From: Candidatus Latescibacterota bacterium
Lineage (GTDB): Bacteria; Latescibacterota; UBA2968
Direction: 5' to 3'
Assembly: GCA_038279365.1 (NCBI GenBank)
Contig: JAYODI010000034.1
Span: 1-51,971 of the forward strand
Length of the DNA stretch: 51,971 bases
The position numbers and the translations under genes are program-made. Under the pieces are notes generated by a model. It was given only the letters and a program-made list of their open reading frames with translations. It was not told where the DNA came from and did not search any database. Shown here piece after piece: positions 1-51,971 of this stretch. The first letter of the stretch is position 1, and each line of letters opens with the position of its first letter.

Positions 1-3
1 TCG

Positions 4-1800
4 TTGTCTCCTCAACGCCCAGAGACACCTACCATTAGTGTGGTGAGAGACTTGGCTCAATCGTTGGGTGAAAGTGTCTATGTCGGCTTTTCATCTGGCA
101 CAGGTGGTGCCTATGGCAACCACGATATCGTAGGTTTGCAGTTTAACAATGAGTATGATCCTATCATTGATGTGCCTGGACCATCTAATAGTGCACCCAT
201 TGCAGATGCTGGTACAAGTGCACCATTGGAAGCAGTTAGCCCGTCAGGCACAGAAGTTACTTTGGATGGGTCGGGTTCTTCGGATCCTGATAATGATGTA
301 TTGACGTATATGTGGTCTGCTGATGGCATTACGTTTGTTGATGCCACAAGTGCCACACCGACGGGTTCATTCCCTGTGGGTGAAACGACAGTGACACTGA
401 CAGTGGATGATGGCAATGGCGAAACGTCAACGGATGAGGTTGTGGTGACCATTACGGATGGTACGGCACCTACGTTGACAATTCCCGGTGGCATCACAGC
501 CGAATGCACAGGTCCAAATGGCGAATCGATCGAACTTGGCACAGCCAGTGCAACGGATAATGGCGATGCCAATCCGGTGATCACAAATGATGCACCCGAT
601 ACATTTTCAATGGGCACAACCGTGGTAACGTGGACTGCCACCGATGCTTCTGGCAATGCCACAAGTGCAGAGCAGACGGTGATTGTTCAAGATACGACTT
701 CACCAGAGCTGACGGTTCCTGGTGATATCACAGCAGAAGCAACAAGCCCAGATGGTGCATCAGTTGACTTGGGTGAAGCCAGTGCATCAGATATTTGTGA
801 TCCTGATCCAGCGATTACGAACGATGGTGCCTTGAGTGTTTATCCTTTGGGTTCTACAACCGTGACGTGGACGGCAACCGATGCATCTGGTAATGCCACA
901 AGTGGTGATCAGCTTGTGAATGTTGTGGATACCACACCCCCAGATGTGAACTTCTCATTAAATACGGGCACACTATGGCCACCCAATCATAAGATGGTGC
1001 AAGTTGCCAGTGGTATTTCGGCCAGCGATATTGCCGATGAAAATCCTTCCGTCGTAATTACCGTGACCAGTGATGAAGACATCAATGGTTCTGGTGATGG
1101 CAACACAGATGTGGATTGGGAAGTGAACAATGGCAGTGTGTATTTGCGTGCCGAACGTGATGGTGGTCAAGACGGTCGTGTTTATATTGTGACCGTTGTT
1201 GCAACCGATGCTGCTGGCAACACAACGACAGTGACTGGCACCGTTGAAGTGCCTCACGGTCAGGAAGTTGCTTCTGCCGATGCAGGAAATGGCAAAGGTA
1301 AAGGCAAGGCGAAGAAGCTTGTTGTTGTGAGTCAAAGTGTGACCCCTGTGTTGGTTGTGGGTGAAGCCAAGGTGATAGCCGGTCAGTCTTCAGGTGTTGC
1401 ATTGAGCCAAGGTGAATCTGTGACGGTTGTTGGTGCTGGTCCTGTGGTTGCCGATCAGCTCTTGGATATTTCAGGAGAAGCTGATGTTGCGTCTCGTATG
1501 CAGGAGATTGTGGTAGAAAACCACACATTCTCTTTGTCACAAAATCATCCAAACCCCTTCAACCCCGAAACGGTGATTGGTTATGCCCTCGGTGAAGCTT
1601 CTGATGTGCGTTTGATCATTTACAATGTATTGGGTCAGCAGGTGCGTGAGTTGGTGAATGCGTCTCAGGCACCTGGTCAATACTCTGTGCGTTGGGATGG
1701 TCGCAATGCGTTGGGTGCTCAGGTAACCAGTGGTGTGTATATTTATCGCTTGGTTGCTGGCACACAAGTTGAGATGCGCAAGATGATTTTGTTGAAGTAA
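4..1800 (+). CDS. 5'-truncated cell-surface protein. It has an L-type lectin-like fragment, a PKD-like domain, 3 HYR (hyalin-repeat) domains, an Ig-like 'LWPPNHK' domain, a KGKGK linker and a T9SS C-terminal sorting domain; it is a paralog of 3911..7261
   Basis: The ORF runs from the window edge with no start codon. HYR-type motifs (TVVTWTATDASGN) occur 3 times and there is a PKD-like DGSGSSDPDNDxLTY motif. The C-terminus 'NHPNPFNPETVIGY...GVYIYRLVAGTQVEMRKMILLK' matches the Por secretion-system (T9SS) sorting-domain pattern. A hairpin terminator follows at 1828-1872. Confidence 0.8.
   Translation: MSPQRPETPTISVVRDLAQSLGESVYVGFSSGTGGAYGNHDIVGLQFNNEYDPIIDVPGPSNSAPIADAGTSAPLEAVSPSGTEVTLDGSGSSDPDNDVLTYMWSADGITFVDATSATPTGSFPVGETTVTLTVDDGNGETSTDEVVVTITDGTAPTLTIPGGITAECTGPNGESIELGTASATDNGDANPVITNDAPDTFSMGTTVVTWTATDASGNATSAEQTVIVQDTTSPELTVPGDITAEATSPDGASVDLGEASASDICDPDPAITNDGALSVYPLGSTTVTWTATDASGNATSGDQLVNVVDTTPPDVNFSLNTGTLWPPNHKMVQVASGISASDIADENPSVVITVTSDEDINGSGDGNTDVDWEVNNGSVYLRAERDGGQDGRVYIVTVVATDAAGNTTTVTGTVEVPHGQEVASADAGNGKGKGKAKKLVVVSQSVTPVLVVGEAKVIAGQSSGVALSQGESVTVVGAGPVVADQLLDISGEADVASRMQEIVVENHTFSLSQNHPNPFNPETVIGYALGEASDVRLIIYNVLGQQVRELVNASQAPGQYSVRWDGRNALGAQVTSGVYIYRLVAGTQVEMRKMILLK
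170..1800 (+). repeat. Copy A of a ~1.6 kb intragenomic duplication that matches copy B (5640..7261) with mosaic identity
   Basis: Direct comparison of the two stretches. A481-937 equals B5948-6404 at 100% identity (~457 bp) and A1551-1735 equals B7012-7196 at 100% (~180 bp). The flanking blocks are roughly 85-95% identical with small indels. Confidence 0.9.
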
Positions 1801-1827
1801 TGGGTTGGCAGTTCGTTATTTAAGTAG

Positions 1828-1872
1828 GAGAAAGTCCCTGTCGTAAGTAGCTTCGATAGGGACTTTCTTTTA
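1828..1872 (+). terminator. Rho-independent terminator of the first adhesin gene
   Basis: A 10-bp perfect stem (gaaagtccct/agggactttc) is followed by ttttac. Confidence 0.6.
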
Positions 1873-1942
1873 CGGGTTGACGATGAAGTATCGTGTTGTG
1901 GTGTAAGGTGGTGTGTTTCTCTAACGAATTTGGATTCAACTT

Positions 1943-3430
1943 ATGTCTGTAAATAAAGTCCCTATAAAACAAGAGAAGATTCTGATTGTGGACGACCAAC
2001 GCGAAAGTCTGTTGGGTTTGTCTAAGATGTTAGAGCGAGAGGGATATCAGGTTCAAGTTGCAACAAATGGGATTGATGGGTTGGCGTTTGCACGAGAATT
2101 TGCTCCGGATCTGATTTTGTTGGATGTTGTGATGCCGATGATGGGTGGCTTTGAGATGTGTGAGCATTTGAAGGCCGATGCAGGTCTGCACGATATCCCC
2201 GTGTTGTTTTTGACTTCTCATTTTGATCAAGAGAATGTTGTAGAAGGTTTTCGAGTCGGTGGGGTGGATTATATCTCAAAGCCTTTTCGCCAAGCAGAGT
2301 TGCTGATGCGGGTTAAGACGCATTTGGTGTTGCGCCAAACGGTGAAAGCTTTGCAGGAAAAAAATGCGATGCTCGAAGCAGAGATCAATCGCAGAAAGGT
2401 TGTTGTTAAAGAGCGAGATCAATTGGCGGATCGTATATCGGTGATGTCAGATGAAGATGCCAAGCATTGGGGCATTGGTGGTTTTATGGGACAAAGTGCC
2501 CCGACGCAGAGAGTGTTGAATGATATTGCACGGTTGCAGAAATTGGGTGCGGCCACATCGGTATTGATTATGGGGGAGAGTGGCACAGGTAAGGAGCTGG
2601 TTGCGCGTGCGCTTCATTTTGGGTCTGATCGGGCAAAAGGGGCTTTTGTGCCAGTAAATTGCTCTGCCATTTCGGGTGAATTGGCTGATTCTCTGCTGTT
2701 TGGTCATGTGCAAGGGGCTTTTACCGGGGCAGATCGAGATTGGGCAGGTTATTTTGCACTGGCCGATGGTGGGACGTTGTTTTTGGATGAGGTGGGTGAT
2801 ATGCCTGTGGATTTGCAAGCCAAGTTGTTGCGGGCATTGGAAGAAGGGGCGGTTTTGCCCGTGGGTGGAAAACAGGAAAAAGTGGTGGATGTTCGGGTGG
2901 TGGCTGCAACCAATGTGGCGTTGGCGGAGGCGATTGCCAAGGGAGAATTTCGACAAGATTTGTATTTTCGTTTGGCGCGGTTTCCGTTGCACATACCACC
3001 ACTGAGAGAGCGGCAGGAAGACATTTCATTGTTGGCAAAGCATTTTGTGAGTGTATTGGCCAATGAAATGGGGATACCCATTCCAGATATTTCGGACGCG
3101 GCTATGGATGTGCTCATTGCATATGCTTATCCGGGTAATGTGCGAGAATTGAAAAACGCCATTGAACGCGCGCTGATAGAAAGTGGTGGGAAAAGGGTTG
3201 GACCTCAGCATTTGCATTTGGGTGTGGGGGTGTCAATGTCAGATGCAAACGCACGGATCTCGTTTGACGATTTGCCTTTGAATATGGCGGATGCGGAATG
3301 GGTGCTCATCCAGCGGGCTATGAAACAAACGGGTGGCAATGTGGCGAAAGCGGCAAAACTTTTGGGTATTAACCGCATGAAAATCCATCGGCGATTGGCG
3401 GTTGAGAAAGAGGATGTCAATGCATCTTAA
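1943..3430 (+). CDS. Sigma-54-dependent transcriptional activator, an NtrC-family response regulator with REC, AAA+ and Fis-type HTH domains
   Basis: The N-terminal receiver carries a DD...D phospho-acceptor context (LILLDVVMP). Walker A is GESGTGKE. The GAFTGA sigma-54 contact motif is present (GHVQGAFTGA). The C-terminus has a Fis-type HTH (GNVAKAAKLLGINRMKIHRRL). The start is an ATG. Confidence 0.92.
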   Translation: MSVNKVPIKQEKILIVDDQRESLLGLSKMLEREGYQVQVATNGIDGLAFAREFAPDLILLDVVMPMMGGFEMCEHLKADAGLHDIPVLFLTSHFDQENVVEGFRVGGVDYISKPFRQAELLMRVKTHLVLRQTVKALQEKNAMLEAEINRRKVVVKERDQLADRISVMSDEDAKHWGIGGFMGQSAPTQRVLNDIARLQKLGAATSVLIMGESGTGKELVARALHFGSDRAKGAFVPVNCSAISGELADSLLFGHVQGAFTGADRDWAGYFALADGGTLFLDEVGDMPVDLQAKLLRALEEGAVLPVGGKQEKVVDVRVVAATNVALAEAIAKGEFRQDLYFRLARFPLHIPPLRERQEDISLLAKHFVSVLANEMGIPIPDISDAAMDVLIAYAYPGNVRELKNAIERALIESGGKRVGPQHLHLGVGVSMSDANARISFDDLPLNMADAEWVLIQRAMKQTGGNVAKAAKLLGINRMKIHRRLAVEKEDVNAS

Positions 3431-3459
3431 GTGCGTGAATGAATTCTGTATTTTACCAC

Positions 3460-3505
3460 AAAAAAAGAACAAGTGATCACTGGGTTACACTTGTTCTTTT
3501 TTTAT
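3460..3505 (+). terminator. Rho-independent terminator of the regulator gene
   Basis: A 10-bp perfect stem (agaacaagtg/cacttgttct) with a 12-nt loop is followed by a T7 run. Confidence 0.7.
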
Positions 3506-3570
3506 GTTTAACTGAAGATGACCAAAATCTTCACCCTCTGTTTTTAAGGGGATTATAGTTTTAAGAAGCG

Positions 3571-3585
3571 TGGCACCGTATTTGC
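3571..3585 (+). promoter_or_regulatory. Candidate sigma-54 (-24/-12) promoter, TGGCAC-N5-TTGC
   Basis: The sequence is tGGCACcgtatTTGCg. The -24 element matches the consensus TGGCAC exactly, the spacing is 5 nt, and the -12 element is TTGC. It is the only such match found in the intergenic regions of the window. It lies ~325 bp upstream of the adhesin start and immediately downstream of the enhancer-binding-protein gene. Confidence 0.55.
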
Positions 3586-3910
3586 GTTAAGAATATGCGT
3601 GTAACGCATGTCAGACTCAGTTTGTTTGTGCAACAAAGCAGACCCGTCAATTAAATACACATATAAATGGGTTTATCATACCCCCATTACAGTGTCCATT
3701 CACCTGAATAACCAGGGCACTTTAATGGGGGAATTTTTTTGTCCAATTATTGTTCGAGATGGATCAATAAAGGTACTCAAGGTGGGCAAAATCTACATCT
3801 GATCGTCGGGATCAAGGAGGGAGTTTGTGAAGCAGACCAGTCAGTTGGAAACGAGATAGAAAATTCGCGGGTTTTATGTTGGAAAATTTAAACAGGTGGG
3901 AGGATTAACG

Positions 3911-6900
3911 GTGAATAAATTGTTAAAGCGATGGGCTCTTTTGAGTGGGTTGGTTGCATTCGGCTTTTTGATGGGCGATTCGGTTTATGCCCAGATGCAG
4001 ACTGAAGATGCCAAACTTGTGCCAGGTGATGGGGCCGCCAAAGATCTATTTGGGGACGCGGTAGCGGTGTCAGGCAACTTGGCTATCATTGGTGCACCAG
4101 GCGACGACGTTGTCTCGACGTTTAGGAGCAATAATGGGACAGTGTATCAAGTTCGGGCAGGAAGTGTTTATTTTTATGAATTTGATGGCGTGAATTGGAA
4201 TCCGAATGGAAAAATGGTAGCCAGCAACAGAACTGGTCGACAACATTCATCAACGATGAATTATGGGCAAGCTATTTCTTTATTGGGTAATCGTCTTTTG
4301 ATTGGATCTCCAGGGTATGATGTGCCACGCAATAATGGTGCGGAGATAGACGAAGGTACTGTGTATGCCTATGAATATGATGGCAACAACTGGAACCAAG
4401 TTGGTGCTAATTTTAACCCTGCCAGCAAACGTCCGGGTTTTTATATGGGAAATAAAATATCTCAGTCGGGTGATCGTGCATTGATTAGTGCACACGGTTG
4501 GCAGGATAATGGAATCGGCGGTGCTGTAGGTGGTGCTTATATATACGATTATAATGCTGCCACACACGCTTGGACGGAATCTGCGATATTGCGACCAAGC
4601 GATAGAGCAGCAAAAGATAATTTTGGAATCGGTGTGTCTTTATCTGGCGATCGCGCAGCCATTGGTAAAGCTTTTGATGATGATAAAGGTACAGACTCGG
4701 GTAGTATGTACATATTTGAGTACAATGGCAGTAGCTGGGTCGAAACAGTTAAGTTCACAGCCAATGACGGGTCTGCAGGTGCTTTTTTTGGTCACGACGT
4801 GTTGCTTGAAGACGATGTTTTGTTGGTGGGCGCACCAGGTGATGGGAATCGGGGTGCTGTGTATGTATTTGAGAATGTTGGTGGTGCTTGGATTGAATCC
4901 CAAAAGTTGACAGCCAGCGATGGTGATGCTGGTGATCAATTTGGTTGGACTATGTCTCGGATTGGTGATCGCATCTCAATCAGTGCTCGTTTTGATGACG
5001 GCAGAGCGGGAAGTGCATATATATTTGAAAACGTTGGTGGTATTTGGGTTGAGACTCAGAAACTGACAGCGAGTAATCGGGCCGATGATGATTTGTTTGG
5101 TCACGGTCAAATTGCTCTGTCAAAAAGTCAGGCTTTTGTTGGCTCTGGGCGAAATGATGATAGAGGTCAGGATTCGGGTAGTATGTATGTGTTTGAGTTG
5201 GGTGGTACATCAGAGCCTGCGACTGAATATGAGAATGCCCAACCAGCGACGGCCATTGCTTCAAGTAATTATCCAGATTCGACAGCGGCGAGCTTGGCAG
5301 TTGATGGTGACGTGAATACGGGTTGGAACTCTGGCAATTGGGGACCCTCTTGGATAGAAGTGACTTTTGACCAACCCAGAACCTTCTCTGGATTGCACGT
5401 GACAGGGGTTGCCGTTCCAGCCGTCACTGAGGCTTATACGATCACTGCAACGAAAGCAGACGGAAACACTATTGTTGTGTCGGATGATTTCACGATCCCG
5501 TTAGCGCCTGCTGTCGGCATCAAGGATTTTGATCTTGGCTTGGGGTTCACCTCCTACACAAAGATTCGTATCGAAGCTCAAAATGCTGCGCCATATCCTG
5601 ACGCTTCTTGGATCTCCATAGCAGAGATTCAGCTCATCGTCCCTGAAACATCCAATGGTGCACCTGTAGCAGAAGCTGGCGAAGATGTATCAAAAGAAGC
5701 GACCAGTTCATCAGGTACGCCTGTCGCATTGGATGGATCGGGTTCATCAGATCCTGACAACGATGCATTGACGTATGTGTGGTCTGCCTCTGGTATTGAT
5801 TTTGACGATGCTGCCAGTGCAACGCCAACAGGTGCTTTTCCTTTGGGTGAAACCACAGTGACGTTGACGGTGGATGATGGCAATGGTGAAACGTCTACCG
5901 ATGAGGTTGTGGTGACCATTACGGATGGAACGGCACCTACGTTGACGATTCCCGGTGGCATCACAGCCGAATGCACAGGTCCAAATGGCGAATCGATCGA
6001 ACTTGGCACAGCCAGTGCAACGGATAATGGCGATGCCAATCCGGTGATCACAAATGATGCACCCGATACATTTTCAATGGGCACAACCGTGGTAACGTGG
6101 ACTGCCACCGATGCTTCTGGCAATGCCACAAGTGCAGAGCAGACGGTGATTGTTCAAGATACGACTTCACCAGAGCTGACGGTTCCTGGTGATATCACAG
6201 CAGAAGCAACAAGCCCAGATGGTGCATCAGTTGACTTGGGTGAAGCCAGTGCATCAGATATTTGTGATCCTGATCCAGCGATTACGAACGATGGTGCCTT
6301 GAGTGTTTATCCTTTGGGTTCTACAACCGTGACGTGGACGGCAACCGATGCATCTGGTAATGCCACAAGTGGTGATCAGCTTGTGAATGTTGTGGATACC
6401 ACACCTCCTGATGTGAATTTCTCGTTAAACACAGGGACATTGTGGCCACCCAATCATAAGATGGTGCAAGTTGCCAGTGGTATTTCAGCCAGCGATATTG
6501 CCGATGAAAATCCTTCTGTTGTAATTACCGTGACGAGTGATGAAGACATCAATGGCACAGGTGATGGCAATACCGAAGTAGATTGGGAAGTGATTGATGG
6601 CAGTGTGTATTTGCGTGCCGAACGCGATGGTGGTCAAGACGGTCGTGTGTATACCGTGACCGTTGTTGCCACCGATGCAGCAGGTAATACAACCACAGTA
6701 ACAGGCACGGTTGATGTGCCTCACGGTCAGGAAGTTGCTTCTGCTGATAATGGCAAAGGTAAAGGCAAAGCCAAGAAATTGGTGGTTGTGAGTCAGAGCG
6801 TGACACCTTCTATTGTTGTGGGAGAAGCGAAGGTGATTGCAGGTCAATCCTCTGGCACTTTGGTGACACAAGGTGAGTCGGTGACGATTGTTGGTGCTGG

Positions 6901-7261
6901 TCCTGTTGTTGCCGATCAGCTTATTGATCTTTCTGACAATGCCGAAGTTGCACCCGCTGTGCAAGATCGTTTGGTGCAACGCAATGCGTTCACACTGTCT
7001 CAGAATTATCCAAACCCCTTCAACCCCGAAACGGTGATTGGTTATGCCCTCGGTGAAGCTTCTGATGTGCGTTTGATCATTTACAATGTATTGGGTCAGC
7101 AGGTGCGTGAGTTGGTGAATGCGTCTCAGGCACCTGGTCAATACTCTGTGCGTTGGGATGGTCGCAATGCGTTGGGTGCTCAGGTGACAAGTGGTGTGTA
7201 TATTTACCGCTTGGTTGCGGGCACTCAGGTTGAGATGCGTAAGATGATTTTGTTGAAGTAA
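3911..7261 (+). CDS. Large secreted adhesin-like protein. It has a signal peptide, 7 FG-GAP (integrin-alpha-like beta-propeller) repeats, an F5/8 type C (discoidin) domain, a PKD-like domain, 3 HYR domains, an Ig-like domain and a T9SS C-terminal sorting domain
   Basis: The ORF track starts at GTG 3896. GTG 3911 is preferred because the RBS gggagga lies 6 nt upstream and a signal peptide (MNKLLKRWALLSGLVAFGFLMGDSVYAQ) follows. Repeated FGxxVxxxGxxxxIGAPxDD motifs mark the FG-GAP blades. The 'NTGWNSGNWGPSWIEVTF' region is discoidin-like. The C-terminal half is near-identical to that of ORF 4..1800. Confidence 0.85.
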   Translation: MNKLLKRWALLSGLVAFGFLMGDSVYAQMQTEDAKLVPGDGAAKDLFGDAVAVSGNLAIIGAPGDDVVSTFRSNNGTVYQVRAGSVYFYEFDGVNWNPNGKMVASNRTGRQHSSTMNYGQAISLLGNRLLIGSPGYDVPRNNGAEIDEGTVYAYEYDGNNWNQVGANFNPASKRPGFYMGNKISQSGDRALISAHGWQDNGIGGAVGGAYIYDYNAATHAWTESAILRPSDRAAKDNFGIGVSLSGDRAAIGKAFDDDKGTDSGSMYIFEYNGSSWVETVKFTANDGSAGAFFGHDVLLEDDVLLVGAPGDGNRGAVYVFENVGGAWIESQKLTASDGDAGDQFGWTMSRIGDRISISARFDDGRAGSAYIFENVGGIWVETQKLTASNRADDDLFGHGQIALSKSQAFVGSGRNDDRGQDSGSMYVFELGGTSEPATEYENAQPATAIASSNYPDSTAASLAVDGDVNTGWNSGNWGPSWIEVTFDQPRTFSGLHVTGVAVPAVTEAYTITATKADGNTIVVSDDFTIPLAPAVGIKDFDLGLGFTSYTKIRIEAQNAAPYPDASWISIAEIQLIVPETSNGAPVAEAGEDVSKEATSSSGTPVALDGSGSSDPDNDALTYVWSASGIDFDDAASATPTGAFPLGETTVTLTVDDGNGETSTDEVVVTITDGTAPTLTIPGGITAECTGPNGESIELGTASATDNGDANPVITNDAPDTFSMGTTVVTWTATDASGNATSAEQTVIVQDTTSPELTVPGDITAEATSPDGASVDLGEASASDICDPDPAITNDGALSVYPLGSTTVTWTATDASGNATSGDQLVNVVDTTPPDVNFSLNTGTLWPPNHKMVQVASGISASDIADENPSVVITVTSDEDINGTGDGNTEVDWEVIDGSVYLRAERDGGQDGRVYTVTVVATDAAGNTTTVTGTVDVPHGQEVASADNGKGKGKAKKLVVVSQSVTPSIVVGEAKVIAGQSSGTLVTQGESVTIVGAGPVVADQLIDLSDNAEVAPAVQDRLVQRNAFTLSQNYPNPFNPETVIGYALGEASDVRLIIYNVLGQQVRELVNASQAPGQYSVRWDGRNALGAQVTSGVYIYRLVAGTQVEMRKMILLK
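5640..7261 (+). repeat. Copy B of the ~1.6 kb duplication (see 170..1800)
   Basis: Same comparison as for copy A. Confidence 0.9.
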
Positions 7262-7293
7262 TATCGGTTGTTGTTGGATCGTTATTTTGATTG

Positions 7294-7336
7294 AAAAAAA
7301 TCTCCGTCGAGTGTAAATTCGGCGGAGATTTTTTAT
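7294..7336 (+). terminator. Rho-independent terminator
   Basis: An A-run precedes the stem atctccg/cggagat, and a T6 run follows. Confidence 0.7.
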
Positions 7337-7359
7337 GTTCATTTTAACCATGAGGAACT

Positions 7360-8238
7360 ATGCCAGATCTTGAATATGAAGTGAAACCGGTTTCAGAATT
7401 GCGCGAGGTGATTGAAAAAACGGCGGCAACATGGCCACTTGCCAAAGGCACCACATTTGAGTTTGTGATGTGTGATGGGGTTTCGTGTGAGTGGATTGAT
7501 GTGCCGAATGCGGGTGGTGATGTGGTGTATCTTCACGCGCATGGTGGAGGCTATTATAGGGGTTCGTCGCGCGTGGATGCGGCAATTTGTTCTCATTTGT
7601 GTGAGCAAACAGGTGCGCGATGTTTGTCGGTGAATTATCGGCGGCCACCTGATGAAGGGGTGTTTCCTGCAGCGGTGGATGATATGTATGCGGTTTGGTG
7701 TTGGCTCACGCGTGCAGATGGCGGTGGTGTTGCGCCGTCCAAGGTGGTGGTGGGTGGGACGTCGGCTGGGGGTGGGCTGTGTTTGGCCTTGTTGCTTCGC
7801 ATTCGAGATGAAGGGGGTGTTTTGCCTGCGGGTGCCATTGCGGTTTCGCCATGGACGGATATGACGCAGTCGGGCATTTCTTTTGAGACGAATGCAGAAT
7901 ATGGACCTAAGAAAGATTACTTGAGTCATTGGGCGGGTGTTTATTTGGGTGGCGCGGATGCCAAACATCCTTATGCATCGCCCCTGTTTGGTGATTTACA
8001 TGGTTTGCCACCGCTGTTGATTCAGGTGGGTGGGCATGAAACGATGTTGGATGATGCGTCGTCTTTTGCGGCTTCTGCCGCGCGTGCAGGTTGTGCGGTG
8101 ACGCTGGAGGTTTATCCGGGGCAGGGACATAGTTTTCAACATCAGGTGGGAACAAGCGAGGTGGCGCGTGAGGCGGTTGCACATATGGCACAATTTGTTG
8201 AGCGTTGGGGGGATCAGCAATCGGCGGTCAGCGATTAG
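7360..8238 (+). CDS. Alpha/beta-hydrolase fold-3 esterase/lipase of the Aes/HSL family
   Basis: The oxyanion motif HGGG is present (LHAHGGGY). The nucleophile elbow is GTSAGG (GxSxG). The RBS gaggaa precedes the ATG. Confidence 0.8.
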   Translation: MPDLEYEVKPVSELREVIEKTAATWPLAKGTTFEFVMCDGVSCEWIDVPNAGGDVVYLHAHGGGYYRGSSRVDAAICSHLCEQTGARCLSVNYRRPPDEGVFPAAVDDMYAVWCWLTRADGGGVAPSKVVVGGTSAGGGLCLALLLRIRDEGGVLPAGAIAVSPWTDMTQSGISFETNAEYGPKKDYLSHWAGVYLGGADAKHPYASPLFGDLHGLPPLLIQVGGHETMLDDASSFAASAARAGCAVTLEVYPGQGHSFQHQVGTSEVAREAVAHMAQFVERWGDQQSAVSD

Positions 8239-8311
8239 CAGTCAGCTTGATTTTAGCTTTATGGGGTTTTTGGTAAGTGAGTATGTATTGTGAGATGCTG
8301 GAATGTAACAT

Positions 8312-8346
8312 CAAAGGCCGAGATTTGTTTTGAATCTCGGCCTTTG
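8312..8346. terminator. Strong hairpin between convergent genes, a putative bidirectional terminator
   Basis: A 13-bp perfect stem (caaaggccgagat/atctcggcctttg) lies between the esterase (+) and the HAD gene (-). The U-tracts on either side are weak. Confidence 0.5.
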
Positions 8347-8386
8347 ATTGTTGCGTGTTTCGAGGCGTGTTTGACGATACCTTCTT

Positions 8387-9229
8387 TTAGACTGTTGTTA
8401 TCAGTTGCATTTCATCGGGGTCGTTTTCTTCTTCAAATATTTGCCACGGGCCGTCGGGTAATTGTTCTACTTCGGGAATGAGGTCGACGAGTGTGTTGAC
8501 CGCCAACGTGGGTTGATAAGGGTAACGACTGAGTGTGTCGGGCAGTGTGGAGCCACTAAAGACCAATACGGTTCGATAGCCCATTTGCAGACCACCGAGA
8601 ATATCGGTTTCCATGGTGTCACCGATCATGGTGACTTCGTTGGTGCGCAGGTTGAGTTGCTTACGGGCCATGCGCATCATAATGGGGTTGGGTTTTCCTA
8701 CGCTAAAGGCTTTGTAACCTGAAGCGGCTTCGAGCATGGCCACAATGGCACCGCACCCTGGGCGCATGCCTTTGTCGGTTGGGCAATTGGGGTCCATATT
8801 CGTGGCGATCAGTTTGGCACCTTTGAGGATGAGTTGCAGGGCTTTTTCGGCCATTTCGAAAGTAAGGGTACGGCCTTCGCCAATGACCACATAGTCGGGG
8901 TTGGTTTCGTTAATGGCATACCCATTGTGGTGAAGGGCGTTGAGCAGCCCGCCTTCGCCAATGACATAGGCACTGCCACCGGGCTTTTGAGAGGCTAAAA
9001 AGCGGGCTGTTGCAATGGCACATGTAAAAACGTGGTCTTCGGTGAGATTGATGCCCAAGTTACCCATTTTGAGTACGACGTCGCGCCGGGTGCGTTGGCT
9101 GTTGTTGGTGAGCAAAAGAAACGGTATGTCGCGTTCCTGAAGCAGTGCAAAGAATTTTTCTGCACCAGGAATGAGTTCGCCACCACGATAGATGACGCCG
9201 TCCATATCGATGAGATAACCGCGTCGCAT
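8387..9229 (-). CDS. HAD-IIA family hydrolase, a NagD-like sugar/nucleotide phosphatase
   Basis: The DxDG motif is YLIDMDGVIYRG. HAD motifs III/IV (KPNP...GDTMETDI) are present. The start was chosen at the internal ATG 9229 (MRRG...) because the RBS aaggag sits 7 nt upstream. The ORF track extends to 9268. Confidence 0.8.
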   Translation of the reverse strand: MRRGYLIDMDGVIYRGGELIPGAEKFFALLQERDIPFLLLTNNSQRTRRDVVLKMGNLGINLTEDHVFTCAIATARFLASQKPGGSAYVIGEGGLLNALHHNGYAINETNPDYVVIGEGRTLTFEMAEKALQLILKGAKLIATNMDPNCPTDKGMRPGCGAIVAMLEAASGYKAFSVGKPNPIMMRMARKQLNLRTNEVTMIGDTMETDILGGLQMGYRTVLVFSGSTLPDTLSRYPYQPTLAVNTLVDLIPEVEQLPDGPWQIFEEENDPDEMQLITTV

Positions 9230-9335
9230 AAAAACTCCTTGTAAAATGTTGTGGTAAGGGGCGTTCATTAAATATACTAAACTTTGAGTATGTTGAGATT
9301 AAGTCTATGTGAAGAATGTGTTACATTTGGGTCAC

Positions 9336-9372
9336 ATAAAACGGGCGTATTCAGTGAATATGCCCGTTTTGT
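9336..9372 (-). terminator. Rho-independent terminator downstream of the DedA gene
   Basis: The stem aacgggcgtat/atatgcccgtt has one G-U pair and is flanked by T-rich runs. Confidence 0.5.
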
Positions 9373-9440
9373 TTGTGTTTGATTTCTAAATGGGTGTTAT
9401 AGGCGAATCGTACAAGTCGATAGATGTGTTTCTTTTGGTT

Positions 9441-10205
9441 TTAGGAAGCGATTTCGGTGTTTTTGAGTGCTTTTTGGGCAATACGGGTAATGATGATGGT
9501 CACGGCAACGGTTGCGAGGAGGCCAATGATGAGAAAGGCCTGTTGTGCTGGTGAGCTGGTTGTTGTGCCATCTGTTGCAACTGAGAGCCCTGCTTTGCCA
9601 ATGGCACCTAAGTAGACAAACATGACGGTGCCTGGTAACGTGCCCAGCCAAGTGGCAACCACATATGGCCAAAATTTGACGGCGGTGAGGCCATAGAGGT
9701 AATTGCTGAGACTAAAGGGCAGTGCAGGACTGAGGCGTAGGAGGCCAATAATTTTGCCGCCTTGTTTGCCAATGGCTTTGTCTATGGCATTAAATTTGGC
9801 ATTTTGTTCGGCTTTTGCACGCACCCAATCACGGGCAAAGTATCGGGCAATGAGAAATGCACAGGCAGCCCCTATGGTGGCGCTGATATTGACCACCAGT
9901 GTGCCCCACCACAGACCAAAGAGAAAACCCGAACCGATGGTGGTGATGGCGCCTGGCACAAAGAGAACAGTGGCGATAATGTAAAAGAGGCCGTAGACGA
10001 TCATGCCACTGGTGCCGAGGTCTGATACCCAGTGGTTAAATTGGGTGAGCCATTGTTCTAAGGGCAAGATGCGCCACATGGCGAAGAGTGCGATGATAAC
10101 GATGGCACTGCCGATCAATTTATAGGGTATTTTTTTTTGAGGTGCTTCTTTGGTGATGGTTTCGGTCACGGGTGTGTCCTTTGGCTGTCTGGACTTGATT
10201 TCCAC
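9441..10205 (-). CDS. DedA/TVP38/TMEM64 family membrane protein
   Basis: It has multi-TM hydrophobic segments. The motif LRLSPALPFSLSNYLYGLT is typical of the DedA family. The start is a GTG with the RBS aagaagg. Confidence 0.75.
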   Translation of the reverse strand: MEIKSRQPKDTPVTETITKEAPQKKIPYKLIGSAIVIIALFAMWRILPLEQWLTQFNHWVSDLGTSGMIVYGLFYIIATVLFVPGAITTIGSGFLFGLWWGTLVVNISATIGAACAFLIARYFARDWVRAKAEQNAKFNAIDKAIGKQGGKIIGLLRLSPALPFSLSNYLYGLTAVKFWPYVVATWLGTLPGTVMFVYLGAIGKAGLSVATDGTTTSSPAQQAFLIIGLLATVAVTIIITRIAQKALKNTEIAS

Positions 10206-10287
10206 GCCTTCTTAGATCGTGGTGATAAAACGTGGGCGCGGAGACCGCACCCCTACGTTTAATGCGTCGGCGAAGGGTGTGTGTGTT

Positions 10288-11748
10288 TTATTTACGGGCT
10301 CTTTTGTAGAGCCATGTAAATAGCGACATGGCGCGTGGGGTGAGGCGGGTGCGGTTGTATTTGTCGCCGATTTTGCGCGCTATTTCTGCAAATGTGGGAT
10401 AGGCGTGAATGGTGGAAGAGATGGCCGCAAGGCCAATGTTGTGTTTGATGGCGAGGACAAATTCGTGCAAGAGGTCACCTGCGTGTGCTGATACAATGGT
10501 GACACCGAGAATTTTGTCACTGCCTTTTTCGGTGAGGACTTCGGCAAATCCTTCGGTTTCACTTTCGACAATGGCGCGATCCACTTCACTTAATTTTTGG
10601 GTGTAGAGGTCGTATTCTATGCCTTTTTCTTTGGCGTCTGTTTTACTCAGACCAACATGTGCAACTTCGGGTGAGGTGTATGTGCTCCAGGGGACGACAG
10701 AGTGGTCGATCTTTTGTCGTAGGACTTGGAGTGGCATCATGATGTTGCGAATGACCACACGTGCTTGGGCATCGGCGGTGTGGGTAAATTGATAGGGGCC
10801 TGCAATGTCGCCACACGCATAAATGTGTTTTTGGGAGGTTTGTAAGTAGTTGTTTACGGTAATGCCATTGCGGTCGTGTTTGACACCAGCAACATCAAGG
10901 TTGAGGTTTTCGATGTTGGGAATGCGTCCAGCGGCGATGAGGAGTGCGTCGGCTTTGATCATTTGATCTTCGCTTTCACCTGATGCAGAGCCGACGGTGA
11001 GGTGAATTTCGTTGTTGATGTATTCGGCTTTTTTTGCGCTTGTGGAGGTGCGGATATTGAGGCCTTCTTTTTCGAGACGTTTGTGCATAAACTCGGCAAC
11101 ATTGTCATCTTCTTTTCCGAATATTTGCGGGGCAAATTCGACAATGGTGACGTCAACACCAAAGCGGTGCATGGTTTGGCCCAGTTCGCACCCAATGGGG
11201 CCCCCACCGATGACGATGAGGTGATTGGGTTTTTCATTGAGTGTATCAAAGAAGGTTTCGTTGGTGTAATAAGGCACGTTTTCAATGCCTTCTATTGGAG
11301 GGATACCTGCGCGACGACCTGTGGCAATGACAAAGTTTTTGGCTTTGAGGTGTGTGCCATCTACGTCAACTTCGTATGGCGAGATGAATTTGGCGTTGCC
11401 GTGAAAGACGTCTACACCAAGGCTTTCGTAGCGTTCTCGGGAGTCGTGGGGTTCGATAACGGTTCGGCGCTCTCGCATGCGTTCGAATATTTTTGTGAAG
11501 TCAAATTGTGGATCATGTTTGTCGAGGCCCCATTTTTCGGCATGGCGTATTTGGTCAATGACGCGGGCTGATGAAATGAGCGCTTTGCTGGGCACACAAC
11601 CGAAGTTGAGACAATCGCCACCCATTTTGTGGCGTTCAATGAGGGCAACGCGCCCTCCTAAACCTGCTGTGCCTGCGGCTGTGACCAAACCAGCTGTTCC
11701 AGCTCCAATGACGACTGCGTTGTAAATACCTTTGCCTTTTTCATCCAT
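10288..11748 (-). CDS. FAD-dependent pyridine nucleotide-disulfide oxidoreductase, class I (dihydrolipoyl dehydrogenase / mercuric-reductase-like)
   Basis: The N-terminus has the FAD-binding motif GAGTAG. The redox-active disulfide is GGDCLNFGCVPSK. A second Rossmann fold (IGGGPIGCE) and a C-terminal dimerisation domain with a His-Pro-like motif (HAYPTFAE) are present. Confidence 0.8.
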   Translation of the reverse strand: MDEKGKGIYNAVVIGAGTAGLVTAAGTAGLGGRVALIERHKMGGDCLNFGCVPSKALISSARVIDQIRHAEKWGLDKHDPQFDFTKIFERMRERRTVIEPHDSRERYESLGVDVFHGNAKFISPYEVDVDGTHLKAKNFVIATGRRAGIPPIEGIENVPYYTNETFFDTLNEKPNHLIVIGGGPIGCELGQTMHRFGVDVTIVEFAPQIFGKEDDNVAEFMHKRLEKEGLNIRTSTSAKKAEYINNEIHLTVGSASGESEDQMIKADALLIAAGRIPNIENLNLDVAGVKHDRNGITVNNYLQTSQKHIYACGDIAGPYQFTHTADAQARVVIRNIMMPLQVLRQKIDHSVVPWSTYTSPEVAHVGLSKTDAKEKGIEYDLYTQKLSEVDRAIVESETEGFAEVLTEKGSDKILGVTIVSAHAGDLLHEFVLAIKHNIGLAAISSTIHAYPTFAEIARKIGDKYNRTRLTPRAMSLFTWLYKRARK

Positions 11749-11965
11749 GATTAAACCTTATCTGTCTCTGTTGCTGGCATGTGTATGTTTACGTTAGGGT
11801 TGGGTGTGATGGGTTGTGCAATATATTATGCGATTGTATATAAATACCCGTGATTACAGTATATTATGAAATTGGTTTTTGACCAGATGCTTCAATGGTG
11901 GTGTTGTGTCTTATGCGTTTGGATTTCTACTTATGATCAATAACAAATTTGGTGCCAAATATAAA

Positions 11966-11997
11966 AAGCCGTCAGAATACAATCTGACGACTTTTTT
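11966..11997. terminator. Bidirectional rho-independent terminator and a member of a hairpin family (see findings)
   Basis: The sequence is aaaaaGCCGTCAGAatacaaTCTGACGActttttt. Confidence 0.6.
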
Positions 11998-12063
11998 GAA
12001 AGGCCTCCTGAAGAAGGAGAAAGGCAGATGTCAATCAAGTCCTTTGCTGGGCAGGCGGTTGCC

Positions 12064-13473
12064 TTATTTTGCACCTCTTTCAATTAATGCTTGAATCATG
12101 TTTTTGCGTTTTCTATCAATGGCCAAATCTAAGGGTGTGTTGCCTTCATTGTCTTTGGGATTGATGTGTGCGCCGTTGTCCAACAACAATTGTGCTTGTG
12201 GGACAAATTCCCACCACTCGGCTACGCAGTGTAGGGGTGTCCAATCACATTCGCCTGCAAAGTTGACGTCAGCCCCTTTTTCGATGAGCAGTTTTGTAAT
12301 GGCCAAACAGTTGTCTAAATCTCCAAGTGGGCGTGCGCACCAATGCAAGGCTTGAAAACCTTCGGCACTTTTGGCAAAGATCAGATCTGGGTTGGATTCC
12401 AAAAGTGCCGTTACTTGGTCTAACAGGCCAAAATGGGATGCAGTAAAGATGTCGATTTTGGCACCTTGGTCTATGAGATACCATACCACAGCTTCACTTT
12501 CTTCGTGTTTGCCATAAATTAAGGCGGCACATTGCATTGGGGTCATACCTTGTGCATTTTGTGCGTTGAGCAGATCGGGGTTCTCATTGAGGCAGTGTTT
12601 CACCTGATCAAGTAGTCCGGCTCTGGCGGCGGTGAAGATGTCACATTCAGCCCCTTTTTCGAGCAAGTATTGTACAATTTCTCTATGTTGTGGGCGATGC
12701 CATACGACATAGTTGGCCGCCATTTGGATGAGGCTTTGTGCGTTTTTGTTGGCGATGTTGGCGAGCTTTTGATCTTTTTCGATGAGGGCTTTCACTTTGG
12801 AAATATCACCTTTTTGAACGGCATCTATTACCGTATTGACGCGTTCTTCAAAGCTTGAACTGAGTGTTTGATCTTGGATCATAGATTGAAGTCCTTTGTG
12901 GTTGCGCAATCGGTCTCGTGCTGTTTGTAATCGGCTTTGAACAACAGCTTGTGATACGCCCAAAAATTCGGCCACTTCGGCATAGGAGCGATCTTCGAGG
13001 TAAAAGAGCATGAGCACTTCACGCGATTTTTCTGGCAAGCGATTGAGTGCACTTTGAATGAGGTGTTGTTGCTCGCGTTTTTCTAAGTGTGCCTGTGGTG
13101 TTTCTGGTGCGTCGCTCCATATAGGAGTGATGGATTCGGTGATTTGAGGCTGTTCTTGTTTTAGGCGATCCAAGCTTTCGGTTTTGACGTTGCGACGCAG
13201 CCACATGCGTGCGATGTTTCGACAAATACCACAGACCCAAGGGCCAAAACGCGTGGGGTCATTGAGCTTGTCGAGTGACAGATAAGCTTGTACAAAGGCT
13301 TCTTGAGCAACGGTTTCTGCATCGTCAAAGTCGCTGATCATGCCAAGCGCAACGGCATAGACACGGTTTTTGTAGTGTTGCATCAACGTGTCAAATGCCG
13401 ACCGATTGCCTTTGCGAACAGCGTGAACGTGTTGCGCATCTGTTGTGTGTGATTTTAAGTTTAATGACGTCAT
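12064..13473 (-). CDS. ECF-type sigma-70 factor fused to a C-terminal ankyrin-repeat domain (469 aa)
   Basis: Region 2 is sigma-70-like (YAVALGMISDFDDAETVAQEAFVQAYLSL). Region 4 has an HTH (LFYLEDRSYAEVAEFLGVSQAVVQSRLQTAR). After it come at least 5 ankyrin repeats (e.g. TPLHCVAEWW...LLLDNGAHINPKDNEGNTPLDLAI). The start is an ATG. Confidence 0.85.
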   Translation of the reverse strand: MTSLNLKSHTTDAQHVHAVRKGNRSAFDTLMQHYKNRVYAVALGMISDFDDAETVAQEAFVQAYLSLDKLNDPTRFGPWVCGICRNIARMWLRRNVKTESLDRLKQEQPQITESITPIWSDAPETPQAHLEKREQQHLIQSALNRLPEKSREVLMLFYLEDRSYAEVAEFLGVSQAVVQSRLQTARDRLRNHKGLQSMIQDQTLSSSFEERVNTVIDAVQKGDISKVKALIEKDQKLANIANKNAQSLIQMAANYVVWHRPQHREIVQYLLEKGAECDIFTAARAGLLDQVKHCLNENPDLLNAQNAQGMTPMQCAALIYGKHEESEAVVWYLIDQGAKIDIFTASHFGLLDQVTALLESNPDLIFAKSAEGFQALHWCARPLGDLDNCLAITKLLIEKGADVNFAGECDWTPLHCVAEWWEFVPQAQLLLDNGAHINPKDNEGNTPLDLAIDRKRKNMIQALIERGAK

Positions 13474-13564
13474 CTGTTATATATGTTGCACCGCGAGTGA
13501 AATATCTATGAAAAATAAATATATGACGCTTGTCGTTTAATGGGTGTCGTTATATATTTTAAGT

Positions 13565-13846
13565 ATGATACGATCTTTTGCCTGCCGAGACACTGAAAAT
13601 ATTTTCCATCGGCAACGTTCTAAAAAATTTCCACAGTCTATTCAGCAAGTTGCTTTGCGGAAATTGAGAATGTTGAATAGAGCAACTGCTCTACAAGACT
13701 TGCGTGTGCCACCTGCAAATCGATTGGAAAAGTTGAGAGGTGATCGCCTTGGGCGATATAGCATTCGTGTCAATGATCAATGGCGTATTTGTTTTATGTG
13801 GGAAGACGGTGATGTTTTGGATGTTGAGATTGTGGACTATCATTAG
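13565..13846 (+). CDS. higB: Type II toxin HigB (RelE/ParE superfamily)
   Basis: MIRSFACRDTENIF...NDQWRICFMWEDGDVLDVEIVDYH fits the HigB family pattern. The start was taken at ATG 13565 rather than GTG 13544. The gene is immediately followed by an HTH antitoxin gene. Confidence 0.75.
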   Translation: MIRSFACRDTENIFHRQRSKKFPQSIQQVALRKLRMLNRATALQDLRVPPANRLEKLRGDRLGRYSIRVNDQWRICFMWEDGDVLDVEIVDYH

Positions 13847-13858
13847 GAGATGATTGTT

Positions 13859-14155
13859 ATGTCTGAAAGATTAAATCCTGTTCATCCAGGTGAGGTTTTA
13901 TTGGAAGAGTTTTTGAAGCCCATGAATTTGAGTCAAAATCGATTGGCATTAAATATTGGTGTGCCACCTCGTCGAATTAATGAGATTGTTTTGGGCAAGC
14001 GTGGTATTACGGCAGATACGGCTTTGCGGTTGGCCAAGTATTTTAAAGTGTCGGCGCAATTTTGGATGGGATTGCAAATGGATTATGAGTTGGATGTTGC
14101 GGAAGATGTTTTGGGAGATCGTTTGGAGAAGGAGGTTCATTCGTATGCGGATTAA
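13859..14155 (+). CDS. higA: Type II antitoxin HigA, an XRE-family HTH protein
   Basis: NPVHPGEVLLEEFLKPMNLSQNRLALNIGVPPRRINEIVLGKRGITADTALRLAKYF is HigA-like. The RBS ggag lies 9 nt upstream of ATG 13859. Confidence 0.75.
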   Translation: MSERLNPVHPGEVLLEEFLKPMNLSQNRLALNIGVPPRRINEIVLGKRGITADTALRLAKYFKVSAQFWMGLQMDYELDVAEDVLGDRLEKEVHSYAD

Positions 14156-14175
14156 AGTTTGGGATGGAGATAAAA

Positions 14176-14212
14176 AACCGCCGTCAGAGTAAGATCTGAC
14201 GGCGGTTTTTTT
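14176..14212. terminator. Bidirectional rho-independent terminator of the same hairpin family
   Basis: The sequence is aaaaaaCCGCCGTCAGAgtaagaTCTGACGGCGGttttttt, a 13-bp perfect stem. Confidence 0.8.
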
Positions 14213-14225
14213 GTGGGTGTGTGGA

Positions 14226-16436
14226 TCAGGTGAATAATTTTTTTATTTCTGGATCGTCCTGCCGTTCGGCCGTGGCTTTTGCTGTGGCCCATGTCGATTC
14301 TTCGGGCGCGTTGGGATCAGCACCTCGGCTGAGGAGGAATTTGACCATTTCAATTTGGCCTTCGCGCACGGCTTCGGCTAAGGTGGTGCCGCCATATTCT
14401 AATTCGATGGCGTCTATGTTTGCACCTGCATCTAAGAGGGCTTCTGCGGTGTCGATTTGGTTTTTGCGCACACACGAATGTAAAAAGGTGCGACCGATCC
14501 AATTGGGTTTGTTGACATCCAAGCCGTGATCAATCAATTTTTGCATGATGGGTTTGGGTGGCACGTTGCCACCATAGATGTTGCCCGGTAAGATTTTAGC
14601 AATGATGTTACTTTGGGTTTCAAGTAAGAGATTGATAATTTCTGGATCTTCTTTACCAAGCATTTCATGGATGATTTGTTGGTCTTGTAAAATAGGATCG
14701 TTGGTTTTGATGGCGTTTTTGAGTTCTTCATCGGAGAAGTCGTAAGATGCTCTGTGTGCACCGTGAGTGATTAGGAGTGCTTCCACGGTTTCGTAGTTGT
14801 TTGGGTTTTTCACTTTGTTGATGTGGAGCACATTGCCACTGGAATCGACGTCGCCATTGGGATTTGCACCTGCTTCGAGGAGCATTTTGACAAGTTCAAC
14901 ATTGTTTTTGGCTGCCGCTTCATGAAGGGCACGACCCCGAGGCGCGAGGTGTTCGGGTTGGTTGGGGTCTGCGCCATGATCAAGCAACAGTTGGACAATT
15001 TGTGTACTGCCTGCTCGCACAGCGTGATAGAGTGGACTTGCCTCCTGATCGTCGAGTTTTTTGGCTGCTTGTGGATCGGCTTTTAACAGGGCGTTTACTT
15101 TTTCGAGGTCGGCTAAAACACACGCGAGACCGAGGGTGATGGTTGCGCCTTTGGCCATTAAATAACCTGTGATGACCCATTGGTTGCGCATGGCTTCTTG
15201 GGGGAGGTCTCTGTTCCAGCGATACCAGTAGTCGCCATTGGAAGACAACATGATGGCTGTTTGACCGTCGGATCGTTTGGCATCAATGGGAACACCCCAT
15301 TCAAGAAAGCGGTCTATAAGGTGGGTTTGTCTTGTGAGGGTTGCCCAATGCAGACCTGTGTTGCCCAATGCATCGGAGGCGGTGGCCAGGTTGGGGTTTT
15401 CAGCAATTAATTTTTCAACGGTTTCTGGATCTCGCGACCGGATGGCATTGCGAACGTGATCAAAGTTGGGGTGGTAATTGTAGCGTTCTTTCAATGTGGC
15501 TTCGATGAGTTTTTTGACGGCTTGATGACCGCGTCGGGTGAGTTCTTCCAATAGTTTTGGCCAGGCGTTGTACAGATAGCGCGATTTACCCAATTCGGCA
15601 CCGTGTTCTAAAATATATTGCACCACATCGGTATGGCCTGCTTTGGCGGCCATGTGAAGGGGGAACTGATACCAATATTGTGCATGAACCAGTGCCGGGT
15701 CGCGATCTACAAGGGTTTGTACGCGTGATAAATCGCCTGCTGCACAGGCATTGAACAATGCCCAGGCATCGTGTCCATTAACCACTTCGGTGCCGTAGAT
15801 GTATTGTTCGGTGTTCATGGAATCGGGTTGTGTGAGTTGGGCAATTCGGTTTTCGAATGTGTTGTTGCGCGAAGGTGCTTGATCTTTGAGGTGATCCATG
15901 TTGTCTAATCCTTCTTTTATGAGCCGCCTTGCCGATCTGAGCCGATTGTTGACGGTATCGGGAGACAGGTCTAAAAATGTGGCAATGTCGGCGTGTGTGT
16001 ATTGTGAGATGTAAAACAGTGTGGTTGCAACGCGCTCTTCTTGTGGAAGTGTGTTTAAGACGCGATAAAGGGCGGCCTTTTCTTCTGTTTTTGCGCGTTT
16101 TTTAATGTCTGTATCGTCGGGCACGTCAAAGGTGTTTTCACTCAGTGATGAGGTGTGTTTACGCATTTTTCGGGTGAAGCGCGTACAACGCGTAAACACC
16201 ATTTGACGAAACCAGCCTGCAAAGGCATTGGGGTTTTGTAAGCGTGGTAAGTTTGTCCACGCGCCCACAAAGGCTTCTTGGGCGGCATCTTCGGCCAAGT
16301 GGAAATCACCGATGATAGAATATGCATATCCAACGGCCATATCTTGGAATTTGTGGACCAAATGGCCAAAGGCTTGGTGATCACCTGTTTGTGCGGCTAT
16401 CACCAAGGTGGGTAAATCCGCCTGTTGAACAGACAT
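14226..16436 (-). CDS. ECF-type sigma-70 factor fused to a long C-terminal ankyrin-repeat array (736 aa)
   Basis: Region 2 is AVGYAYSIIGDFHLAEDAAQEAFVGAW. Region 4 is LFYISQYTHADIATFLDLSPDTVNNRLRSARR. About 550 aa of ankyrin repeats follow. The start is an ATG with the RBS ggag. Confidence 0.85.
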   Translation of the reverse strand: MSVQQADLPTLVIAAQTGDHQAFGHLVHKFQDMAVGYAYSIIGDFHLAEDAAQEAFVGAWTNLPRLQNPNAFAGWFRQMVFTRCTRFTRKMRKHTSSLSENTFDVPDDTDIKKRAKTEEKAALYRVLNTLPQEERVATTLFYISQYTHADIATFLDLSPDTVNNRLRSARRLIKEGLDNMDHLKDQAPSRNNTFENRIAQLTQPDSMNTEQYIYGTEVVNGHDAWALFNACAAGDLSRVQTLVDRDPALVHAQYWYQFPLHMAAKAGHTDVVQYILEHGAELGKSRYLYNAWPKLLEELTRRGHQAVKKLIEATLKERYNYHPNFDHVRNAIRSRDPETVEKLIAENPNLATASDALGNTGLHWATLTRQTHLIDRFLEWGVPIDAKRSDGQTAIMLSSNGDYWYRWNRDLPQEAMRNQWVITGYLMAKGATITLGLACVLADLEKVNALLKADPQAAKKLDDQEASPLYHAVRAGSTQIVQLLLDHGADPNQPEHLAPRGRALHEAAAKNNVELVKMLLEAGANPNGDVDSSGNVLHINKVKNPNNYETVEALLITHGAHRASYDFSDEELKNAIKTNDPILQDQQIIHEMLGKEDPEIINLLLETQSNIIAKILPGNIYGGNVPPKPIMQKLIDHGLDVNKPNWIGRTFLHSCVRKNQIDTAEALLDAGANIDAIELEYGGTTLAEAVREGQIEMVKFLLSRGADPNAPEESTWATAKATAERQDDPEIKKLFT

Positions 16437-16545
16437 TGCAACTCCACGGTTTGTTGATTGTGTTCACAACGTTTAGAAGGCCCTCTGTAGATAAAGCACC
16501 ACTATGGGATAGGATCTGGTAAAAAAAGTTTAAAAAAATAAAAAA

Positions 16546-16578
16546 AGCCGTTAGAACACGATTCTAACGGCTTTTTTC
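16546..16578. terminator. Bidirectional rho-independent terminator of the same hairpin family
   Basis: The sequence is aaaaaaaGCCGTTAGAAcacgaTTCTAACGGCtttttt. Confidence 0.8.
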
Positions 16579-16593
16579 TATGCACATGAATGT

Positions 16594-17007
16594 TTAAGCA
16601 CGGCCTTCGTCGTAGTCTATGAAATCGAACATGGTTGCAATATCATCTCGTTCGGCAATGCCGCTTTCTTTTTTTCGTTCTGCCAAACGTTCGGCAATAT
16701 CGTCTTTTAGGCCGCGTTTGGAGAAAAAGGAATTGGCCATTTTGATGTCGAGTTCGGAAGGTTTACGCCCATTTTCAAAACACCATGTGAGTAATTCGGC
16801 GTCGGTTTTCCCATCTTTTACTTGTTGAACCACATCGTCGTAGTTGACACGTAAAAACTCACACATTGCTCCATCAAAGCCTTTTCCAAGCGCGCGGTGA
16901 TAATCTTCAGGTAATTCACCTTTAAGATGCAGGCGGGCTTTGTCGAGCATTCGGGGGAAATAATAAAGACCCCCTTCTTGGTCGTAGGGTGTTCGTGGAA
17001 AAGCCAT
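16594..17007 (-). CDS. Small conserved hypothetical protein (137 aa). It may belong to a DUF5069-like family, recalled from memory, and is a tandem paralog of 17029..17445
   Basis: The RBS aaggag is present and the start is an ATG. It is 55-60% identical to its neighbour (PR[ST]PYDQEGG[LI]YYFPRM[LI]DK[AI]RLHLKG[ED]LPEDYH...). Confidence 0.7.
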   Translation of the reverse strand: MAFPRTPYDQEGGLYYFPRMLDKARLHLKGELPEDYHRALGKGFDGAMCEFLRVNYDDVVQQVKDGKTDAELLTWCFENGRKPSELDIKMANSFFSKRGLKDDIAERLAERKKESGIAERDDIATMFDFIDYDEGRA

Positions 17008-17028
17008 GGGTGCTCCTTTAAAAGTGAT

Positions 17029-17445
17029 TTATTTTAATCGATCTTCGTCTAATTCGATCAGGTCAAAAAAGGTTTGAACATCGTCTCGGTCTGAGATGTT
17101 ATGCTTTGCTTTGATTTCGGCAATGTAGTCGCTGGCACTGTCTCGCCAACCGCGTTTGGACATAAAGTCGTTGAACATGAGGATATCGCCTTCGTTGGCG
17201 TGATGGCCATTTTTAAAACACCATGCGAGTACTTCTGCATCACTTTTACCTGCTTTGACTTGTTCAATGACATCGGTATGATTGACTTGAAGAAAAGAAC
17301 AACAACGGCCGTCAAACCCATTGCCAAATTGTTCATGATAGTCTTCTGGTAAATCGCCTTTCAGGTGCAGGCGAATTTTGTCAATCATGCGTGGGAAGTA
17401 ATATATACCGCCTTCTTGGTCATAAGGACTGCGTGGGTAAGCCAT
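17029..17445 (-). CDS. Small conserved hypothetical protein, a paralog of 16594..17007
   Basis: The start was set at the internal ATG 17445 (MAYPRSPYDQ...), which has the RBS aaggag. The longer ORF in the track would overlap the upstream gene. Confidence 0.7.
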   Translation of the reverse strand: MAYPRSPYDQEGGIYYFPRMIDKIRLHLKGDLPEDYHEQFGNGFDGRCCSFLQVNHTDVIEQVKAGKSDAEVLAWCFKNGHHANEGDILMFNDFMSKRGWRDSASDYIAEIKAKHNISDRDDVQTFFDLIELDEDRLK

Positions 17446-17455
17446 TTTTATCTCC

Positions 17456-19369
17456 TTAAAATGTGTGTTGTAATTGTTGATCTTGGAATTGAATGTCGTA
17501 AATACCTGTGTTGTATTCTGTGTGGCAATAGGGATTTTCGAAGCGTGGATAGTTGCGCAGTGATATTTCCTTTCCATTGTAGATGAGGGGGTTGTTCCAT
17601 CCGAATTGGATTTCACCAAGGTTGGGTGCGTGATAGGTGACGGTTAGGTCATTGTAAGTGACGGATGAGGATGTGATTTTTTCACACCATGTTTCAAAAT
17701 TGCCATCAATGGCTTGGCGACCCAGTTGGCAAATGTATATGTTTTGACGCCCTTGGGCAATGAATCCTTCGGTGTCAAAAATAAAGTCGGGTGTCCATTC
17801 GGTGGGATGTTGTGATTTGAGTGCAATATAACCGTTGTCTTTTTGTGCGCAGATCCAACCGTTTTGTTCGATGACTTTGTCGAATTTTTGACGGGGAAAA
17901 GCTGCCACCGTGTAGGGCAACAGAATTTCTTCTGAGGGTGCGGGCGATGGTGCGGCGTTGCCTTCTGCTTCGGGCGGGAATTCGGTGGGTGGGCCTAAGG
18001 GCGGTTGATCGGGGATGTTGTAGATGGCGATCACGCAGTTTTGAATTTGTGCGGCGCGGGGCAAACGGCCTTGCCAATATTTGAGGCTTTTGTTGTCTTC
18101 GGAGCCACGGTGTAAGGTGAAGACGGGTGTGTTGTTGCTGAGTGTGGCTTGCCAAATGTGCTGTTGAAAGCCGAGTTTGCCTTTTCGAAAATCTTGTGCA
18201 CAGGAGAGTTGATAGTCGGGTGTACGATAGGTGATTTTGTTGACTTCGGAGAGTGTGCGTCTGTCCATGTCGCCATCGTGTTCTATGTGTGCGTTGTCGA
18301 GTGCTTCATAGGATTTGAGTACGGCATTGACATAGGGGCGAATGATGAGGTTGAAACACCCCGACTGAAATTGATCGGCGAGTTGGAGGGTTTGATGCGC
18401 GGTGATTCGGTTGGCAAACATGCCAGCGGCCCACATGGGCATGGCGGTTTCTGGGTCGCTGGGATGAATGCCCAAGGCGTTTGCATTTTCGAGATTGAAA
18501 CTGTGGCGTTCGAGGTTGGTGATTTCTTCGGGGGAATGATTGGCAATTTGTTGGATGATTTCGGGTACTTGATAGCGATAGCTGGTGGCCAAGCTGACAG
18601 CGGTCATGCTGTTTGCGCTTGTGAATGCGCCTTTGTCGAAGGCGATCTTTTGTGTGGTGGTGAGTGCATCACCATCTTCGTTGAGTGCGTGACGGGGATA
18701 GGTTCGACCATGTGAGGTTGCAAAGACGCCGTTGATGGAGTCTACGGCGATATCGAAAAACATAACGTCGAGCAATTTGCTTGCGGCGCTTGCAATGATG
18801 GGATCGGCGGCAAAGTCGGCAAGGTTAATGAGCGGGGCCATGTGTTCGTCGTAATAACAGTTGGAGTCCCATTCTGAAAAGCCAATGCGGGCACGTAGGT
18901 TGATCCAGTTGAGGATTTTGGTGCGTGCTTTGGCCATGTGTTGTGCGCCAGTGAGGTTGGCGTTTGGAAATGTGTGGGTTGGAAAAAGTTGCCCTGCGAG
19001 GTATTCGGCACTGTGGAAAAGGATTTGGTGGTTTTCTGTCCAGAAGAACATGAGGTCGTGGCCGGGTTCATCGACCCAATATTTGAAGTTGAGAACGGTG
19101 GTGTGTATTTCTTTGAGGAGTTGGGGAGATAGAAGTGAATGTTGTGGGTATTGATAACAGAGGCGCATGAGGCCAACAAAGGTGAAGTCGGAACAATCTT
19201 TGCGGTTGTTGACGTGTTCGAGTGCGGCTCGGATGCAGTCTTCGTCAATGGGGCCTTGGCTGAGTTCGAGGCGACAGAGCTGAGATAAAAAGCCTGTGCG
19301 TCCACCCCCTGATTTGGATTGGGCTGAATATTCGAGAAAGGCGCGTTTGCGTTGTTCGTAATTTGACAT
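17456..19369 (-). CDS. Cytoplasmic alpha/alpha-toroid polysaccharide-lyase-like protein, tentatively of the heparinase II/III or oligo-alginate-lyase superfamily. It is a paralog of 45615..47951
   Basis: There is no signal peptide. The conserved block YWxDEPGxDxMxFxxENHxxLFH plus a downstream Tyr resembles the NH...Y catalytic arrangement of alpha/alpha-toroid lyases. This rests on motif recall only. The start at ATG 19369 (MSNYEQ) was chosen over the longer track ORF. Confidence 0.4.
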   Translation of the reverse strand: MSNYEQRKRAFLEYSAQSKSGGGRTGFLSQLCRLELSQGPIDEDCIRAALEHVNNRKDCSDFTFVGLMRLCYQYPQHSLLSPQLLKEIHTTVLNFKYWVDEPGHDLMFFWTENHQILFHSAEYLAGQLFPTHTFPNANLTGAQHMAKARTKILNWINLRARIGFSEWDSNCYYDEHMAPLINLADFAADPIIASAASKLLDVMFFDIAVDSINGVFATSHGRTYPRHALNEDGDALTTTQKIAFDKGAFTSANSMTAVSLATSYRYQVPEIIQQIANHSPEEITNLERHSFNLENANALGIHPSDPETAMPMWAAGMFANRITAHQTLQLADQFQSGCFNLIIRPYVNAVLKSYEALDNAHIEHDGDMDRRTLSEVNKITYRTPDYQLSCAQDFRKGKLGFQQHIWQATLSNNTPVFTLHRGSEDNKSLKYWQGRLPRAAQIQNCVIAIYNIPDQPPLGPPTEFPPEAEGNAAPSPAPSEEILLPYTVAAFPRQKFDKVIEQNGWICAQKDNGYIALKSQHPTEWTPDFIFDTEGFIAQGRQNIYICQLGRQAIDGNFETWCEKITSSSVTYNDLTVTYHAPNLGEIQFGWNNPLIYNGKEISLRNYPRFENPYCHTEYNTGIYDIQFQDQQLQHTF

Positions 19370-19420
19370 AAAAAATTTACCTCTGTGATGGTTCGTAGAT
19401 TTAATTATGAAGTACAATGA

Positions 19421-19460
19421 TAGCAAAAGAAAACACCCTCGGAAAGAGATTCCGAGGGCG
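19421..19460 (-). terminator. Rho-independent terminator downstream of the ankyrin gene
   Basis: The stem ccctcgga/tccgaggg has a T-run on the minus strand. Confidence 0.55.
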
Positions 19461-19523
19461 TGTGTGCGTTATTTTTGGAAGATATTTAAAGTACGATGGC
19501 GAGTTTCATGGTGGTGTCTTTCT

Positions 19524-21212
19524 TTATAAGTAGCGTTGAATGAGGGCTGCGATTTCTGTGTGGCCCTTTTTTTGTGCCCAGGCAAGAGGTGTGGCCCAAT
19601 CTTCTCCGGCAAGTGTGGGATCTGCACCGCGTTCGAGATAGAGGCAAGCCAGGTCGTATTTGCCCCAGCGAACGGCCCAACCCAATGGGGTAGATTGTAA
19701 GAGGTCATCTATGACATTGAGGTCTGCGCCGTGATCACAGAGGATTTCGGCAAAGGTGACACGTTCTTTTTCGGTCATAATGGGTTCGCCCCATACCACA
19801 CCGCAAGCGGCGAGGTCGTGGGCGATGCGATAACCATAACGGCCCACGAGATTGGTGCTGACGCCATGATCGAGGATCATGCGAAAGATTTCGGGATAGA
19901 CTGAGCGATCAAAGTCGCGGTGTTTGCGATGTGGACCGACACGCCACAGGCGAAGGGGTTGTTCGAGCAAGTTGAACCAACGGCTGTCGTCGGGTGCCCA
20001 GTCGAGTTGGCGCAAACACATGCCTACAATGTTGATGTCGCCCCCACATCCTGCAGACCAAAGCAACTGTTTGGCCAGTGAGGGATCGTTTTGGAGGGCA
20101 ACGGCGGCGGCTGAGGTTTCGCCTTCAAGACCGGCGGTGGTGTGGTCGAGTGTGGCCCCGTAGCGAAAGAGCAGGCCTTTCATTTTGTCATCGCGGTTGT
20201 TGTAGGCGGCAGCGATGGGGTTGCCACTGGCATACATGCTGGCATTGGGGTCTGCACCGCTTTTGAGCAACAATTCGGCAATTTCATATTGTGAATTGCC
20301 TGCGGCATGGCCAAGGGGCTGGCCCCAACTGTAGGGTTTGGATTCGTAATGGTGAAGTTGGTGGCGATCATCGGGGTGAAGGCCGAGGTCTAATAACAAG
20401 GTTAGCATTTCGATGTTGTTGTTTTGAACGGCTATTTGGAGCAGGCCATCACGGTCGCTGTCGTTGGATTGGAAACGCTCGGGATGGTTTTGGGCATATT
20501 GTTTGACGAAGGCTTGATCATTTAGAGCAATCGCAGATTCTAAGGAGAGTGTGCATCCGGCTTGGAGAAGTAGGCCCGCACAAATGAGACAGCCTTCGTT
20601 TAGGGGCCTGTTGCGACCCCGCACATTGTGAACGGCTCCGTCGAGGGGCGATTGGCCTTCGGGTATGAGGTGGGTGATGTCGGCACCGCGTTTGAGGAGT
20701 TCTTGCACAAGTTGATAACGGCCTTTTGAGGCGGCGGCGTAGATGACACTGCCGCCGTTTCTGTGACAGGCATCGAGCAGGTCGGGGTTTTGGTCGAGGA
20801 TGGTTAAGGCTTTTTGGTCTTGTGCGTTTTGAACGGCTTCAAAGAGGGCGTCGTTTTCTTCGCTGATGGTGATGTTTGCACAAGCGGCCAGTTTGCGTTT
20901 TTCGTCTTCTTCACGGATGATGTTGACAATGTCGTCATAACCGCGTTCTTGTGCGATGGTGAAGGCGTCTGTGGCATCGCGGTGGGGGTAGATGCCTGAA
21001 GTGTGAATGGCACCCGCTTCCATGAGCACACGCACCGCGTCGGTGTGTTGGTTCATGACGGCGTAGTGAATGGCGCGGTGTTCGTTGTTTTCGGCCATGT
21101 GTACATTGACAAGGTCGGGTTGTGTAGCGAGGATTTCTTGGATTTTATCGACGTTGCCATCTGTGGCGGCTTTGCACAGGTCAGCAACTTTGTAGGTGCC
21201 ATTTGTGTTCAT
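19524..21212 (-). CDS. Ankyrin-repeat protein (562 aa) with no other recognisable domain
   Basis: Canonical ankyrin repeats recur (e.g. TPLGWAVRWGKYDLACLYLERGADPTLAGEDWATPLAWAQKKGHTEIAALI). The RBS aaggag precedes the ATG. Confidence 0.85.
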   Translation of the reverse strand: MNTNGTYKVADLCKAATDGNVDKIQEILATQPDLVNVHMAENNEHRAIHYAVMNQHTDAVRVLMEAGAIHTSGIYPHRDATDAFTIAQERGYDDIVNIIREEDEKRKLAACANITISEENDALFEAVQNAQDQKALTILDQNPDLLDACHRNGGSVIYAAASKGRYQLVQELLKRGADITHLIPEGQSPLDGAVHNVRGRNRPLNEGCLICAGLLLQAGCTLSLESAIALNDQAFVKQYAQNHPERFQSNDSDRDGLLQIAVQNNNIEMLTLLLDLGLHPDDRHQLHHYESKPYSWGQPLGHAAGNSQYEIAELLLKSGADPNASMYASGNPIAAAYNNRDDKMKGLLFRYGATLDHTTAGLEGETSAAAVALQNDPSLAKQLLWSAGCGGDINIVGMCLRQLDWAPDDSRWFNLLEQPLRLWRVGPHRKHRDFDRSVYPEIFRMILDHGVSTNLVGRYGYRIAHDLAACGVVWGEPIMTEKERVTFAEILCDHGADLNVIDDLLQSTPLGWAVRWGKYDLACLYLERGADPTLAGEDWATPLAWAQKKGHTEIAALIQRYL

Positions 21213-21227
21213 AAACGCTCCTTATGT

Positions 21228-21575
21228 TTATGTCGTCCAGCGTTCGATGATTTGCCCTTGGTTGTTGAGTTTTATGATGGCTGTGGCTGTTTTGTTAAAA
21301 AGCTCTGAGGTGTCTTTGTGGGTGCCTGTCCATGTTATGTGTGCGATTACGCGAAGGTTTTGTGATGTGATTTTTGTGATGTGTATTTGGAGATCGGGAT
21401 ACTGGGATAAGAAATGGCCGACCCATTTTTTGGTTGCTTTTGGTCCGGGTGGTGAATTTGGACCTGCATCGTGATCAACATAGTTGGGGGCGAGCAGTTC
21501 GTCGCAGACGGAGAGGTCTTTTTTGTTGAGTAAGCGGTCGAAGTATTCGCGGACGATGGCTTTGGAGTTGGTCAT
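21228..21575 (-). CDS. SnoaL-like / NTF2-fold protein of the ester-cyclase family
   Basis: KAIVREYFDRLLNKKDLSVCDELLAPNYVDHDAGP...IIERWTT is typical of SnoaL-like ester cyclases. Confidence 0.65.
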   Translation of the reverse strand: MTNSKAIVREYFDRLLNKKDLSVCDELLAPNYVDHDAGPNSPPGPKATKKWVGHFLSQYPDLQIHITKITSQNLRVIAHITWTGTHKDTSELFNKTATAIIKLNNQGQIIERWTT

Positions 21576-21620
21576 TTGATCTAAGAGGTTTGTGTATAAA
21601 TGTGAACGATGCGTTTGAGA

Positions 21621-22490
21621 TTAATGCGAGGACAATCGCCCGTTGGCTTTGAGGGTGAGCAAATTTTCTAAGGTGAGCCAACCACGCCATTCGAGTTCGC
21701 AGGCGGGGCTGGTTGCAGGCCAGGTGATATTCCAACCGCCATCTTCTTGTTGGTCTGCAATCAGGACGTCTAAGTTTGCTTCGATGTCTTCTGTTTTAAA
21801 ATATTTGCGAAGGGGGTGATCGGGTGTGCCTGCCCAGTCGAGGGGTTTGCGCACATAACCGGTGTCGTTAATATCGGCAACCAGATCGGATTGCAAAAAT
21901 GGGTCAATGAGGCGTGCCAGTTCTCTTTCTGCGCGATCTCGGTCGGATGCGTGATAAAGAAATGAGAGCGCCACACCCATGGTATGCATTTCGTTGGGTT
22001 CTAATGTGGCAATTTCTTTCCAGCAGAATTCGGTTGCGGGGGCCAGCCAATTGTGTTGGAAATTATTTTTGTGTAACAAGGCGGCAAGGCCTGCTGTGGG
22101 ATTGAGAGATGCGGGTTGATTTTCTTGGGCGTTCCACCACGGTGCACGCGGATAGGCGTGTGCAGATGGCATGAGCCAAGGAACGCCTCCTTGAGATGTT
22201 GTGATGGTGAGGAGATAATCGCAGGCCGATTGGGCTATTGGGGCGTCAAAGCCAACTGTGTCGAGTATTTTGAGTGCGTGTTCGACGGGCACGGGTTGGC
22301 TGTTTGGGCATCTGATGTCGGGTTCGAGCGCGTGACCAAATCCGCCATCTGCATTTTGATAGGCAAGTAGGGTTGAGATGACGGCTTCACTTGAGCCATT
22401 TTTGAAATGATAGGCAAAAAGATGGCGATCAATTAAGCGGGCATTTTTATAGATGAATGTTTCGGCGCGTTCTAAGATGGTTTGGTTCAT
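21621..22490 (-). CDS. Hypothetical protein with prenyltransferase/terpene-cyclase-like (alpha/alpha-toroid QxxDGGW) repeats
   Basis: The motifs QNADGGFG, TSQGGVPW and QQEDGGWN recur. The start was set at the internal ATG 22490 (MNQTILER), which has the RBS aaggaa. The upstream 125 codons of the track ORF are low-complexity and would overlap the preceding gene. Confidence 0.5.
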   Translation of the reverse strand: MNQTILERAETFIYKNARLIDRHLFAYHFKNGSSEAVISTLLAYQNADGGFGHALEPDIRCPNSQPVPVEHALKILDTVGFDAPIAQSACDYLLTITTSQGGVPWLMPSAHAYPRAPWWNAQENQPASLNPTAGLAALLHKNNFQHNWLAPATEFCWKEIATLEPNEMHTMGVALSFLYHASDRDRAERELARLIDPFLQSDLVADINDTGYVRKPLDWAGTPDHPLRKYFKTEDIEANLDVLIADQQEDGGWNITWPATSPACELEWRGWLTLENLLTLKANGRLSSH

Positions 22491-22509
22491 GGTGCAATTC
22501 CTTAGACGT

Positions 22510-23619
22510 TTAGGTGATGGCAATGCTGTAGACGGGTGGTAAATAGTTGGAGAGCGTGTTCCATGACTCGCCCTGATTTTCAGAGATCCAAACATTGCCT
22601 GTGGTGGAGCCAAATGCGAGGGTGTTGCCTTTGGGATCGCAGTCGAGCGCGTGGCGAAAGACGATGTCATAAGCATCTGTTTGAGGTAATCCTGTGCGAA
22701 TGGTTTGCCATGTTTTGCCACCATCAGTGGTTTTGTTGACAATGACTTTGCCATCAACGGGAATGCGCATTTCGTCTTTTTCGGCAGGGACCAACCACGC
22801 GATGTCAGGATTGTGAGGATGAACACAGACGGCAAATCCAAAGGCCGATGGGGTGAGGTTTTCAATGGATGACCAGTTTAGGCCACGGTCTTGGGAGACA
22901 AAGACGCCATTGTGATGTTGGGTCCAGAGTGTGTCGGGATTGTTGAGGCATTGTACGATGCGATGGGGATCTTGGAAAATGGGATTGTCTCTTTGGTCGG
23001 GGGGCATATATTCGGCAAACATGCCTTTGCTGCGCACGTTCCATGTTTGCCCACCGTCGGGTGTGTGCCAAGCGCCTCCACACGAGACGCCGATGATGAC
23101 GTCATTTGGGTCGGTGGGATGAACGCAAATGGAGTGAAGACCGGCATAGTCTTCGCCACCACCAAACCATTGCTTGCGTTCTTCTTTTTCCCATAATGAA
23201 GTGATCAACTCCCAAGTGTTGCCTTTGTCGGTGGATTTGAAGAGGCCACCGGGAATGGTGCCACACCATAATACATTGGGTTGAGATGCGTGACCGGGCG
23301 TGAGGCTCCAGATTTTTTCGAGTTTGGGTTGGTACCATGTTTCTTCGGGTTCGGATGACATACGTTTTTCTTTGGGCAGATCGGATGGGTATTGCGGGGT
23401 TGCGATTTCTGCCCAGGTTTGTCCGTTGTCTGTGGAGCGGTGAATTTTGGTGCCAAAGTGGCCGTGTAATAAAACGGCATAAAGCGATTTGTCTCGAGGA
23501 TCGGCCATGACCATGTTGACAGGAATGCCGAGAAATTCTTTGTGCGTGAGTGCCCAGCCTTGTGTTTGTTTTTCGTAGATGAACAACCCTTTGCGGGTGC
23601 CGATGAGGATGTTGTGCAT
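22510..23619 (-). CDS. BNR/Asp-box repeat protein, a sialidase-like six-bladed beta-propeller, cytoplasmic
   Basis: There are six SxDxGxTW-type Asp-boxes (STDNGQTW, STDKGNTW, TPDGGQTW, SQDRGLNW, TTDGGKTW, SENQGESW). There is no signal peptide. The start was taken at ATG 23619 (MHNILIG), which has the RBS ggag. Confidence 0.7.
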   Translation of the reverse strand: MHNILIGTRKGLFIYEKQTQGWALTHKEFLGIPVNMVMADPRDKSLYAVLLHGHFGTKIHRSTDNGQTWAEIATPQYPSDLPKEKRMSSEPEETWYQPKLEKIWSLTPGHASQPNVLWCGTIPGGLFKSTDKGNTWELITSLWEKEERKQWFGGGEDYAGLHSICVHPTDPNDVIIGVSCGGAWHTPDGGQTWNVRSKGMFAEYMPPDQRDNPIFQDPHRIVQCLNNPDTLWTQHHNGVFVSQDRGLNWSSIENLTPSAFGFAVCVHPHNPDIAWLVPAEKDEMRIPVDGKVIVNKTTDGGKTWQTIRTGLPQTDAYDIVFRHALDCDPKGNTLAFGSTTGNVWISENQGESWNTLSNYLPPVYSIAIT

Positions 23620-23652
23620 TTCTTTCTCCAACTCTTATTGTGATGATGGGGC

Positions 23653-23922
23653 CTATCCGCCTGAGAGGGCTTGAAAAATGTAGACTTCTGCGTTTTCGGG
23701 CGTGGGATCGGATAAGTGAACACGGTCTTGAATGCGCTCACCGTTGATGAAGATAACAATGTGTTTGCGCACGGCATTGTGATCGTCTAAGACATATCCT
23801 TTTGCTTCGGGCAAGTTTTCAAAAACGCGATTCAACACTTCTTTGAGCGTTTTGCCAGAGACGATTTGTGTGGGACACGAGACGTGTCGCTGAATGTTGC
23901 TGGTGAATTGTACGGTGATCAT
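23653..23922 (-). CDS. MoaD/ThiS-family ubiquitin-like small protein ending in Gly-Gly
   Basis: It is 89 aa and its C-terminus is ...YIFQALSGG-stop. The VHLSDPTPENAEVYI pattern is MoaD-like. Confidence 0.6.
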   Translation of the reverse strand: MITVQFTSNIQRHVSCPTQIVSGKTLKEVLNRVFENLPEAKGYVLDDHNAVRKHIVIFINGERIQDRVHLSDPTPENAEVYIFQALSGG

Positions 23923-24104
23923 GGTTTAAGCTTTGTGATGTTGGCCAAAGGCGATGACATATCTATCGGGGTCTTTGATGGCAAACGTTTTATAAATGCC
24001 GATGCTTCGCAGATGGTTACTGTTGCACCATATTCTAAAAGCAAGTTTACAAGCTATGGAACAACTTCATTTACTGTCATTTCAACTCTCCAGTGACTTG
24101 TTAT

Positions 24105-24644
24105 TTAAATATCTGCACCAAGGGCAAGGAAATAATTGGCGAATTCTTTGCGATTTCTATCCGTAGCTATCTTAAGGGGTGTTCCCCAGTAAGCGCTTCT
24201 TATATTCTTGTCCATACCGAGTTCGAGCAAAATTTTGGCTGCCTCTAAGTTACCCCACCAAGCTGCAGCATGAAGTACACTGTACCCCTCTTGTCCTTCG
24301 GCCATTGCCGTGAGTGAAATATCTGCGCCTTTATCTATCAGATATTTGAATACTTCAATCGCTCCAATTTGTGTTGCCTGAAGGAGGGGGGTATTCCGTT
24401 CGTGAGTCCATTGGCAGTTTACCAAATTGGGGTCATTTTCAACCAATCGCCTAACCCCATCTAAATTTCCTGTGCCACTCATAAATTGGATTTGCCAATA
24501 TTTCGCAAGTATCGAAAAATCTAAATTGTCTGGGTTTTCAAACGCGATGAAAGATGGGTCTTCTTTGCATATCTGATGCATTAAATCAACATCTCCATCC
24601 ATGCACGCGGCTCTGAATTTCCAAATATTCTCATCCTGGCTCAT
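24105..24644 (-). CDS. Small ankyrin-repeat protein (179 aa)
   Basis: About 4 ankyrin repeats are present (NTPLLQATQIGAIEVFKYLIDKGADI; YSVLHAAAWWGNLEAAKILLELGMDKN...). Confidence 0.8.
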   Translation of the reverse strand: MSQDENIWKFRAACMDGDVDLMHQICKEDPSFIAFENPDNLDFSILAKYWQIQFMSGTGNLDGVRRLVENDPNLVNCQWTHERNTPLLQATQIGAIEVFKYLIDKGADISLTAMAEGQEGYSVLHAAAWWGNLEAAKILLELGMDKNIRSAYWGTPLKIATDRNRKEFANYFLALGADI

Positions 24645-24662
24645 GCTGGTTTTCCTAACTGT

Positions 24663-27527
<2,865 letters not shown>

Positions 27528-27571
27528 GAGATGACCTCAAAAATGCGAAAATGCGAATCGAAAAGCGGAAT

Positions 27572-27949
27572 CTATTCATCAAGTGGCAGGTTCTTTTTTG
27601 TTTCTGTGCCAAGCCATAAGATGTTGCCGTCTATATCTTCAAATTTCATTTCATATGCCCACGTGCAATTTTTGGGTTCTTGATAGACTTTAACGCCATT
27701 GTCTTTGTAGGTTTGAAACAACGTATCATCTTCTAATCCTATCCAGACCCATGAACGGCAATTTTGAGCATCTATTTGAGAGAGCATGATTGGGTGGCCA
27801 CCTTTTGAAACAGAACAAACAACATCGCCTTCCCAATCGAGCTTAAACCCAAGCTTTTCTGTATAGAATTTTTTACTGGCTTGTAGGTTTTTGACGCCTA
27901 AGACTGGAATGGTGTTTTCAACTTTTTCTGTGTGATCATGATCTGCCAT
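27572..27949 (-). CDS. VOC (glyoxalase/bleomycin-resistance/dioxygenase) family protein
   Basis: It is 125 aa and VLGVKNLQASKKFYTEKLGFKL is a typical VOC beta-alpha-beta-beta-beta start. A hand-read of the printed text gave an apparent stop in this gene; the ORF track is intact and was trusted (see the rejected list). Confidence 0.65.
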   Translation of the reverse strand: MADHDHTEKVENTIPVLGVKNLQASKKFYTEKLGFKLDWEGDVVCSVSKGGHPIMLSQIDAQNCRSWVWIGLEDDTLFQTYKDNGVKVYQEPKNCTWAYEMKFEDIDGNILWLGTETKKNLPLDE

Positions 27950-28059
27950 GGTATCTCCTGTTTTGATTGGCCCTCACCCTCGTTTTCTCTCTCGCAATAG
28001 GGAAGACGGTGTTGGTGCTTTAGATATGAAAGCCTATTATGCGATCTGGGTTAAGATGG

Positions 28060-29001
28060 TCAAATTAAGTCAATGGCATCTTCGTCGTAGTAATAGGCGG
28101 GTTCTTCAAATGCGATGCGGCTTTTGTCGGTGAGGCGAATGGGGCTGGCAAGTTTTTCGATAATGTCTTGCTTGACGAGCCATTCGCAGGCTTCTTCGAG
28201 GCCGCCACCTTGGATTTTTTTCTTGAAGTGATCGTTGATTTCTGATAGGGCACGCACTTCACCTGATTCGGTGAGATAGTCGAGTAAGGGTCGAAAGAGA
28301 TCAAATGCTTTTTCTTCGAGGTAGTGGTTGATTTGATCTAATGCATGTTGGACATTTTTTTTGTTTTTGGGTTGGTCCATGAGTTTGGTGTAGACGGTGT
28401 TGAAGAATTCGGGGTTGAACTTGAGGGCTTGGTGAATGACTTCGCGGGCAGGGGCTTCGTTTTGGGAGACAACTTCGATGATGGCCAAACTGCGCACAAC
28501 TTGCATGAGCCACCAAAAGCTGTAGGCGTAGTCTTCTTTGAGGTGGAAGTATTTTTCGGCCTTGTTGAGGGATGGCATGGCAGATGCGGCGGCACGCATG
28601 AGTTGAAAAACTTGGTCGCGTGTGCCCACACGGTCTATGGTGTTATACCATTCTTTGATGGAGTCGTCTTTGGTGAATAGAAGGGTGCTTTTGGTGAAGG
28701 AAAAGTCGAGCCACCCACCGGTAAGGTCGCCTTCGATACGGCGTTTGAATTCGCTGCGTTTGACGAGTTGGGCATGAATATTGATGTCGTATTCGGTGAG
28801 GGTATGACCGCCCTCCTTTTGGTCGTCTTCTACAATGACCCACATGTCGATGTCTGAGTTTTCCCAGACTTCGTCGTATGACAAACTGCCAAAGAGAATG
28901 GCGGCAACCACAATGCGGTCTTGCTCAAGTTTGTCGGTGAGGGACGCAAGGGCTTGTTCGTAACGTTTTTGAATGGCGTTTTGCACAGCGATGGGCATCA
29001 T
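28060..29001 (-). CDS. Pol-beta-superfamily nucleotidyltransferase-domain protein, possibly ANT-like
   Basis: The NTase motif is GSLSYDEVWENSDIDMWVIVED (GS...DxD). The start at ATGATG 29001 has the RBS aaggagg. The ~230 aa C-terminal helical domain has unknown function. Confidence 0.55.
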   Translation of the reverse strand: MMPIAVQNAIQKRYEQALASLTDKLEQDRIVVAAILFGSLSYDEVWENSDIDMWVIVEDDQKEGGHTLTEYDINIHAQLVKRSEFKRRIEGDLTGGWLDFSFTKSTLLFTKDDSIKEWYNTIDRVGTRDQVFQLMRAAASAMPSLNKAEKYFHLKEDYAYSFWWLMQVVRSLAIIEVVSQNEAPAREVIHQALKFNPEFFNTVYTKLMDQPKNKKNVQHALDQINHYLEEKAFDLFRPLLDYLTESGEVRALSEINDHFKKKIQGGGLEEACEWLVKQDIIEKLASPIRLTDKSRIAFEEPAYYYDEDAIDLI

Positions 29002-29260
29002 GACCTCCTTTGAGCAGTGAGAAGAAAGAAGTGAGAGGAAAGATGATTTGACCATACTCTTGCTTCCTTTTTACTTCTCTCTTCTTTCTCTTTGCATACT
29101 GCACACATGTATAGTTATTGTTTTGGGGTCTGTCAAGGGTGAACTGGCCATGTAAAAGGTGAAGTCTATTTAGAATTTTTTTGTGCTTTCTGAATTGGGA
29201 TGGGTCATATATCTTTATCGCCTTGTGAAAAACAGCGACCTTTTATTTTGAGGAATACTT

Positions 29261-30517
29261 TTGGATAAACACGATCCTTATGCGGCTTTTCGTGTAAAAG
29301 CCTATCGACTTTATGTAGTGGGGTGGTTTGCCGCACTCATTGGCAATCAGATTCAGAGCACGGCGATTGGTTGGGAGATGTATCAGCGCACGGGGGAGGC
29401 ATTGGCATTGGGGTTTGTAGGATTGGCCATTGCGTTGCCGACGATGATTTTGGCGCTTCCGGGTGGGTATTTGGCCGATGCGTTTGACCGAAAAAAAGTG
29501 GTGATATTGAGTTTGACGGGTACCACCCTTACATCAATGGCGTTGGCTGTGTTGTCGTGGAAACAAGGGGAGATTGGCTGGAAGTATGCGATTTTGGTGT
29601 TGGATGCGTCGGTGACGGTGTTGGGGTCTCCTGCGCGACGGTCGCTTTTACCCCAGTTGGTGCCGCGCGATGTGTTTCCCAATGCGGTGACGTGGAGCAC
29701 GAGTATGATGCAATCGGCGTGGATGGTGGGGCCTGCGATTGGCGGGTTTATTGTGGCGCTGAATGTGCCGTTTGCTTATGTGGCAAGTGCGGCGTGTACG
29801 GGCTGGTTTGTGATGATGTTGTTGCGGATGGACATTCGGCCCATTGAGCGTGATGAGACAGCTGTTAAACCGTCGGCGATGGAAAATTTGTTTGGTGGGT
29901 TGCGGTTTATTGGGCGGAACCGATTGTTGTTGTGGCTGATGTCGTTGGATATGTTTGCTGTGTTGTTGGGTGGGGCGGTGTATTTGTTGCCTGTGTTTGC
30001 CGAAGATATTTTGAATGTGGGTGCAGAAGGGTTTGGTTTGTTGCGGTCTGCACCTGCTATTGGCGCATTGTGTATGGCGTTGACGCTGGCACATTTGCCA
30101 CCGATGAAACATGCAGGGCGCAATTTGCTTTTGGCTGTGGGTGGATTTGGTGTGGTGACCATTGTGTTTGGGATATCTGAAAATTATTGGTTGTCATTTG
30201 CAATGTTGTTTTTCACAGGTATGTTTGACAATGTGAGCATGGTCATTCGCCATACATTGGTGCAATTGATTACGCCCGATTCGATGCGTGGGCGTGTGTC
30301 TGCGGTAAATGGGGTGTTTGTGAGTGCGTCGAATGAGTTGGGGGGAATGGAATCGGGGTTGGTGGCACACTGGTTTGGGCCGGTGGTTTCGGTGGTGAGT
30401 GGGGGCATTGGCACGATTGTGGTGGTGGTGACCACTGCATTGGCATCGCCGAGATTGCGTGGGGTGGGGGCAATGCACGAGGTGAAAGCAGAAGAAGAGA
30501 AACAGGTTGTGGGGTGA
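29261..30517 (+). CDS. MFS transporter, of the enterobactin-exporter-like subfamily
   Basis: It has 12 predicted TM segments and an MFS-type N-terminus. The start is a TTG with the RBS gagga. Confidence 0.7.
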   Translation: MDKHDPYAAFRVKAYRLYVVGWFAALIGNQIQSTAIGWEMYQRTGEALALGFVGLAIALPTMILALPGGYLADAFDRKKVVILSLTGTTLTSMALAVLSWKQGEIGWKYAILVLDASVTVLGSPARRSLLPQLVPRDVFPNAVTWSTSMMQSAWMVGPAIGGFIVALNVPFAYVASAACTGWFVMMLLRMDIRPIERDETAVKPSAMENLFGGLRFIGRNRLLLWLMSLDMFAVLLGGAVYLLPVFAEDILNVGAEGFGLLRSAPAIGALCMALTLAHLPPMKHAGRNLLLAVGGFGVVTIVFGISENYWLSFAMLFFTGMFDNVSMVIRHTLVQLITPDSMRGRVSAVNGVFVSASNELGGMESGLVAHWFGPVVSVVSGGIGTIVVVVTTALASPRLRGVGAMHEVKAEEEKQVVG

Positions 30518-30615
30518 TATTGGTAAGTGGCAAAAGGTCGCAAATCTTGAATTGTCGATTTAAAATGGCTATACTTATATCATCACATAGACTCTTTATA
30601 ATTAGGAGCAATGGA

Positions 30616-30834
30616 ATGGCAGATACCACACTTGAGCAAGTTGAAGAACTTGTTGCTAAACTTTCTCTTAAAGATCAACAGGCACTTGCGGAGCATTTGA
30701 TTTTACAGCTTAAGAAGAAATCCGACAGCAATGAGTTGCGTCCCTTTGCGCTTTGTAAAGGTGAGTTTGTCGTGCCAGATGATTTTGATGTGCCTTTGCC
30801 TGAAGATATTATAACTGCTTTTGAGGGATCATGA
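30616..30834 (+). CDS. vapB: Type II antitoxin, VapB-like
   Basis: It is 72 aa with the RBS aggag. Its stop overlaps the downstream PIN-toxin start by 4 nt (ATGA). Confidence 0.6.
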   Translation: MADTTLEQVEELVAKLSLKDQQALAEHLILQLKKKSDSNELRPFALCKGEFVVPDDFDVPLPEDIITAFEGS

Positions 30835-31217
30835 ATCTCCTTTTAGATACCCATGTATTTCTGTGGTATATCAGCGGTGACCGTCGGCTTCCTGAGTTGA
30901 TACGGGATCATATTCGCGACCAGAATAATATTGTTTATTTGAGTGTGGTATCTGTTTGGGAAGTTATGATTAAATATCAACTTGGCAAACTACCTCTACC
31001 TGAGTCACCAGAAAGTTATTTGCCATTACAACGAGAAAAACACCAAATTGAGAGTTTAACGCTTGATGAGATGAGTGTTGCCCGCCTATCAGATCTTCCC
31101 AATTATCATCGTGATCCTTTTGACCGTATTTTGATTTGCCAAGCATTGCGGCATGATTTGGTTATTGCAACTGTAGATAGCCAGATGCACAGTTATGCAG
31201 TGCAAGTTTTGTTATAG
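30831..31217 (+). CDS. vapC: PIN-domain toxin VapC
   Basis: It is 128 aa. MNLLLDTHVFLW...D...SVWE...D is PIN-domain-like. Confidence 0.75.
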   Translation: MNLLLDTHVFLWYISGDRRLPELIRDHIRDQNNIVYLSVVSVWEVMIKYQLGKLPLPESPESYLPLQREKHQIESLTLDEMSVARLSDLPNYHRDPFDRILICQALRHDLVIATVDSQMHSYAVQVLL

Positions 31218-31244
31218 CTGAATGCAGTTATTATCCGAAGATTT

Positions 31245-32372
31245 TTATATATCACGTTTTGCCAATGGTATCCATTGGCTATTTTTTTGCCCAGTATAAA
31301 CCGATTCGGGGCGGATGATGCGGTCTAAGGCGCGTTGTTCGAGGCTGTGTGCAATCCAACCCACGGCGCGACCAATGGCAAATGTGGGTGTGAAGAGATC
31401 TGGGTGTAGACCTAAGCTGTGGAGCAAGAGCGCGGTGTAGAACTCGACATTGGTTTGTAAACGGCGACCGGGTTTAAATTCTTCGAGGAGTTGGATGGCG
31501 GTTTTTTCGACGTGTTGGGCAAAGGTGTAGAAATCGCGGTCAGAATTGTCGGCAAAGAGGGATTCAAGCGCGTTGTATAAAACATCTGCACGAGGATCGC
31601 GTACTTTGTAAATGGCGTGGCCAAAACCCATGAGACGTTCGCCTTTTTCGAGTTTGGCGCGCAAATAGGGTTCGGCGTTTTCGGCTGATTGGATTTCTTG
31701 GAGCATTTGCAAAACGGGACCTGGTGCGCCGCCATGAAGGGGGCCTTTAAGTGCGCCAATGGCACCCACGATGGCTGAGATGAGGTCGGAGCGTGTGGAG
31801 GTGATGACACGTGCGGTGAATGTGGACGCATTCATGCCGTGGTCGGTAATGGTGTTGAGATAGGTGGTTATGGCGCGTGTTTGTGCGGTATTGGGGTCTT
31901 TGCCTGTGAGCATATAAAAGTAGTTGGCCGCGTGGTTCAGATTGGGATTGGGCGCAATGGGTTTTTGGTTGTTGATGAGCCGCCAATAGGTTGCAATGAT
32001 TGTGGGCAAGGAGGCGATGAGCAATTTGGCATCGGACGCATCGTCATGTATGGATGTGAGACTTAAGGTGGCGGTTGCCATGCGCAAGGCGTCGATGACA
32101 GAAACGTTTTGTGAGGCGGCCTCACGTAAGAGAACGATTGTGGCATCGGGTAAAGGTCGATGTGTTTTGAGTGCTTCTGAGAATGATTCTAATTGTGAGT
32201 TTGAGGGCAAGCTGTTGTGCCAAAGCAAATAGGCCATTTCTTCAAATGTGGCACGGGGGGCGATCTCTTCAAGCGGGTACCCTGCAATAATGAGTTCACC
32301 TTTTTCACCATCCACACTGCTTAAGTTGGTTTCTGTGGCAATGACGCCTTTGAGGCCGGGTATGTATGTCAT
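31245..32372 (-). CDS. Citrate-synthase-family protein (citrate or 2-methylcitrate-synthase-like, short type)
   Basis: The motifs GPLHGGA and GFGHAIYKVRDPRA are present. The start was chosen at ATG 32372 (MTYIPGLKG), which lies 12 nt after the upstream methyltransferase stop. Where 'NVDFY' normally carries the catalytic Asp, this protein has NVEFY. Confidence 0.7.
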   Translation of the reverse strand: MTYIPGLKGVIATETNLSSVDGEKGELIIAGYPLEEIAPRATFEEMAYLLWHNSLPSNSQLESFSEALKTHRPLPDATIVLLREAASQNVSVIDALRMATATLSLTSIHDDASDAKLLIASLPTIIATYWRLINNQKPIAPNPNLNHAANYFYMLTGKDPNTAQTRAITTYLNTITDHGMNASTFTARVITSTRSDLISAIVGAIGALKGPLHGGAPGPVLQMLQEIQSAENAEPYLRAKLEKGERLMGFGHAIYKVRDPRADVLYNALESLFADNSDRDFYTFAQHVEKTAIQLLEEFKPGRRLQTNVEFYTALLLHSLGLHPDLFTPTFAIGRAVGWIAHSLEQRALDRIIRPESVYTGQKNSQWIPLAKRDI

Positions 32373-32383
32373 ATATGATTCCT

Positions 32384-33088
32384 TTATTTGATGCCACCGA
32401 ATGCGGCGAAACATCCGTTTTTATGTAAGACCTCGACCTGTTGGAAACCGACTTTGCGTAACAGATCCAATTGGAACATGAGTGGGCGAGGTGTGTCTTC
32501 TTCGGCAATGTAATTGAAGACATGATCGCGATAGGCTTCGTCTTTAAAGTGGGTGAGATAGTCGCCATATTTTTGCCACATGAGACTTTGTATGGCAGGT
32601 GTGGATTGTTCGATGAGGTCAAAGATCCAGAAAGAACCACCCGGTTTGAGTGCGTTGTAAAACTGTGAAAAAACGGCGTGCCATTCACCATCGGTGCGCA
32701 GGTGATGGAGGGTGGATGCGGCCACGATGATGTCGAATGTTTCGGGTTCAAAAGTGAGATCACGCATGTCATTTTGTAAGGGGGTGATGGTGCCTGATGT
32801 GACGTTTGAAATGCGTTCAACGGCACGATTGAGCATGGGCAAGCTTAAATCGACAAGGGTGACATTGAGATTGGGAAGTGATTTTAAAATGGTAAGGGTG
32901 TAATTTCCGGCACCGCATCCGATGTCGAGGATGTGAGTGGCATTGGGATTGGTGACTGCGGCTGTTTGACCGATGAGATTCATGGCAAAAGCGGCGTCAA
33001 TGGTTGATGTTTGCCCTGTTTCGAGGTTGGAGAAACGTTCGACATCGTTGTCGAAACGTTGGCGTATTTGTGTGACGGTGGATTTCAT
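32384..33088 (-). CDS. Class I SAM-dependent methyltransferase, CmoA-like
   Basis: The SAM motif I is ILDIGCGAGNY. The overall organisation resembles CmoA-family enzymes. Confidence 0.65.
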   Translation of the reverse strand: MKSTVTQIRQRFDNDVERFSNLETGQTSTIDAAFAMNLIGQTAAVTNPNATHILDIGCGAGNYTLTILKSLPNLNVTLVDLSLPMLNRAVERISNVTSGTITPLQNDMRDLTFEPETFDIIVAASTLHHLRTDGEWHAVFSQFYNALKPGGSFWIFDLIEQSTPAIQSLMWQKYGDYLTHFKDEAYRDHVFNYIAEEDTPRPLMFQLDLLRKVGFQQVEVLHKNGCFAAFGGIK

Positions 33089-33184
33089 GGTGTCCTTTTA
33101 AAAATGCTGTGTGGCGATTGATTGTGCTGGGAGATGTTATTTAAGGTCTTGACCTTTGGTTTAAAAATAGGTTGATTTTATATG

Positions 33185-33215
33185 TTGTCAATCTTGATTT
33201 TAAAATCAATATATT
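33185..33215 (+). promoter_or_regulatory. Candidate MerR-type promoter/operator: -35 TTGTCA, a 19-bp spacer containing the perfect palindrome TTGATTTTAAAATCAA, and -10 TATATT
   Basis: Read directly: ttgtca|atcTTGATTTTAAAATCAA|tatatt|gagggctacATG. The sequence lies immediately upstream of the HTH-citrate-synthase-like gene. Confidence 0.45.
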
Positions 33216-33224
33216 GAGGGCTAC

Positions 33225-34445
33225 ATGATAAAAAAATCACGCTATTTAACGGCCAAAGAAGCGGCTGATGCATTGGATATTAGCTTATCGACGTTATATG
33301 CTTATGTAAGTCGCGGGTTGATTCGGTCGGAGGCGGGGGTGGGGAGTAAGCGAGATCGGTTGTATTATGCGGAAGATGTGAAACAGTTGCAAAACCGGAA
33401 AGAAGCGCGTCGAAACCCAGAACGGGTGGCCGAAAAAGCCTTGCGTGCGGGTGCACCTGTTTTAGAGTCGGCCATTACATTGATTAAAGATGATTGTGTG
33501 TATTATCGGGGTCAAAATACATTGCACTTGGCCACATCGGAGTCGATTGAGCGTGTGGCGGCGTTGATTTGGACGGGTGACTTGAATGCGGATATACCGA
33601 GTTTAAAAAGCCCGGATATGAAGTTGTCTGATCGTGTGCAGGTGGTTTTGGAGGGTGTGCAAACACTAAAACCCGTTGAGCGATTTATGGCTGTATTGCC
33701 TGTGGCTGGGGCTGAAGATTTGGCGGCATATGATTTGCGCACGGAGGCTGTGATACAAACGGGCGGACGCATATTACGTTTGCTGGTGCAGGTTGCCACA
33801 CAAGGTCAAATGAGCAACAGCATTGCCCAAACGCTTCAGCAAGCCTGGGTGCCCAATTTGCCCGAAGCGGTTGATTTGATCAACATGGTTTTGATTTTGT
33901 ATGCCGATCATGAATTGAATACATCGGCATTTACGGCGCGGTGTGCGGCATCGGCAGGTGCAACACCTTATGGTGCTGTGTGTGCGGGGTTGGCAGCTTT
34001 GCAGGGGTATAAACACGGTGCGGCCAGTGAGCGCACAGAGTTGTTGTTTCGCGAGGCGGAGATGCGCGGTGATGTTGAGCAAACGGTGGTGGATCGGTTG
34101 CGCTTGGGTGAGCAGATTTCGGGGTTTGGCCATGCGGTGTATCGCGATGTGGACCCACGTGCCAAGGTGTTGTTGGATTGTATGGCACAACGGTTTCCTG
34201 ATTCACCTCATTTGGCATTGGCCCATGAGATTATAGATGTAACCCAGCGATTGACCACGGTGCATTATAACATTGATTTGGCATTGACCACTTTGGTGCG
34301 TGTGTTGGGTTTGCCAGATGGCAGTGCAATGGCGTTGTTTGCGCTTGGGCGGGTGGCGGGTTGGATTGGACATGCGATTGAGCAATATGAATTGGATCAG
34401 TTGATTCGGCCACGGGCGCGATATGTGGGGCTACAACCGACTTAA
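33225..34445 (+). CDS. Fusion of an N-terminal HTH (excisionase/MerR-superfamily-like) domain with a citrate-synthase-like domain
   Basis: The N-terminus is LTAKEAADALDISLSTLYAYVSRGLIRS. The C-terminal ~330 aa carry GFGHAVYRDVDPRAKV and NIDLAL (Asp retained) citrate-synthase motifs. The RBS is gaggg. Confidence 0.7.
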   Translation: MIKKSRYLTAKEAADALDISLSTLYAYVSRGLIRSEAGVGSKRDRLYYAEDVKQLQNRKEARRNPERVAEKALRAGAPVLESAITLIKDDCVYYRGQNTLHLATSESIERVAALIWTGDLNADIPSLKSPDMKLSDRVQVVLEGVQTLKPVERFMAVLPVAGAEDLAAYDLRTEAVIQTGGRILRLLVQVATQGQMSNSIAQTLQQAWVPNLPEAVDLINMVLILYADHELNTSAFTARCAASAGATPYGAVCAGLAALQGYKHGAASERTELLFREAEMRGDVEQTVVDRLRLGEQISGFGHAVYRDVDPRAKVLLDCMAQRFPDSPHLALAHEIIDVTQRLTTVHYNIDLALTTLVRVLGLPDGSAMALFALGRVAGWIGHAIEQYELDQLIRPRARYVGLQPT

Positions 34446-34511
34446 GATGGGGCATAAAAAAGAGCCATGTCAATGATGACATGGCTCTTTTTTATGGGAT
34501 ATCCGGCACGA

Positions 34512-35459
34512 TCAATGCCATTTGATCACAACAAAACTGATGTCGTCTTGGGGGTCGGCAAAATCGAGCAGATCATCTTTGATGGCGTTAAAGATTTCTT
34601 TGGAGGATCGGTTTTTTACTTCATGCAATTTTTGTTCGAGGTGGTGAGGCGCATAGAGTTCTTCACCCCGCTCGTGTTCGATAAGCCCGTCGGTATAGAG
34701 AATGAGAATATCACCCGCACCCAAGAGACTCCATTCATTCACTTCGTATTCTTCCTTAAAACCCAATACACTTTCTTGGATTCTGCGGTCAATGTCGCGT
34801 TGAGATGGCAGGGTGCCAATAGGTGGAAATGAAATGGTTTTTTCTTCGGGAAAATCGACCAAACGCTCGTTTTTATAGGAATAGACAAACGGCATTGGAT
34901 GCCCAGCTGAAAGAAACTTGAATCGTCCATCTTCAGATATTTCGCCATAAATCATGGTGATAAATTTGCTGACACTGGACGAATTGAAGAAGCGGGTATT
35001 GAGGTTTTCAAAGAGCTTTTCGGTGATGTTGCCATAATAGTCCATCTCGTACATGGCGCCCAATAAAAATGCTTGGTGTAACATGGCGGCCAATAAGGCA
35101 TCGGTGATTTGATGGCCCGATACATCGGCAACAACTATGCCTGCTTTGGTACGGCATTTTTCGAGTTGTGGAATAATGTGTTCACGCCCACGTTCTTTGG
35201 CTTTTTGAATGCGTGCATTGATGTCGTAGCGTTGTTTGAAATCGACATAAATGATGTGATCACCACCGATGATGCCATTGAGCGGTATGAGATCGCCATA
35301 AATGTCGATGCCATTGAGCTTGGGCATTTCGCCTGATGAGGGTTTGATATAACGGGCAATGTCTTGGAAGTTGTCTAATTCTCCCATGAGCATTTTGGTT
35401 GCTTCGCCAATGTCTTGAATGACATTGCTGATTTCTTTATCTGAACTTTCAAGAGCCAT
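34512..35459 (-). CDS. PP2C-type serine phosphatase with a SpoIIE/RsbU-like domain
   Basis: The motifs VADVSGHQITDA, ILYTDGLIEH and DDISFVVI are present. The start is uncertain between ATG 35459 and TTG 35504. Confidence 0.7.
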   Translation of the reverse strand: MALESSDKEISNVIQDIGEATKMLMGELDNFQDIARYIKPSSGEMPKLNGIDIYGDLIPLNGIIGGDHIIYVDFKQRYDINARIQKAKERGREHIIPQLEKCRTKAGIVVADVSGHQITDALLAAMLHQAFLLGAMYEMDYYGNITEKLFENLNTRFFNSSSVSKFITMIYGEISEDGRFKFLSAGHPMPFVYSYKNERLVDFPEEKTISFPPIGTLPSQRDIDRRIQESVLGFKEEYEVNEWSLLGAGDILILYTDGLIEHERGEELYAPHHLEQKLHEVKNRSSKEIFNAIKDDLLDFADPQDDISFVVIKWH

Positions 35460-35557
35460 ATTTTGATCTAAGCATAAAAGGTGAAAAGTAGAATTTTGAG
35501 GCAAATATCAAGGTTTTGCTAAATGACCTCTGTGATTTGGATCACATTGATGACTGG

Positions 35558-36568
35558 TTAGGCACCGGGCATTTGTACGGCACTGTTTCTGCGCTCGTGC
35601 ATATTTTTTTGCATGGCCTCGGGATATCGGTCGGGCAGATGTGATACGTCGTTAAGGCGTTTTAAATGCTCACCTTCAAGGCGAAATGCTCCTGCTTGTA
35701 AATTGTCTTCAAGCTGTTGGATATTTCGTGCACCAACTATTGCTGAGGTGATGGCTGGTTGCTCCAGTACCCAACGTGCGGCCACTTGTGCAGGGTTGCG
35801 ACCGAGTTCTTTGGCCACTTGGGTGAGCTCTACGAGTGTGTCATCGGCATTGGCGGCAAAGTATTTTTGCGGATACGCCCATGATTCTTCTGAACGTGAA
35901 CCGGTTTGGGTGCGTTGGCCGGGTTTGTATTTGCCGGTGAGGAAACCACCTGCCAATGGGCTCCAACAGACAACTCCCAAGCCTTTGTATTGGCACAACG
36001 GAATGAGTTCTTGCTCGATATCGCGCACGACCAAACTGTATTGGGGTTGATAACAAGCAAAGCGCGCCAAGTTGTGATGGTCGCTGATCCAAAGGGCTTC
36101 CATGAGGCGCCACGCTTGATAATTGCTGCAAGCAATATACCGAACTTTGCCCTGGTGCACCAGATCATCTAATGTGCGCAACATTTCATCAAGGGGTGTT
36201 TGTGTATCGACATGGTGAATGTAGTAAATGTCTACATAATCGGTGTCGAGGCGACGGAGACTGTCTTCGAGGGCTTGCATAATATGAACGCGTGACATGC
36301 CCGAATCATTGGGCCCTGGCCCTACGGGGTTAAAGAATTTGGTGGCAATGATGGCGTGACGGCGTTTGTCTTTGAGTGCTTTGCCGAGGTAAACTTCAGA
36401 AAGTTGATCGGCATAGGAGTTTGCTGTGTCGAAAAAGTTGACGCCGTGGTCGATGGCCAGATCTACCATGCGTTTGGATTCGGCTTCGTCGGCTCCGTGG
36501 CCAAAAGTCATGGTGCCTAAGCAAATTTCGGATACTTTAAGACCGCTGCGGCCCATATTGCGGTATTC
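35558..36568 (-). CDS. Aldo/keto reductase
   Basis: MEYRNMGRSGLKVSEICLGTMTFG is an aldo-keto-reductase N-terminus. The RBS agggag precedes ATG 36568; the track ORF extends further upstream. Confidence 0.8.
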   Translation of the reverse strand, partial: EYRNMGRSGLKVSEICLGTMTFGHGADEAESKRMVDLAIDHGVNFFDTANSYADQLSEVYLGKALKDKRRHAIIATKFFNPVGPGPNDSGMSRVHIMQALEDSLRRLDTDYVDIYYIHHVDTQTPLDEMLRTLDDLVHQGKVRYIACSNYQAWRLMEALWISDHHNLARFACYQPQYSLVVRDIEQELIPLCQYKGLGVVCWSPLAGGFLTGKYKPGQRTQTGSRSEESWAYPQKYFAANADDTLVELTQVAKELGRNPAQVAARWVLEQPAITSAIVGARNIQQLEDNLQAGAFRLEGEHLKRLNDVSHLPDRYPEAMQKNMHERRNSAVQMPGA

Positions 36569-36909
36569 CATAAAAACTCCCTTGGTGCAAGATTCCAAAA
36601 CGGATGATATTGATTTAAAATGACTTCGGTTATGATCCGACCAACCGCACCGGAATAAATTAGCTTCGCTGAACGTGCGTTTCCAATGCTTTGATAGAGA
36701 AAGCCCTACGGACTCAAGGTCAAAAACCCAATTTAATCTATCGCTTGTTGATTTAAACAAGTCTCGTGATTATGCATGACGCGGTTGTGATGGAAAAAGT
36801 TTCTTCAACTTAGTCATTTTTGCAATAAAGTCAAATGTGAAGGATTCGTTTTTCTGGACAGAGGGTGCAGATTGGCTTATTATTTGTCATTCTTATTTTG
36901 GAGGACAAT

Positions 36910-37578
36910 ATGCGCGTTTTAATGGCTGAAGATGATATTTCTTCCCGCGAGGTTTTGCAGCTCAATTTGGAAGCTTGGGGTTATGAACCTGTGGTTTGCA
37001 AAAATGGAGCCGAAGCATGGGAAGCGTTTCAACGACCCGATGCCCCTCAACTGGCTGTTTTGGATTGGATGATGCCTGAGATGAGTGGGGTGGAGGTGTG
37101 TACGCGGGTGCGTGGGTTGTCCAAGGGACAGGGGCGTTTTGCATATATTATTTTGTTAACGGCAAAAAGCCAACGTGAAGATTTGCTTAAAGGCTTAGAA
37201 TCGGGGGCGGATGATTATGTGACCAAACCCTTTGATCGGCAAGAGTTGCGGGCACGCATTCGGGTGGGGGCTCGGGTGGTGGGGTTGCAAAATCAGCTTA
37301 GAGAAGCCGAACAGTTGCGTGTGTTGGCCGAAACGGCGGGTGCTGCTGCGCATGAGATCAATCAACCCTTGACGGTTTTGATGGGTAAGTTGGAATTGCT
37401 CATGGAGCGCATGTCTCAGGAATCTGATCATCGAGAGGTCATTAAATCGGTTTATGGGTCGGCAGAGCGGATTGCTGATATTGTGAAGAATATGGGTGAG
37501 ATGCGTGCTTATGTGACAAAGCCCTATGTGGAAGGGCTTGATATTGTTGATTTTAGTGCGTCGGCAGATAAAGAATGA
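36910..37578 (+). CDS. Response-regulator receiver domain fused to a histidine-kinase DHp (HisKA) domain, with no HATPase_c domain
   Basis: The REC domain is MAEDDISSREVLQLNLEAWGYEP...AVLDWMMP...TAKS...DYVTKPF. The C-terminus has an H-box (AAHEINQPLTVLMGKLELL). The protein ends ~60 aa after the H-box, which leaves no room for G1/G2 ATP-binding boxes. The RBS ggagga is present. Confidence 0.7.
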   Translation: MRVLMAEDDISSREVLQLNLEAWGYEPVVCKNGAEAWEAFQRPDAPQLAVLDWMMPEMSGVEVCTRVRGLSKGQGRFAYIILLTAKSQREDLLKGLESGADDYVTKPFDRQELRARIRVGARVVGLQNQLREAEQLRVLAETAGAAAHEINQPLTVLMGKLELLMERMSQESDHREVIKSVYGSAERIADIVKNMGEMRAYVTKPYVEGLDIVDFSASADKE

Positions 37579-37638
37579 CGCAATAGCGCACAAGATTGGT
37601 GATGCGAAAAGAGACTTCGGAGAGATTCGAAGTTTTTT

Positions 37639-38541
37639 TTATGCGTGGACGTTATCTTTGGGGGTGTAGCCAAGATATTGGCGGGTGTGAGAAAGGTCCC
37701 AGACCATGTCGGTGTTGTTGGACATGCCGTTGACAACGACACATTTGTCGGGCCAGGATGATGCATTGGCCAACAGCGCACATTCAAAAAGATGTAGAAA
37801 GTCACGGTTGGAGAGCCACATGTTGCGAAACCAGCGGTTGGTTTGTTCCAATGCTGGGTCGGGATCACTTTGTTGGGTGGGTGTGCCAGCGGCAGATAGC
37901 GTGCTGGGTAAATTGGCACCGGGTTGGCACCAGCCAATGCGTACACAAACAAAAGTGGTGTCGCTCTTTTGAGCCAAAACTTTACACTGGCGTTCACCGG
38001 CAAACTTGGCAATGGCATAGACTGTGGAATCCATGTCTTTTTGGCCCGTGTGCCAAAGTGTGCCTACACCAGCTTCGAGGTTGGTGTGGAGCTCGCCTGC
38101 TTGCAGGTTGGCATCTTTGTAGCGACCCATCACATGGTTGGAGGTGGCAAAAACAAAGCGCGTGCAGGTTGGGCTGTCGGCGGCAGCTTGGCTGAGGTTG
38201 TTGGTCATATCGATGGAGACAGTGGCGTCATCCCAAGAGGCTTCGGGAAAGGGGTTTTGGGCAGCAAAGTGCACAACAGCACTGACTTCATTGAGAACGG
38301 TGCGCCAGCGTTGATCGTGCCAGTTGGAGAGGTCGCAGGTGATGAGGTCTATTTGGGGTGGGTCGGCATGAATTTCGGAAATGGTTTGCAGTTGTTCTAA
38401 GCGCCCAGGTTCTGCAGGGCGCAGATCGAGGCCCACAAGACGAGGGGCGGCACTGTGTTCGGCCAAGTGGCACAAGAGTTTCCAACCGAGGTTGCCCAGT
38501 GCGCCGGTGACGGCGATGCCGTTTTGGATGTTTGGGTTCAT
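37639..38541 (-). CDS. NAD(P)-dependent epimerase/dehydratase-family (Rossmann) protein
   Basis: GIAVTGALGNLG is a GxxGxxG motif. The start was set at ATG 38541 (MNPNIQ). Confidence 0.6.
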   Translation of the reverse strand: MNPNIQNGIAVTGALGNLGWKLLCHLAEHSAAPRLVGLDLRPAEPGRLEQLQTISEIHADPPQIDLITCDLSNWHDQRWRTVLNEVSAVVHFAAQNPFPEASWDDATVSIDMTNNLSQAAADSPTCTRFVFATSNHVMGRYKDANLQAGELHTNLEAGVGTLWHTGQKDMDSTVYAIAKFAGERQCKVLAQKSDTTFVCVRIGWCQPGANLPSTLSAAGTPTQQSDPDPALEQTNRWFRNMWLSNRDFLHLFECALLANASSWPDKCVVVNGMSNNTDMVWDLSHTRQYLGYTPKDNVHA

Positions 38542-38796
38542 AAGATTCAGGCAAAAGTGAAACGTGAAAAGGCAAAAGTGGAAAAGCAATGCCAAAATAG
38601 GGTGTGCGTTAAAATAGGGCAAGGAGAAATATTGAAGAACGGCTTTGGTGAAAAACAATCCTTTTGCAGATCTCCCCTTGAAGGTGTTATTGGGTTGCGA
38701 ACGCTTTTCTTTTTATTTGGTTATTGGGGTAAAAGTTATTTACATGTCTTTGAGGGTATTTTGAGAATTGCGGAGAAAACCTGAAGATAGAGGAGA

Positions 38797-39582
38797 TTGG
38801 ATATGCATTTTCGATATGGCGTAATGGTTTTGATGTTGTTTATTGGTTTTGGTAAAGCACAGGCATATCCACCGGCTGAAGGATTTAATGCGGCAGGGTC
38901 TGATGCCAAGGCGATAGAAGTGGCCGATGCGGTGATGGATGCGATGGGTGGGTGGGAGAATTGGAATAAAACGCGGTATGTGACGTGGCGGTTTTTTGGT
39001 GGGCGGTTGCATGTGTGGGATAAGTGGACAGGGAATGCGCGGTTTGAGCAGGGTGATTTGACGGTGTTGATGAATATCAATACCAAAGAAGGCAAGGTGT
39101 ATCGCAATGGGGTTGCAGAAACCCAAGCTGACTCGGTTAAAAAGTATTTGAACAATGGGTATCGGTCGTGGGTGAATGATTCGTATTGGTTGGTTATGCC
39201 TTATAAGTTGAAGGACTCGGGTGTAACGCTCAAGTATGGCGAAGGGACGTTAATGAATGGTCGCCCTGCCCATGTGTTGACGTTGACGTTTGAGGGGGTG
39301 GGGGTGACACCTCAAAATAAATATGAGGTGTATGTGGATAAAGAAACCAATATGGTGGCAGAGTGGGCGCATTATCGAAACGCAGATGACCCAGAACCAC
39401 GATTTCGCAGCCCGTGGGAAAATTGGACAAAGCATGGGAAAGTTATGATTGCAGATGGGCACGGGATGCGTGGGGATAAACCACGTAAGCATACGGATAT
39501 TGCGGTGTTTGATGTGTTGCCTGCTTCGGTGTTTGAAAGTGCGGAGGCTGTGGATATGATGGCATTTCCACAAGCGAAATAG
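38797..39582 (+). CDS. Secreted hypothetical protein (261 aa)
   Basis: It has a signal peptide (MDMHFRYGVMVLMLFIGFGKAQA), the RBS ggag, and no recognised motif. Confidence 0.55.
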   Translation: MDMHFRYGVMVLMLFIGFGKAQAYPPAEGFNAAGSDAKAIEVADAVMDAMGGWENWNKTRYVTWRFFGGRLHVWDKWTGNARFEQGDLTVLMNINTKEGKVYRNGVAETQADSVKKYLNNGYRSWVNDSYWLVMPYKLKDSGVTLKYGEGTLMNGRPAHVLTLTFEGVGVTPQNKYEVYVDKETNMVAEWAHYRNADDPEPRFRSPWENWTKHGKVMIADGHGMRGDKPRKHTDIAVFDVLPASVFESAEAVDMMAFPQAK

Positions 39583-39608
39583 GATTCATGAGAAAATGAA
39601 GTTGGTAT

Positions 39609-39646
39609 AAAAAAAGCCCGATAATTTTTATCGGGCTTTTTTATGT
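39609..39646. terminator. Bidirectional rho-independent terminator
   Basis: The sequence is aaaaaaGCCCGATAAtttttATCGGGCttttttat. Confidence 0.75.
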
Positions 39647-39656
39647 TTTCGATGAC

Positions 39657-39815
39657 TTACTTTTCTTCTGATTTCCCCTTTTTACGTTGGCGCACGGCTT
39701 CGCGTAAGACGTATTCGATTTGTGCGTTTAGGCTGCGCAATTCATCTTGTGACCAGGCGTTGAGGTCTTGCCAGAGGTCGGGGTTGATGCGCAGGAGGAT
39801 GGATTTTTTTTTGGA
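39657..39815 (-). CDS. Arc/MetJ-type ribbon-helix-helix DNA-binding protein (52 aa)
   Basis: MSKKKSILLRINPDLWQDLNAWSQDELRSLNAQIEYVLREAV matches the Arc-family RHH pattern. The start was taken at the internal ATG 39815. Confidence 0.5.
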   Translation of the reverse strand, partial: SKKKSILLRINPDLWQDLNAWSQDELRSLNAQIEYVLREAVRQRKKGKSEEK

Positions 39816-39927
39816 CATAAAGTATGTGCAGGTGGCGTGCGTAATTTGGAATAGGAACGCAAATATAATACCAGCGAAGCGCAAAAACAATGGTTACTCT
39901 GCGCTGGTGTTTAACGCTCATCGGCTT

Positions 39928-40794
39928 TTAATATAGAGAACCTGCATTGACAATGGGTTGTGTTGATTTGTCTGAACACAAAACAACCATGAGGTTGCTG
40001 ACCATGCTGGCTTTGCGTTCTTCGTCGAGGTCGAGCACGTTTTGTTCTCGTAGGCGACTGAGTGCCATTTCGACCATGCCCACGGCACCTTCTACAATCT
40101 TTTGTCGGGCGGCAATGATGGCTTCGGCTTGTTGGCGCTGAAGCATGGCATGGGCAATTTCGGGTGCATAGGCCAAGTGGTTGATGCGGGCTTCGTCGAT
40201 GGTGACACCGGCATTTTTGACGCGTTCTTGAATTTCTCGTCCCAATGCTTCTGATACTTCATCGGTGGCAGAACGCAAGCTGACGGGTTCGCCATCTGAG
40301 TCGTCGTAGGCATAGCTGGTGGCCAAATGGCGCACAGCCGACTCCGCTTGAACATGTACGTAATTGTTGAAGTCGTCAATGTCAAAAGTGGCTTGTGCTG
40401 TGTCGTGAACATGCCAAACGACAACGGCGGAGATTTCGATGGGATTGCCCTTTTTGTCGTTTACTTTGAGTTTTTGGCTGTCGAAGTTGCGTGTGCGTAA
40501 GGATACTTTTTTGCGTTTGAGAAGGGGATTGGCCCATCGAAAGCCGGTTTCGCGTTCGGTGCCTTTGTATTTGCCAAAGAGCAATAAAACAACACCTTGA
40601 TTGGGTTCTACGGTAAAAAAACCTTTAAATGATACCCCACAAAGTGTTAACAGGAAGATATTGGGAACAATTAAAGCAGGTTTTCTGGCGCGAATGCCAA
40701 GAAAAATGCCTAAAACAGCAACAAGGGCCAGCGCGATCAATAGGATCAAAATACGCCAACCATTAAACTGAGCAACATTTTTTTCTGCGGTCAT
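39928..40794 (-). CDS. SPFH/band-7 domain membrane protein
   Basis: An N-terminal TM segment is followed by an SPFH core ([17 protein letters not shown]...[31 protein letters not shown]). Confidence 0.75.
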
Positions 40795-41104
40795 GGTGAC
40801 CCCCCTTTGTGATATTAATATGATATCATAAAGATAGACGAATAAATGTGGAAAAAGGTTTCATTTTTATTTTTAATCAGGCGCGTTTTAGGTAGCGCGT
40901 CCACAACGCTGTTGAGGCTGCACTCATACCTTTTATAAATAAGTTTACAAAAACATTTATTTATTGAAATGTTGGTTGTAGAGACTTATGGCACGATCGA
41001 AGCAAAGCGTAAAAGGAAATTGGGGATGCGCTTATTTGGCAGTTGCGCTTTTTGTTGCTCGGTGGAACGGGATGCCTTATTTTCGCGGGCGTAAAGGAGG
41101 TGTG

Positions 41105-41935
41105 TTTATGCACGCACTGCAAGAGCAGTTTGACGAGCAAGGGTATGTCATTTTAAAAGGTGTATTTAAGCCTCATGTTTTAGAAGCGGTTCGGTCTGCA
41201 TTGGATGTTTTGGTGAATCGTGAGGCAGAGAAGTTGATTGCTGCGAGGCGTGTCTCTGATTCATTCATAACGACACCTTTTGAAACAAGGTTGTTTCGTT
41301 TGTATGAAAACAATTTGGATATTGCACCCAAGTCATTTCGCCAAGAATTGCATTTGGCGGGTTTGTTTGGTGTGTTTTTTAATGCGCGTGTACTGGATTT
41401 GGTGTCGCAGTTTTTGGGCACTGAAATTCGGCTGTATCCCAATTATACGGTGCGCCCCAAGTTTCCAGAGTGGGAGGGCACAGAAGTTTTGTGGCACCAA
41501 GATGGTGGTTATACGGCTGGTGGTGAGCGCGGGGTACGTGATTTGAAGATGGTAAATGTGTGGGCGCCTATTGTGCGTGCAACCACGCACAATGGTTGTA
41601 TGGAATTTGCGCCAGGGACACATAAGTTGGGTGTGGTGCCACATGAAAAACGGGATCATTATTTGGAGATTGCATCTGAGCAACTCAACCGATATGTGGG
41701 TGAGACGGTGGCCATTGAATTGGAACCTGGAGATGCGGTGTTGTTTCACAATTTGCTTTTTCACCGAGGCTTGCCCAACTTGTCGGATGGCATTCGGTGG
41801 AGTTGCGATTGGCGCTATCAAGATGCGAATCAGCCGACGATGCGAAAGGAAAAAGGACATTTGGCACGCAGCCGAAAAACACCTGAGGCCGTGGTTGCAA
41901 GTGCGGAAGATTGGGTGAGCAGAAGGTTTGAATAA
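41105..41935 (+). CDS. Phytanoyl-CoA dioxygenase (PhyH)-family Fe(II)/2-oxoglutarate oxygenase
   Basis: The HxD...H facial triad is present (WHQDGGY ... FHNLLFHRG). The RBS aggagg precedes ATG 41105. Confidence 0.65.
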   Translation, partial: FMHALQEQFDEQGYVILKGVFKPHVLEAVRSALDVLVNREAEKLIAARRVSDSFITTPFETRLFRLYENNLDIAPKSFRQELHLAGLFGVFFNARVLDLVSQFLGTEIRLYPNYTVRPKFPEWEGTEVLWHQDGGYTAGGERGVRDLKMVNVWAPIVRATTHNGCMEFAPGTHKLGVVPHEKRDHYLEIASEQLNRYVGETVAIELEPGDAVLFHNLLFHRGLPNLSDGIRWSCDWRYQDANQPTMRKEKGHLARSRKTPEAVVASAEDWVSRRFE

Positions 41936-42039
41936 ATGAATGTGTAACCTTTTAACGTGAGGGTATTGCAATGTGTTGGACGCTTTCATTTGAGTTAAAA
42001 GCAATCAACGCTCAGCTTGCCCTTTGCGCCATTTGGGTT

Positions 42040-42072
42040 TTTGTTTAAGCTGGCAGCTTAGGTTTATAATTT
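42040..42072 (+). promoter_or_regulatory. Candidate sigma-70 promoter with -10 TATAAT, overlapped by the 13-bp palindrome AAGCTGgCAGCTT
   Basis: The sequence is ttgttTAAGCTGGCAGCTTaggtTTATAATttg, ~35 bp upstream of the enolase-family gene. Confidence 0.3.
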
Positions 42073-42103
42073 GAACAAAAAATTTGCTCAAAAAAGGAAT
42101 GCA

Positions 42104-43288
42104 ATGAAAATTACACGCGTTGAGACGTTTTTGGTGAATGCGGCACCGCCTCAGGAAGGCGGGTGGGCGGCGCGCAATTGGTTGTTTGTGAAAGTTCACA
42201 CAGATGAAGGGCTTTATGGGGTGGGTGAGGCCAGTGGTTGGCCACGGGTGGTGCAAACGGCCATTGAAGATTTGACGCGGTTGGTGGTGGGTGAAGATCC
42301 GATGCATATTGAGCGGTTGTGGCAAAAAATGATGAGTTCAATTATGGGGCATGGGATGACGGGTGTGGTGGGGTTTGGGGCGATGACGGGCATAGAAATG
42401 GCGTTGTGGGATTTGAAGGGCAAAGCGTTGGGGGTGCCTGTTTGGAATTTGCTGGGTGGCAAGATGCGCGATGAGATTCGGGTTTATGCACACGCGCACG
42501 ATGCCGAACGCGCACGTGAACTTGTTGATCGTGGCTACACGGCCATTAAGACGGGTGGGATTCGCAACTGTGTGGAGAGTGTGGAAGGGATTCGCAAAGA
42601 GGTGGGTTCAGATATTGATTTGATGGTGGACGTACACGGCCCACCTTGGATGACCACACGCGATGCAATTGCATTGGGTCGCAAGTTGGAAGAATACGAT
42701 TTGTTCTTTTACGAAGACCCTGTGGCTCCAGAGAATATAGATGCGATTGCACGGGTGTCTGACGCACTAAATATCCCTATTGCTGCAGGGGAACGGCACG
42801 CGGGTATTTGGGGTGTGAAGGAGTTGATAGAGCGTGAGATTATTGACGTGGTGCAACCTGACACGGGGCGTGCGGGTGGGTTGCGACAAATGCAAAAAAT
42901 TGCGGCCATGGCCGAGGCGCATTATATCACAATGGCGCCGCATGACGGGTCTTTGGGGCCTATTGCTGAAATGGCGGCCGTGCATTTGATGGCGTGTATT
43001 CCCAACTTTTTGATTTTGGAACACTTGGAAGACGATGTGCCCCAACGCTATGAGGTGATGAGTGGCCAACCCAAAGTGGTTAACTCGCACATTGCGGTGC
43101 CCAATGCACCGGGCTTGGGTGTGGATATTGTGGAAGAAGCGTGCGCGAAGTATCCATCGGTGGGCAATATTTCCCAACCAGAAGATACATATGACTATCA
43201 GTATTTTTGGACACGCGAAAATCGCGCTACGTGGTTGAGCAGTCAGGAAAAAGAACGGTCGAATTATCGGCCTGGGAGTGTGTTTTAG
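42104..43288 (+). CDS. Enolase-superfamily dehydratase, D-galactonate/D-mannonate dehydratase-like
   Basis: MKITRVETFLV...NWLFVKVHTDEGLYGVGEA resembles the DgoD/ManD N-terminus. The metal ligands D, E, D are in mandelate-racemase-fold positions. The start at ATG 42104 has the RBS aaaaggaa. Confidence 0.7.
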   Translation: MKITRVETFLVNAAPPQEGGWAARNWLFVKVHTDEGLYGVGEASGWPRVVQTAIEDLTRLVVGEDPMHIERLWQKMMSSIMGHGMTGVVGFGAMTGIEMALWDLKGKALGVPVWNLLGGKMRDEIRVYAHAHDAERARELVDRGYTAIKTGGIRNCVESVEGIRKEVGSDIDLMVDVHGPPWMTTRDAIALGRKLEEYDLFFYEDPVAPENIDAIARVSDALNIPIAAGERHAGIWGVKELIEREIIDVVQPDTGRAGGLRQMQKIAAMAEAHYITMAPHDGSLGPIAEMAAVHLMACIPNFLILEHLEDDVPQRYEVMSGQPKVVNSHIAVPNAPGLGVDIVEEACAKYPSVGNISQPEDTYDYQYFWTRENRATWLSSQEKERSNYRPGSVF

Positions 43289-43293
43289 AGGCG

Positions 43294-43321
43294 GGCAAAC
43301 GGCAAATGTGAAACGGCAAAC
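43294..43321 (+). repeat. Four tandem heptamers, GGCAAAC-GGCAAAT-GTGAAAC-GGCAAAC, in the intercistronic spacer
   Basis: Read directly. The repeat begins 6 nt after the dehydratase stop. Confidence 0.7.
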
Positions 43322-43402
43322 TGAGTGTGCTGCTGTGTGTGGAGCGATAGCACTTACGCTTATAGACTCTGCCAAGCAACTTTTCAAATAAGGAGTTTTA
43401 AG

Positions 43403-44200
43403 ATGGGCGTTTTAAGTGAAGAGGATATTCGGTTTTTTAAACGTGAAGGGTATTTGATTAAGCGGGGTGTGATGGACCCTGAGTTGTGTGCTCGGGCACG
43501 TGAACGGTTGTGGGATGACCCCCCGCCATCTATCAAAAGAGACGATCCGGCTTCTTGGGTTGGGCCTATTAAACCCGAGGAGGAATCGGATGATCCTGAA
43601 AATTTAAAAAAGGGATTTGGATGGCGCTATCGCCGTTTGGGCAAAGAACCTTGGATGGCTGAGATGTTGCCCCGAAGTGAATTTGTGCGCAGTGCTGCAG
43701 ATCAGCTGCTTGGCAAAGACAGATACATTTTACCCGAACGGGTGCGTGGTATTTATTGCACGTTGCCCCAGCCGGAAGGTGCCGAACGCAAACCACGTCA
43801 TTTACACGTAGATGCACATCCCTTCAGTTTTGCAATTGTGAGTTATATTGACGATGTGGCGCCCGATGGCGGTGGTTTTACGGTGTGGCCCAAGAGTCAT
43901 CAAAAGTTTTTCTTTGATTATCATTCGCGGTATAAAAACGAACCGACACCTCAGCTTGAGATTGATCGTGCAGAATTTATGGCCGATGAGGCCAATTCTT
44001 ACCAAACATTTGGTGCGCCGGGAGATATTGTTTTTTGGCATCATCGCATGGGACATATGGCATCGGTCAATTATACGGGCCAAATCCGCAAAGCCGTGTT
44101 GACCGATTTTAAATTGATTGATCTGCCTCAACTTCAAGAACAACCACCTGGTGATGATATTTGGGTGGATTGGAGCGATGAAATGCGGGAGATTCAGTAG
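43403..44200 (+). CDS. Second PhyH-family Fe(II)/2-oxoglutarate oxygenase
   Basis: HVDAH ... WHHRMGH. The RBS aaggag precedes ATG 43403. Confidence 0.6.
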   Translation: MGVLSEEDIRFFKREGYLIKRGVMDPELCARARERLWDDPPPSIKRDDPASWVGPIKPEEESDDPENLKKGFGWRYRRLGKEPWMAEMLPRSEFVRSAADQLLGKDRYILPERVRGIYCTLPQPEGAERKPRHLHVDAHPFSFAIVSYIDDVAPDGGGFTVWPKSHQKFFFDYHSRYKNEPTPQLEIDRAEFMADEANSYQTFGAPGDIVFWHHRMGHMASVNYTGQIRKAVLTDFKLIDLPQLQEQPPGDDIWVDWSDEMREIQ

Positions 44201-44203
44201 GAA

Positions 44204-44231
44204 GTGAAATGGCAAACGGCAAACGGCAAAA
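44204..44231 (+). repeat. Four tandem heptamers, GTGAAAT-GGCAAAC-GGCAAAC-GGCAAAA, abutting the RBS
   Basis: Read directly. The repeat lies 4 nt after the dioxygenase stop and runs straight into the aggag RBS of the GH4 gene. Confidence 0.7.
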
Positions 44232-44246
44232 GGAGACAGCGTTCAT

Positions 44247-45557
44247 ATGCCCAAAATAGTTATCATTGGTGCAGGCAGTGGCTTTGGCAGTAGGCTGTCA
44301 ATTGATATTTTATCGCGCGATTATTTGAAAGATTCAACCATTGCGTTGTGTGACATTAATGAAGAGCGGTTGATGCAGGTGCACAATTATGTGAACCGGG
44401 CCATTGAGGGTCACAACTTGCCTGGCAAATGTATTGCCAGCACAGATCGGCATGAATTGTTACCCGATGCCGATTTTGTGGTGACTGCGGTGTCTATTGG
44501 TGGGGCGGCTTATTGGGGCGAACCGTATGCGTCGGAGATCGGTATTCCTCTTAAATATGGGCTTCATCAAACGGTGGCCGATACGGTGGGTGTGGGTGGT
44601 GTGTTTCGGTTTTTGCGCACGGCTAAGGAGCACTTGCAGTTTTGTAAAGATATGGAGGTGCATTGCCCCGATGCATTGATGTTAAATTATACCAACCCCA
44701 TGGCGATGTTGACCTGGACACATTCTGTGGGTTCTTCTATTGAAAATGTTGGTTTGTGTCACAGCGTTCAAGGTACGACGAAGAAGATTGCAACGGGTAT
44801 TGGTGAGGCATATGAAGACATCAGTTATTTGGTGGCAGGCATTAATCATCAAGCGTGGATTTTGAAATTTAAGAAAGATGGCGAAGATTTGTATCCGCGC
44901 ATTTTTGAAGCTGTGGATTCACACGAGAGTTTTAAAGAAGATCGGGTGCGTGTGGAAATGATGAAGCAGTTTGGTTATTTTGTAACGGAAAGTACACGTC
45001 ACAATGCAGAGTATTTGCCTTACTTTTTGCGAACGCCTGAACTTCGCAAACATTATGGTGTGCCCGACCGACAACCGGTGAGTATGGAAATGCCCGAGCA
45101 AAGACGTCGTGCTTGGATGAAAGATTCTGGTGTAGATACCGATGAAACGGCAACCATTCCCGAGATGAAACAATCACATGAATATGCTTCAGCCATTATT
45201 GAATCGAAGTTGACGGGGGTGCCGTTTTTGTTTAATGGCAATGTGATGAACAATGGGGTGATTACCAATTTGCCCAAAGAATGTTGTGTGGAAGTACCTG
45301 TGGTGGTCGATCGCGAAGGGTTACACCCGTGTTATGTGGGTGCGTTACCCCCGCAGTGTGCGGCATTGAATATGACCAATATTGCCGTTCAAGAGTTGGC
45401 TGTTAAAGCGGTTTTGGAACGCGATAAAGAAGCGGCTTTTCACGCATGTGCATTAGACCCCTTAACGGCTTCGATGTTGTCTTTGCCCGATATTCGAAAG
45501 ATGTTTAATGAACTGTGGGAAGCCGAGGGTGCGTTGCTGGATTATTTTGATGCATAA
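44247..45557 (+). CDS. Glycoside hydrolase family 4 (NAD+/Mn2+-dependent alpha-glucosidase/alpha-galactosidase-like)
   Basis: MPKIVIIGAGSGFG is the GH4 Rossmann N-terminus. The CHSVQG region and overall length fit GH4. Confidence 0.8.
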   Translation: MPKIVIIGAGSGFGSRLSIDILSRDYLKDSTIALCDINEERLMQVHNYVNRAIEGHNLPGKCIASTDRHELLPDADFVVTAVSIGGAAYWGEPYASEIGIPLKYGLHQTVADTVGVGGVFRFLRTAKEHLQFCKDMEVHCPDALMLNYTNPMAMLTWTHSVGSSIENVGLCHSVQGTTKKIATGIGEAYEDISYLVAGINHQAWILKFKKDGEDLYPRIFEAVDSHESFKEDRVRVEMMKQFGYFVTESTRHNAEYLPYFLRTPELRKHYGVPDRQPVSMEMPEQRRRAWMKDSGVDTDETATIPEMKQSHEYASAIIESKLTGVPFLFNGNVMNNGVITNLPKECCVEVPVVVDREGLHPCYVGALPPQCAALNMTNIAVQELAVKAVLERDKEAAFHACALDPLTASMLSLPDIRKMFNELWEAEGALLDYFDA

Positions 45558-45614
45558 ATTCTGCTTTTTGTTGTGAGGTGGATCGGATGTTTTTAGGGTT
45601 TGAGGAGGTGGGTT

Positions 45615-47951
45615 ATGACATTTCAATGTGATGATTCAGGGTATATTCGGCATTGGATTTTGGCAGGAACGTATGTAGAAAAGTATGATGGGCCACCGGG
45701 TGGTGATAATGAATTGCGTGCTGCAACGGTAGATTCAACCATTGAAACACCGACAGAGTATGTGGCTTTGGGAGCACCTGGGCCACGTGGCGAAGCGTGG
45801 TCATACTATGACCCGGGTGCCAATATTTTTGTGGAGCGCAGCAGTTTTTATCACGATTTGTCGGTGTTGAATCTCTATGGTGCAACAGATGTTGAGGTTG
45901 TGGAAGATTGTGAGCTCAGGGCGCGTTTTTGGTCGTGTGGCGCGTCTGATTTGTGGGTAAATGGGCAACATGTGAGTCGGCACAATGTGCCCCAATATAT
46001 GTATCCTAATGCGACAGAAATCACGATACCCTTGAACAAACATCGCAATGATCTCGATACAACAGAAAGCGCGATTTCACTAAAAAAAGGGCGCAACAGA
46101 CTATATGTACGTTTGCAGGCTTTTGGGGTGCGCGATACACGTGTGTTGTATGGCATACAAATTTTGGAAGGTGCCGAAAAACTTAAGATCGTTATTCCTG
46201 GAGAAGATGCATTTACCGATCAAGTTGTAAATGCCGATCATTGGTTAAACAGCATTCGGGCCGATGGCCGAGATGCCTTGTGTTCTGGTGAACCTGCGCC
46301 ATTTGATGCCGTGGTGAAAATTAAAGATGAGGACCTTGTCTGGCCTGCAGGAACAGATCGTGTGGTAATTGGGGCTGTGGCGCGTGTTGAGGTGCATTTG
46401 GTGTTAGCAGGTGAAACGCTAAAGCGCGTATATGAACTGCCTGTAAATCAGATGATTACCCTGTCTGATGCACCGACTTTGGAAGCGCATCAGAATGCTA
46501 TTTTGAAGAACATTGCAAGTCGTATAGGTCGTGGGCGTGGTGGTGTGATGCCTGTTTTGGCACGGCATACGTTGGGTGAGCGACATGAAGAAGATGAATC
46601 GGTGTTGTTTGAGGCGTTAAATTGGATTGATGGGCGACCCGATTGTGCAGATTTTCCATTGGCGGCCATTTTGCGTTTGTATCACGGAAATACGTTGACG
46701 CAGAAGGAACGCGATCGGATCAAAGATACGGTGCTCAAATTTCGATATTGGCACGATGAACCGGGCAATGATGCAATGTGTTTTGATTCTGAAAATCATG
46801 CACTGCTGTTTCACGGGTGTCAGATGATTGCTGGCAATTTGTTTCCAGAGGAGACGTTCACAAACAGTGGGCGCTTGGGAAAAGAACAAGCGCAGATTGG
46901 GAAAGCGCGATGTGAGAAGTGGTTGGACGTTGTGGAAGCACAAGGTTTTCGTGAGTTTTTGAGCAGTACATATATGCCACTTACTTGTAGCGCTGTGCTC
47001 AATTTGGTGGATTATGGTGATGCGGTGATGTCTCAACGTGCAGCCAAAGTGGTCGATACTATTTTTGAAATGTTGGCGATGCACGCGTTTGATGGTGTGA
47101 CCGTGGGGCCTCAAGGACGGGTGTATCGTGGGGTGCTCAATCCCGAAACATCAGGCACACAGGCCATGTTGGCTTATGCATCAAAAAATGCGGTGATGGC
47201 ACACAATGATTGGCTGAGCTTTGTGGGGGCATCAGAAAAATACCGTTTGCCCAAAGACATTGATGCACAGATGCAAGCGACTGTGAGCAGAAAATATCGT
47301 CAGGCGAGTGTAGAGATTCAACTTGAGAAGACGGCAGACTTTCTGCTGACATCACTACAATTGCCTGCGTCGTTTCAAAAGACACCACCAAAGATGGGGC
47401 CTTCTCATTCGGCTAAGGGATTGATTCCGGGGCGGCAAGGGTACCAGCAACATTTGTGGCACGCAACATTGGCGCGCGACTGTCACATTTTTGTAAATCA
47501 CCCAGGTGCGAGTTTTGATATGAGCAGTTCCCGCCCGGGTTTTTGGTATGGCAATGGTGTTTTGCCACATACTGTGCAAAAGGGTGCAATGGTAATGCAA
47601 ATATTTGATATTCCAAATTGGCATCCTATACCATTTACGCATGCACATTGGCCGACTGATATTTTTGACCAACAAATTGTAGATGGTCAGTGGGCGTTTG
47701 GCAAAAAGGGAAATGGCTGCGTGGCGCTTTGGTGCAGTGCACCACTTACAGTCTGTTCGGAAGTTTTAACCGATCGCGAATTGCGCGCCAATGGCCAAAA
47801 AGTGGCTTGGTTGGCTATTTGTGGGGGTGGGGATTGGGATCATTTTGTCGCATCGTGCCATGCGCAACAGCCGAGTTTTGATGTGTCGTCACTCACGTTG
47901 TGTTTGGATGGACAATCGATATTGTCATATGCTGAGGTGGCTGTCTCATGA
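45615..47951 (+). CDS. Cytoplasmic alpha/alpha-toroid polysaccharide-lyase-like protein, a paralog of 17456..19369
   Basis: It shares the block RYWHDEPGNDAMCFDSENHALLFHGCQMIAGNLFP with the paralog. The RBS gaggagg precedes ATG 45615. Confidence 0.4.
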   Translation: MTFQCDDSGYIRHWILAGTYVEKYDGPPGGDNELRAATVDSTIETPTEYVALGAPGPRGEAWSYYDPGANIFVERSSFYHDLSVLNLYGATDVEVVEDCELRARFWSCGASDLWVNGQHVSRHNVPQYMYPNATEITIPLNKHRNDLDTTESAISLKKGRNRLYVRLQAFGVRDTRVLYGIQILEGAEKLKIVIPGEDAFTDQVVNADHWLNSIRADGRDALCSGEPAPFDAVVKIKDEDLVWPAGTDRVVIGAVARVEVHLVLAGETLKRVYELPVNQMITLSDAPTLEAHQNAILKNIASRIGRGRGGVMPVLARHTLGERHEEDESVLFEALNWIDGRPDCADFPLAAILRLYHGNTLTQKERDRIKDTVLKFRYWHDEPGNDAMCFDSENHALLFHGCQMIAGNLFPEETFTNSGRLGKEQAQIGKARCEKWLDVVEAQGFREFLSSTYMPLTCSAVLNLVDYGDAVMSQRAAKVVDTIFEMLAMHAFDGVTVGPQGRVYRGVLNPETSGTQAMLAYASKNAVMAHNDWLSFVGASEKYRLPKDIDAQMQATVSRKYRQASVEIQLEKTADFLLTSLQLPASFQKTPPKMGPSHSAKGLIPGRQGYQQHLWHATLARDCHIFVNHPGASFDMSSSRPGFWYGNGVLPHTVQKGAMVMQIFDIPNWHPIPFTHAHWPTDIFDQQIVDGQWAFGKKGNGCVALWCSAPLTVCSEVLTDRELRANGQKVAWLAICGGGDWDHFVASCHAQQPSFDVSSLTLCLDGQSILSYAEVAVS

Positions 47952-47967
47952 CACGGCTCTTCTCATT

Positions 47968-47981
47968 TCTATTGCAATAGA
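47968..47981. promoter_or_regulatory. Perfect 14-bp palindrome TCTATTGCAATAGA, a candidate operator
   Basis: Read directly. It sits between the lyase-like gene and the isomerase gene. Confidence 0.3.
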
Positions 47982-48052
47982 TGAAAGAGACTTTTAAGTG
48001 AGGGGTGCGCAATGGTGCACGTGGCACAAAAGCGTTGTTTAAGGAGCTTAAC

Positions 48053-48859
48053 ATGAATCTCGAGTTGGGTATTGCAGGTTGGATTTTGAGTGGTGAAATT
48101 TTGCGTGAAAAGACAATGACACTGTTGGACTTTCCTGCAGTGTGTGCCAAACACGGTGTAAAGACGGTGGAGTTGTGTTCGCGGTTTTTTGAAAGCCAAG
48201 ATGCAAAATATTTGAATGAATTGCGGGGCAAGCTCAAAGACAACGGGCTGTCGGTCAAAAGTATGGCCGTGGATATGGGCAACATTGCTGGGGCCGATGA
48301 AGCGGTGAGACGTACCGATATTGAGGCACTCAAGACGTGGTTTTATACGGCGTCGGCCATTGGGTCAAAAGCCATTCGCATCAATACGGGGCATGCCGAT
48401 GATGACGGGGCAATGGGGCGTGTGATTGATGGATATCGCGAGTTGGTCGCCGTAGGCGAACAAGCAGGAGTGAAGTTGCTGATCGAAAATCATGGGGGTG
48501 TTTCGTCTACGTCTGATAATTTGCAGAAAATTTTAGATGCAATGGACTCACCTTGGTTTGCAACGTGCCCTGATACAGGAAACTTTCCTTTGGGCGATTG
48601 GGAAGCGGGTATGACGGTGTTGGCACCGCGTGCATTTTCGTGTCATGTGAAGGTGTTTACTTATAGTGATGATGGGGAACAGACGCGCAAAGATCGGGAA
48701 GGCAACATACATACGTACAATTTGCAAACGAGTTTGCGCATTTTGAAAGATGCGGGTTATCAGGGCCCGTTGTGCATTGAGTCGGGGGCGTCGGGTTCTA
48801 CACAAGACAGTATTCGCGATACGTTGCTTTATATGAAGGAGCAGATGGCTAAGGTGTAG
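48053..48859 (+). CDS. Sugar phosphate isomerase/epimerase with a xylose-isomerase-like TIM barrel
   Basis: MNLELGIAGW...VELCSRFF...LLIENHGG is typical of the family. The RBS aaggag precedes ATG 48053. Confidence 0.65.
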   Translation: MNLELGIAGWILSGEILREKTMTLLDFPAVCAKHGVKTVELCSRFFESQDAKYLNELRGKLKDNGLSVKSMAVDMGNIAGADEAVRRTDIEALKTWFYTASAIGSKAIRINTGHADDDGAMGRVIDGYRELVAVGEQAGVKLLIENHGGVSSTSDNLQKILDAMDSPWFATCPDTGNFPLGDWEAGMTVLAPRAFSCHVKVFTYSDDGEQTRKDREGNIHTYNLQTSLRILKDAGYQGPLCIESGASGSTQDSIRDTLLYMKEQMAKV

Positions 48860-48894
48860 ATGGTTTTAACAGGCGTTTAAACACTGGAGATTTT

Positions 48895-49806
48895 ATGGCG
48901 CGGTTTGAAATTTTAAAAGGGATGTTTGGTCTGTTGCCCACACCCTATCGCGAAGATCTGGAAATTCACACGTCCGATTTAAGGTCGGTGGCCAATTTTT
49001 GTTGTGAGAGCGGTCAGCACGGCATTGTGTGGCCGGTGATGGTGGGCGAGTTTTATTTTTTAGGCGAAGAAGAACGCGTGCGCAATTTGGACGCGGTGTT
49101 GGATGAAGTGAATGGAAGATTGCCTGTGATGTTTGGATGCTCTGGTGTATCGGTGTCACAGGCGTTGCTTTTTGGAAAAGCCGCGCAAAAGGCGGGTGCC
49201 GATGCGATTATTGCAATGCCTCCGGTGGGAGCAAATGCGCAAATGGCGATGGATATGCACAAGCGTTTGGCCGATGTGTTTGAAGGGCCGTTGGTGGTGC
49301 AAAATGCAGGCGGGCAATATACACCACTTACGGGAGATCAAATTGAGCAGTTGTTGGAAGCTGTGCCACAGATTGAATATGTGAAAGAAGAACGCCCACC
49401 TGGGCCCAAGCATATTTCTGAAGTGTATGATCGGGTAGGACATCGGGTGAAGACGATTTTTGGTGGTGCGGGCGGCAAGAACTTGCCTGATGAATTGCGC
49501 CGTGGCGCCAATGGGTGTATGCCTGCCTGTGAATTGGCCGATGTGTTGACAAAGGTGATGGAACTGTGGTGGGCAGGAAAGGAAGATGAGGCGCGTGATT
49601 TGCACAGAAGAATATTGCCATTGATCAATTTGGAGACCCACCCGTTTATGCGATATATCCTAAAACGTCGTGGCGTGTTTACCACCACAATTGAACGCGC
49701 CCCTGGGCGACAACCGGCTATTGACGATGAAACCAAACGCGAGATTACGATCTTACTTCGAGCGATTGAAGGTGATATTGACTCATTTCCTTTTGGGCCA
49801 GAATAA
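48895..49806 (+). CDS. DapA/NAL-family class I aldolase (dihydrodipicolinate-synthase-like)
   Basis: GLLPTPY...GIVWPVMVGEFYFLGEEER...LPVMFGCSGVS...AGADAIIAMPP follows the DHDPS-family pattern. Confidence 0.65.
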   Translation: MARFEILKGMFGLLPTPYREDLEIHTSDLRSVANFCCESGQHGIVWPVMVGEFYFLGEEERVRNLDAVLDEVNGRLPVMFGCSGVSVSQALLFGKAAQKAGADAIIAMPPVGANAQMAMDMHKRLADVFEGPLVVQNAGGQYTPLTGDQIEQLLEAVPQIEYVKEERPPGPKHISEVYDRVGHRVKTIFGGAGGKNLPDELRRGANGCMPACELADVLTKVMELWWAGKEDEARDLHRRILPLINLETHPFMRYILKRRGVFTTTIERAPGRQPAIDDETKREITILLRAIEGDIDSFPFGPE

Positions 49807-49847
49807 TCAGAATCTGTGTTCCGTTGAGATGTTTTTACTTTGGGTGA

Positions 49848-50093
49848 TTATATCACAGACACTTCTTGTTCATTTTGGATGATGATATTTGGATTTGGGT
49901 TTTTTTGTGGAACAGGTAATTTTTGTTCTTCAAGCATTTCAATGTGCTCTTTCATTCCCCACCGTGCTTTGAACAAACAATCTTCAATTGAATGTCCAAT
50001 GCCCGAAAATCCTTCCAACTCTGTTGAATAAAAACCAAAAAAATCAGGTTCTTCGGTTGCTTCAATGACTAAGGAATAGGGTAAATCTATCAT
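49848..50093 (-). CDS. hicB: Type II antitoxin HicB
   Basis: It is 81 aa with a UPF0150/HicB-like fold signature and directly follows hicA. Confidence 0.65.
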   Translation of the reverse strand: MIDLPYSLVIEATEEPDFFGFYSTELEGFSGIGHSIEDCLFKARWGMKEHIEMLEEQKLPVPQKNPNPNIIIQNEQEVSVI

Positions 50094-50105
50094 TTGTTAT
50101 AGCTC

Positions 50106-50297
50106 CTATGGACGTTTGATGCCTGCCGATTTCAAAATAGCATGACAAGTGCCGGTGGGAACTTCCTTCGATCCGTGATAATCAACGCGAACCAGCTTGT
50201 CCCAATTGGGTTTTCCGTAATATCGAATAGATCCCTTTTCTTTAACGATTTGGAATCCATTTTTGGTAAGCAGTCTGACCAATTCGTTAAATCTCAA
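50106..50297 (-). CDS. hicA: Type II toxin HicA (mRNA interferase)
   Basis: It is 63 aa. MRFNELVRLLTKNGFQIVKEKGSIRYYGKP...GSKEVPTGTCHAILKSAGI is HicA-like. Confidence 0.75.
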   Translation of the reverse strand: MRFNELVRLLTKNGFQIVKEKGSIRYYGKPNWDKLVRVDYHGSKEVPTGTCHAILKSAGIKRP

Positions 50298-50400
50298 ACG
50301 GAACTCCTAAACGCCGAATTTGTGATTACATCATCTTTGTCAAAATACGGTTTATTTATTTTTTCGTCAATATATGAAAAATATTGAGGGAGGGTTTGTT

Positions 50401-51465
50401 ATGAGAATAGAAGACTTAGACACACCAACGTTGATTGTTGACTTAGATGCATTGGAAGAAAATTTGGATCGGTATCAAGCTTACTTTGACAAACATCAAA
50501 TTGGATTTCGCCCACACATCAAAACGCATAAGACGTTGGCGATTGCGCATATGCAAATGAAACGGGGGGCGATTGGGTTAACGTGTCAGAAAATTGGTGA
50601 AGCCGAGGTGATGGCTTCTGGGGGAATCACGGAAGATTTGTTGATACCTTACAACATTATAGGCCAACAAAAATTGGATCGGTTGACTGCATTGGCCAAA
50701 CAGGCGAAAATTACTGTGGCGGCAGATTCGGCCTTTACGGTGACGGGACTTTCTCAAGCAGCTTCTTCTGCGGGTGTGACAATTGGTGTGATTGTGGAGA
50801 TGGATACGGGTGGGGGGCGAGCAGGTACGGTTTCACCACAGGCAACGGTAGATTTGGCTAAGATTATTGATGATTCACCAGGGCTTGAATTGCGCGGATT
50901 TATGAGTTTTCCGACACCCCCAGAATCGAGACCGTTAATTCAAGAGGCGATATCGTTGTTCGACAAAGCAGGGTTGCCACATCCTATTGTGAGTGGTGGC
51001 AGTACCAAGTGTGCGATGCAGGCACACGAGATTCCTGAGTTGACCGAATATCGCGCAGGTGAATATCCGGCAGGCGGGGCAGGTCATTATTGGGATGGGC
51101 GGCACACTGTGGCGCAATGTGCGGTGCGGGTGATTGCAACTGTGGTGAGTCGAGCGACGGCCGATCGCGCAATTTTGGATTCGGGTAGTAAAACGATGTC
51201 TGCATCGGTACGCCCGCATCCAGATGGTGGAGACAGTATGGGGTATATTGTAGAATATCCTGAAGCGCGGTTTTATGGGGCATCTGAAGAACACGGACAT
51301 ATAGACTTGTCAAGATGTACCAAACGCCCAGAAATTGGGGAACGCGTACAGGTTTTGCCCGTGCACCCTTGCCCGTGTGTAAATGTTCACGATGAAATGG
51401 TGGCCGTGAGGAATGGGTGGGTTGAAGCCGTTTGGCCGATTTTGGCGCGTGGAAAGATTCGGTAA
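50401..51465 (+). CDS. DSD1-family PLP-dependent enzyme (alanine-racemase-like N-terminal domain; D-serine deaminase / D-threonine-aldolase-like)
   Basis: LIVDLDALEENL...RPHIKTHKT carries the PLP-binding lysine context. The RBS gagggagg precedes ATG 50401. Confidence 0.65.
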   Translation: MRIEDLDTPTLIVDLDALEENLDRYQAYFDKHQIGFRPHIKTHKTLAIAHMQMKRGAIGLTCQKIGEAEVMASGGITEDLLIPYNIIGQQKLDRLTALAKQAKITVAADSAFTVTGLSQAASSAGVTIGVIVEMDTGGGRAGTVSPQATVDLAKIIDDSPGLELRGFMSFPTPPESRPLIQEAISLFDKAGLPHPIVSGGSTKCAMQAHEIPELTEYRAGEYPAGGAGHYWDGRHTVAQCAVRVIATVVSRATADRAILDSGSKTMSASVRPHPDGGDSMGYIVEYPEARFYGASEEHGHIDLSRCTKRPEIGERVQVLPVHPCPCVNVHDEMVAVRNGWVEAVWPILARGKIR

Positions 51466-51521
51466 ATAGGGCGAGAATAAAAAAAGCACATTAAAATGTG
51501 TGATTGCATTCGAAAATCCTC

Positions 51522-51565
51522 AAAAAGAGGCTTGTGTTTCAGTATACACAGGCCTCTTTTTGTTG
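51522..51565 (+). terminator. Rho-independent terminator
   Basis: The stem aagaggcttgtg/cacaggcctctt is followed by a T5 run. Confidence 0.65.
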
Positions 51566-51755
51566 TTTACTGAGAGCCCATAAGATCTGAATTTTTTTTA
51601 TTTAAAATTGTCTTGACTTGGCCTGTTATATAAGGCTACACTCCATGATAAATAATATTTAGCTAAATTTTTTTGACCTAATTTGTGAAGGAAAAATAGC
51701 AAATACATAAAAATTAAACACTTATGTTGGTCGGGGTGTTGTTTTTGGAGTATGC

Positions 51756-51971
51756 ATGGGAAAACGCAGGGTTCGTTTAAGTGATATTGCCGAGCGAGCA
51801 GGTGTGTCTGCAACAACGGTTAGCTTGGTACTTAACGATAAAGCGGCCAATGGCAATGTGCGCATCAGTGATCAGACCATCAAAAAAGTGAGGCGTACCG
51901 CGTTGTCGATGGGTTATCGGTTGCTGCAAGATCGATTCAGGAAAATCCTGCGCCTGTGTTGCGAAAGGGAT
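51756..51971 (+). CDS. LacI-family transcriptional regulator, N-terminal HTH only, truncated by the window end
   Basis: MGKRRVRLSDIAERAGVSATTVSLVLND is a LacI-type HTH. The RBS ggag is present. An AT-rich promoter region lies at 51590-51750 with a TTGACT box. Confidence 0.6.
   Translation, partial: MGKRRVRLSDIAERAGVSATTVSLVLNDKAANGNVRISDQTIKKVRRTALSMGYRLLQDRFRKILRLCCERD

Follow-up and report, generated by a model that had tools for sequence, protein, structure and literature searches.

Two ECF sigma factors with C-terminal ankyrin-repeat arrays in an uncultured bacterium, one of them from a large multi-phylum clade with exchangeable extensions

Two genes in a stretch of 51,971 nucleotides from an uncultured bacterium (the window, below) encode group-4 (ECF) sigma factors with an ankyrin-repeat array as C-terminal extension, a type of fusion that is common in metagenomes and undescribed in the literature that we searched. 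By analogy with other extended ECF sigma factors, we consider it rather probable, if far from certain, that both are one-component regulators, in which the ankyrin array is a built-in cytoplasmic sensor that stands in for a separate anti-sigma factor. The source is a metagenome-assembled genome (MAG); NCBI records that cluster with its proteins at 90% identity are labelled Latescibacterota, and many matches are to Poribacteria. The two fusions and their parts are the following.

12064..13473, reverse strand: sigma-Ank469, ECF sigma factor with C-terminal ankyrin array, 469 aa; continuous ORF matching Pfam r2, r4_2 and Ank, and TIGR02937
13186..13386, reverse strand: sigma2 of sigma-Ank469, aa 30-96; Pfam Sigma70_r2, E 2.3e-10; aligns with SigW 5wuq
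12907..13062, reverse strand: sigma4 of sigma-Ank469, aa 138-189; Pfam Sigma70_r4_2, E 6.5e-15
12067..12861, reverse strand: ankyrin array of sigma-Ank469, about aa 205-469; Pfam Ank families; AF2 pLDDT 81-98
14226..16436, reverse strand: sigma-Ank736, ECF sigma factor with C-terminal ankyrin array, 736 aa; continuous ORF matching Pfam r2, r4_2 and Ank
16164..16361, reverse strand: sigma2 of sigma-Ank736, aa 26-91, with the FQDMAVGY...AEDAAQEAF clade signature; Pfam Sigma70_r2
15924..16073, reverse strand: sigma4 of sigma-Ank736, aa 122-171; Pfam Sigma70_r4_2, E 5e-10
15837..15881, reverse strand: junction motif after sigma4 of sigma-Ank736, QAPSRNNTFENRIAQ, aa 186-200; clade consensus RPSRDxxFxxxV
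14229..15776, reverse strand: ankyrin array of sigma-Ank736, about aa 221-736; Pfam; collinear with Ank562

The first-pass annotation had read both genes as ECF sigma-70 regions 2 and 4 fused in frame to ankyrin repeats, and this is borne out by Pfam (Ank_2 at E 7e-25 in sigma-Ank469 and 1e-43 in sigma-Ank736), by the NCBIfam model TIGR02937 (sigma70-ECF; 101.9 and 73.2 bits, respectively, for a cutoff of 42.9) and by end-to-end alignment of both sigma domains with solved ECF structures (SigW 5wuq and 8z6g; RpoE, SigH). Sigma70_r3 and r1 have no Pfam match in either protein, which indicates that regions 3 and 1.1 are absent, and the linker between sigma2 and sigma4 is short and predicted by AF2 to be disordered (about aa 97-124 in sigma-Ank469, aa 95-103 in sigma-Ank736). 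The arrays, put earlier at some 250 and 550 aa, are indeed long, with corrected lengths of about 265 aa (sigma-Ank469) and about 516 aa (sigma-Ank736) following sigma4 in the same polypeptide; the criterion for an extended class is more than 50 aa. The absence of a membrane segment was also correctly noted: across the four sigma or ankyrin proteins of the window no TM segment or signal peptide was found, the best 19-residue Kyte-Doolittle mean being at most 1.56, against 1.98 and 2.74 for controls with a signal peptide or TM helix. Pfam detected no zf-HC2, RskA-like or other recognisable anti-sigma domain after sigma4 in either fusion, and only generic NCBIfam and Pfam sigma models pass their cutoffs. 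The two are not recent paralogues of each other: identity between the sigma domains is 31%, and these come from different ECF lineages.

An origin of the fusions in a missed stop codon, a frameshift or a chimeric assembly can be regarded as refuted. Such an artefact might be suspected from related contigs on which the genes are broken into pieces (L001, L088), but these are low-coverage or frameshifted assemblies whose pieces, aligned to the intact gene, lie in shifted frames. In the window both ORFs run without interruption, and independent assemblies from NCBI, JGI, ENA and Logan contain proteins that equal them in length and share their 90%-identity clusters. Both proteins are also found full-length on other contigs, and the NCBI single-gene annotations MGA1196180.1 and MGA1196179.1 are 469-aa and 736-aa proteins of the same 90%-identity clusters as those of the window. 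The fusion is kept in orthologues at 54-98% identity. In three orthologues of sigma-Ank469 (L005, L006 and L007) the sigma domain is 91, 77 and 59% identical and the array 87, 75 and 51%, so that the two domains are conserved to a similar degree.

The ECF clade of sigma-Ank736 is large, spans multiple phyla and is recognised by FQDMAVGY in sigma2 together with the RPSRD junction after sigma4. The FQDMAVGY-type signature, used as a search pattern, retrieved at least 379 relatives from species-representative genomes. When 1.84 billion representatives were searched with a profile, a single alignment extended from sigma2 into the first ankyrin repeats in 81 of the top 150 matches; of these 81, all 76 that were scanned carry Sigma70_r2, Sigma70_r4_2 and Ank_2. 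Sigma-ankyrin fusions form at least 76 clusters at 50% identity, in several phyla, and every one found comes from a metagenome or a MAG. Among the clade members with long extensions in species-representative genomes, 9 of 21 are sigma-ankyrin proteins, which tblastn coverage places in Poribacteria, KSB1, Blastocatellia and Chloroflexota; homology search yielded further examples from Gemmatimonadota and Alphaproteobacteria. The extensions in this clade include ankyrin, GyrI-like, glyoxalase/VOC and SnoaL-like domains (the last in P0143, for example) as well as unassigned ones, and the junction motif is the same whichever type follows. Residues P188 and S189 of this motif show at least 90% conservation, being invariant or almost so in alignments A2, A5 and A7, and AF2 predicts the junction (aa 171-230) to be ordered, at pLDDT 80-92. 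The array of sigma-Ank736 is 39% identical over 505 aa to that of a Poribacteria sigma-ankyrin protein (L008), and its sigma domain is 31-39% identical to those of Paenibacillus, Cohnella and Saccharibacillus proteins.

Sigma-Ank469 is an independent, lineage-restricted fusion, and its sigma part is an ordinary ECF; AF2 gives its junction moderate confidence (pLDDT 61-67). Its array is 55-56% identical to exported stand-alone proteins of 279-306 aa, some of them from Poribacteria. The same ankyrin module is present in the signal-peptide proteins P0010 and P0055, in P0065, where a sigma-TM-ankyrin order puts it outside the membrane, and in P0059, where it is joined to the other sigma clade. This recurrence in exported, sigma-TM-ankyrin and fused forms argues for a sensor that has been repeatedly recruited to ECF signalling.

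The surroundings of the two genes contain these elements.

13474..13516, reverse strand: promoter-like element upstream of sigma-Ank469, TTTTTCATAGAT-N14-ATGCAACATATATAACAG; kept in orthologous loci while the flanks diverge; putative function
16476..16530, reverse strand: promoter-like element upstream of sigma-Ank736, TTTTTTACCAGATC-N13-GGTGCTTTAT...GGCCTTC; kept in the window, L001 and L006; putative function
16540..16578, reverse strand: intrinsic terminator between the DUF5069 gene and sigma-Ank736; 18-bp stem and T run, conserved in L001 and L006
14172..14212, no strand assigned: hairpin terminator directly past the sigma-Ank736 stop codon, AAAAAACCGCCGTCAGA...TCTGACGGCGGTTTTTT; bidirectional, also ending higA, as judged from its sequence
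11965..11995, no strand assigned: hairpin terminator after sigma-Ank469; conserved in five loci

The interval between the fusion genes, given previously as about 750 bp, measures 752 bp; a toxin-antitoxin pair, higB/higA, occupies it on the opposite strand. Each sigma gene is a separate transcription unit bounded by terminators, and for this reason the neighbouring genes, proposed in the first-pass annotation as targets, are not supported in that role. The two sigma genes have conserved upstream elements of their own, no shared ECF promoter was found, and sigma-ankyrin genes of other phyla lie in unrelated surroundings, with no conserved neighbour or partner gene among 36 neighbours at nine loci. 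The shared AAC-N16-17-CGT-type promoter that had been suggested did not materialise either. Searched as AAC-N15-18-CGT, it is absent upstream of the sigma genes and of most neighbouring genes checked, its two matches within 473 bp upstream of the BNR gene are at chance level, and none of the upstream regions of ten sigma-ankyrin genes contains it; nor do these ten share any other bipartite motif, the best candidate (4 of 10) equalling the shuffle null. Neither a target promoter nor a regulon emerged. The upstream regions of sigma-Ank469 and sigma-Ank736 have AGAT-N11-13-GGTGC in common, a pattern derived from these two sequences themselves. The downstream oxidoreductase operon has a conserved sigma54-type promoter, and the SnoaL-like protein of the window (21228-21575) is encoded by its own gene. 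No anti-sigma Pfam family was recognisable among the window proteins scanned, nor among the 25 most frequent families of the 36 neighbours at the nine loci of other phyla.

The window also encodes two stand-alone ankyrin proteins.

19524..21212, reverse strand: Ank562, stand-alone ankyrin protein, 562 aa; Pfam Ank only; collinear with the sigma-Ank736 array
24105..24644, reverse strand: Ank179, short stand-alone ankyrin protein, 179 aa, 18 bp downstream of uvrA; Pfam Ank only

Both had been recognised in the first-pass annotation and indeed match only ankyrin families in Pfam; homology detection found no ankyrin- or sigma-coding region in the 52-kb window other than these two and the fusions. 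The same annotation took them for sigma-less versions of the fused module, which holds well for Ank562. This protein is collinear with the sigma-Ank736 array over 559 aa (E 2e-22), its N-terminus corresponds to the exact start of the P0173 array after the sigma junction, and its full-length match (36% identity over 565 aa) to the sigma-fused array of a Poribacteria MAG (L010) makes it a sigma-less version of such an array. The case is weaker for Ank179, which is 31% identical to the sigma-Ank469 array over 127 aa, in the C-terminal half only, and is conserved on many contigs at 179-180 aa (165 aa in one member). The "repeat style" that had been offered as a specific link is generic to such bacterial ankyrin arrays. 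Overall, the stand-alone proteins share ancestry with the fused arrays, and they may bind the same partners. Sigma-independent roles are indicated by a region without a sigma gene (L002-L004), in which a stand-alone 79% orthologue of Ank562 lies two genes from a 469-type ankyrin protein that is exported.

As the first-pass annotation had surmised, an ankyrin array on an ECF sigma factor is not an established class: the literature searched contains no link between ankyrin repeats and ECF or anti-sigma factors, and the word ankyrin occurs zero times in the ECF reclassification paper and in the 2021 and 2022 reviews. ECF sigma factors with a fused extension are already known, and the present fusions would be analogous to ECF42 (TPR) and ECF57 (WD40-like). 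Members of ECF42 (Streptomyces venezuelae Sven_0747, Pseudomonas putida ECF-10) likewise combine an ECF core with about 200 aa or more of helical protein-interaction repeats and lack a cognate anti-sigma factor, and regulation by protein interaction has been proposed for them (PMC8999054, PMC7826278). The window proteins, however, have ankyrin and not TPR repeats (no TPR family at E <= 0.01) and are thus not members of ECF42; their arrays are longer (265-516 aa), their sigma core signature differs (FQDMAVGY and the RPSRD junction), and a YCII-domain neighbour was not found here. ECF57 also joins an ECF to a protein-protein-interaction repeat domain without a known partner (PMC8999054), but its extension is a beta-propeller, whereas here it is an alpha-solenoid with no WD40 family match; for ECF57 a link of sigma2 to sigma4 by paired cysteines has been proposed. 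Fused regulatory domains are likewise found in ECF41, ECF56, ECF294 and ECF295 (SnoaL-like), whose type of extension recurs in the clade member P0143, and in ECF264 (DUF1835). Neither fusion has a SnoaL match, the fold of the extension being different, and DUF1835 is absent from the window proteins; two Paenibacillus/Saccharibacillus loci were scanned, and it is present in at least one. Fused sigma/anti-sigma proteins carry a class I anti-sigma domain, and the window fusions have neither this nor a TM helix, although the relative P0065 is of sigma-TM-ankyrin type. MzaA of the MZA anti-phage system (NCBIfam NF041931) belongs to the sigma-70 family by name and its model matches ankyrin repeats. 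We rejected it as a candidate: Ank562 alone matches, and weakly (40 bits for a cutoff of 800, profile positions 34-90), for neither sigma-ankyrin protein do the 25 NCBIfam families listed include MzaA, and the Mza models give no PADLOC match, the PADLOC matches being mostly to ankyrin repeats.

In the mechanism that we favour, the ankyrin array would bind a partner in the cytoplasm, most likely another protein but possibly a small ligand, and its occupancy would decide the access of sigma2 and sigma4 to RNA polymerase and promoters. In sigma-Ank736 the coupling would probably pass through the conserved, structured junction formed by RPSRDxxFxxxV and the first repeats. We infer that the array regulates sigma activity, and the same word applies to the sign of this regulation and to the identity of ligand and regulon. 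C-terminal extensions are known to correlate with a missing anti-sigma factor (the ECF reclassification paper, PMC7826278), and for the TPR (ECF42) and WD40-like (ECF57) extensions protein interaction has been proposed, with the proximal part alone contacting sigma4 (PMC8999054). A sensing and gating role of the array would fit this proposed action of other extended ECF sigma factors (PMC8999054) and the lack of a recognisable anti-sigma gene nearby.

The array could instead be an adaptor or tether, anchoring sigma or the holoenzyme to a partner or a cell site, or bringing a co-factor to RNA polymerase, with no intramolecular gating. Protein binding is a generic property of ankyrin scaffolds (Foldseek finds DARPins, ankyrin-B and the sensor domain of RNase L), arrays of 265-516 aa far exceed the size needed for masking, and AF2 predicts no confident global docking of the array on sigma (pTM 0.56 for sigma-Ank469, 0.55 for sigma-Ank736). 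We nonetheless think this unlikely, given that in other members of the clade small ligand-binding folds (GyrI-like, VOC, SnoaL-like) take the place of ankyrin after the same conserved junction, which sensing explains better, and that no conserved partner gene lies nearby.

Slightly less likely still is a scheme of the kind known from eukaryotes, where NF-kB p105/p100 carry a C-terminal ankyrin array on a DNA-directed transcription factor and IkB proteins are stand-alone paralogues; the likeness is one of logic only, as the DNA-binding part is not homologous. The fused arrays would auto-inhibit in cis, and Ank562 and Ank179 would be a new class of soluble anti-sigma factors in trans, or decoys in competition for one and the same partner. 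The full-length homology of Ank562 to sigma-fused arrays, its start at the junction boundary, the stand-alone ankyrin genes adjoining sigma-ankyrin genes in the window, L001 and L012, and even the pairing of the Ank562 orthologue with a 469-type protein in L002-L004 speak for it; yet that same region has no nearby sigma gene and its 469-type protein is exported, and Ank179, just after uvrA, has a context that appears unrelated. We find it more improbable again that the arrays are "eukaryote-like proteins" for interaction with a host or prey, as proposed for sponge symbionts, with incidental or decaying sigma fusions. Ankyrin expansions are well known in sponge-associated bacteria, and the stand-alone proteins closest to the sigma-Ank469 array, some of them from Poribacteria, have signal peptides. 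Signal peptides and TM segments are, however, missing from all four window proteins, orthologues between 98% and 54% identity retain the fusions intact with both domains similarly constrained, and the architecture spans the many clusters and several phyla described above.

Returning to the array as a sensor fused to its sigma factor, a bolder generalisation, which we offer as a speculation with little weight, is that ankyrin arrays are an unrecognised class of soluble anti-sigma or sensor domains, acting in cis within a fusion and, like Ank562, in trans as separate paralogues (the logic of p105 and IkB), and that the RPSRD-junction clade of sigma-Ank736 is a general plug-in platform, with many sensor domains on one sigma core. 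If this were true, ankyrin, GyrI-like, VOC, SnoaL-like and citrate-synthase-like domains would all control one sigma core.

The reading of two genes in the window as ECF sigma factors fused to ankyrin-repeat arrays, proposed in the first-pass annotation, is confirmed by Pfam, and the four proteins under discussion are the following.

12064-13473, minus strand: sigma-Ank469, 469 aa; Pfam Sigma70_r2 at aa 30-96, Sigma70_r4_2 at aa 138-189, ankyrin repeats to the C-terminus
14226-16436, minus strand: sigma-Ank736, 736 aa; Pfam Sigma70_r2 at aa 26-91, Sigma70_r4_2 at aa 122-171, ankyrin repeats to the C-terminus
19524-21212, minus strand: Ank562, 562 aa; Pfam ankyrin families only
24105-24644, minus strand: Ank179, 179 aa; Pfam ankyrin families only

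Both fusions pass TIGR02937, the NCBIfam model of the ECF superfamily, and no NCBIfam model more specific than this one, and the sigma part of each can be aligned over its whole length with ECF sigma factors of solved structure. The window comes from a MAG contig at NCBI, where proteins of the same 90%-identity clusters bear the label [quoted passage not shown]; in view of the domain matches, the structure alignments and these annotated cluster members, the fusions are genuine and an assembly artefact is excluded. Apparent "pre-fusion" pairs of split sigma and ankyrin genes, at loci L001 and L088, proved to be frameshifted copies of the fused gene. In none of the four does any hydrophobic stretch rival those of the signal-peptide and transmembrane controls, in agreement with the earlier statement that the fusions lack a membrane segment, and a homology scan of the window turned up no further region coding for ankyrin repeats or a sigma domain.

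Few bacterial signalling families are larger than the ECF sigma factors, whose fused extensions are regarded as the sigma counterpart of "one-component systems". As suspected at first reading, an ankyrin array is not an established extension class in the literature searched: neither the ECF reclassification paper (main text) nor the 2021 and 2022 reviews use the word "ankyrin", and no paper relevantly pairs ankyrin with ECF or anti-sigma factors. In sequence and gene context both window fusions have the class features of extended ECFs, but the extension features that define ECF41, ECF42, ECF57 and ECF264 are all missing from them. The model of MzaA, a defence-associated sigma-70 family protein, itself matches ankyrin repeats; it matches no window protein above noise (NCBIfam, PADLOC). 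Membership in a defence system was rejected because the PADLOC matches are not defence-specific and are mostly ankyrin-repeat matches. The sigma-ankyrin protein is a genuine, widespread and uncharacterised ECF architecture, a variant within the known extended-ECF kind, for which there are TPR and WD40 precedents.

The sigma domain of sigma-Ank736 has relatives at 40-57% identity, most of those listed being 270-360 aa long, which have FQDMAVGY and AEDAAQEAF in common in sigma2 and RPSRDxxFxxxV directly after sigma4. In this last motif, the junction, residues P188 and S189 (sigma-Ank736 numbering) are at least 90% conserved irrespective of the module behind them. That module is an ankyrin extension in 16 of the best 120 relatives; others carry GyrI-like, glyoxalase/VOC or SnoaL-like modules, and many have no Pfam match. 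The species-representative genomes scanned contain at least 379 relatives, and among those with long extensions 9 of 21 are sigma-ankyrin proteins, all from MAGs, of Poribacteria, KSB1, Blastocatellia and Chloroflexota (tblastn coverage). The count of occurrences across genomes called for by the first-pass annotation could be made by a profile search of 1.84 billion representatives: a single alignment runs from sigma2 into the first repeats in 81 of the best 150 matches, and Sigma70_r2, Sigma70_r4_2 and Ank_2 occur together in all 76 of the matches scanned with Pfam, giving a family of at least 76 sequence clusters from the best 150 matches. No cultured organism with such a fusion was found, which sets a practical limit on engineering use. 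The sigma domain of the clade is 31-39% identical to those of Paenibacillus, Cohnella and Saccharibacillus, and DUF1835, the extension of ECF264, is present in at least one of two scanned relatives from these genera.

The sigma domains of sigma-Ank469 and sigma-Ank736 are only 31% identical, and the nearest relatives of the former, outside its own orthologues, are plain ECFs, mostly of 160-220 aa and at no more than 38% identity; sigma-Ank469 is a separate, narrow fusion. A recent duplication giving rise to both was rejected, their sigma domains coming from different lineages. Many stand-alone proteins of 279-306 aa, some of them carrying a Poribacteria annotation, match the array of sigma-Ank469 at 55-56% identity, and both examples examined begin with a signal peptide. 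That these homologues adjoin a sigma gene was rejected: at loci L002-L004 they do not. P0065, a metagenomic protein of 738 aa, combines a sigma domain, one transmembrane helix, a proline-rich linker and an extracytoplasmic 469-type array, and P0059, a sigma-ankyrin protein of the 736-type clade, has a 469-type array as its distal part. Together with sigma-Ank469, these proteins show that ECF sigma domains have acquired one ankyrin module repeatedly and in more than one topology. The transmembrane chain of P0065 is unlike the cytoplasmic fusions of the window; another metagenomic protein, P0064, resembles it in length and Pfam matches.

The idea that the stand-alone ankyrin proteins are sigma-less versions of the fused arrays fares unequally. 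Ank562 aligns collinearly with the sigma-Ank736 array over 559 residues, shares 36% identity over 565 residues with the array of a sigma-ankyrin protein of 760 aa from a Poribacteria MAG, and has an N-terminus coinciding with the first post-junction repeat of protein P0173; for Ank562 the idea is therefore well supported. Ank179 shows kinship only to the C-terminal half of the sigma-Ank469 array, and for it the same idea is weakly supported. It is kept at 179-180 aa on many contigs (one member has 165 aa). A 79% orthologue of Ank562 in another genome is likewise stand-alone, two genes from an exported 469-type ankyrin protein, in a region without a sigma gene. In L001, a contig syntenic with the window, an extra stand-alone ankyrin gene (209 aa, 2397-3026) separates the sigma-Ank736 orthologue from the conserved promoter-like element, and at a Blastocatellia locus (L012) such a gene directly follows the sigma-ankyrin gene.

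The surroundings of the fusions include the following features.

3571-3585, plus strand: sigma54-type match between an NtrC-like sigma54 activator gene (1943-3430) and an FG-GAP/HYR gene
11943-11957, minus strand: sigma54-type match upstream of the oxidoreductase-VTT-HAD genes, kept in five loci
13544-13846 and 13850-14155, plus strand: higB-like toxin and HTH antitoxin, between the two sigma-ankyrin genes
17456-19426, minus strand: 656-aa protein, one flank of the Ank562 and SnoaL genes; 71-87% identity in syntenic contigs
21621-22490, minus strand: ~289-aa protein, one flank of the Ank562 and SnoaL genes

The spacing of about 750 bp between the fusions stands as a distance (752 bp), but the gap is occupied by the higB/higA pair on the opposite strand; the other genes in the 8-28 kb interval are on the minus strand. 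Syntenic L006 has this pair too (Pfam HigB-like_toxin, HTH_3), and L001 and L005 lack it, with a gap of ~113 bp. Orthologous contigs keep the order 656-aa protein, DUF5069, sigma-Ank736, sigma-Ank469, followed by a pyridine-nucleotide-disulfide oxidoreductase, VTT/DedA and a HAD hydrolase; the most distant one (54% identity) is without the 736 gene. In this lineage DUF5069 and the 656-aa protein always precede the sigma-ankyrin gene(s), with a terminator in between. DUF5069 genes are in tandem in the window (16594-17007 and 17029-17445, minus strand), and single in L001 and L007. The names "lyase-like" and "terpene-cyclase-like" first given to the 656-aa and ~289-aa proteins had to be abandoned, neither having a match in Pfam, NCBIfam, PADLOC or PDB sequences.

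Three other observations concern the window at large. An 89-aa ORF ending in Gly-Gly (23653-23922, minus strand), immediately upstream of the BNR/Sortilin-like gene (22510-23631), resembles a MoaD/ThiS-type ubiquitin-fold protein. A 406-aa protein (33225-34445, plus strand), whose gene adjoins a normal citrate synthase gene (31245-32414), has an N-terminal HTH_17 DNA-binding domain and a citrate-synthase-like domain; since Pfam also matches citrate synthase in P0220, an ECF from the 736 sigma clade, this fold may be a sensor domain of regulators. GC skew stays within +0.10 to +0.31 across all 2-kb bins (1-50000), independently of gene strand, and AT skew is negative throughout, a strand asymmetry that we judge unusually strong.

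A shared AAC-N-CGT-type ECF promoter, as envisaged in the first-pass annotation, was not recovered. AAC-N15-18-CGT is absent upstream of the sigma-Ank469, sigma-Ank736, 656-aa, oxidoreductase, Ank179 and SnoaL/Ank562 genes, and a canonical ECF promoter is hence rejected for the sigma genes and most of the neighbours checked; two chance-level matches lie in the 473-bp stretch before the BNR gene (23632-24104). AGAT-N10-14-GGTGC occurs five times against 2.0 expected, a pattern itself derived from the two sigma-gene upstreams; it was found upstream of no other minus-strand gene, and a promoter common to both sigma genes was rejected as circular. A bipartite motif common to ten sigma-ankyrin upstreams from different phyla was also rejected, the best reaching 4 of 10, as in the shuffle null. 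Upstream of the oxidoreductase operon, a TGGCAC-N5-TTGT element conserved in five loci matches a sigma54-type -24/-12 promoter (TGGCAC-N5-TTGY: two window matches, 0.49 expected). Five loci conserve the block AACnnTAACGTgAACATaCACATGCCAGC (~11755-11800, minus strand), a possible leader or operator, immediately ahead of the oxidoreductase start codon; near the other sigma54-type match, the FG-GAP/HYR gene (3896-7261) encodes a surface protein of 1121 aa. Hairpin terminators flank each sigma gene, and a conserved non-coding block of its own lies before it; with the sigma54-type operon promoter and the missing ECF motif, the proposal that neighbouring genes are targets of the sigma-ankyrin factors thus appears to have no support.

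How, then, might these proteins work? We lean towards a one-component ECF, in which the ankyrin array would sense a partner and this sensing, relayed via the junction, would gate the sigma factor. No anti-sigma family was found beside the window fusions or beside nine sigma-ankyrin genes of other phyla, and these nine loci have no conserved neighbour. TPR (ECF42) and WD40-like (ECF57) extensions have been proposed to act via protein interaction, with only their proximal part touching sigma4 (PMC8999054). The array could instead be a pure adaptor or tether. The AF2 model of sigma-Ank736 has confident sigma domains (pLDDT 92-97) and a junction at 80-92 that includes a short hairpin, with a pTM of only 0.55; in that of sigma-Ank469 (pTM 0.56) the junction is less confident (61-67). 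With a pTM of 0.55-0.56, neither model gives a confident docking of the array on sigma, and a Foldseek search of the model against the PDB returned generic ankyrin structures only. Two further alternatives to gating in cis by the fused array concern the stand-alone proteins: such arrays may act in trans, or they may have host-directed functions.

What the window contributes is two independent fusions side by side, together with a sigma-less counterpart of a fused array. The ankyrin extension, absent from the main text of the current classification, spans several mostly uncultured phyla. We consider the system testable, thanks to the size of the family, the modular junction and the ankyrin pairs in cis and trans, and the single conserved junction of a modular clade could be a useful chassis for engineering sigma switches. 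Should the array gate sigma activity, the ECF family would gain a new type of sensor, and a cytoplasmic role would fall to some of the many bacterial ankyrin proteins that are usually taken for host-directed effectors.

Follow-up and report, generated by a model that had tools for sequence, protein, structure and literature searches.

A winged helix-turn-helix fused to a citrate synthase fold and its conserved putative operator: a predicted regulator of citrate synthase genes in many bacterial phyla

Several bacterial regulators join a DNA-binding domain to the fold of a metabolic enzyme. GabR and the MocR family combine a winged helix-turn-helix (HTH) with an aminotransferase-fold sensor and control a divergent gene whose product is an enzyme of the sensor's own superfamily. 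PutA, BirA and NadR carry a DNA-binding domain at the N-terminus of an enzyme fold and act on genes of the pathway to which that enzyme belongs, PutA acting in the divergent putA-putP intergenic region. For citrate synthase, transcriptional control is known, to our knowledge, only in a few model bacteria and by unrelated regulators; in Bacillus subtilis, the LysR regulator CitR is encoded divergently from the minor citrate synthase gene citA. The trigger-enzyme concept is used as in PMC7083601. Here we analyze a stretch of 51,971 nucleotides from a Candidatus Latescibacterota bacterium (contig JAYODI010000034.1; the window), in which a gene for an HTH–citrate synthase fusion (HTH-CS) faces away from a citrate synthase operon. 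From sequence comparisons and predicted structure, we conclude that HTH-CS is a putative transcription factor dedicated to citrate synthase genes, in which a citrate synthase paralogue acts as the sensor.

The HTH-CS gene (33225..34445, + strand) encodes a protein of 406 residues, and a GAGGG sequence (33216..33220) stands before its ATG at 33225. Pfam HTH_17, MerR_1 and Citrate_synt were all found above cut-off in this single reading frame, and the AF2 model (pLDDT 87.6) places a winged helix, a flexible low-confidence linker (residues 73-79) and a citrate synthase fold in that order. The N-terminal domain (residues 7-74; 33243..33446, + strand) was matched by HTH_17 over residues 7-58 (30.6 bits, cut-off 27) and by MerR_1 (21.8, cut-off 21.6), and its modeled topology, beta-alpha-alpha-beta-beta-alpha-alpha, is that of a MerR/Xis-type winged HTH. 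The best Foldseek matches were HiNmlR, SoxR, RacA, Xis and BldC, with a probability of 1.0 for HiNmlR, SoxR, CadR and BmrR, and the best structural matches of this domain were MerR-family DNA complexes. The family profile also matched SoxR (E 0.01), and the recognition helix, TLYAYVSRG, is invariant across the family (47 homologues). No long coiled-coil dimerisation helix of the MerR type was present in the AF2 model, in which helices 49-63 and 65-74 are followed by the linker and then by the citrate synthase fold.

The remainder of the protein (residues 76-403; 33450..34433, + strand) is a citrate-synthase-like, possibly catalytic, sensor domain. Citrate_synt (PF00285) matched residues 76-397 with 215 bits over profile positions 4-357 of 357, which amounts to a complete fold, modeled as all-helical; 84 citrate synthases in the PDB were matched at E ≤ 1e-3, the best solved relative being 2p2w (E 2e-32). 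The catalytic motifs are kept as DHELN (H229), KHG (H264), GFGH (H303), DPR (R312), NIDL (D351), GRVAGW (R376) and IRPR (R395/R397), residues that we take to correspond to the catalytic His-His-Asp and the oxaloacetate-binding His/Arg positions of the pig enzyme. Among 47 homologues (mean column identity 59%), there is no variation at H229, H264, R312, R376, R395 or R397, while 45 retain H303 and 46 retain D351. No curated subfamily accommodates the protein: all 22 NCBIfam citrate synthase and citryl-CoA lyase models remained below cut-off, the best score being 166.9 bits for TIGR01800 against a cut-off of 421, and the GPLHGGA motif that is invariant in the examined sequences of the partner citrate synthase (CS2, below) is replaced by G-x-K-H-G. 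As judged from these residues, a conserved catalytic triad is compatible equally with an active enzyme and with a domain that only senses.

HTH-CS belongs to a large family. The first 105 residues matched 718 clusters at 50% identity (E ≤ 1e-10), giving a family of at least that number of clusters at this identity, and the HTH plus citrate synthase architecture is kept in the top 120 homologues. A DNA-binding domain and an enzyme fold thus share one polypeptide, as in enzyme-derived one-component regulators, and the only annotation that members carry at present is 'citrate synthase family protein'. The sequence-only reading had described an excisionase/MerR-superfamily HTH fused to a complete citrate-synthase-like domain with its His-His-Asp motifs, and had proposed a domain search; that search, the AF2 model, the family profile, Foldseek and the residue conservation all bear this description out. 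It had also called such fusions largely uncharacterised, in agreement with our literature search, which found no publication on the fusion family.

The divergent operon in the window comprises a class-I SAM methyltransferase gene (32384..33088, − strand; Methyltransf_25/11/12, with no NCBIfam cut-off reached) and, downstream of an 11-nt gap containing an AGGA Shine-Dalgarno sequence, the gene for CS2 (31245..32372, − strand). CS2 is a CitA-like type-II citrate synthase of 375 residues (Citrate_synt, 396 bits; NF009005 'citrate synthase', 355, cut-off 332); among solved structures, its best match is CitA of B. subtilis (2c6x, E 3e-100). A CS2 gene occupies the divergent position in about 60 of the 79 genome loci, lying directly next to the HTH-CS gene in about 48, behind leuB in nine, and behind a methyltransferase gene in three and in the window. 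A methyltransferase in the divergent position was found only in the window and six other loci; it is an occasional passenger and no conserved part of the HTH-CS system. In seven genome loci a homocitrate-synthase-like enzyme takes the place of CS2 as divergent partner. JGI gives the name citrate (Re)-synthase to close homologues of this enzyme (76-98% identity), an assignment that rests on automatic names for proteins falling below every NCBIfam cut-off. We know of no reaction other than citrate synthesis that is common to this fold and that of CS2. The earlier suggestion that HTH-CS may also regulate the divergent operon is strongly supported by a partnership with the citrate synthase gene that recurs across phyla and by a near-consensus promoter abutting the operator.

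Between the two transcription units lies a perfect 16-bp palindrome, TTGATTTTAAAATCAA (33194..33209), the only perfect palindrome of at least 16 bp in the window. As 46% of shuffled windows also contained at least one such palindrome, its occurrence in 52 kb is not significant on its own; its significance stems from its conservation in other genomes. The family consensus, TTGATT-N4-AATCAA, was found with at most one mismatch just upstream of the orthologous HTH-CS gene in 70 of 79 loci, with no other occurrence in the 843 kb searched, and it is unique in the window. Loci bearing this predicted operator span at least eight phyla, and include Latescibacterota, Gemmatimonadota, Chloroflexota, Actinomycetota, Acidobacteriota, Binatia, Verrucomicrobiia and one deltaproteobacterial MAG. 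Beyond the motif and promoter elements, the intergenic regions show no conservation. The palindrome that the sequence-only reading had picked out is thus a conserved putative operator overlapping the regulator's own promoter region, and it adjoins both the regulator gene and genes of the cognate pathway, as in enzyme-derived regulators. A TCAAT sequence adjoining it is strongly conserved and could be a third half-site, instead of or besides a −35 element. In a small Anaerolineae subclade (three loci), direct TTGATT repeats replace the palindrome, so the binding mode may vary. The window carries an extra half-site copy, TTGATTTTA (33172..33180, + strand), 22 bp upstream of the left half-site of the operator, at a position not conserved in other HTH-CS loci; different extra half-sites, such as TTGACAtatTGTCAA, occur in other clades.

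A scan that started from DNA alone led back to the same genes. Among 120 metagenome contigs with an exact 23-base pattern, an HTH-CS gene lay to the right of the motif in 93 of the 109 with enough sequence on that side, and CS2, a homocitrate-synthase-like gene or a methyltransferase gene lay to the left in 95 of the 101 with enough left-hand sequence (CS2 divergent from HTH-CS in 73 of these 101). In about ten contigs the operator preceded CS2 or a Re-citrate-synthase-like gene and was flanked on its opposite side by an unrelated gene, which argues that the operator belongs to the citrate synthase promoter.

The divergent promoter itself, P(−) (33164..33191, − strand), is the best sigma-70-like match in the intergenic region (10/12), with −35 TTGACA at 33191..33186 ending 2 bp short of the operator, a 16-bp spacer that contains TTGATTTTA, and −10 TATTTT at 33169..33164. 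Minus-strand TTGA[CT]A is found in 61 of 71 loci, and at a 17-bp distance the −10 element has A2 and T6 in 42 and the full TAnnnT in 33, as against 1.3% of random positions. The best-conserved promoter of the family is accordingly this divergent one, TTGACA-17-TAnnnT, with no dyad in its spacer and its −35 element abutting the operator, which directly precedes that element in every locus, on the flank facing away from the target gene; counted from the inferred P(−) start, the operator is centred at about −45.5. That P(−) is close to consensus suggests a need for repression rather than activation.

We therefore favor, as the probable reading of these sequence data, a one-component regulator with a citrate synthase paralogue as sensor, which represses both back-to-back promoters until relieved by ligand. 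Citrate synthases are obligate dimers. An HTH-CS dimer would present two MerR-type winged HTHs to the half-sites of TTGATT-N4-AATCAA, which are spaced about 11 bp from centre to centre. The operator would sit where the two promoters meet, P(−) directed leftwards into the methyltransferase-CS2 operon and the regulator's own core promoter overlapping the operator, so that bound protein would hinder RNA polymerase at both. Binding of citrate synthase ligands, most likely oxaloacetate with or without acetyl-CoA, or else citrate, may induce the open-to-closed movement typical of the fold, alter the geometry of the HTHs and relieve repression; the cell would thereby produce citrate synthase as the substrates of this enzyme build up. 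The proposal builds on domain architecture, on the conservation of the ligand-binding and catalytic residues, on an operator that is both conserved and specific, on the conserved divergent promoter and on the partnership with citrate-synthesising enzymes of two unrelated folds, all of which the comparisons above establish. It can be taken further, though tentatively and as something possible rather than probable: HTH-CS may be an active trigger enzyme, in which turnover of oxaloacetate and acetyl-CoA would drive an open/closed dimer cycle that sets the fit of the HTHs to the operator, so that the cell reads substrate supply or flux and tunes its main Si- or Re-type citrate synthase through one ancient operator in at least eight phyla and possibly in Streptomyces.

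The same P(−) geometry bears on the reverse sign of control. HTH-CS bound at about −45.5 might recruit RNA polymerase to P(−), as TnrA does from sites near −50, and repress its own promoter. MerR-superfamily proteins such as TnrA can activate from positions similar to that of the operator, and an operator that in every locus adjoins the P(−) −35 on its upstream side, distal to the target gene, is what such an activator would call for, as is its presence before CS2 or Re-citrate-synthase-like genes even when the regulator gene lies elsewhere. However, a near-consensus −35 element with the optimal 17-bp spacer would be unusual for an activator-dependent promoter, and the extended operator touches the −35 hexamer; we consider activation of P(−) rather doubtful.

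On the regulator side, the candidate promoter P(+) (33185..33215, + strand) consists of TTGTCA (33185..33190), a 19-bp spacer (33191..33209) that holds the operator, and TATATT (33210..33215). A weaker alternative, TTTATA-18-TAAAAT (33177..33206), also overlaps the operator. MerR regulators work at promoters with 19-20-bp spacers (PMC8113463), and the sequence-only reading had recognized this long-spacer signature. The dimer would then sit in the TTGTCA-N19-TATATT spacer and, by ligand-driven untwisting of the DNA, align the −35 and −10 elements and turn on its own gene, any effect on the divergent operon being indirect. The window geometry fits exactly and the DNA-binding domain is of the MerR type; this 19-bp geometry speaks against the favored repression model. 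The signature holds in the window, yet TAnnnT occurs in the 19-bp register in only 11 of 71 orthologous loci, whereas 36 of 71 offer a normal promoter with the left half-site TTGATT as −35, a 16-18-bp spacer and TAnnnT, an arrangement absent from the window. The conserved target promoter has a 17-bp spacer without a dyad and the operator upstream of its −35, and the T-A-T past the operator mirrors the A-T-A in front and may thus belong to the operator instead of a −10. In addition, no coiled-coil helix follows alpha-4 in the model, and with TATATT 9 nt from the ATG, P(+) as drawn would force a leaderless or nearly leaderless mRNA. A MerR-type activator mechanism is therefore unlikely in our judgment.

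That HTH-CS works chiefly as an enzyme, making citrate or acyl-citrate as a divergent synthase, with an HTH that serves only autoregulation or another DNA-linked role and an independent citrate synthase paralogue next to it, is improbable. The complete fold, catalytic triad and oxaloacetate-binding arginines would suit that role, but the partner switches between two unrelated citrate synthase folds while the operator is unchanged, the operator precedes citrate synthase genes that have no adjacent HTH-CS gene, and GPLHGGA is lost in a protein scoring far below all citrate synthase family cut-offs. Finally, binding of HTH-CS to the motif is a prediction, but a different, unseen regulator of the motif, with a purely positional HTH-CS association, is very improbable, given that motif and invariant recognition helix co-occur over at least eight phyla in otherwise unconserved intergenic regions, that the motif persists beside HTH-CS in two loci with no citrate synthase partner nearby, and that the half-site spacing suits a dimer with MerR-type HTHs.

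With repression by HTH-CS as the preferred reading, HTH-CS and its operator look like a widespread and so far undescribed switch that governs how the citric acid cycle is entered. Citrate synthase is the entry point of the cycle, and the family appears to control its gene in many poorly studied phyla, among them Latescibacterota, Gemmatimonadota, Chloroflexota, Acidobacteriota, Actinomycetota, Binatia and others, with a sensor that is a paralogue of the regulated enzyme and a predicted operator that has barely changed across phyla. Recognition of the family corrects an annotation that inflates citrate synthase counts in genomes, its partnership supports the homocitrate-synthase-like partners as Re-citrate synthases, and protein and operator form a ready-made pair for experiments and biosensor design. 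HTH-CS would also illustrate cleanly how an enzyme fold can be recruited to control DNA binding allosterically.

With the MerR-family regulators MerR, SoxR, CueR, BmrR and HiNmlR, HTH-CS has in common the N-terminal winged-HTH fold and sequence pattern, a palindromic operator over a promoter, and divergent regulator and target genes with overlapping promoters. The dyad in a 19-bp spacer recurs in the window in a register that is not conserved among HTH-CS loci. Unlike in the MerR family, the operator stands upstream of the −35 element of a conserved target promoter whose spacer is 17 bp, and in place of the long coiled-coil helix the 330-residue citrate synthase fold presumably provides dimerisation. 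CitR-citA matches HTH-CS/CS2 in target enzyme class and divergent layout, and CS2 and CitA both have Glu in place of the catalytic Asp, but CitR is of the unrelated LysR family. In Streptomyces coelicolor, SCO5831 (citA3) and SCO5832 (citA4) are two divergent 'putative citrate synthases' with a common intergenic region, both treated as enzymes in a study of MtrA binding (PMC12323332); matched by description only, this pair may represent the HTH-CS module in an organism that is genetically tractable. PutA, BirA and NadR are themselves the pathway enzymes, whereas HTH-CS is predicted to target another protein, either a catalytic paralogue or a Re-type enzyme unrelated to it. In its logic the system appears closest to GabR/MocR, where an enzyme fold likewise serves as effector sensor: there the DNA-binding family is of the GntR type, the enzyme fold is a different one and GabR binds direct repeats, whereas HTH-CS is of the MerR type and fully retains its catalytic residues.

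The sequence-only reading had taken the protein encoded at 33225..34445 on the plus strand (HTH-CS, the putative regulator) for a helix-turn-helix (HTH) fused to a complete citrate-synthase (CS) domain. Domain searches confirm this: HTH_17 clears its gathering score at residues 7-58, MerR_1 clears its own narrowly, and Citrate_synt is matched over its full length at residues 76-397. An AlphaFold prediction based on 47 homologues (pLDDT 87.6) has at its N terminus a winged helix of beta-alpha-alpha-beta-beta-alpha-alpha topology (residues 7-74), which is followed by a low-confidence linker (residues 73-79) and an all-helical citrate-synthase fold; the long coiled-coil helix that dimerizes true MerR proteins is not present in the model. 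The best structural matches to the N-terminal domain modeled alone are MerR-superfamily DNA-binding domains (HiNmlR and SoxR in their DNA-bound forms, RacA, mycobacteriophage Xis, BldC, CadR and BmrR), and SoxR is also the first hit when the family profile is compared with the PDB (E 0.01). Across the 47 aligned sequences (mean column identity 59%), the recognition helix TLYAYVSRG shows little or no variation at any position, and Y25, Y27, V28, S29, R30 and G31 are strictly invariant. The CS domain carries invariant D228-H229-E230, H264-G265, D310-P311-R312, R376 and R395-P396-R397, and the claimed retention of the His-His-Asp catalytic motifs is borne out, with H264 invariant, H303 conserved in 45/47 homologues and D351 in 46/47. 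We take the conserved residues to correspond to His238, His274, His320, Arg329, Asp375, Arg401 and Arg421' of pig citrate synthase; the ligand pocket of HTH-CS is therefore under selection. HTH-CS falls far below all curated citrate-synthase subfamily cut-offs (best 167 bits versus 421), and the motif GPLHGGA, invariant in the examined sequences of the divergently encoded citrate synthase CS2, becomes G-x-K-H-G in HTH-CS, where a family-specific Lys adjoins the catalytic His.

Re-reading of the sequence returned exactly the coordinates first assigned to the locus. A Latescibacterota MAG is the most likely origin of the window, as a partial protein of 100% identity and a locus of 86% identity are both so labeled. 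On the plus strand, TTGTCA (33185..33190) is followed by the perfect palindrome TTGATTTTAAAATCAA (33194..33209), by TATATT (33210..33215), 19 bp from TTGTCA, and by the ATG of the 406-codon HTH-CS gene at 33225, with GAGGG within the 9 nt that separate TATATT and ATG. On the minus strand, a class-I SAM methyltransferase (32384..33088) is the first gene of the divergent pair, and 11 nt downstream of it, preceded by an AGGA Shine-Dalgarno sequence, lies CS2 (31245..32372), a 375-aa canonical type-II citrate synthase whose closest solved relative is Bacillus subtilis CitA (2c6x, E 3e-100). The CitA-like CS2 of the window and of 53 related loci all have Glu (TNVEFY) at the canonical catalytic Asp, like B. 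subtilis CitA, whereas HTH-CS retains Asp there. A terminator scan around the genes gave a count not above that in shuffles. Convergent with the end of CS2, a small ORF and an overlapping PIN-domain gene after it resemble a VapBC toxin-antitoxin pair (30613..31217, plus strand). Elsewhere, the window encodes an unusual sigma factor-ankyrin repeat fusion (14226..16436, minus strand; 736 aa), with ECF-type regions 2 and 4 at residues 26-171 and an extended array of ankyrin repeats at the C terminus, another protein of 562 aa that is all ankyrin (19524..21212, minus strand), and a 237-aa protein with receiver and HisKA domains in which an ATPase domain was not detected (36865..37578, plus strand).

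TTGATTTTAAAATCAA is the sole perfect palindrome of at least 16 bp in the window, but at least one occurs in 46% of shuffled windows; this ruled it out as significant by itself, and the case for an operator therefore depends on comparison with other genomes. The neighborhood set comprised 80 genome loci with relatives 48-63% identical to HTH-CS, from Latescibacterota, Gemmatimonadota, Chloroflexota, Actinomycetota (Rubrobacter, Thermoleophilia), Acidobacteriota, Binatia, Verrucomicrobiia and one deltaproteobacterial MAG. TTGATT-N4-AATCAA, with at most one mismatch, was found upstream of the HTH-CS gene in 70/79 loci, and its flanks are conserved too, giving the consensus atat.TTgTCAAtaTTGATT.a.aaATCAATatat. 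Its distance from the start codon ranges from 2 to ~300 nt, consistent with a promoter element and a 5' UTR whose length differs between loci. No further copies were found in the window, nor elsewhere in 843 kb of related loci besides those upstream of HTH-CS genes (one locus, L036, has a tandem second copy), and the regulon looks local. Five loci (L008, L010, L011, L012 and L030) have three to five tandem copies of 10-17-nt units between operator and start codon, for example CCCACAACGGGCCGTAA in L008 and GATGTGCAGG in L030. In an Anaerolineae and related subclade (L047, L057 and L062), the recognition helix is identical, the palindrome is absent and the upstream regions contain direct TTGATT repeats ~11 bp apart, which suggests a different binding arrangement, possibly BldC-like on direct repeats.

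The best sigma-70-like match in the intergenic region of the window is P(-), the candidate minus-strand promoter of the methyltransferase-CS2 operon, in which TTGACA (33191..33186) and TATTTT (33169..33164) are spaced by 16 bp (10/12). Among 71 aligned loci, TTGA[CT]A occupies the -35 position of P(-) in 61, and the -10 at 17 bp has A2 and T6 in 42 and the full TAnnnT in 33 (random-position frequency 1.3%). The operator begins 2 bp from this -35 and is centered at approximately -45.5. Given a target promoter near consensus, and an operator in contact with its -35, bound HTH-CS would most likely repress both promoters. Activation of the citrate synthase promoter by HTH-CS from -45.5 is the alternative that the position of the operator brings up; we consider it unlikely, set beside the near-consensus promoter and the contact with its -35 from which repression is argued. 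A 14-bp palindrome, AAGGTCTTGACCTT, lies at 33143..33156, close to the predicted start of the P(-) transcript (roughly +1 to +14), and could be a site for another regulator.

On the opposite strand and one base along, the -35 of P(-) (33186..33191) coincides with TTGTCA (33185..33190); the candidate promoters would therefore stand back-to-back with overlapping -35 hexamers. The sequence-only reading had proposed a MerR-style promoter with a long spacer for the HTH-CS gene, and the window does contain TTGTCA-N19-TAnnnT, but this register is present in just 11/71 loci; it was rejected as a conserved feature and is at best local to the window. Distortion of such a spacer at the gene's own promoter, as in MerR-type regulation, is accordingly a doubtful account, poorly matched to the other loci. 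The left half-site of the operator, TTGATT, could serve as a -35 with TAnnnT at 16-18 bp in 36/71 loci, although not in the window. The conserved T-A-T after the operator mirrors the A-T-A before it, and may therefore extend the operator instead of forming a -10. As TATATT is 9 nt from the ATG, transcription starting there would yield an mRNA with little or no leader, while a weaker alternative for P(+), the candidate promoter of the HTH-CS gene (TTTATA-18-TAAAAT, 33177..33206), would give a 12-nt leader with GAGGG. In every reading, the operator overlaps the predicted core promoter of the HTH-CS gene.

The association was also examined from the DNA side, by scanning metagenome contigs for the exact pattern TTGTCAATNTTGATTNNNNAATCAATAT, which occurs in at least 120 contigs. 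Among the matches listed, 109 contigs extend at least 250 bp to the right of the pattern, and in 93 of these an HTH-CS gene starts within 450 bp; to the left, 101 extend at least 400 bp, and 95 of these carry a divergent partner (CS2 in 73, a homocitrate-synthase-like gene in 19 and a methyltransferase in 3). In ~10 of the listed contigs, the operator stands ahead of CS2 or of the homocitrate-synthase-like gene with an unrelated gene opposite, such as a NUDIX-like one; the regulator must then act in trans in those genomes, and the operator is a feature of the citrate synthase promoter.

The genome loci present the same partners. CS2 is directly divergent from the HTH-CS gene in ~48 loci, typically with 70-200 bp between them, and is preceded by leuB in nine and by the methyltransferase in three, plus the window. 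A homocitrate-synthase-like (HMGL-family) enzyme takes its place in seven; its close homologues (76-98% identity) bear the automatic JGI name 'citrate (Re)-synthase'. A second homocitrate-synthase-like clade, ~39% identical to the JGI-named one, also lies divergent from the HTH-CS gene, to the left of the operator, in L153, L095, L175 and other metagenome contigs; both clades score below all NCBIfam cut-offs, including those for homocitrate, isopropylmalate and citramalate synthases. Citrate synthesis is the sole reaction known to be common to the two unrelated partner folds, and this indicates that it is the function under control. The leuB gene, for an isopropylmalate-type dehydrogenase (TIGR00169, 423 bits versus a cut-off of 353), lies between operator and CS2 in L003-L008 and L010-L012 (Gemmatimonadota, Latescibacterota), upstream of the HTH-CS gene by ~150-1300 bp, and would share a transcript with CS2. 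Only fragments of CS2 (~90-100 residues) lie beside the operator in L009 (5547..5846) and L054 (5602..5868), and may be pseudogene remnants or assembly artifacts.

The methyltransferase is no conserved part of the HTH-CS system. It scores below every NCBIfam cut-off (it resembles trans-aconitate methyltransferase weakly, at 40 bits versus 320), and its best PDB relatives are unassigned methyltransferases. The window protein is 68-71% identical to those of L028, L031 and L042 (Anaerolineales, Caldilineaceae), 70% to those of metagenome contigs L146 and L170 and 90% to that of L147, and is thus more conserved than its neighbors (CS2 62-63%, HTH-CS 51-54%), which suggests cassette transfer together with strong constraint. 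A mobile-element reading of the 'excisionase' HTH was dismissed, there being neither tRNA genes nor an integrase, and operator and partner being conserved chromosomal features.

Together, these comparisons show conservation of the recognition helix in a predicted sequence-specific DNA-binding domain, and of the putative operator, the target and the ligand pocket. The original observation was real, and the core of its interpretation holds and can be extended to a whole family whose operator is defined and whose presumed sensor is a citrate-synthase paralogue. In the mechanism favored here, the CS domain would dimerize, as in all citrate synthases, and so present two HTH domains to half-sites about one helical turn apart, and ligand-induced closure of the CS domains would release or re-shape the complex. 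Oxaloacetate, with or without acetyl-CoA, would be the inducer in the simplest physiology; citrate as a co-repressor is equally compatible with the sequence.

The first 105 residues of HTH-CS (HTH, linker and start of the CS domain) match 718 clusters, each defined at 50% identity, with E ≤ 1e-10; family members are labeled 'citrate synthase family protein' by NCBI, and a full-text literature search returned no paper describing an HTH-citrate-synthase fusion. Judged from sequence, HTH-CS proteins are apparently transcription factors that act on citrate synthase genes, and form a widespread family that seems not to have been described. In Streptomyces coelicolor, SCO5831/SCO5832 (citA3/citA4) have been treated as two divergent 'putative citrate synthases' with a common intergenic region (PMC12323332); compared by description only, they may be the same module, unrecognized. 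B. subtilis CitA has a similar divergent arrangement, but its regulator is of the unrelated LysR type. HTH-CS borrows a MerR-type DNA-binding domain yet is not strictly a MerR-family protein, since the coiled coil is missing and the long-spacer promoter seen in the window recurs in few other loci; likewise, it is a member of none of the curated citrate-synthase subfamilies. It would work like the enzyme-derived one-component regulators, among them GabR/MocR, which use an aminotransferase fold as the sensor in control of an aminotransferase gene, and PutA, BirA and NadR.
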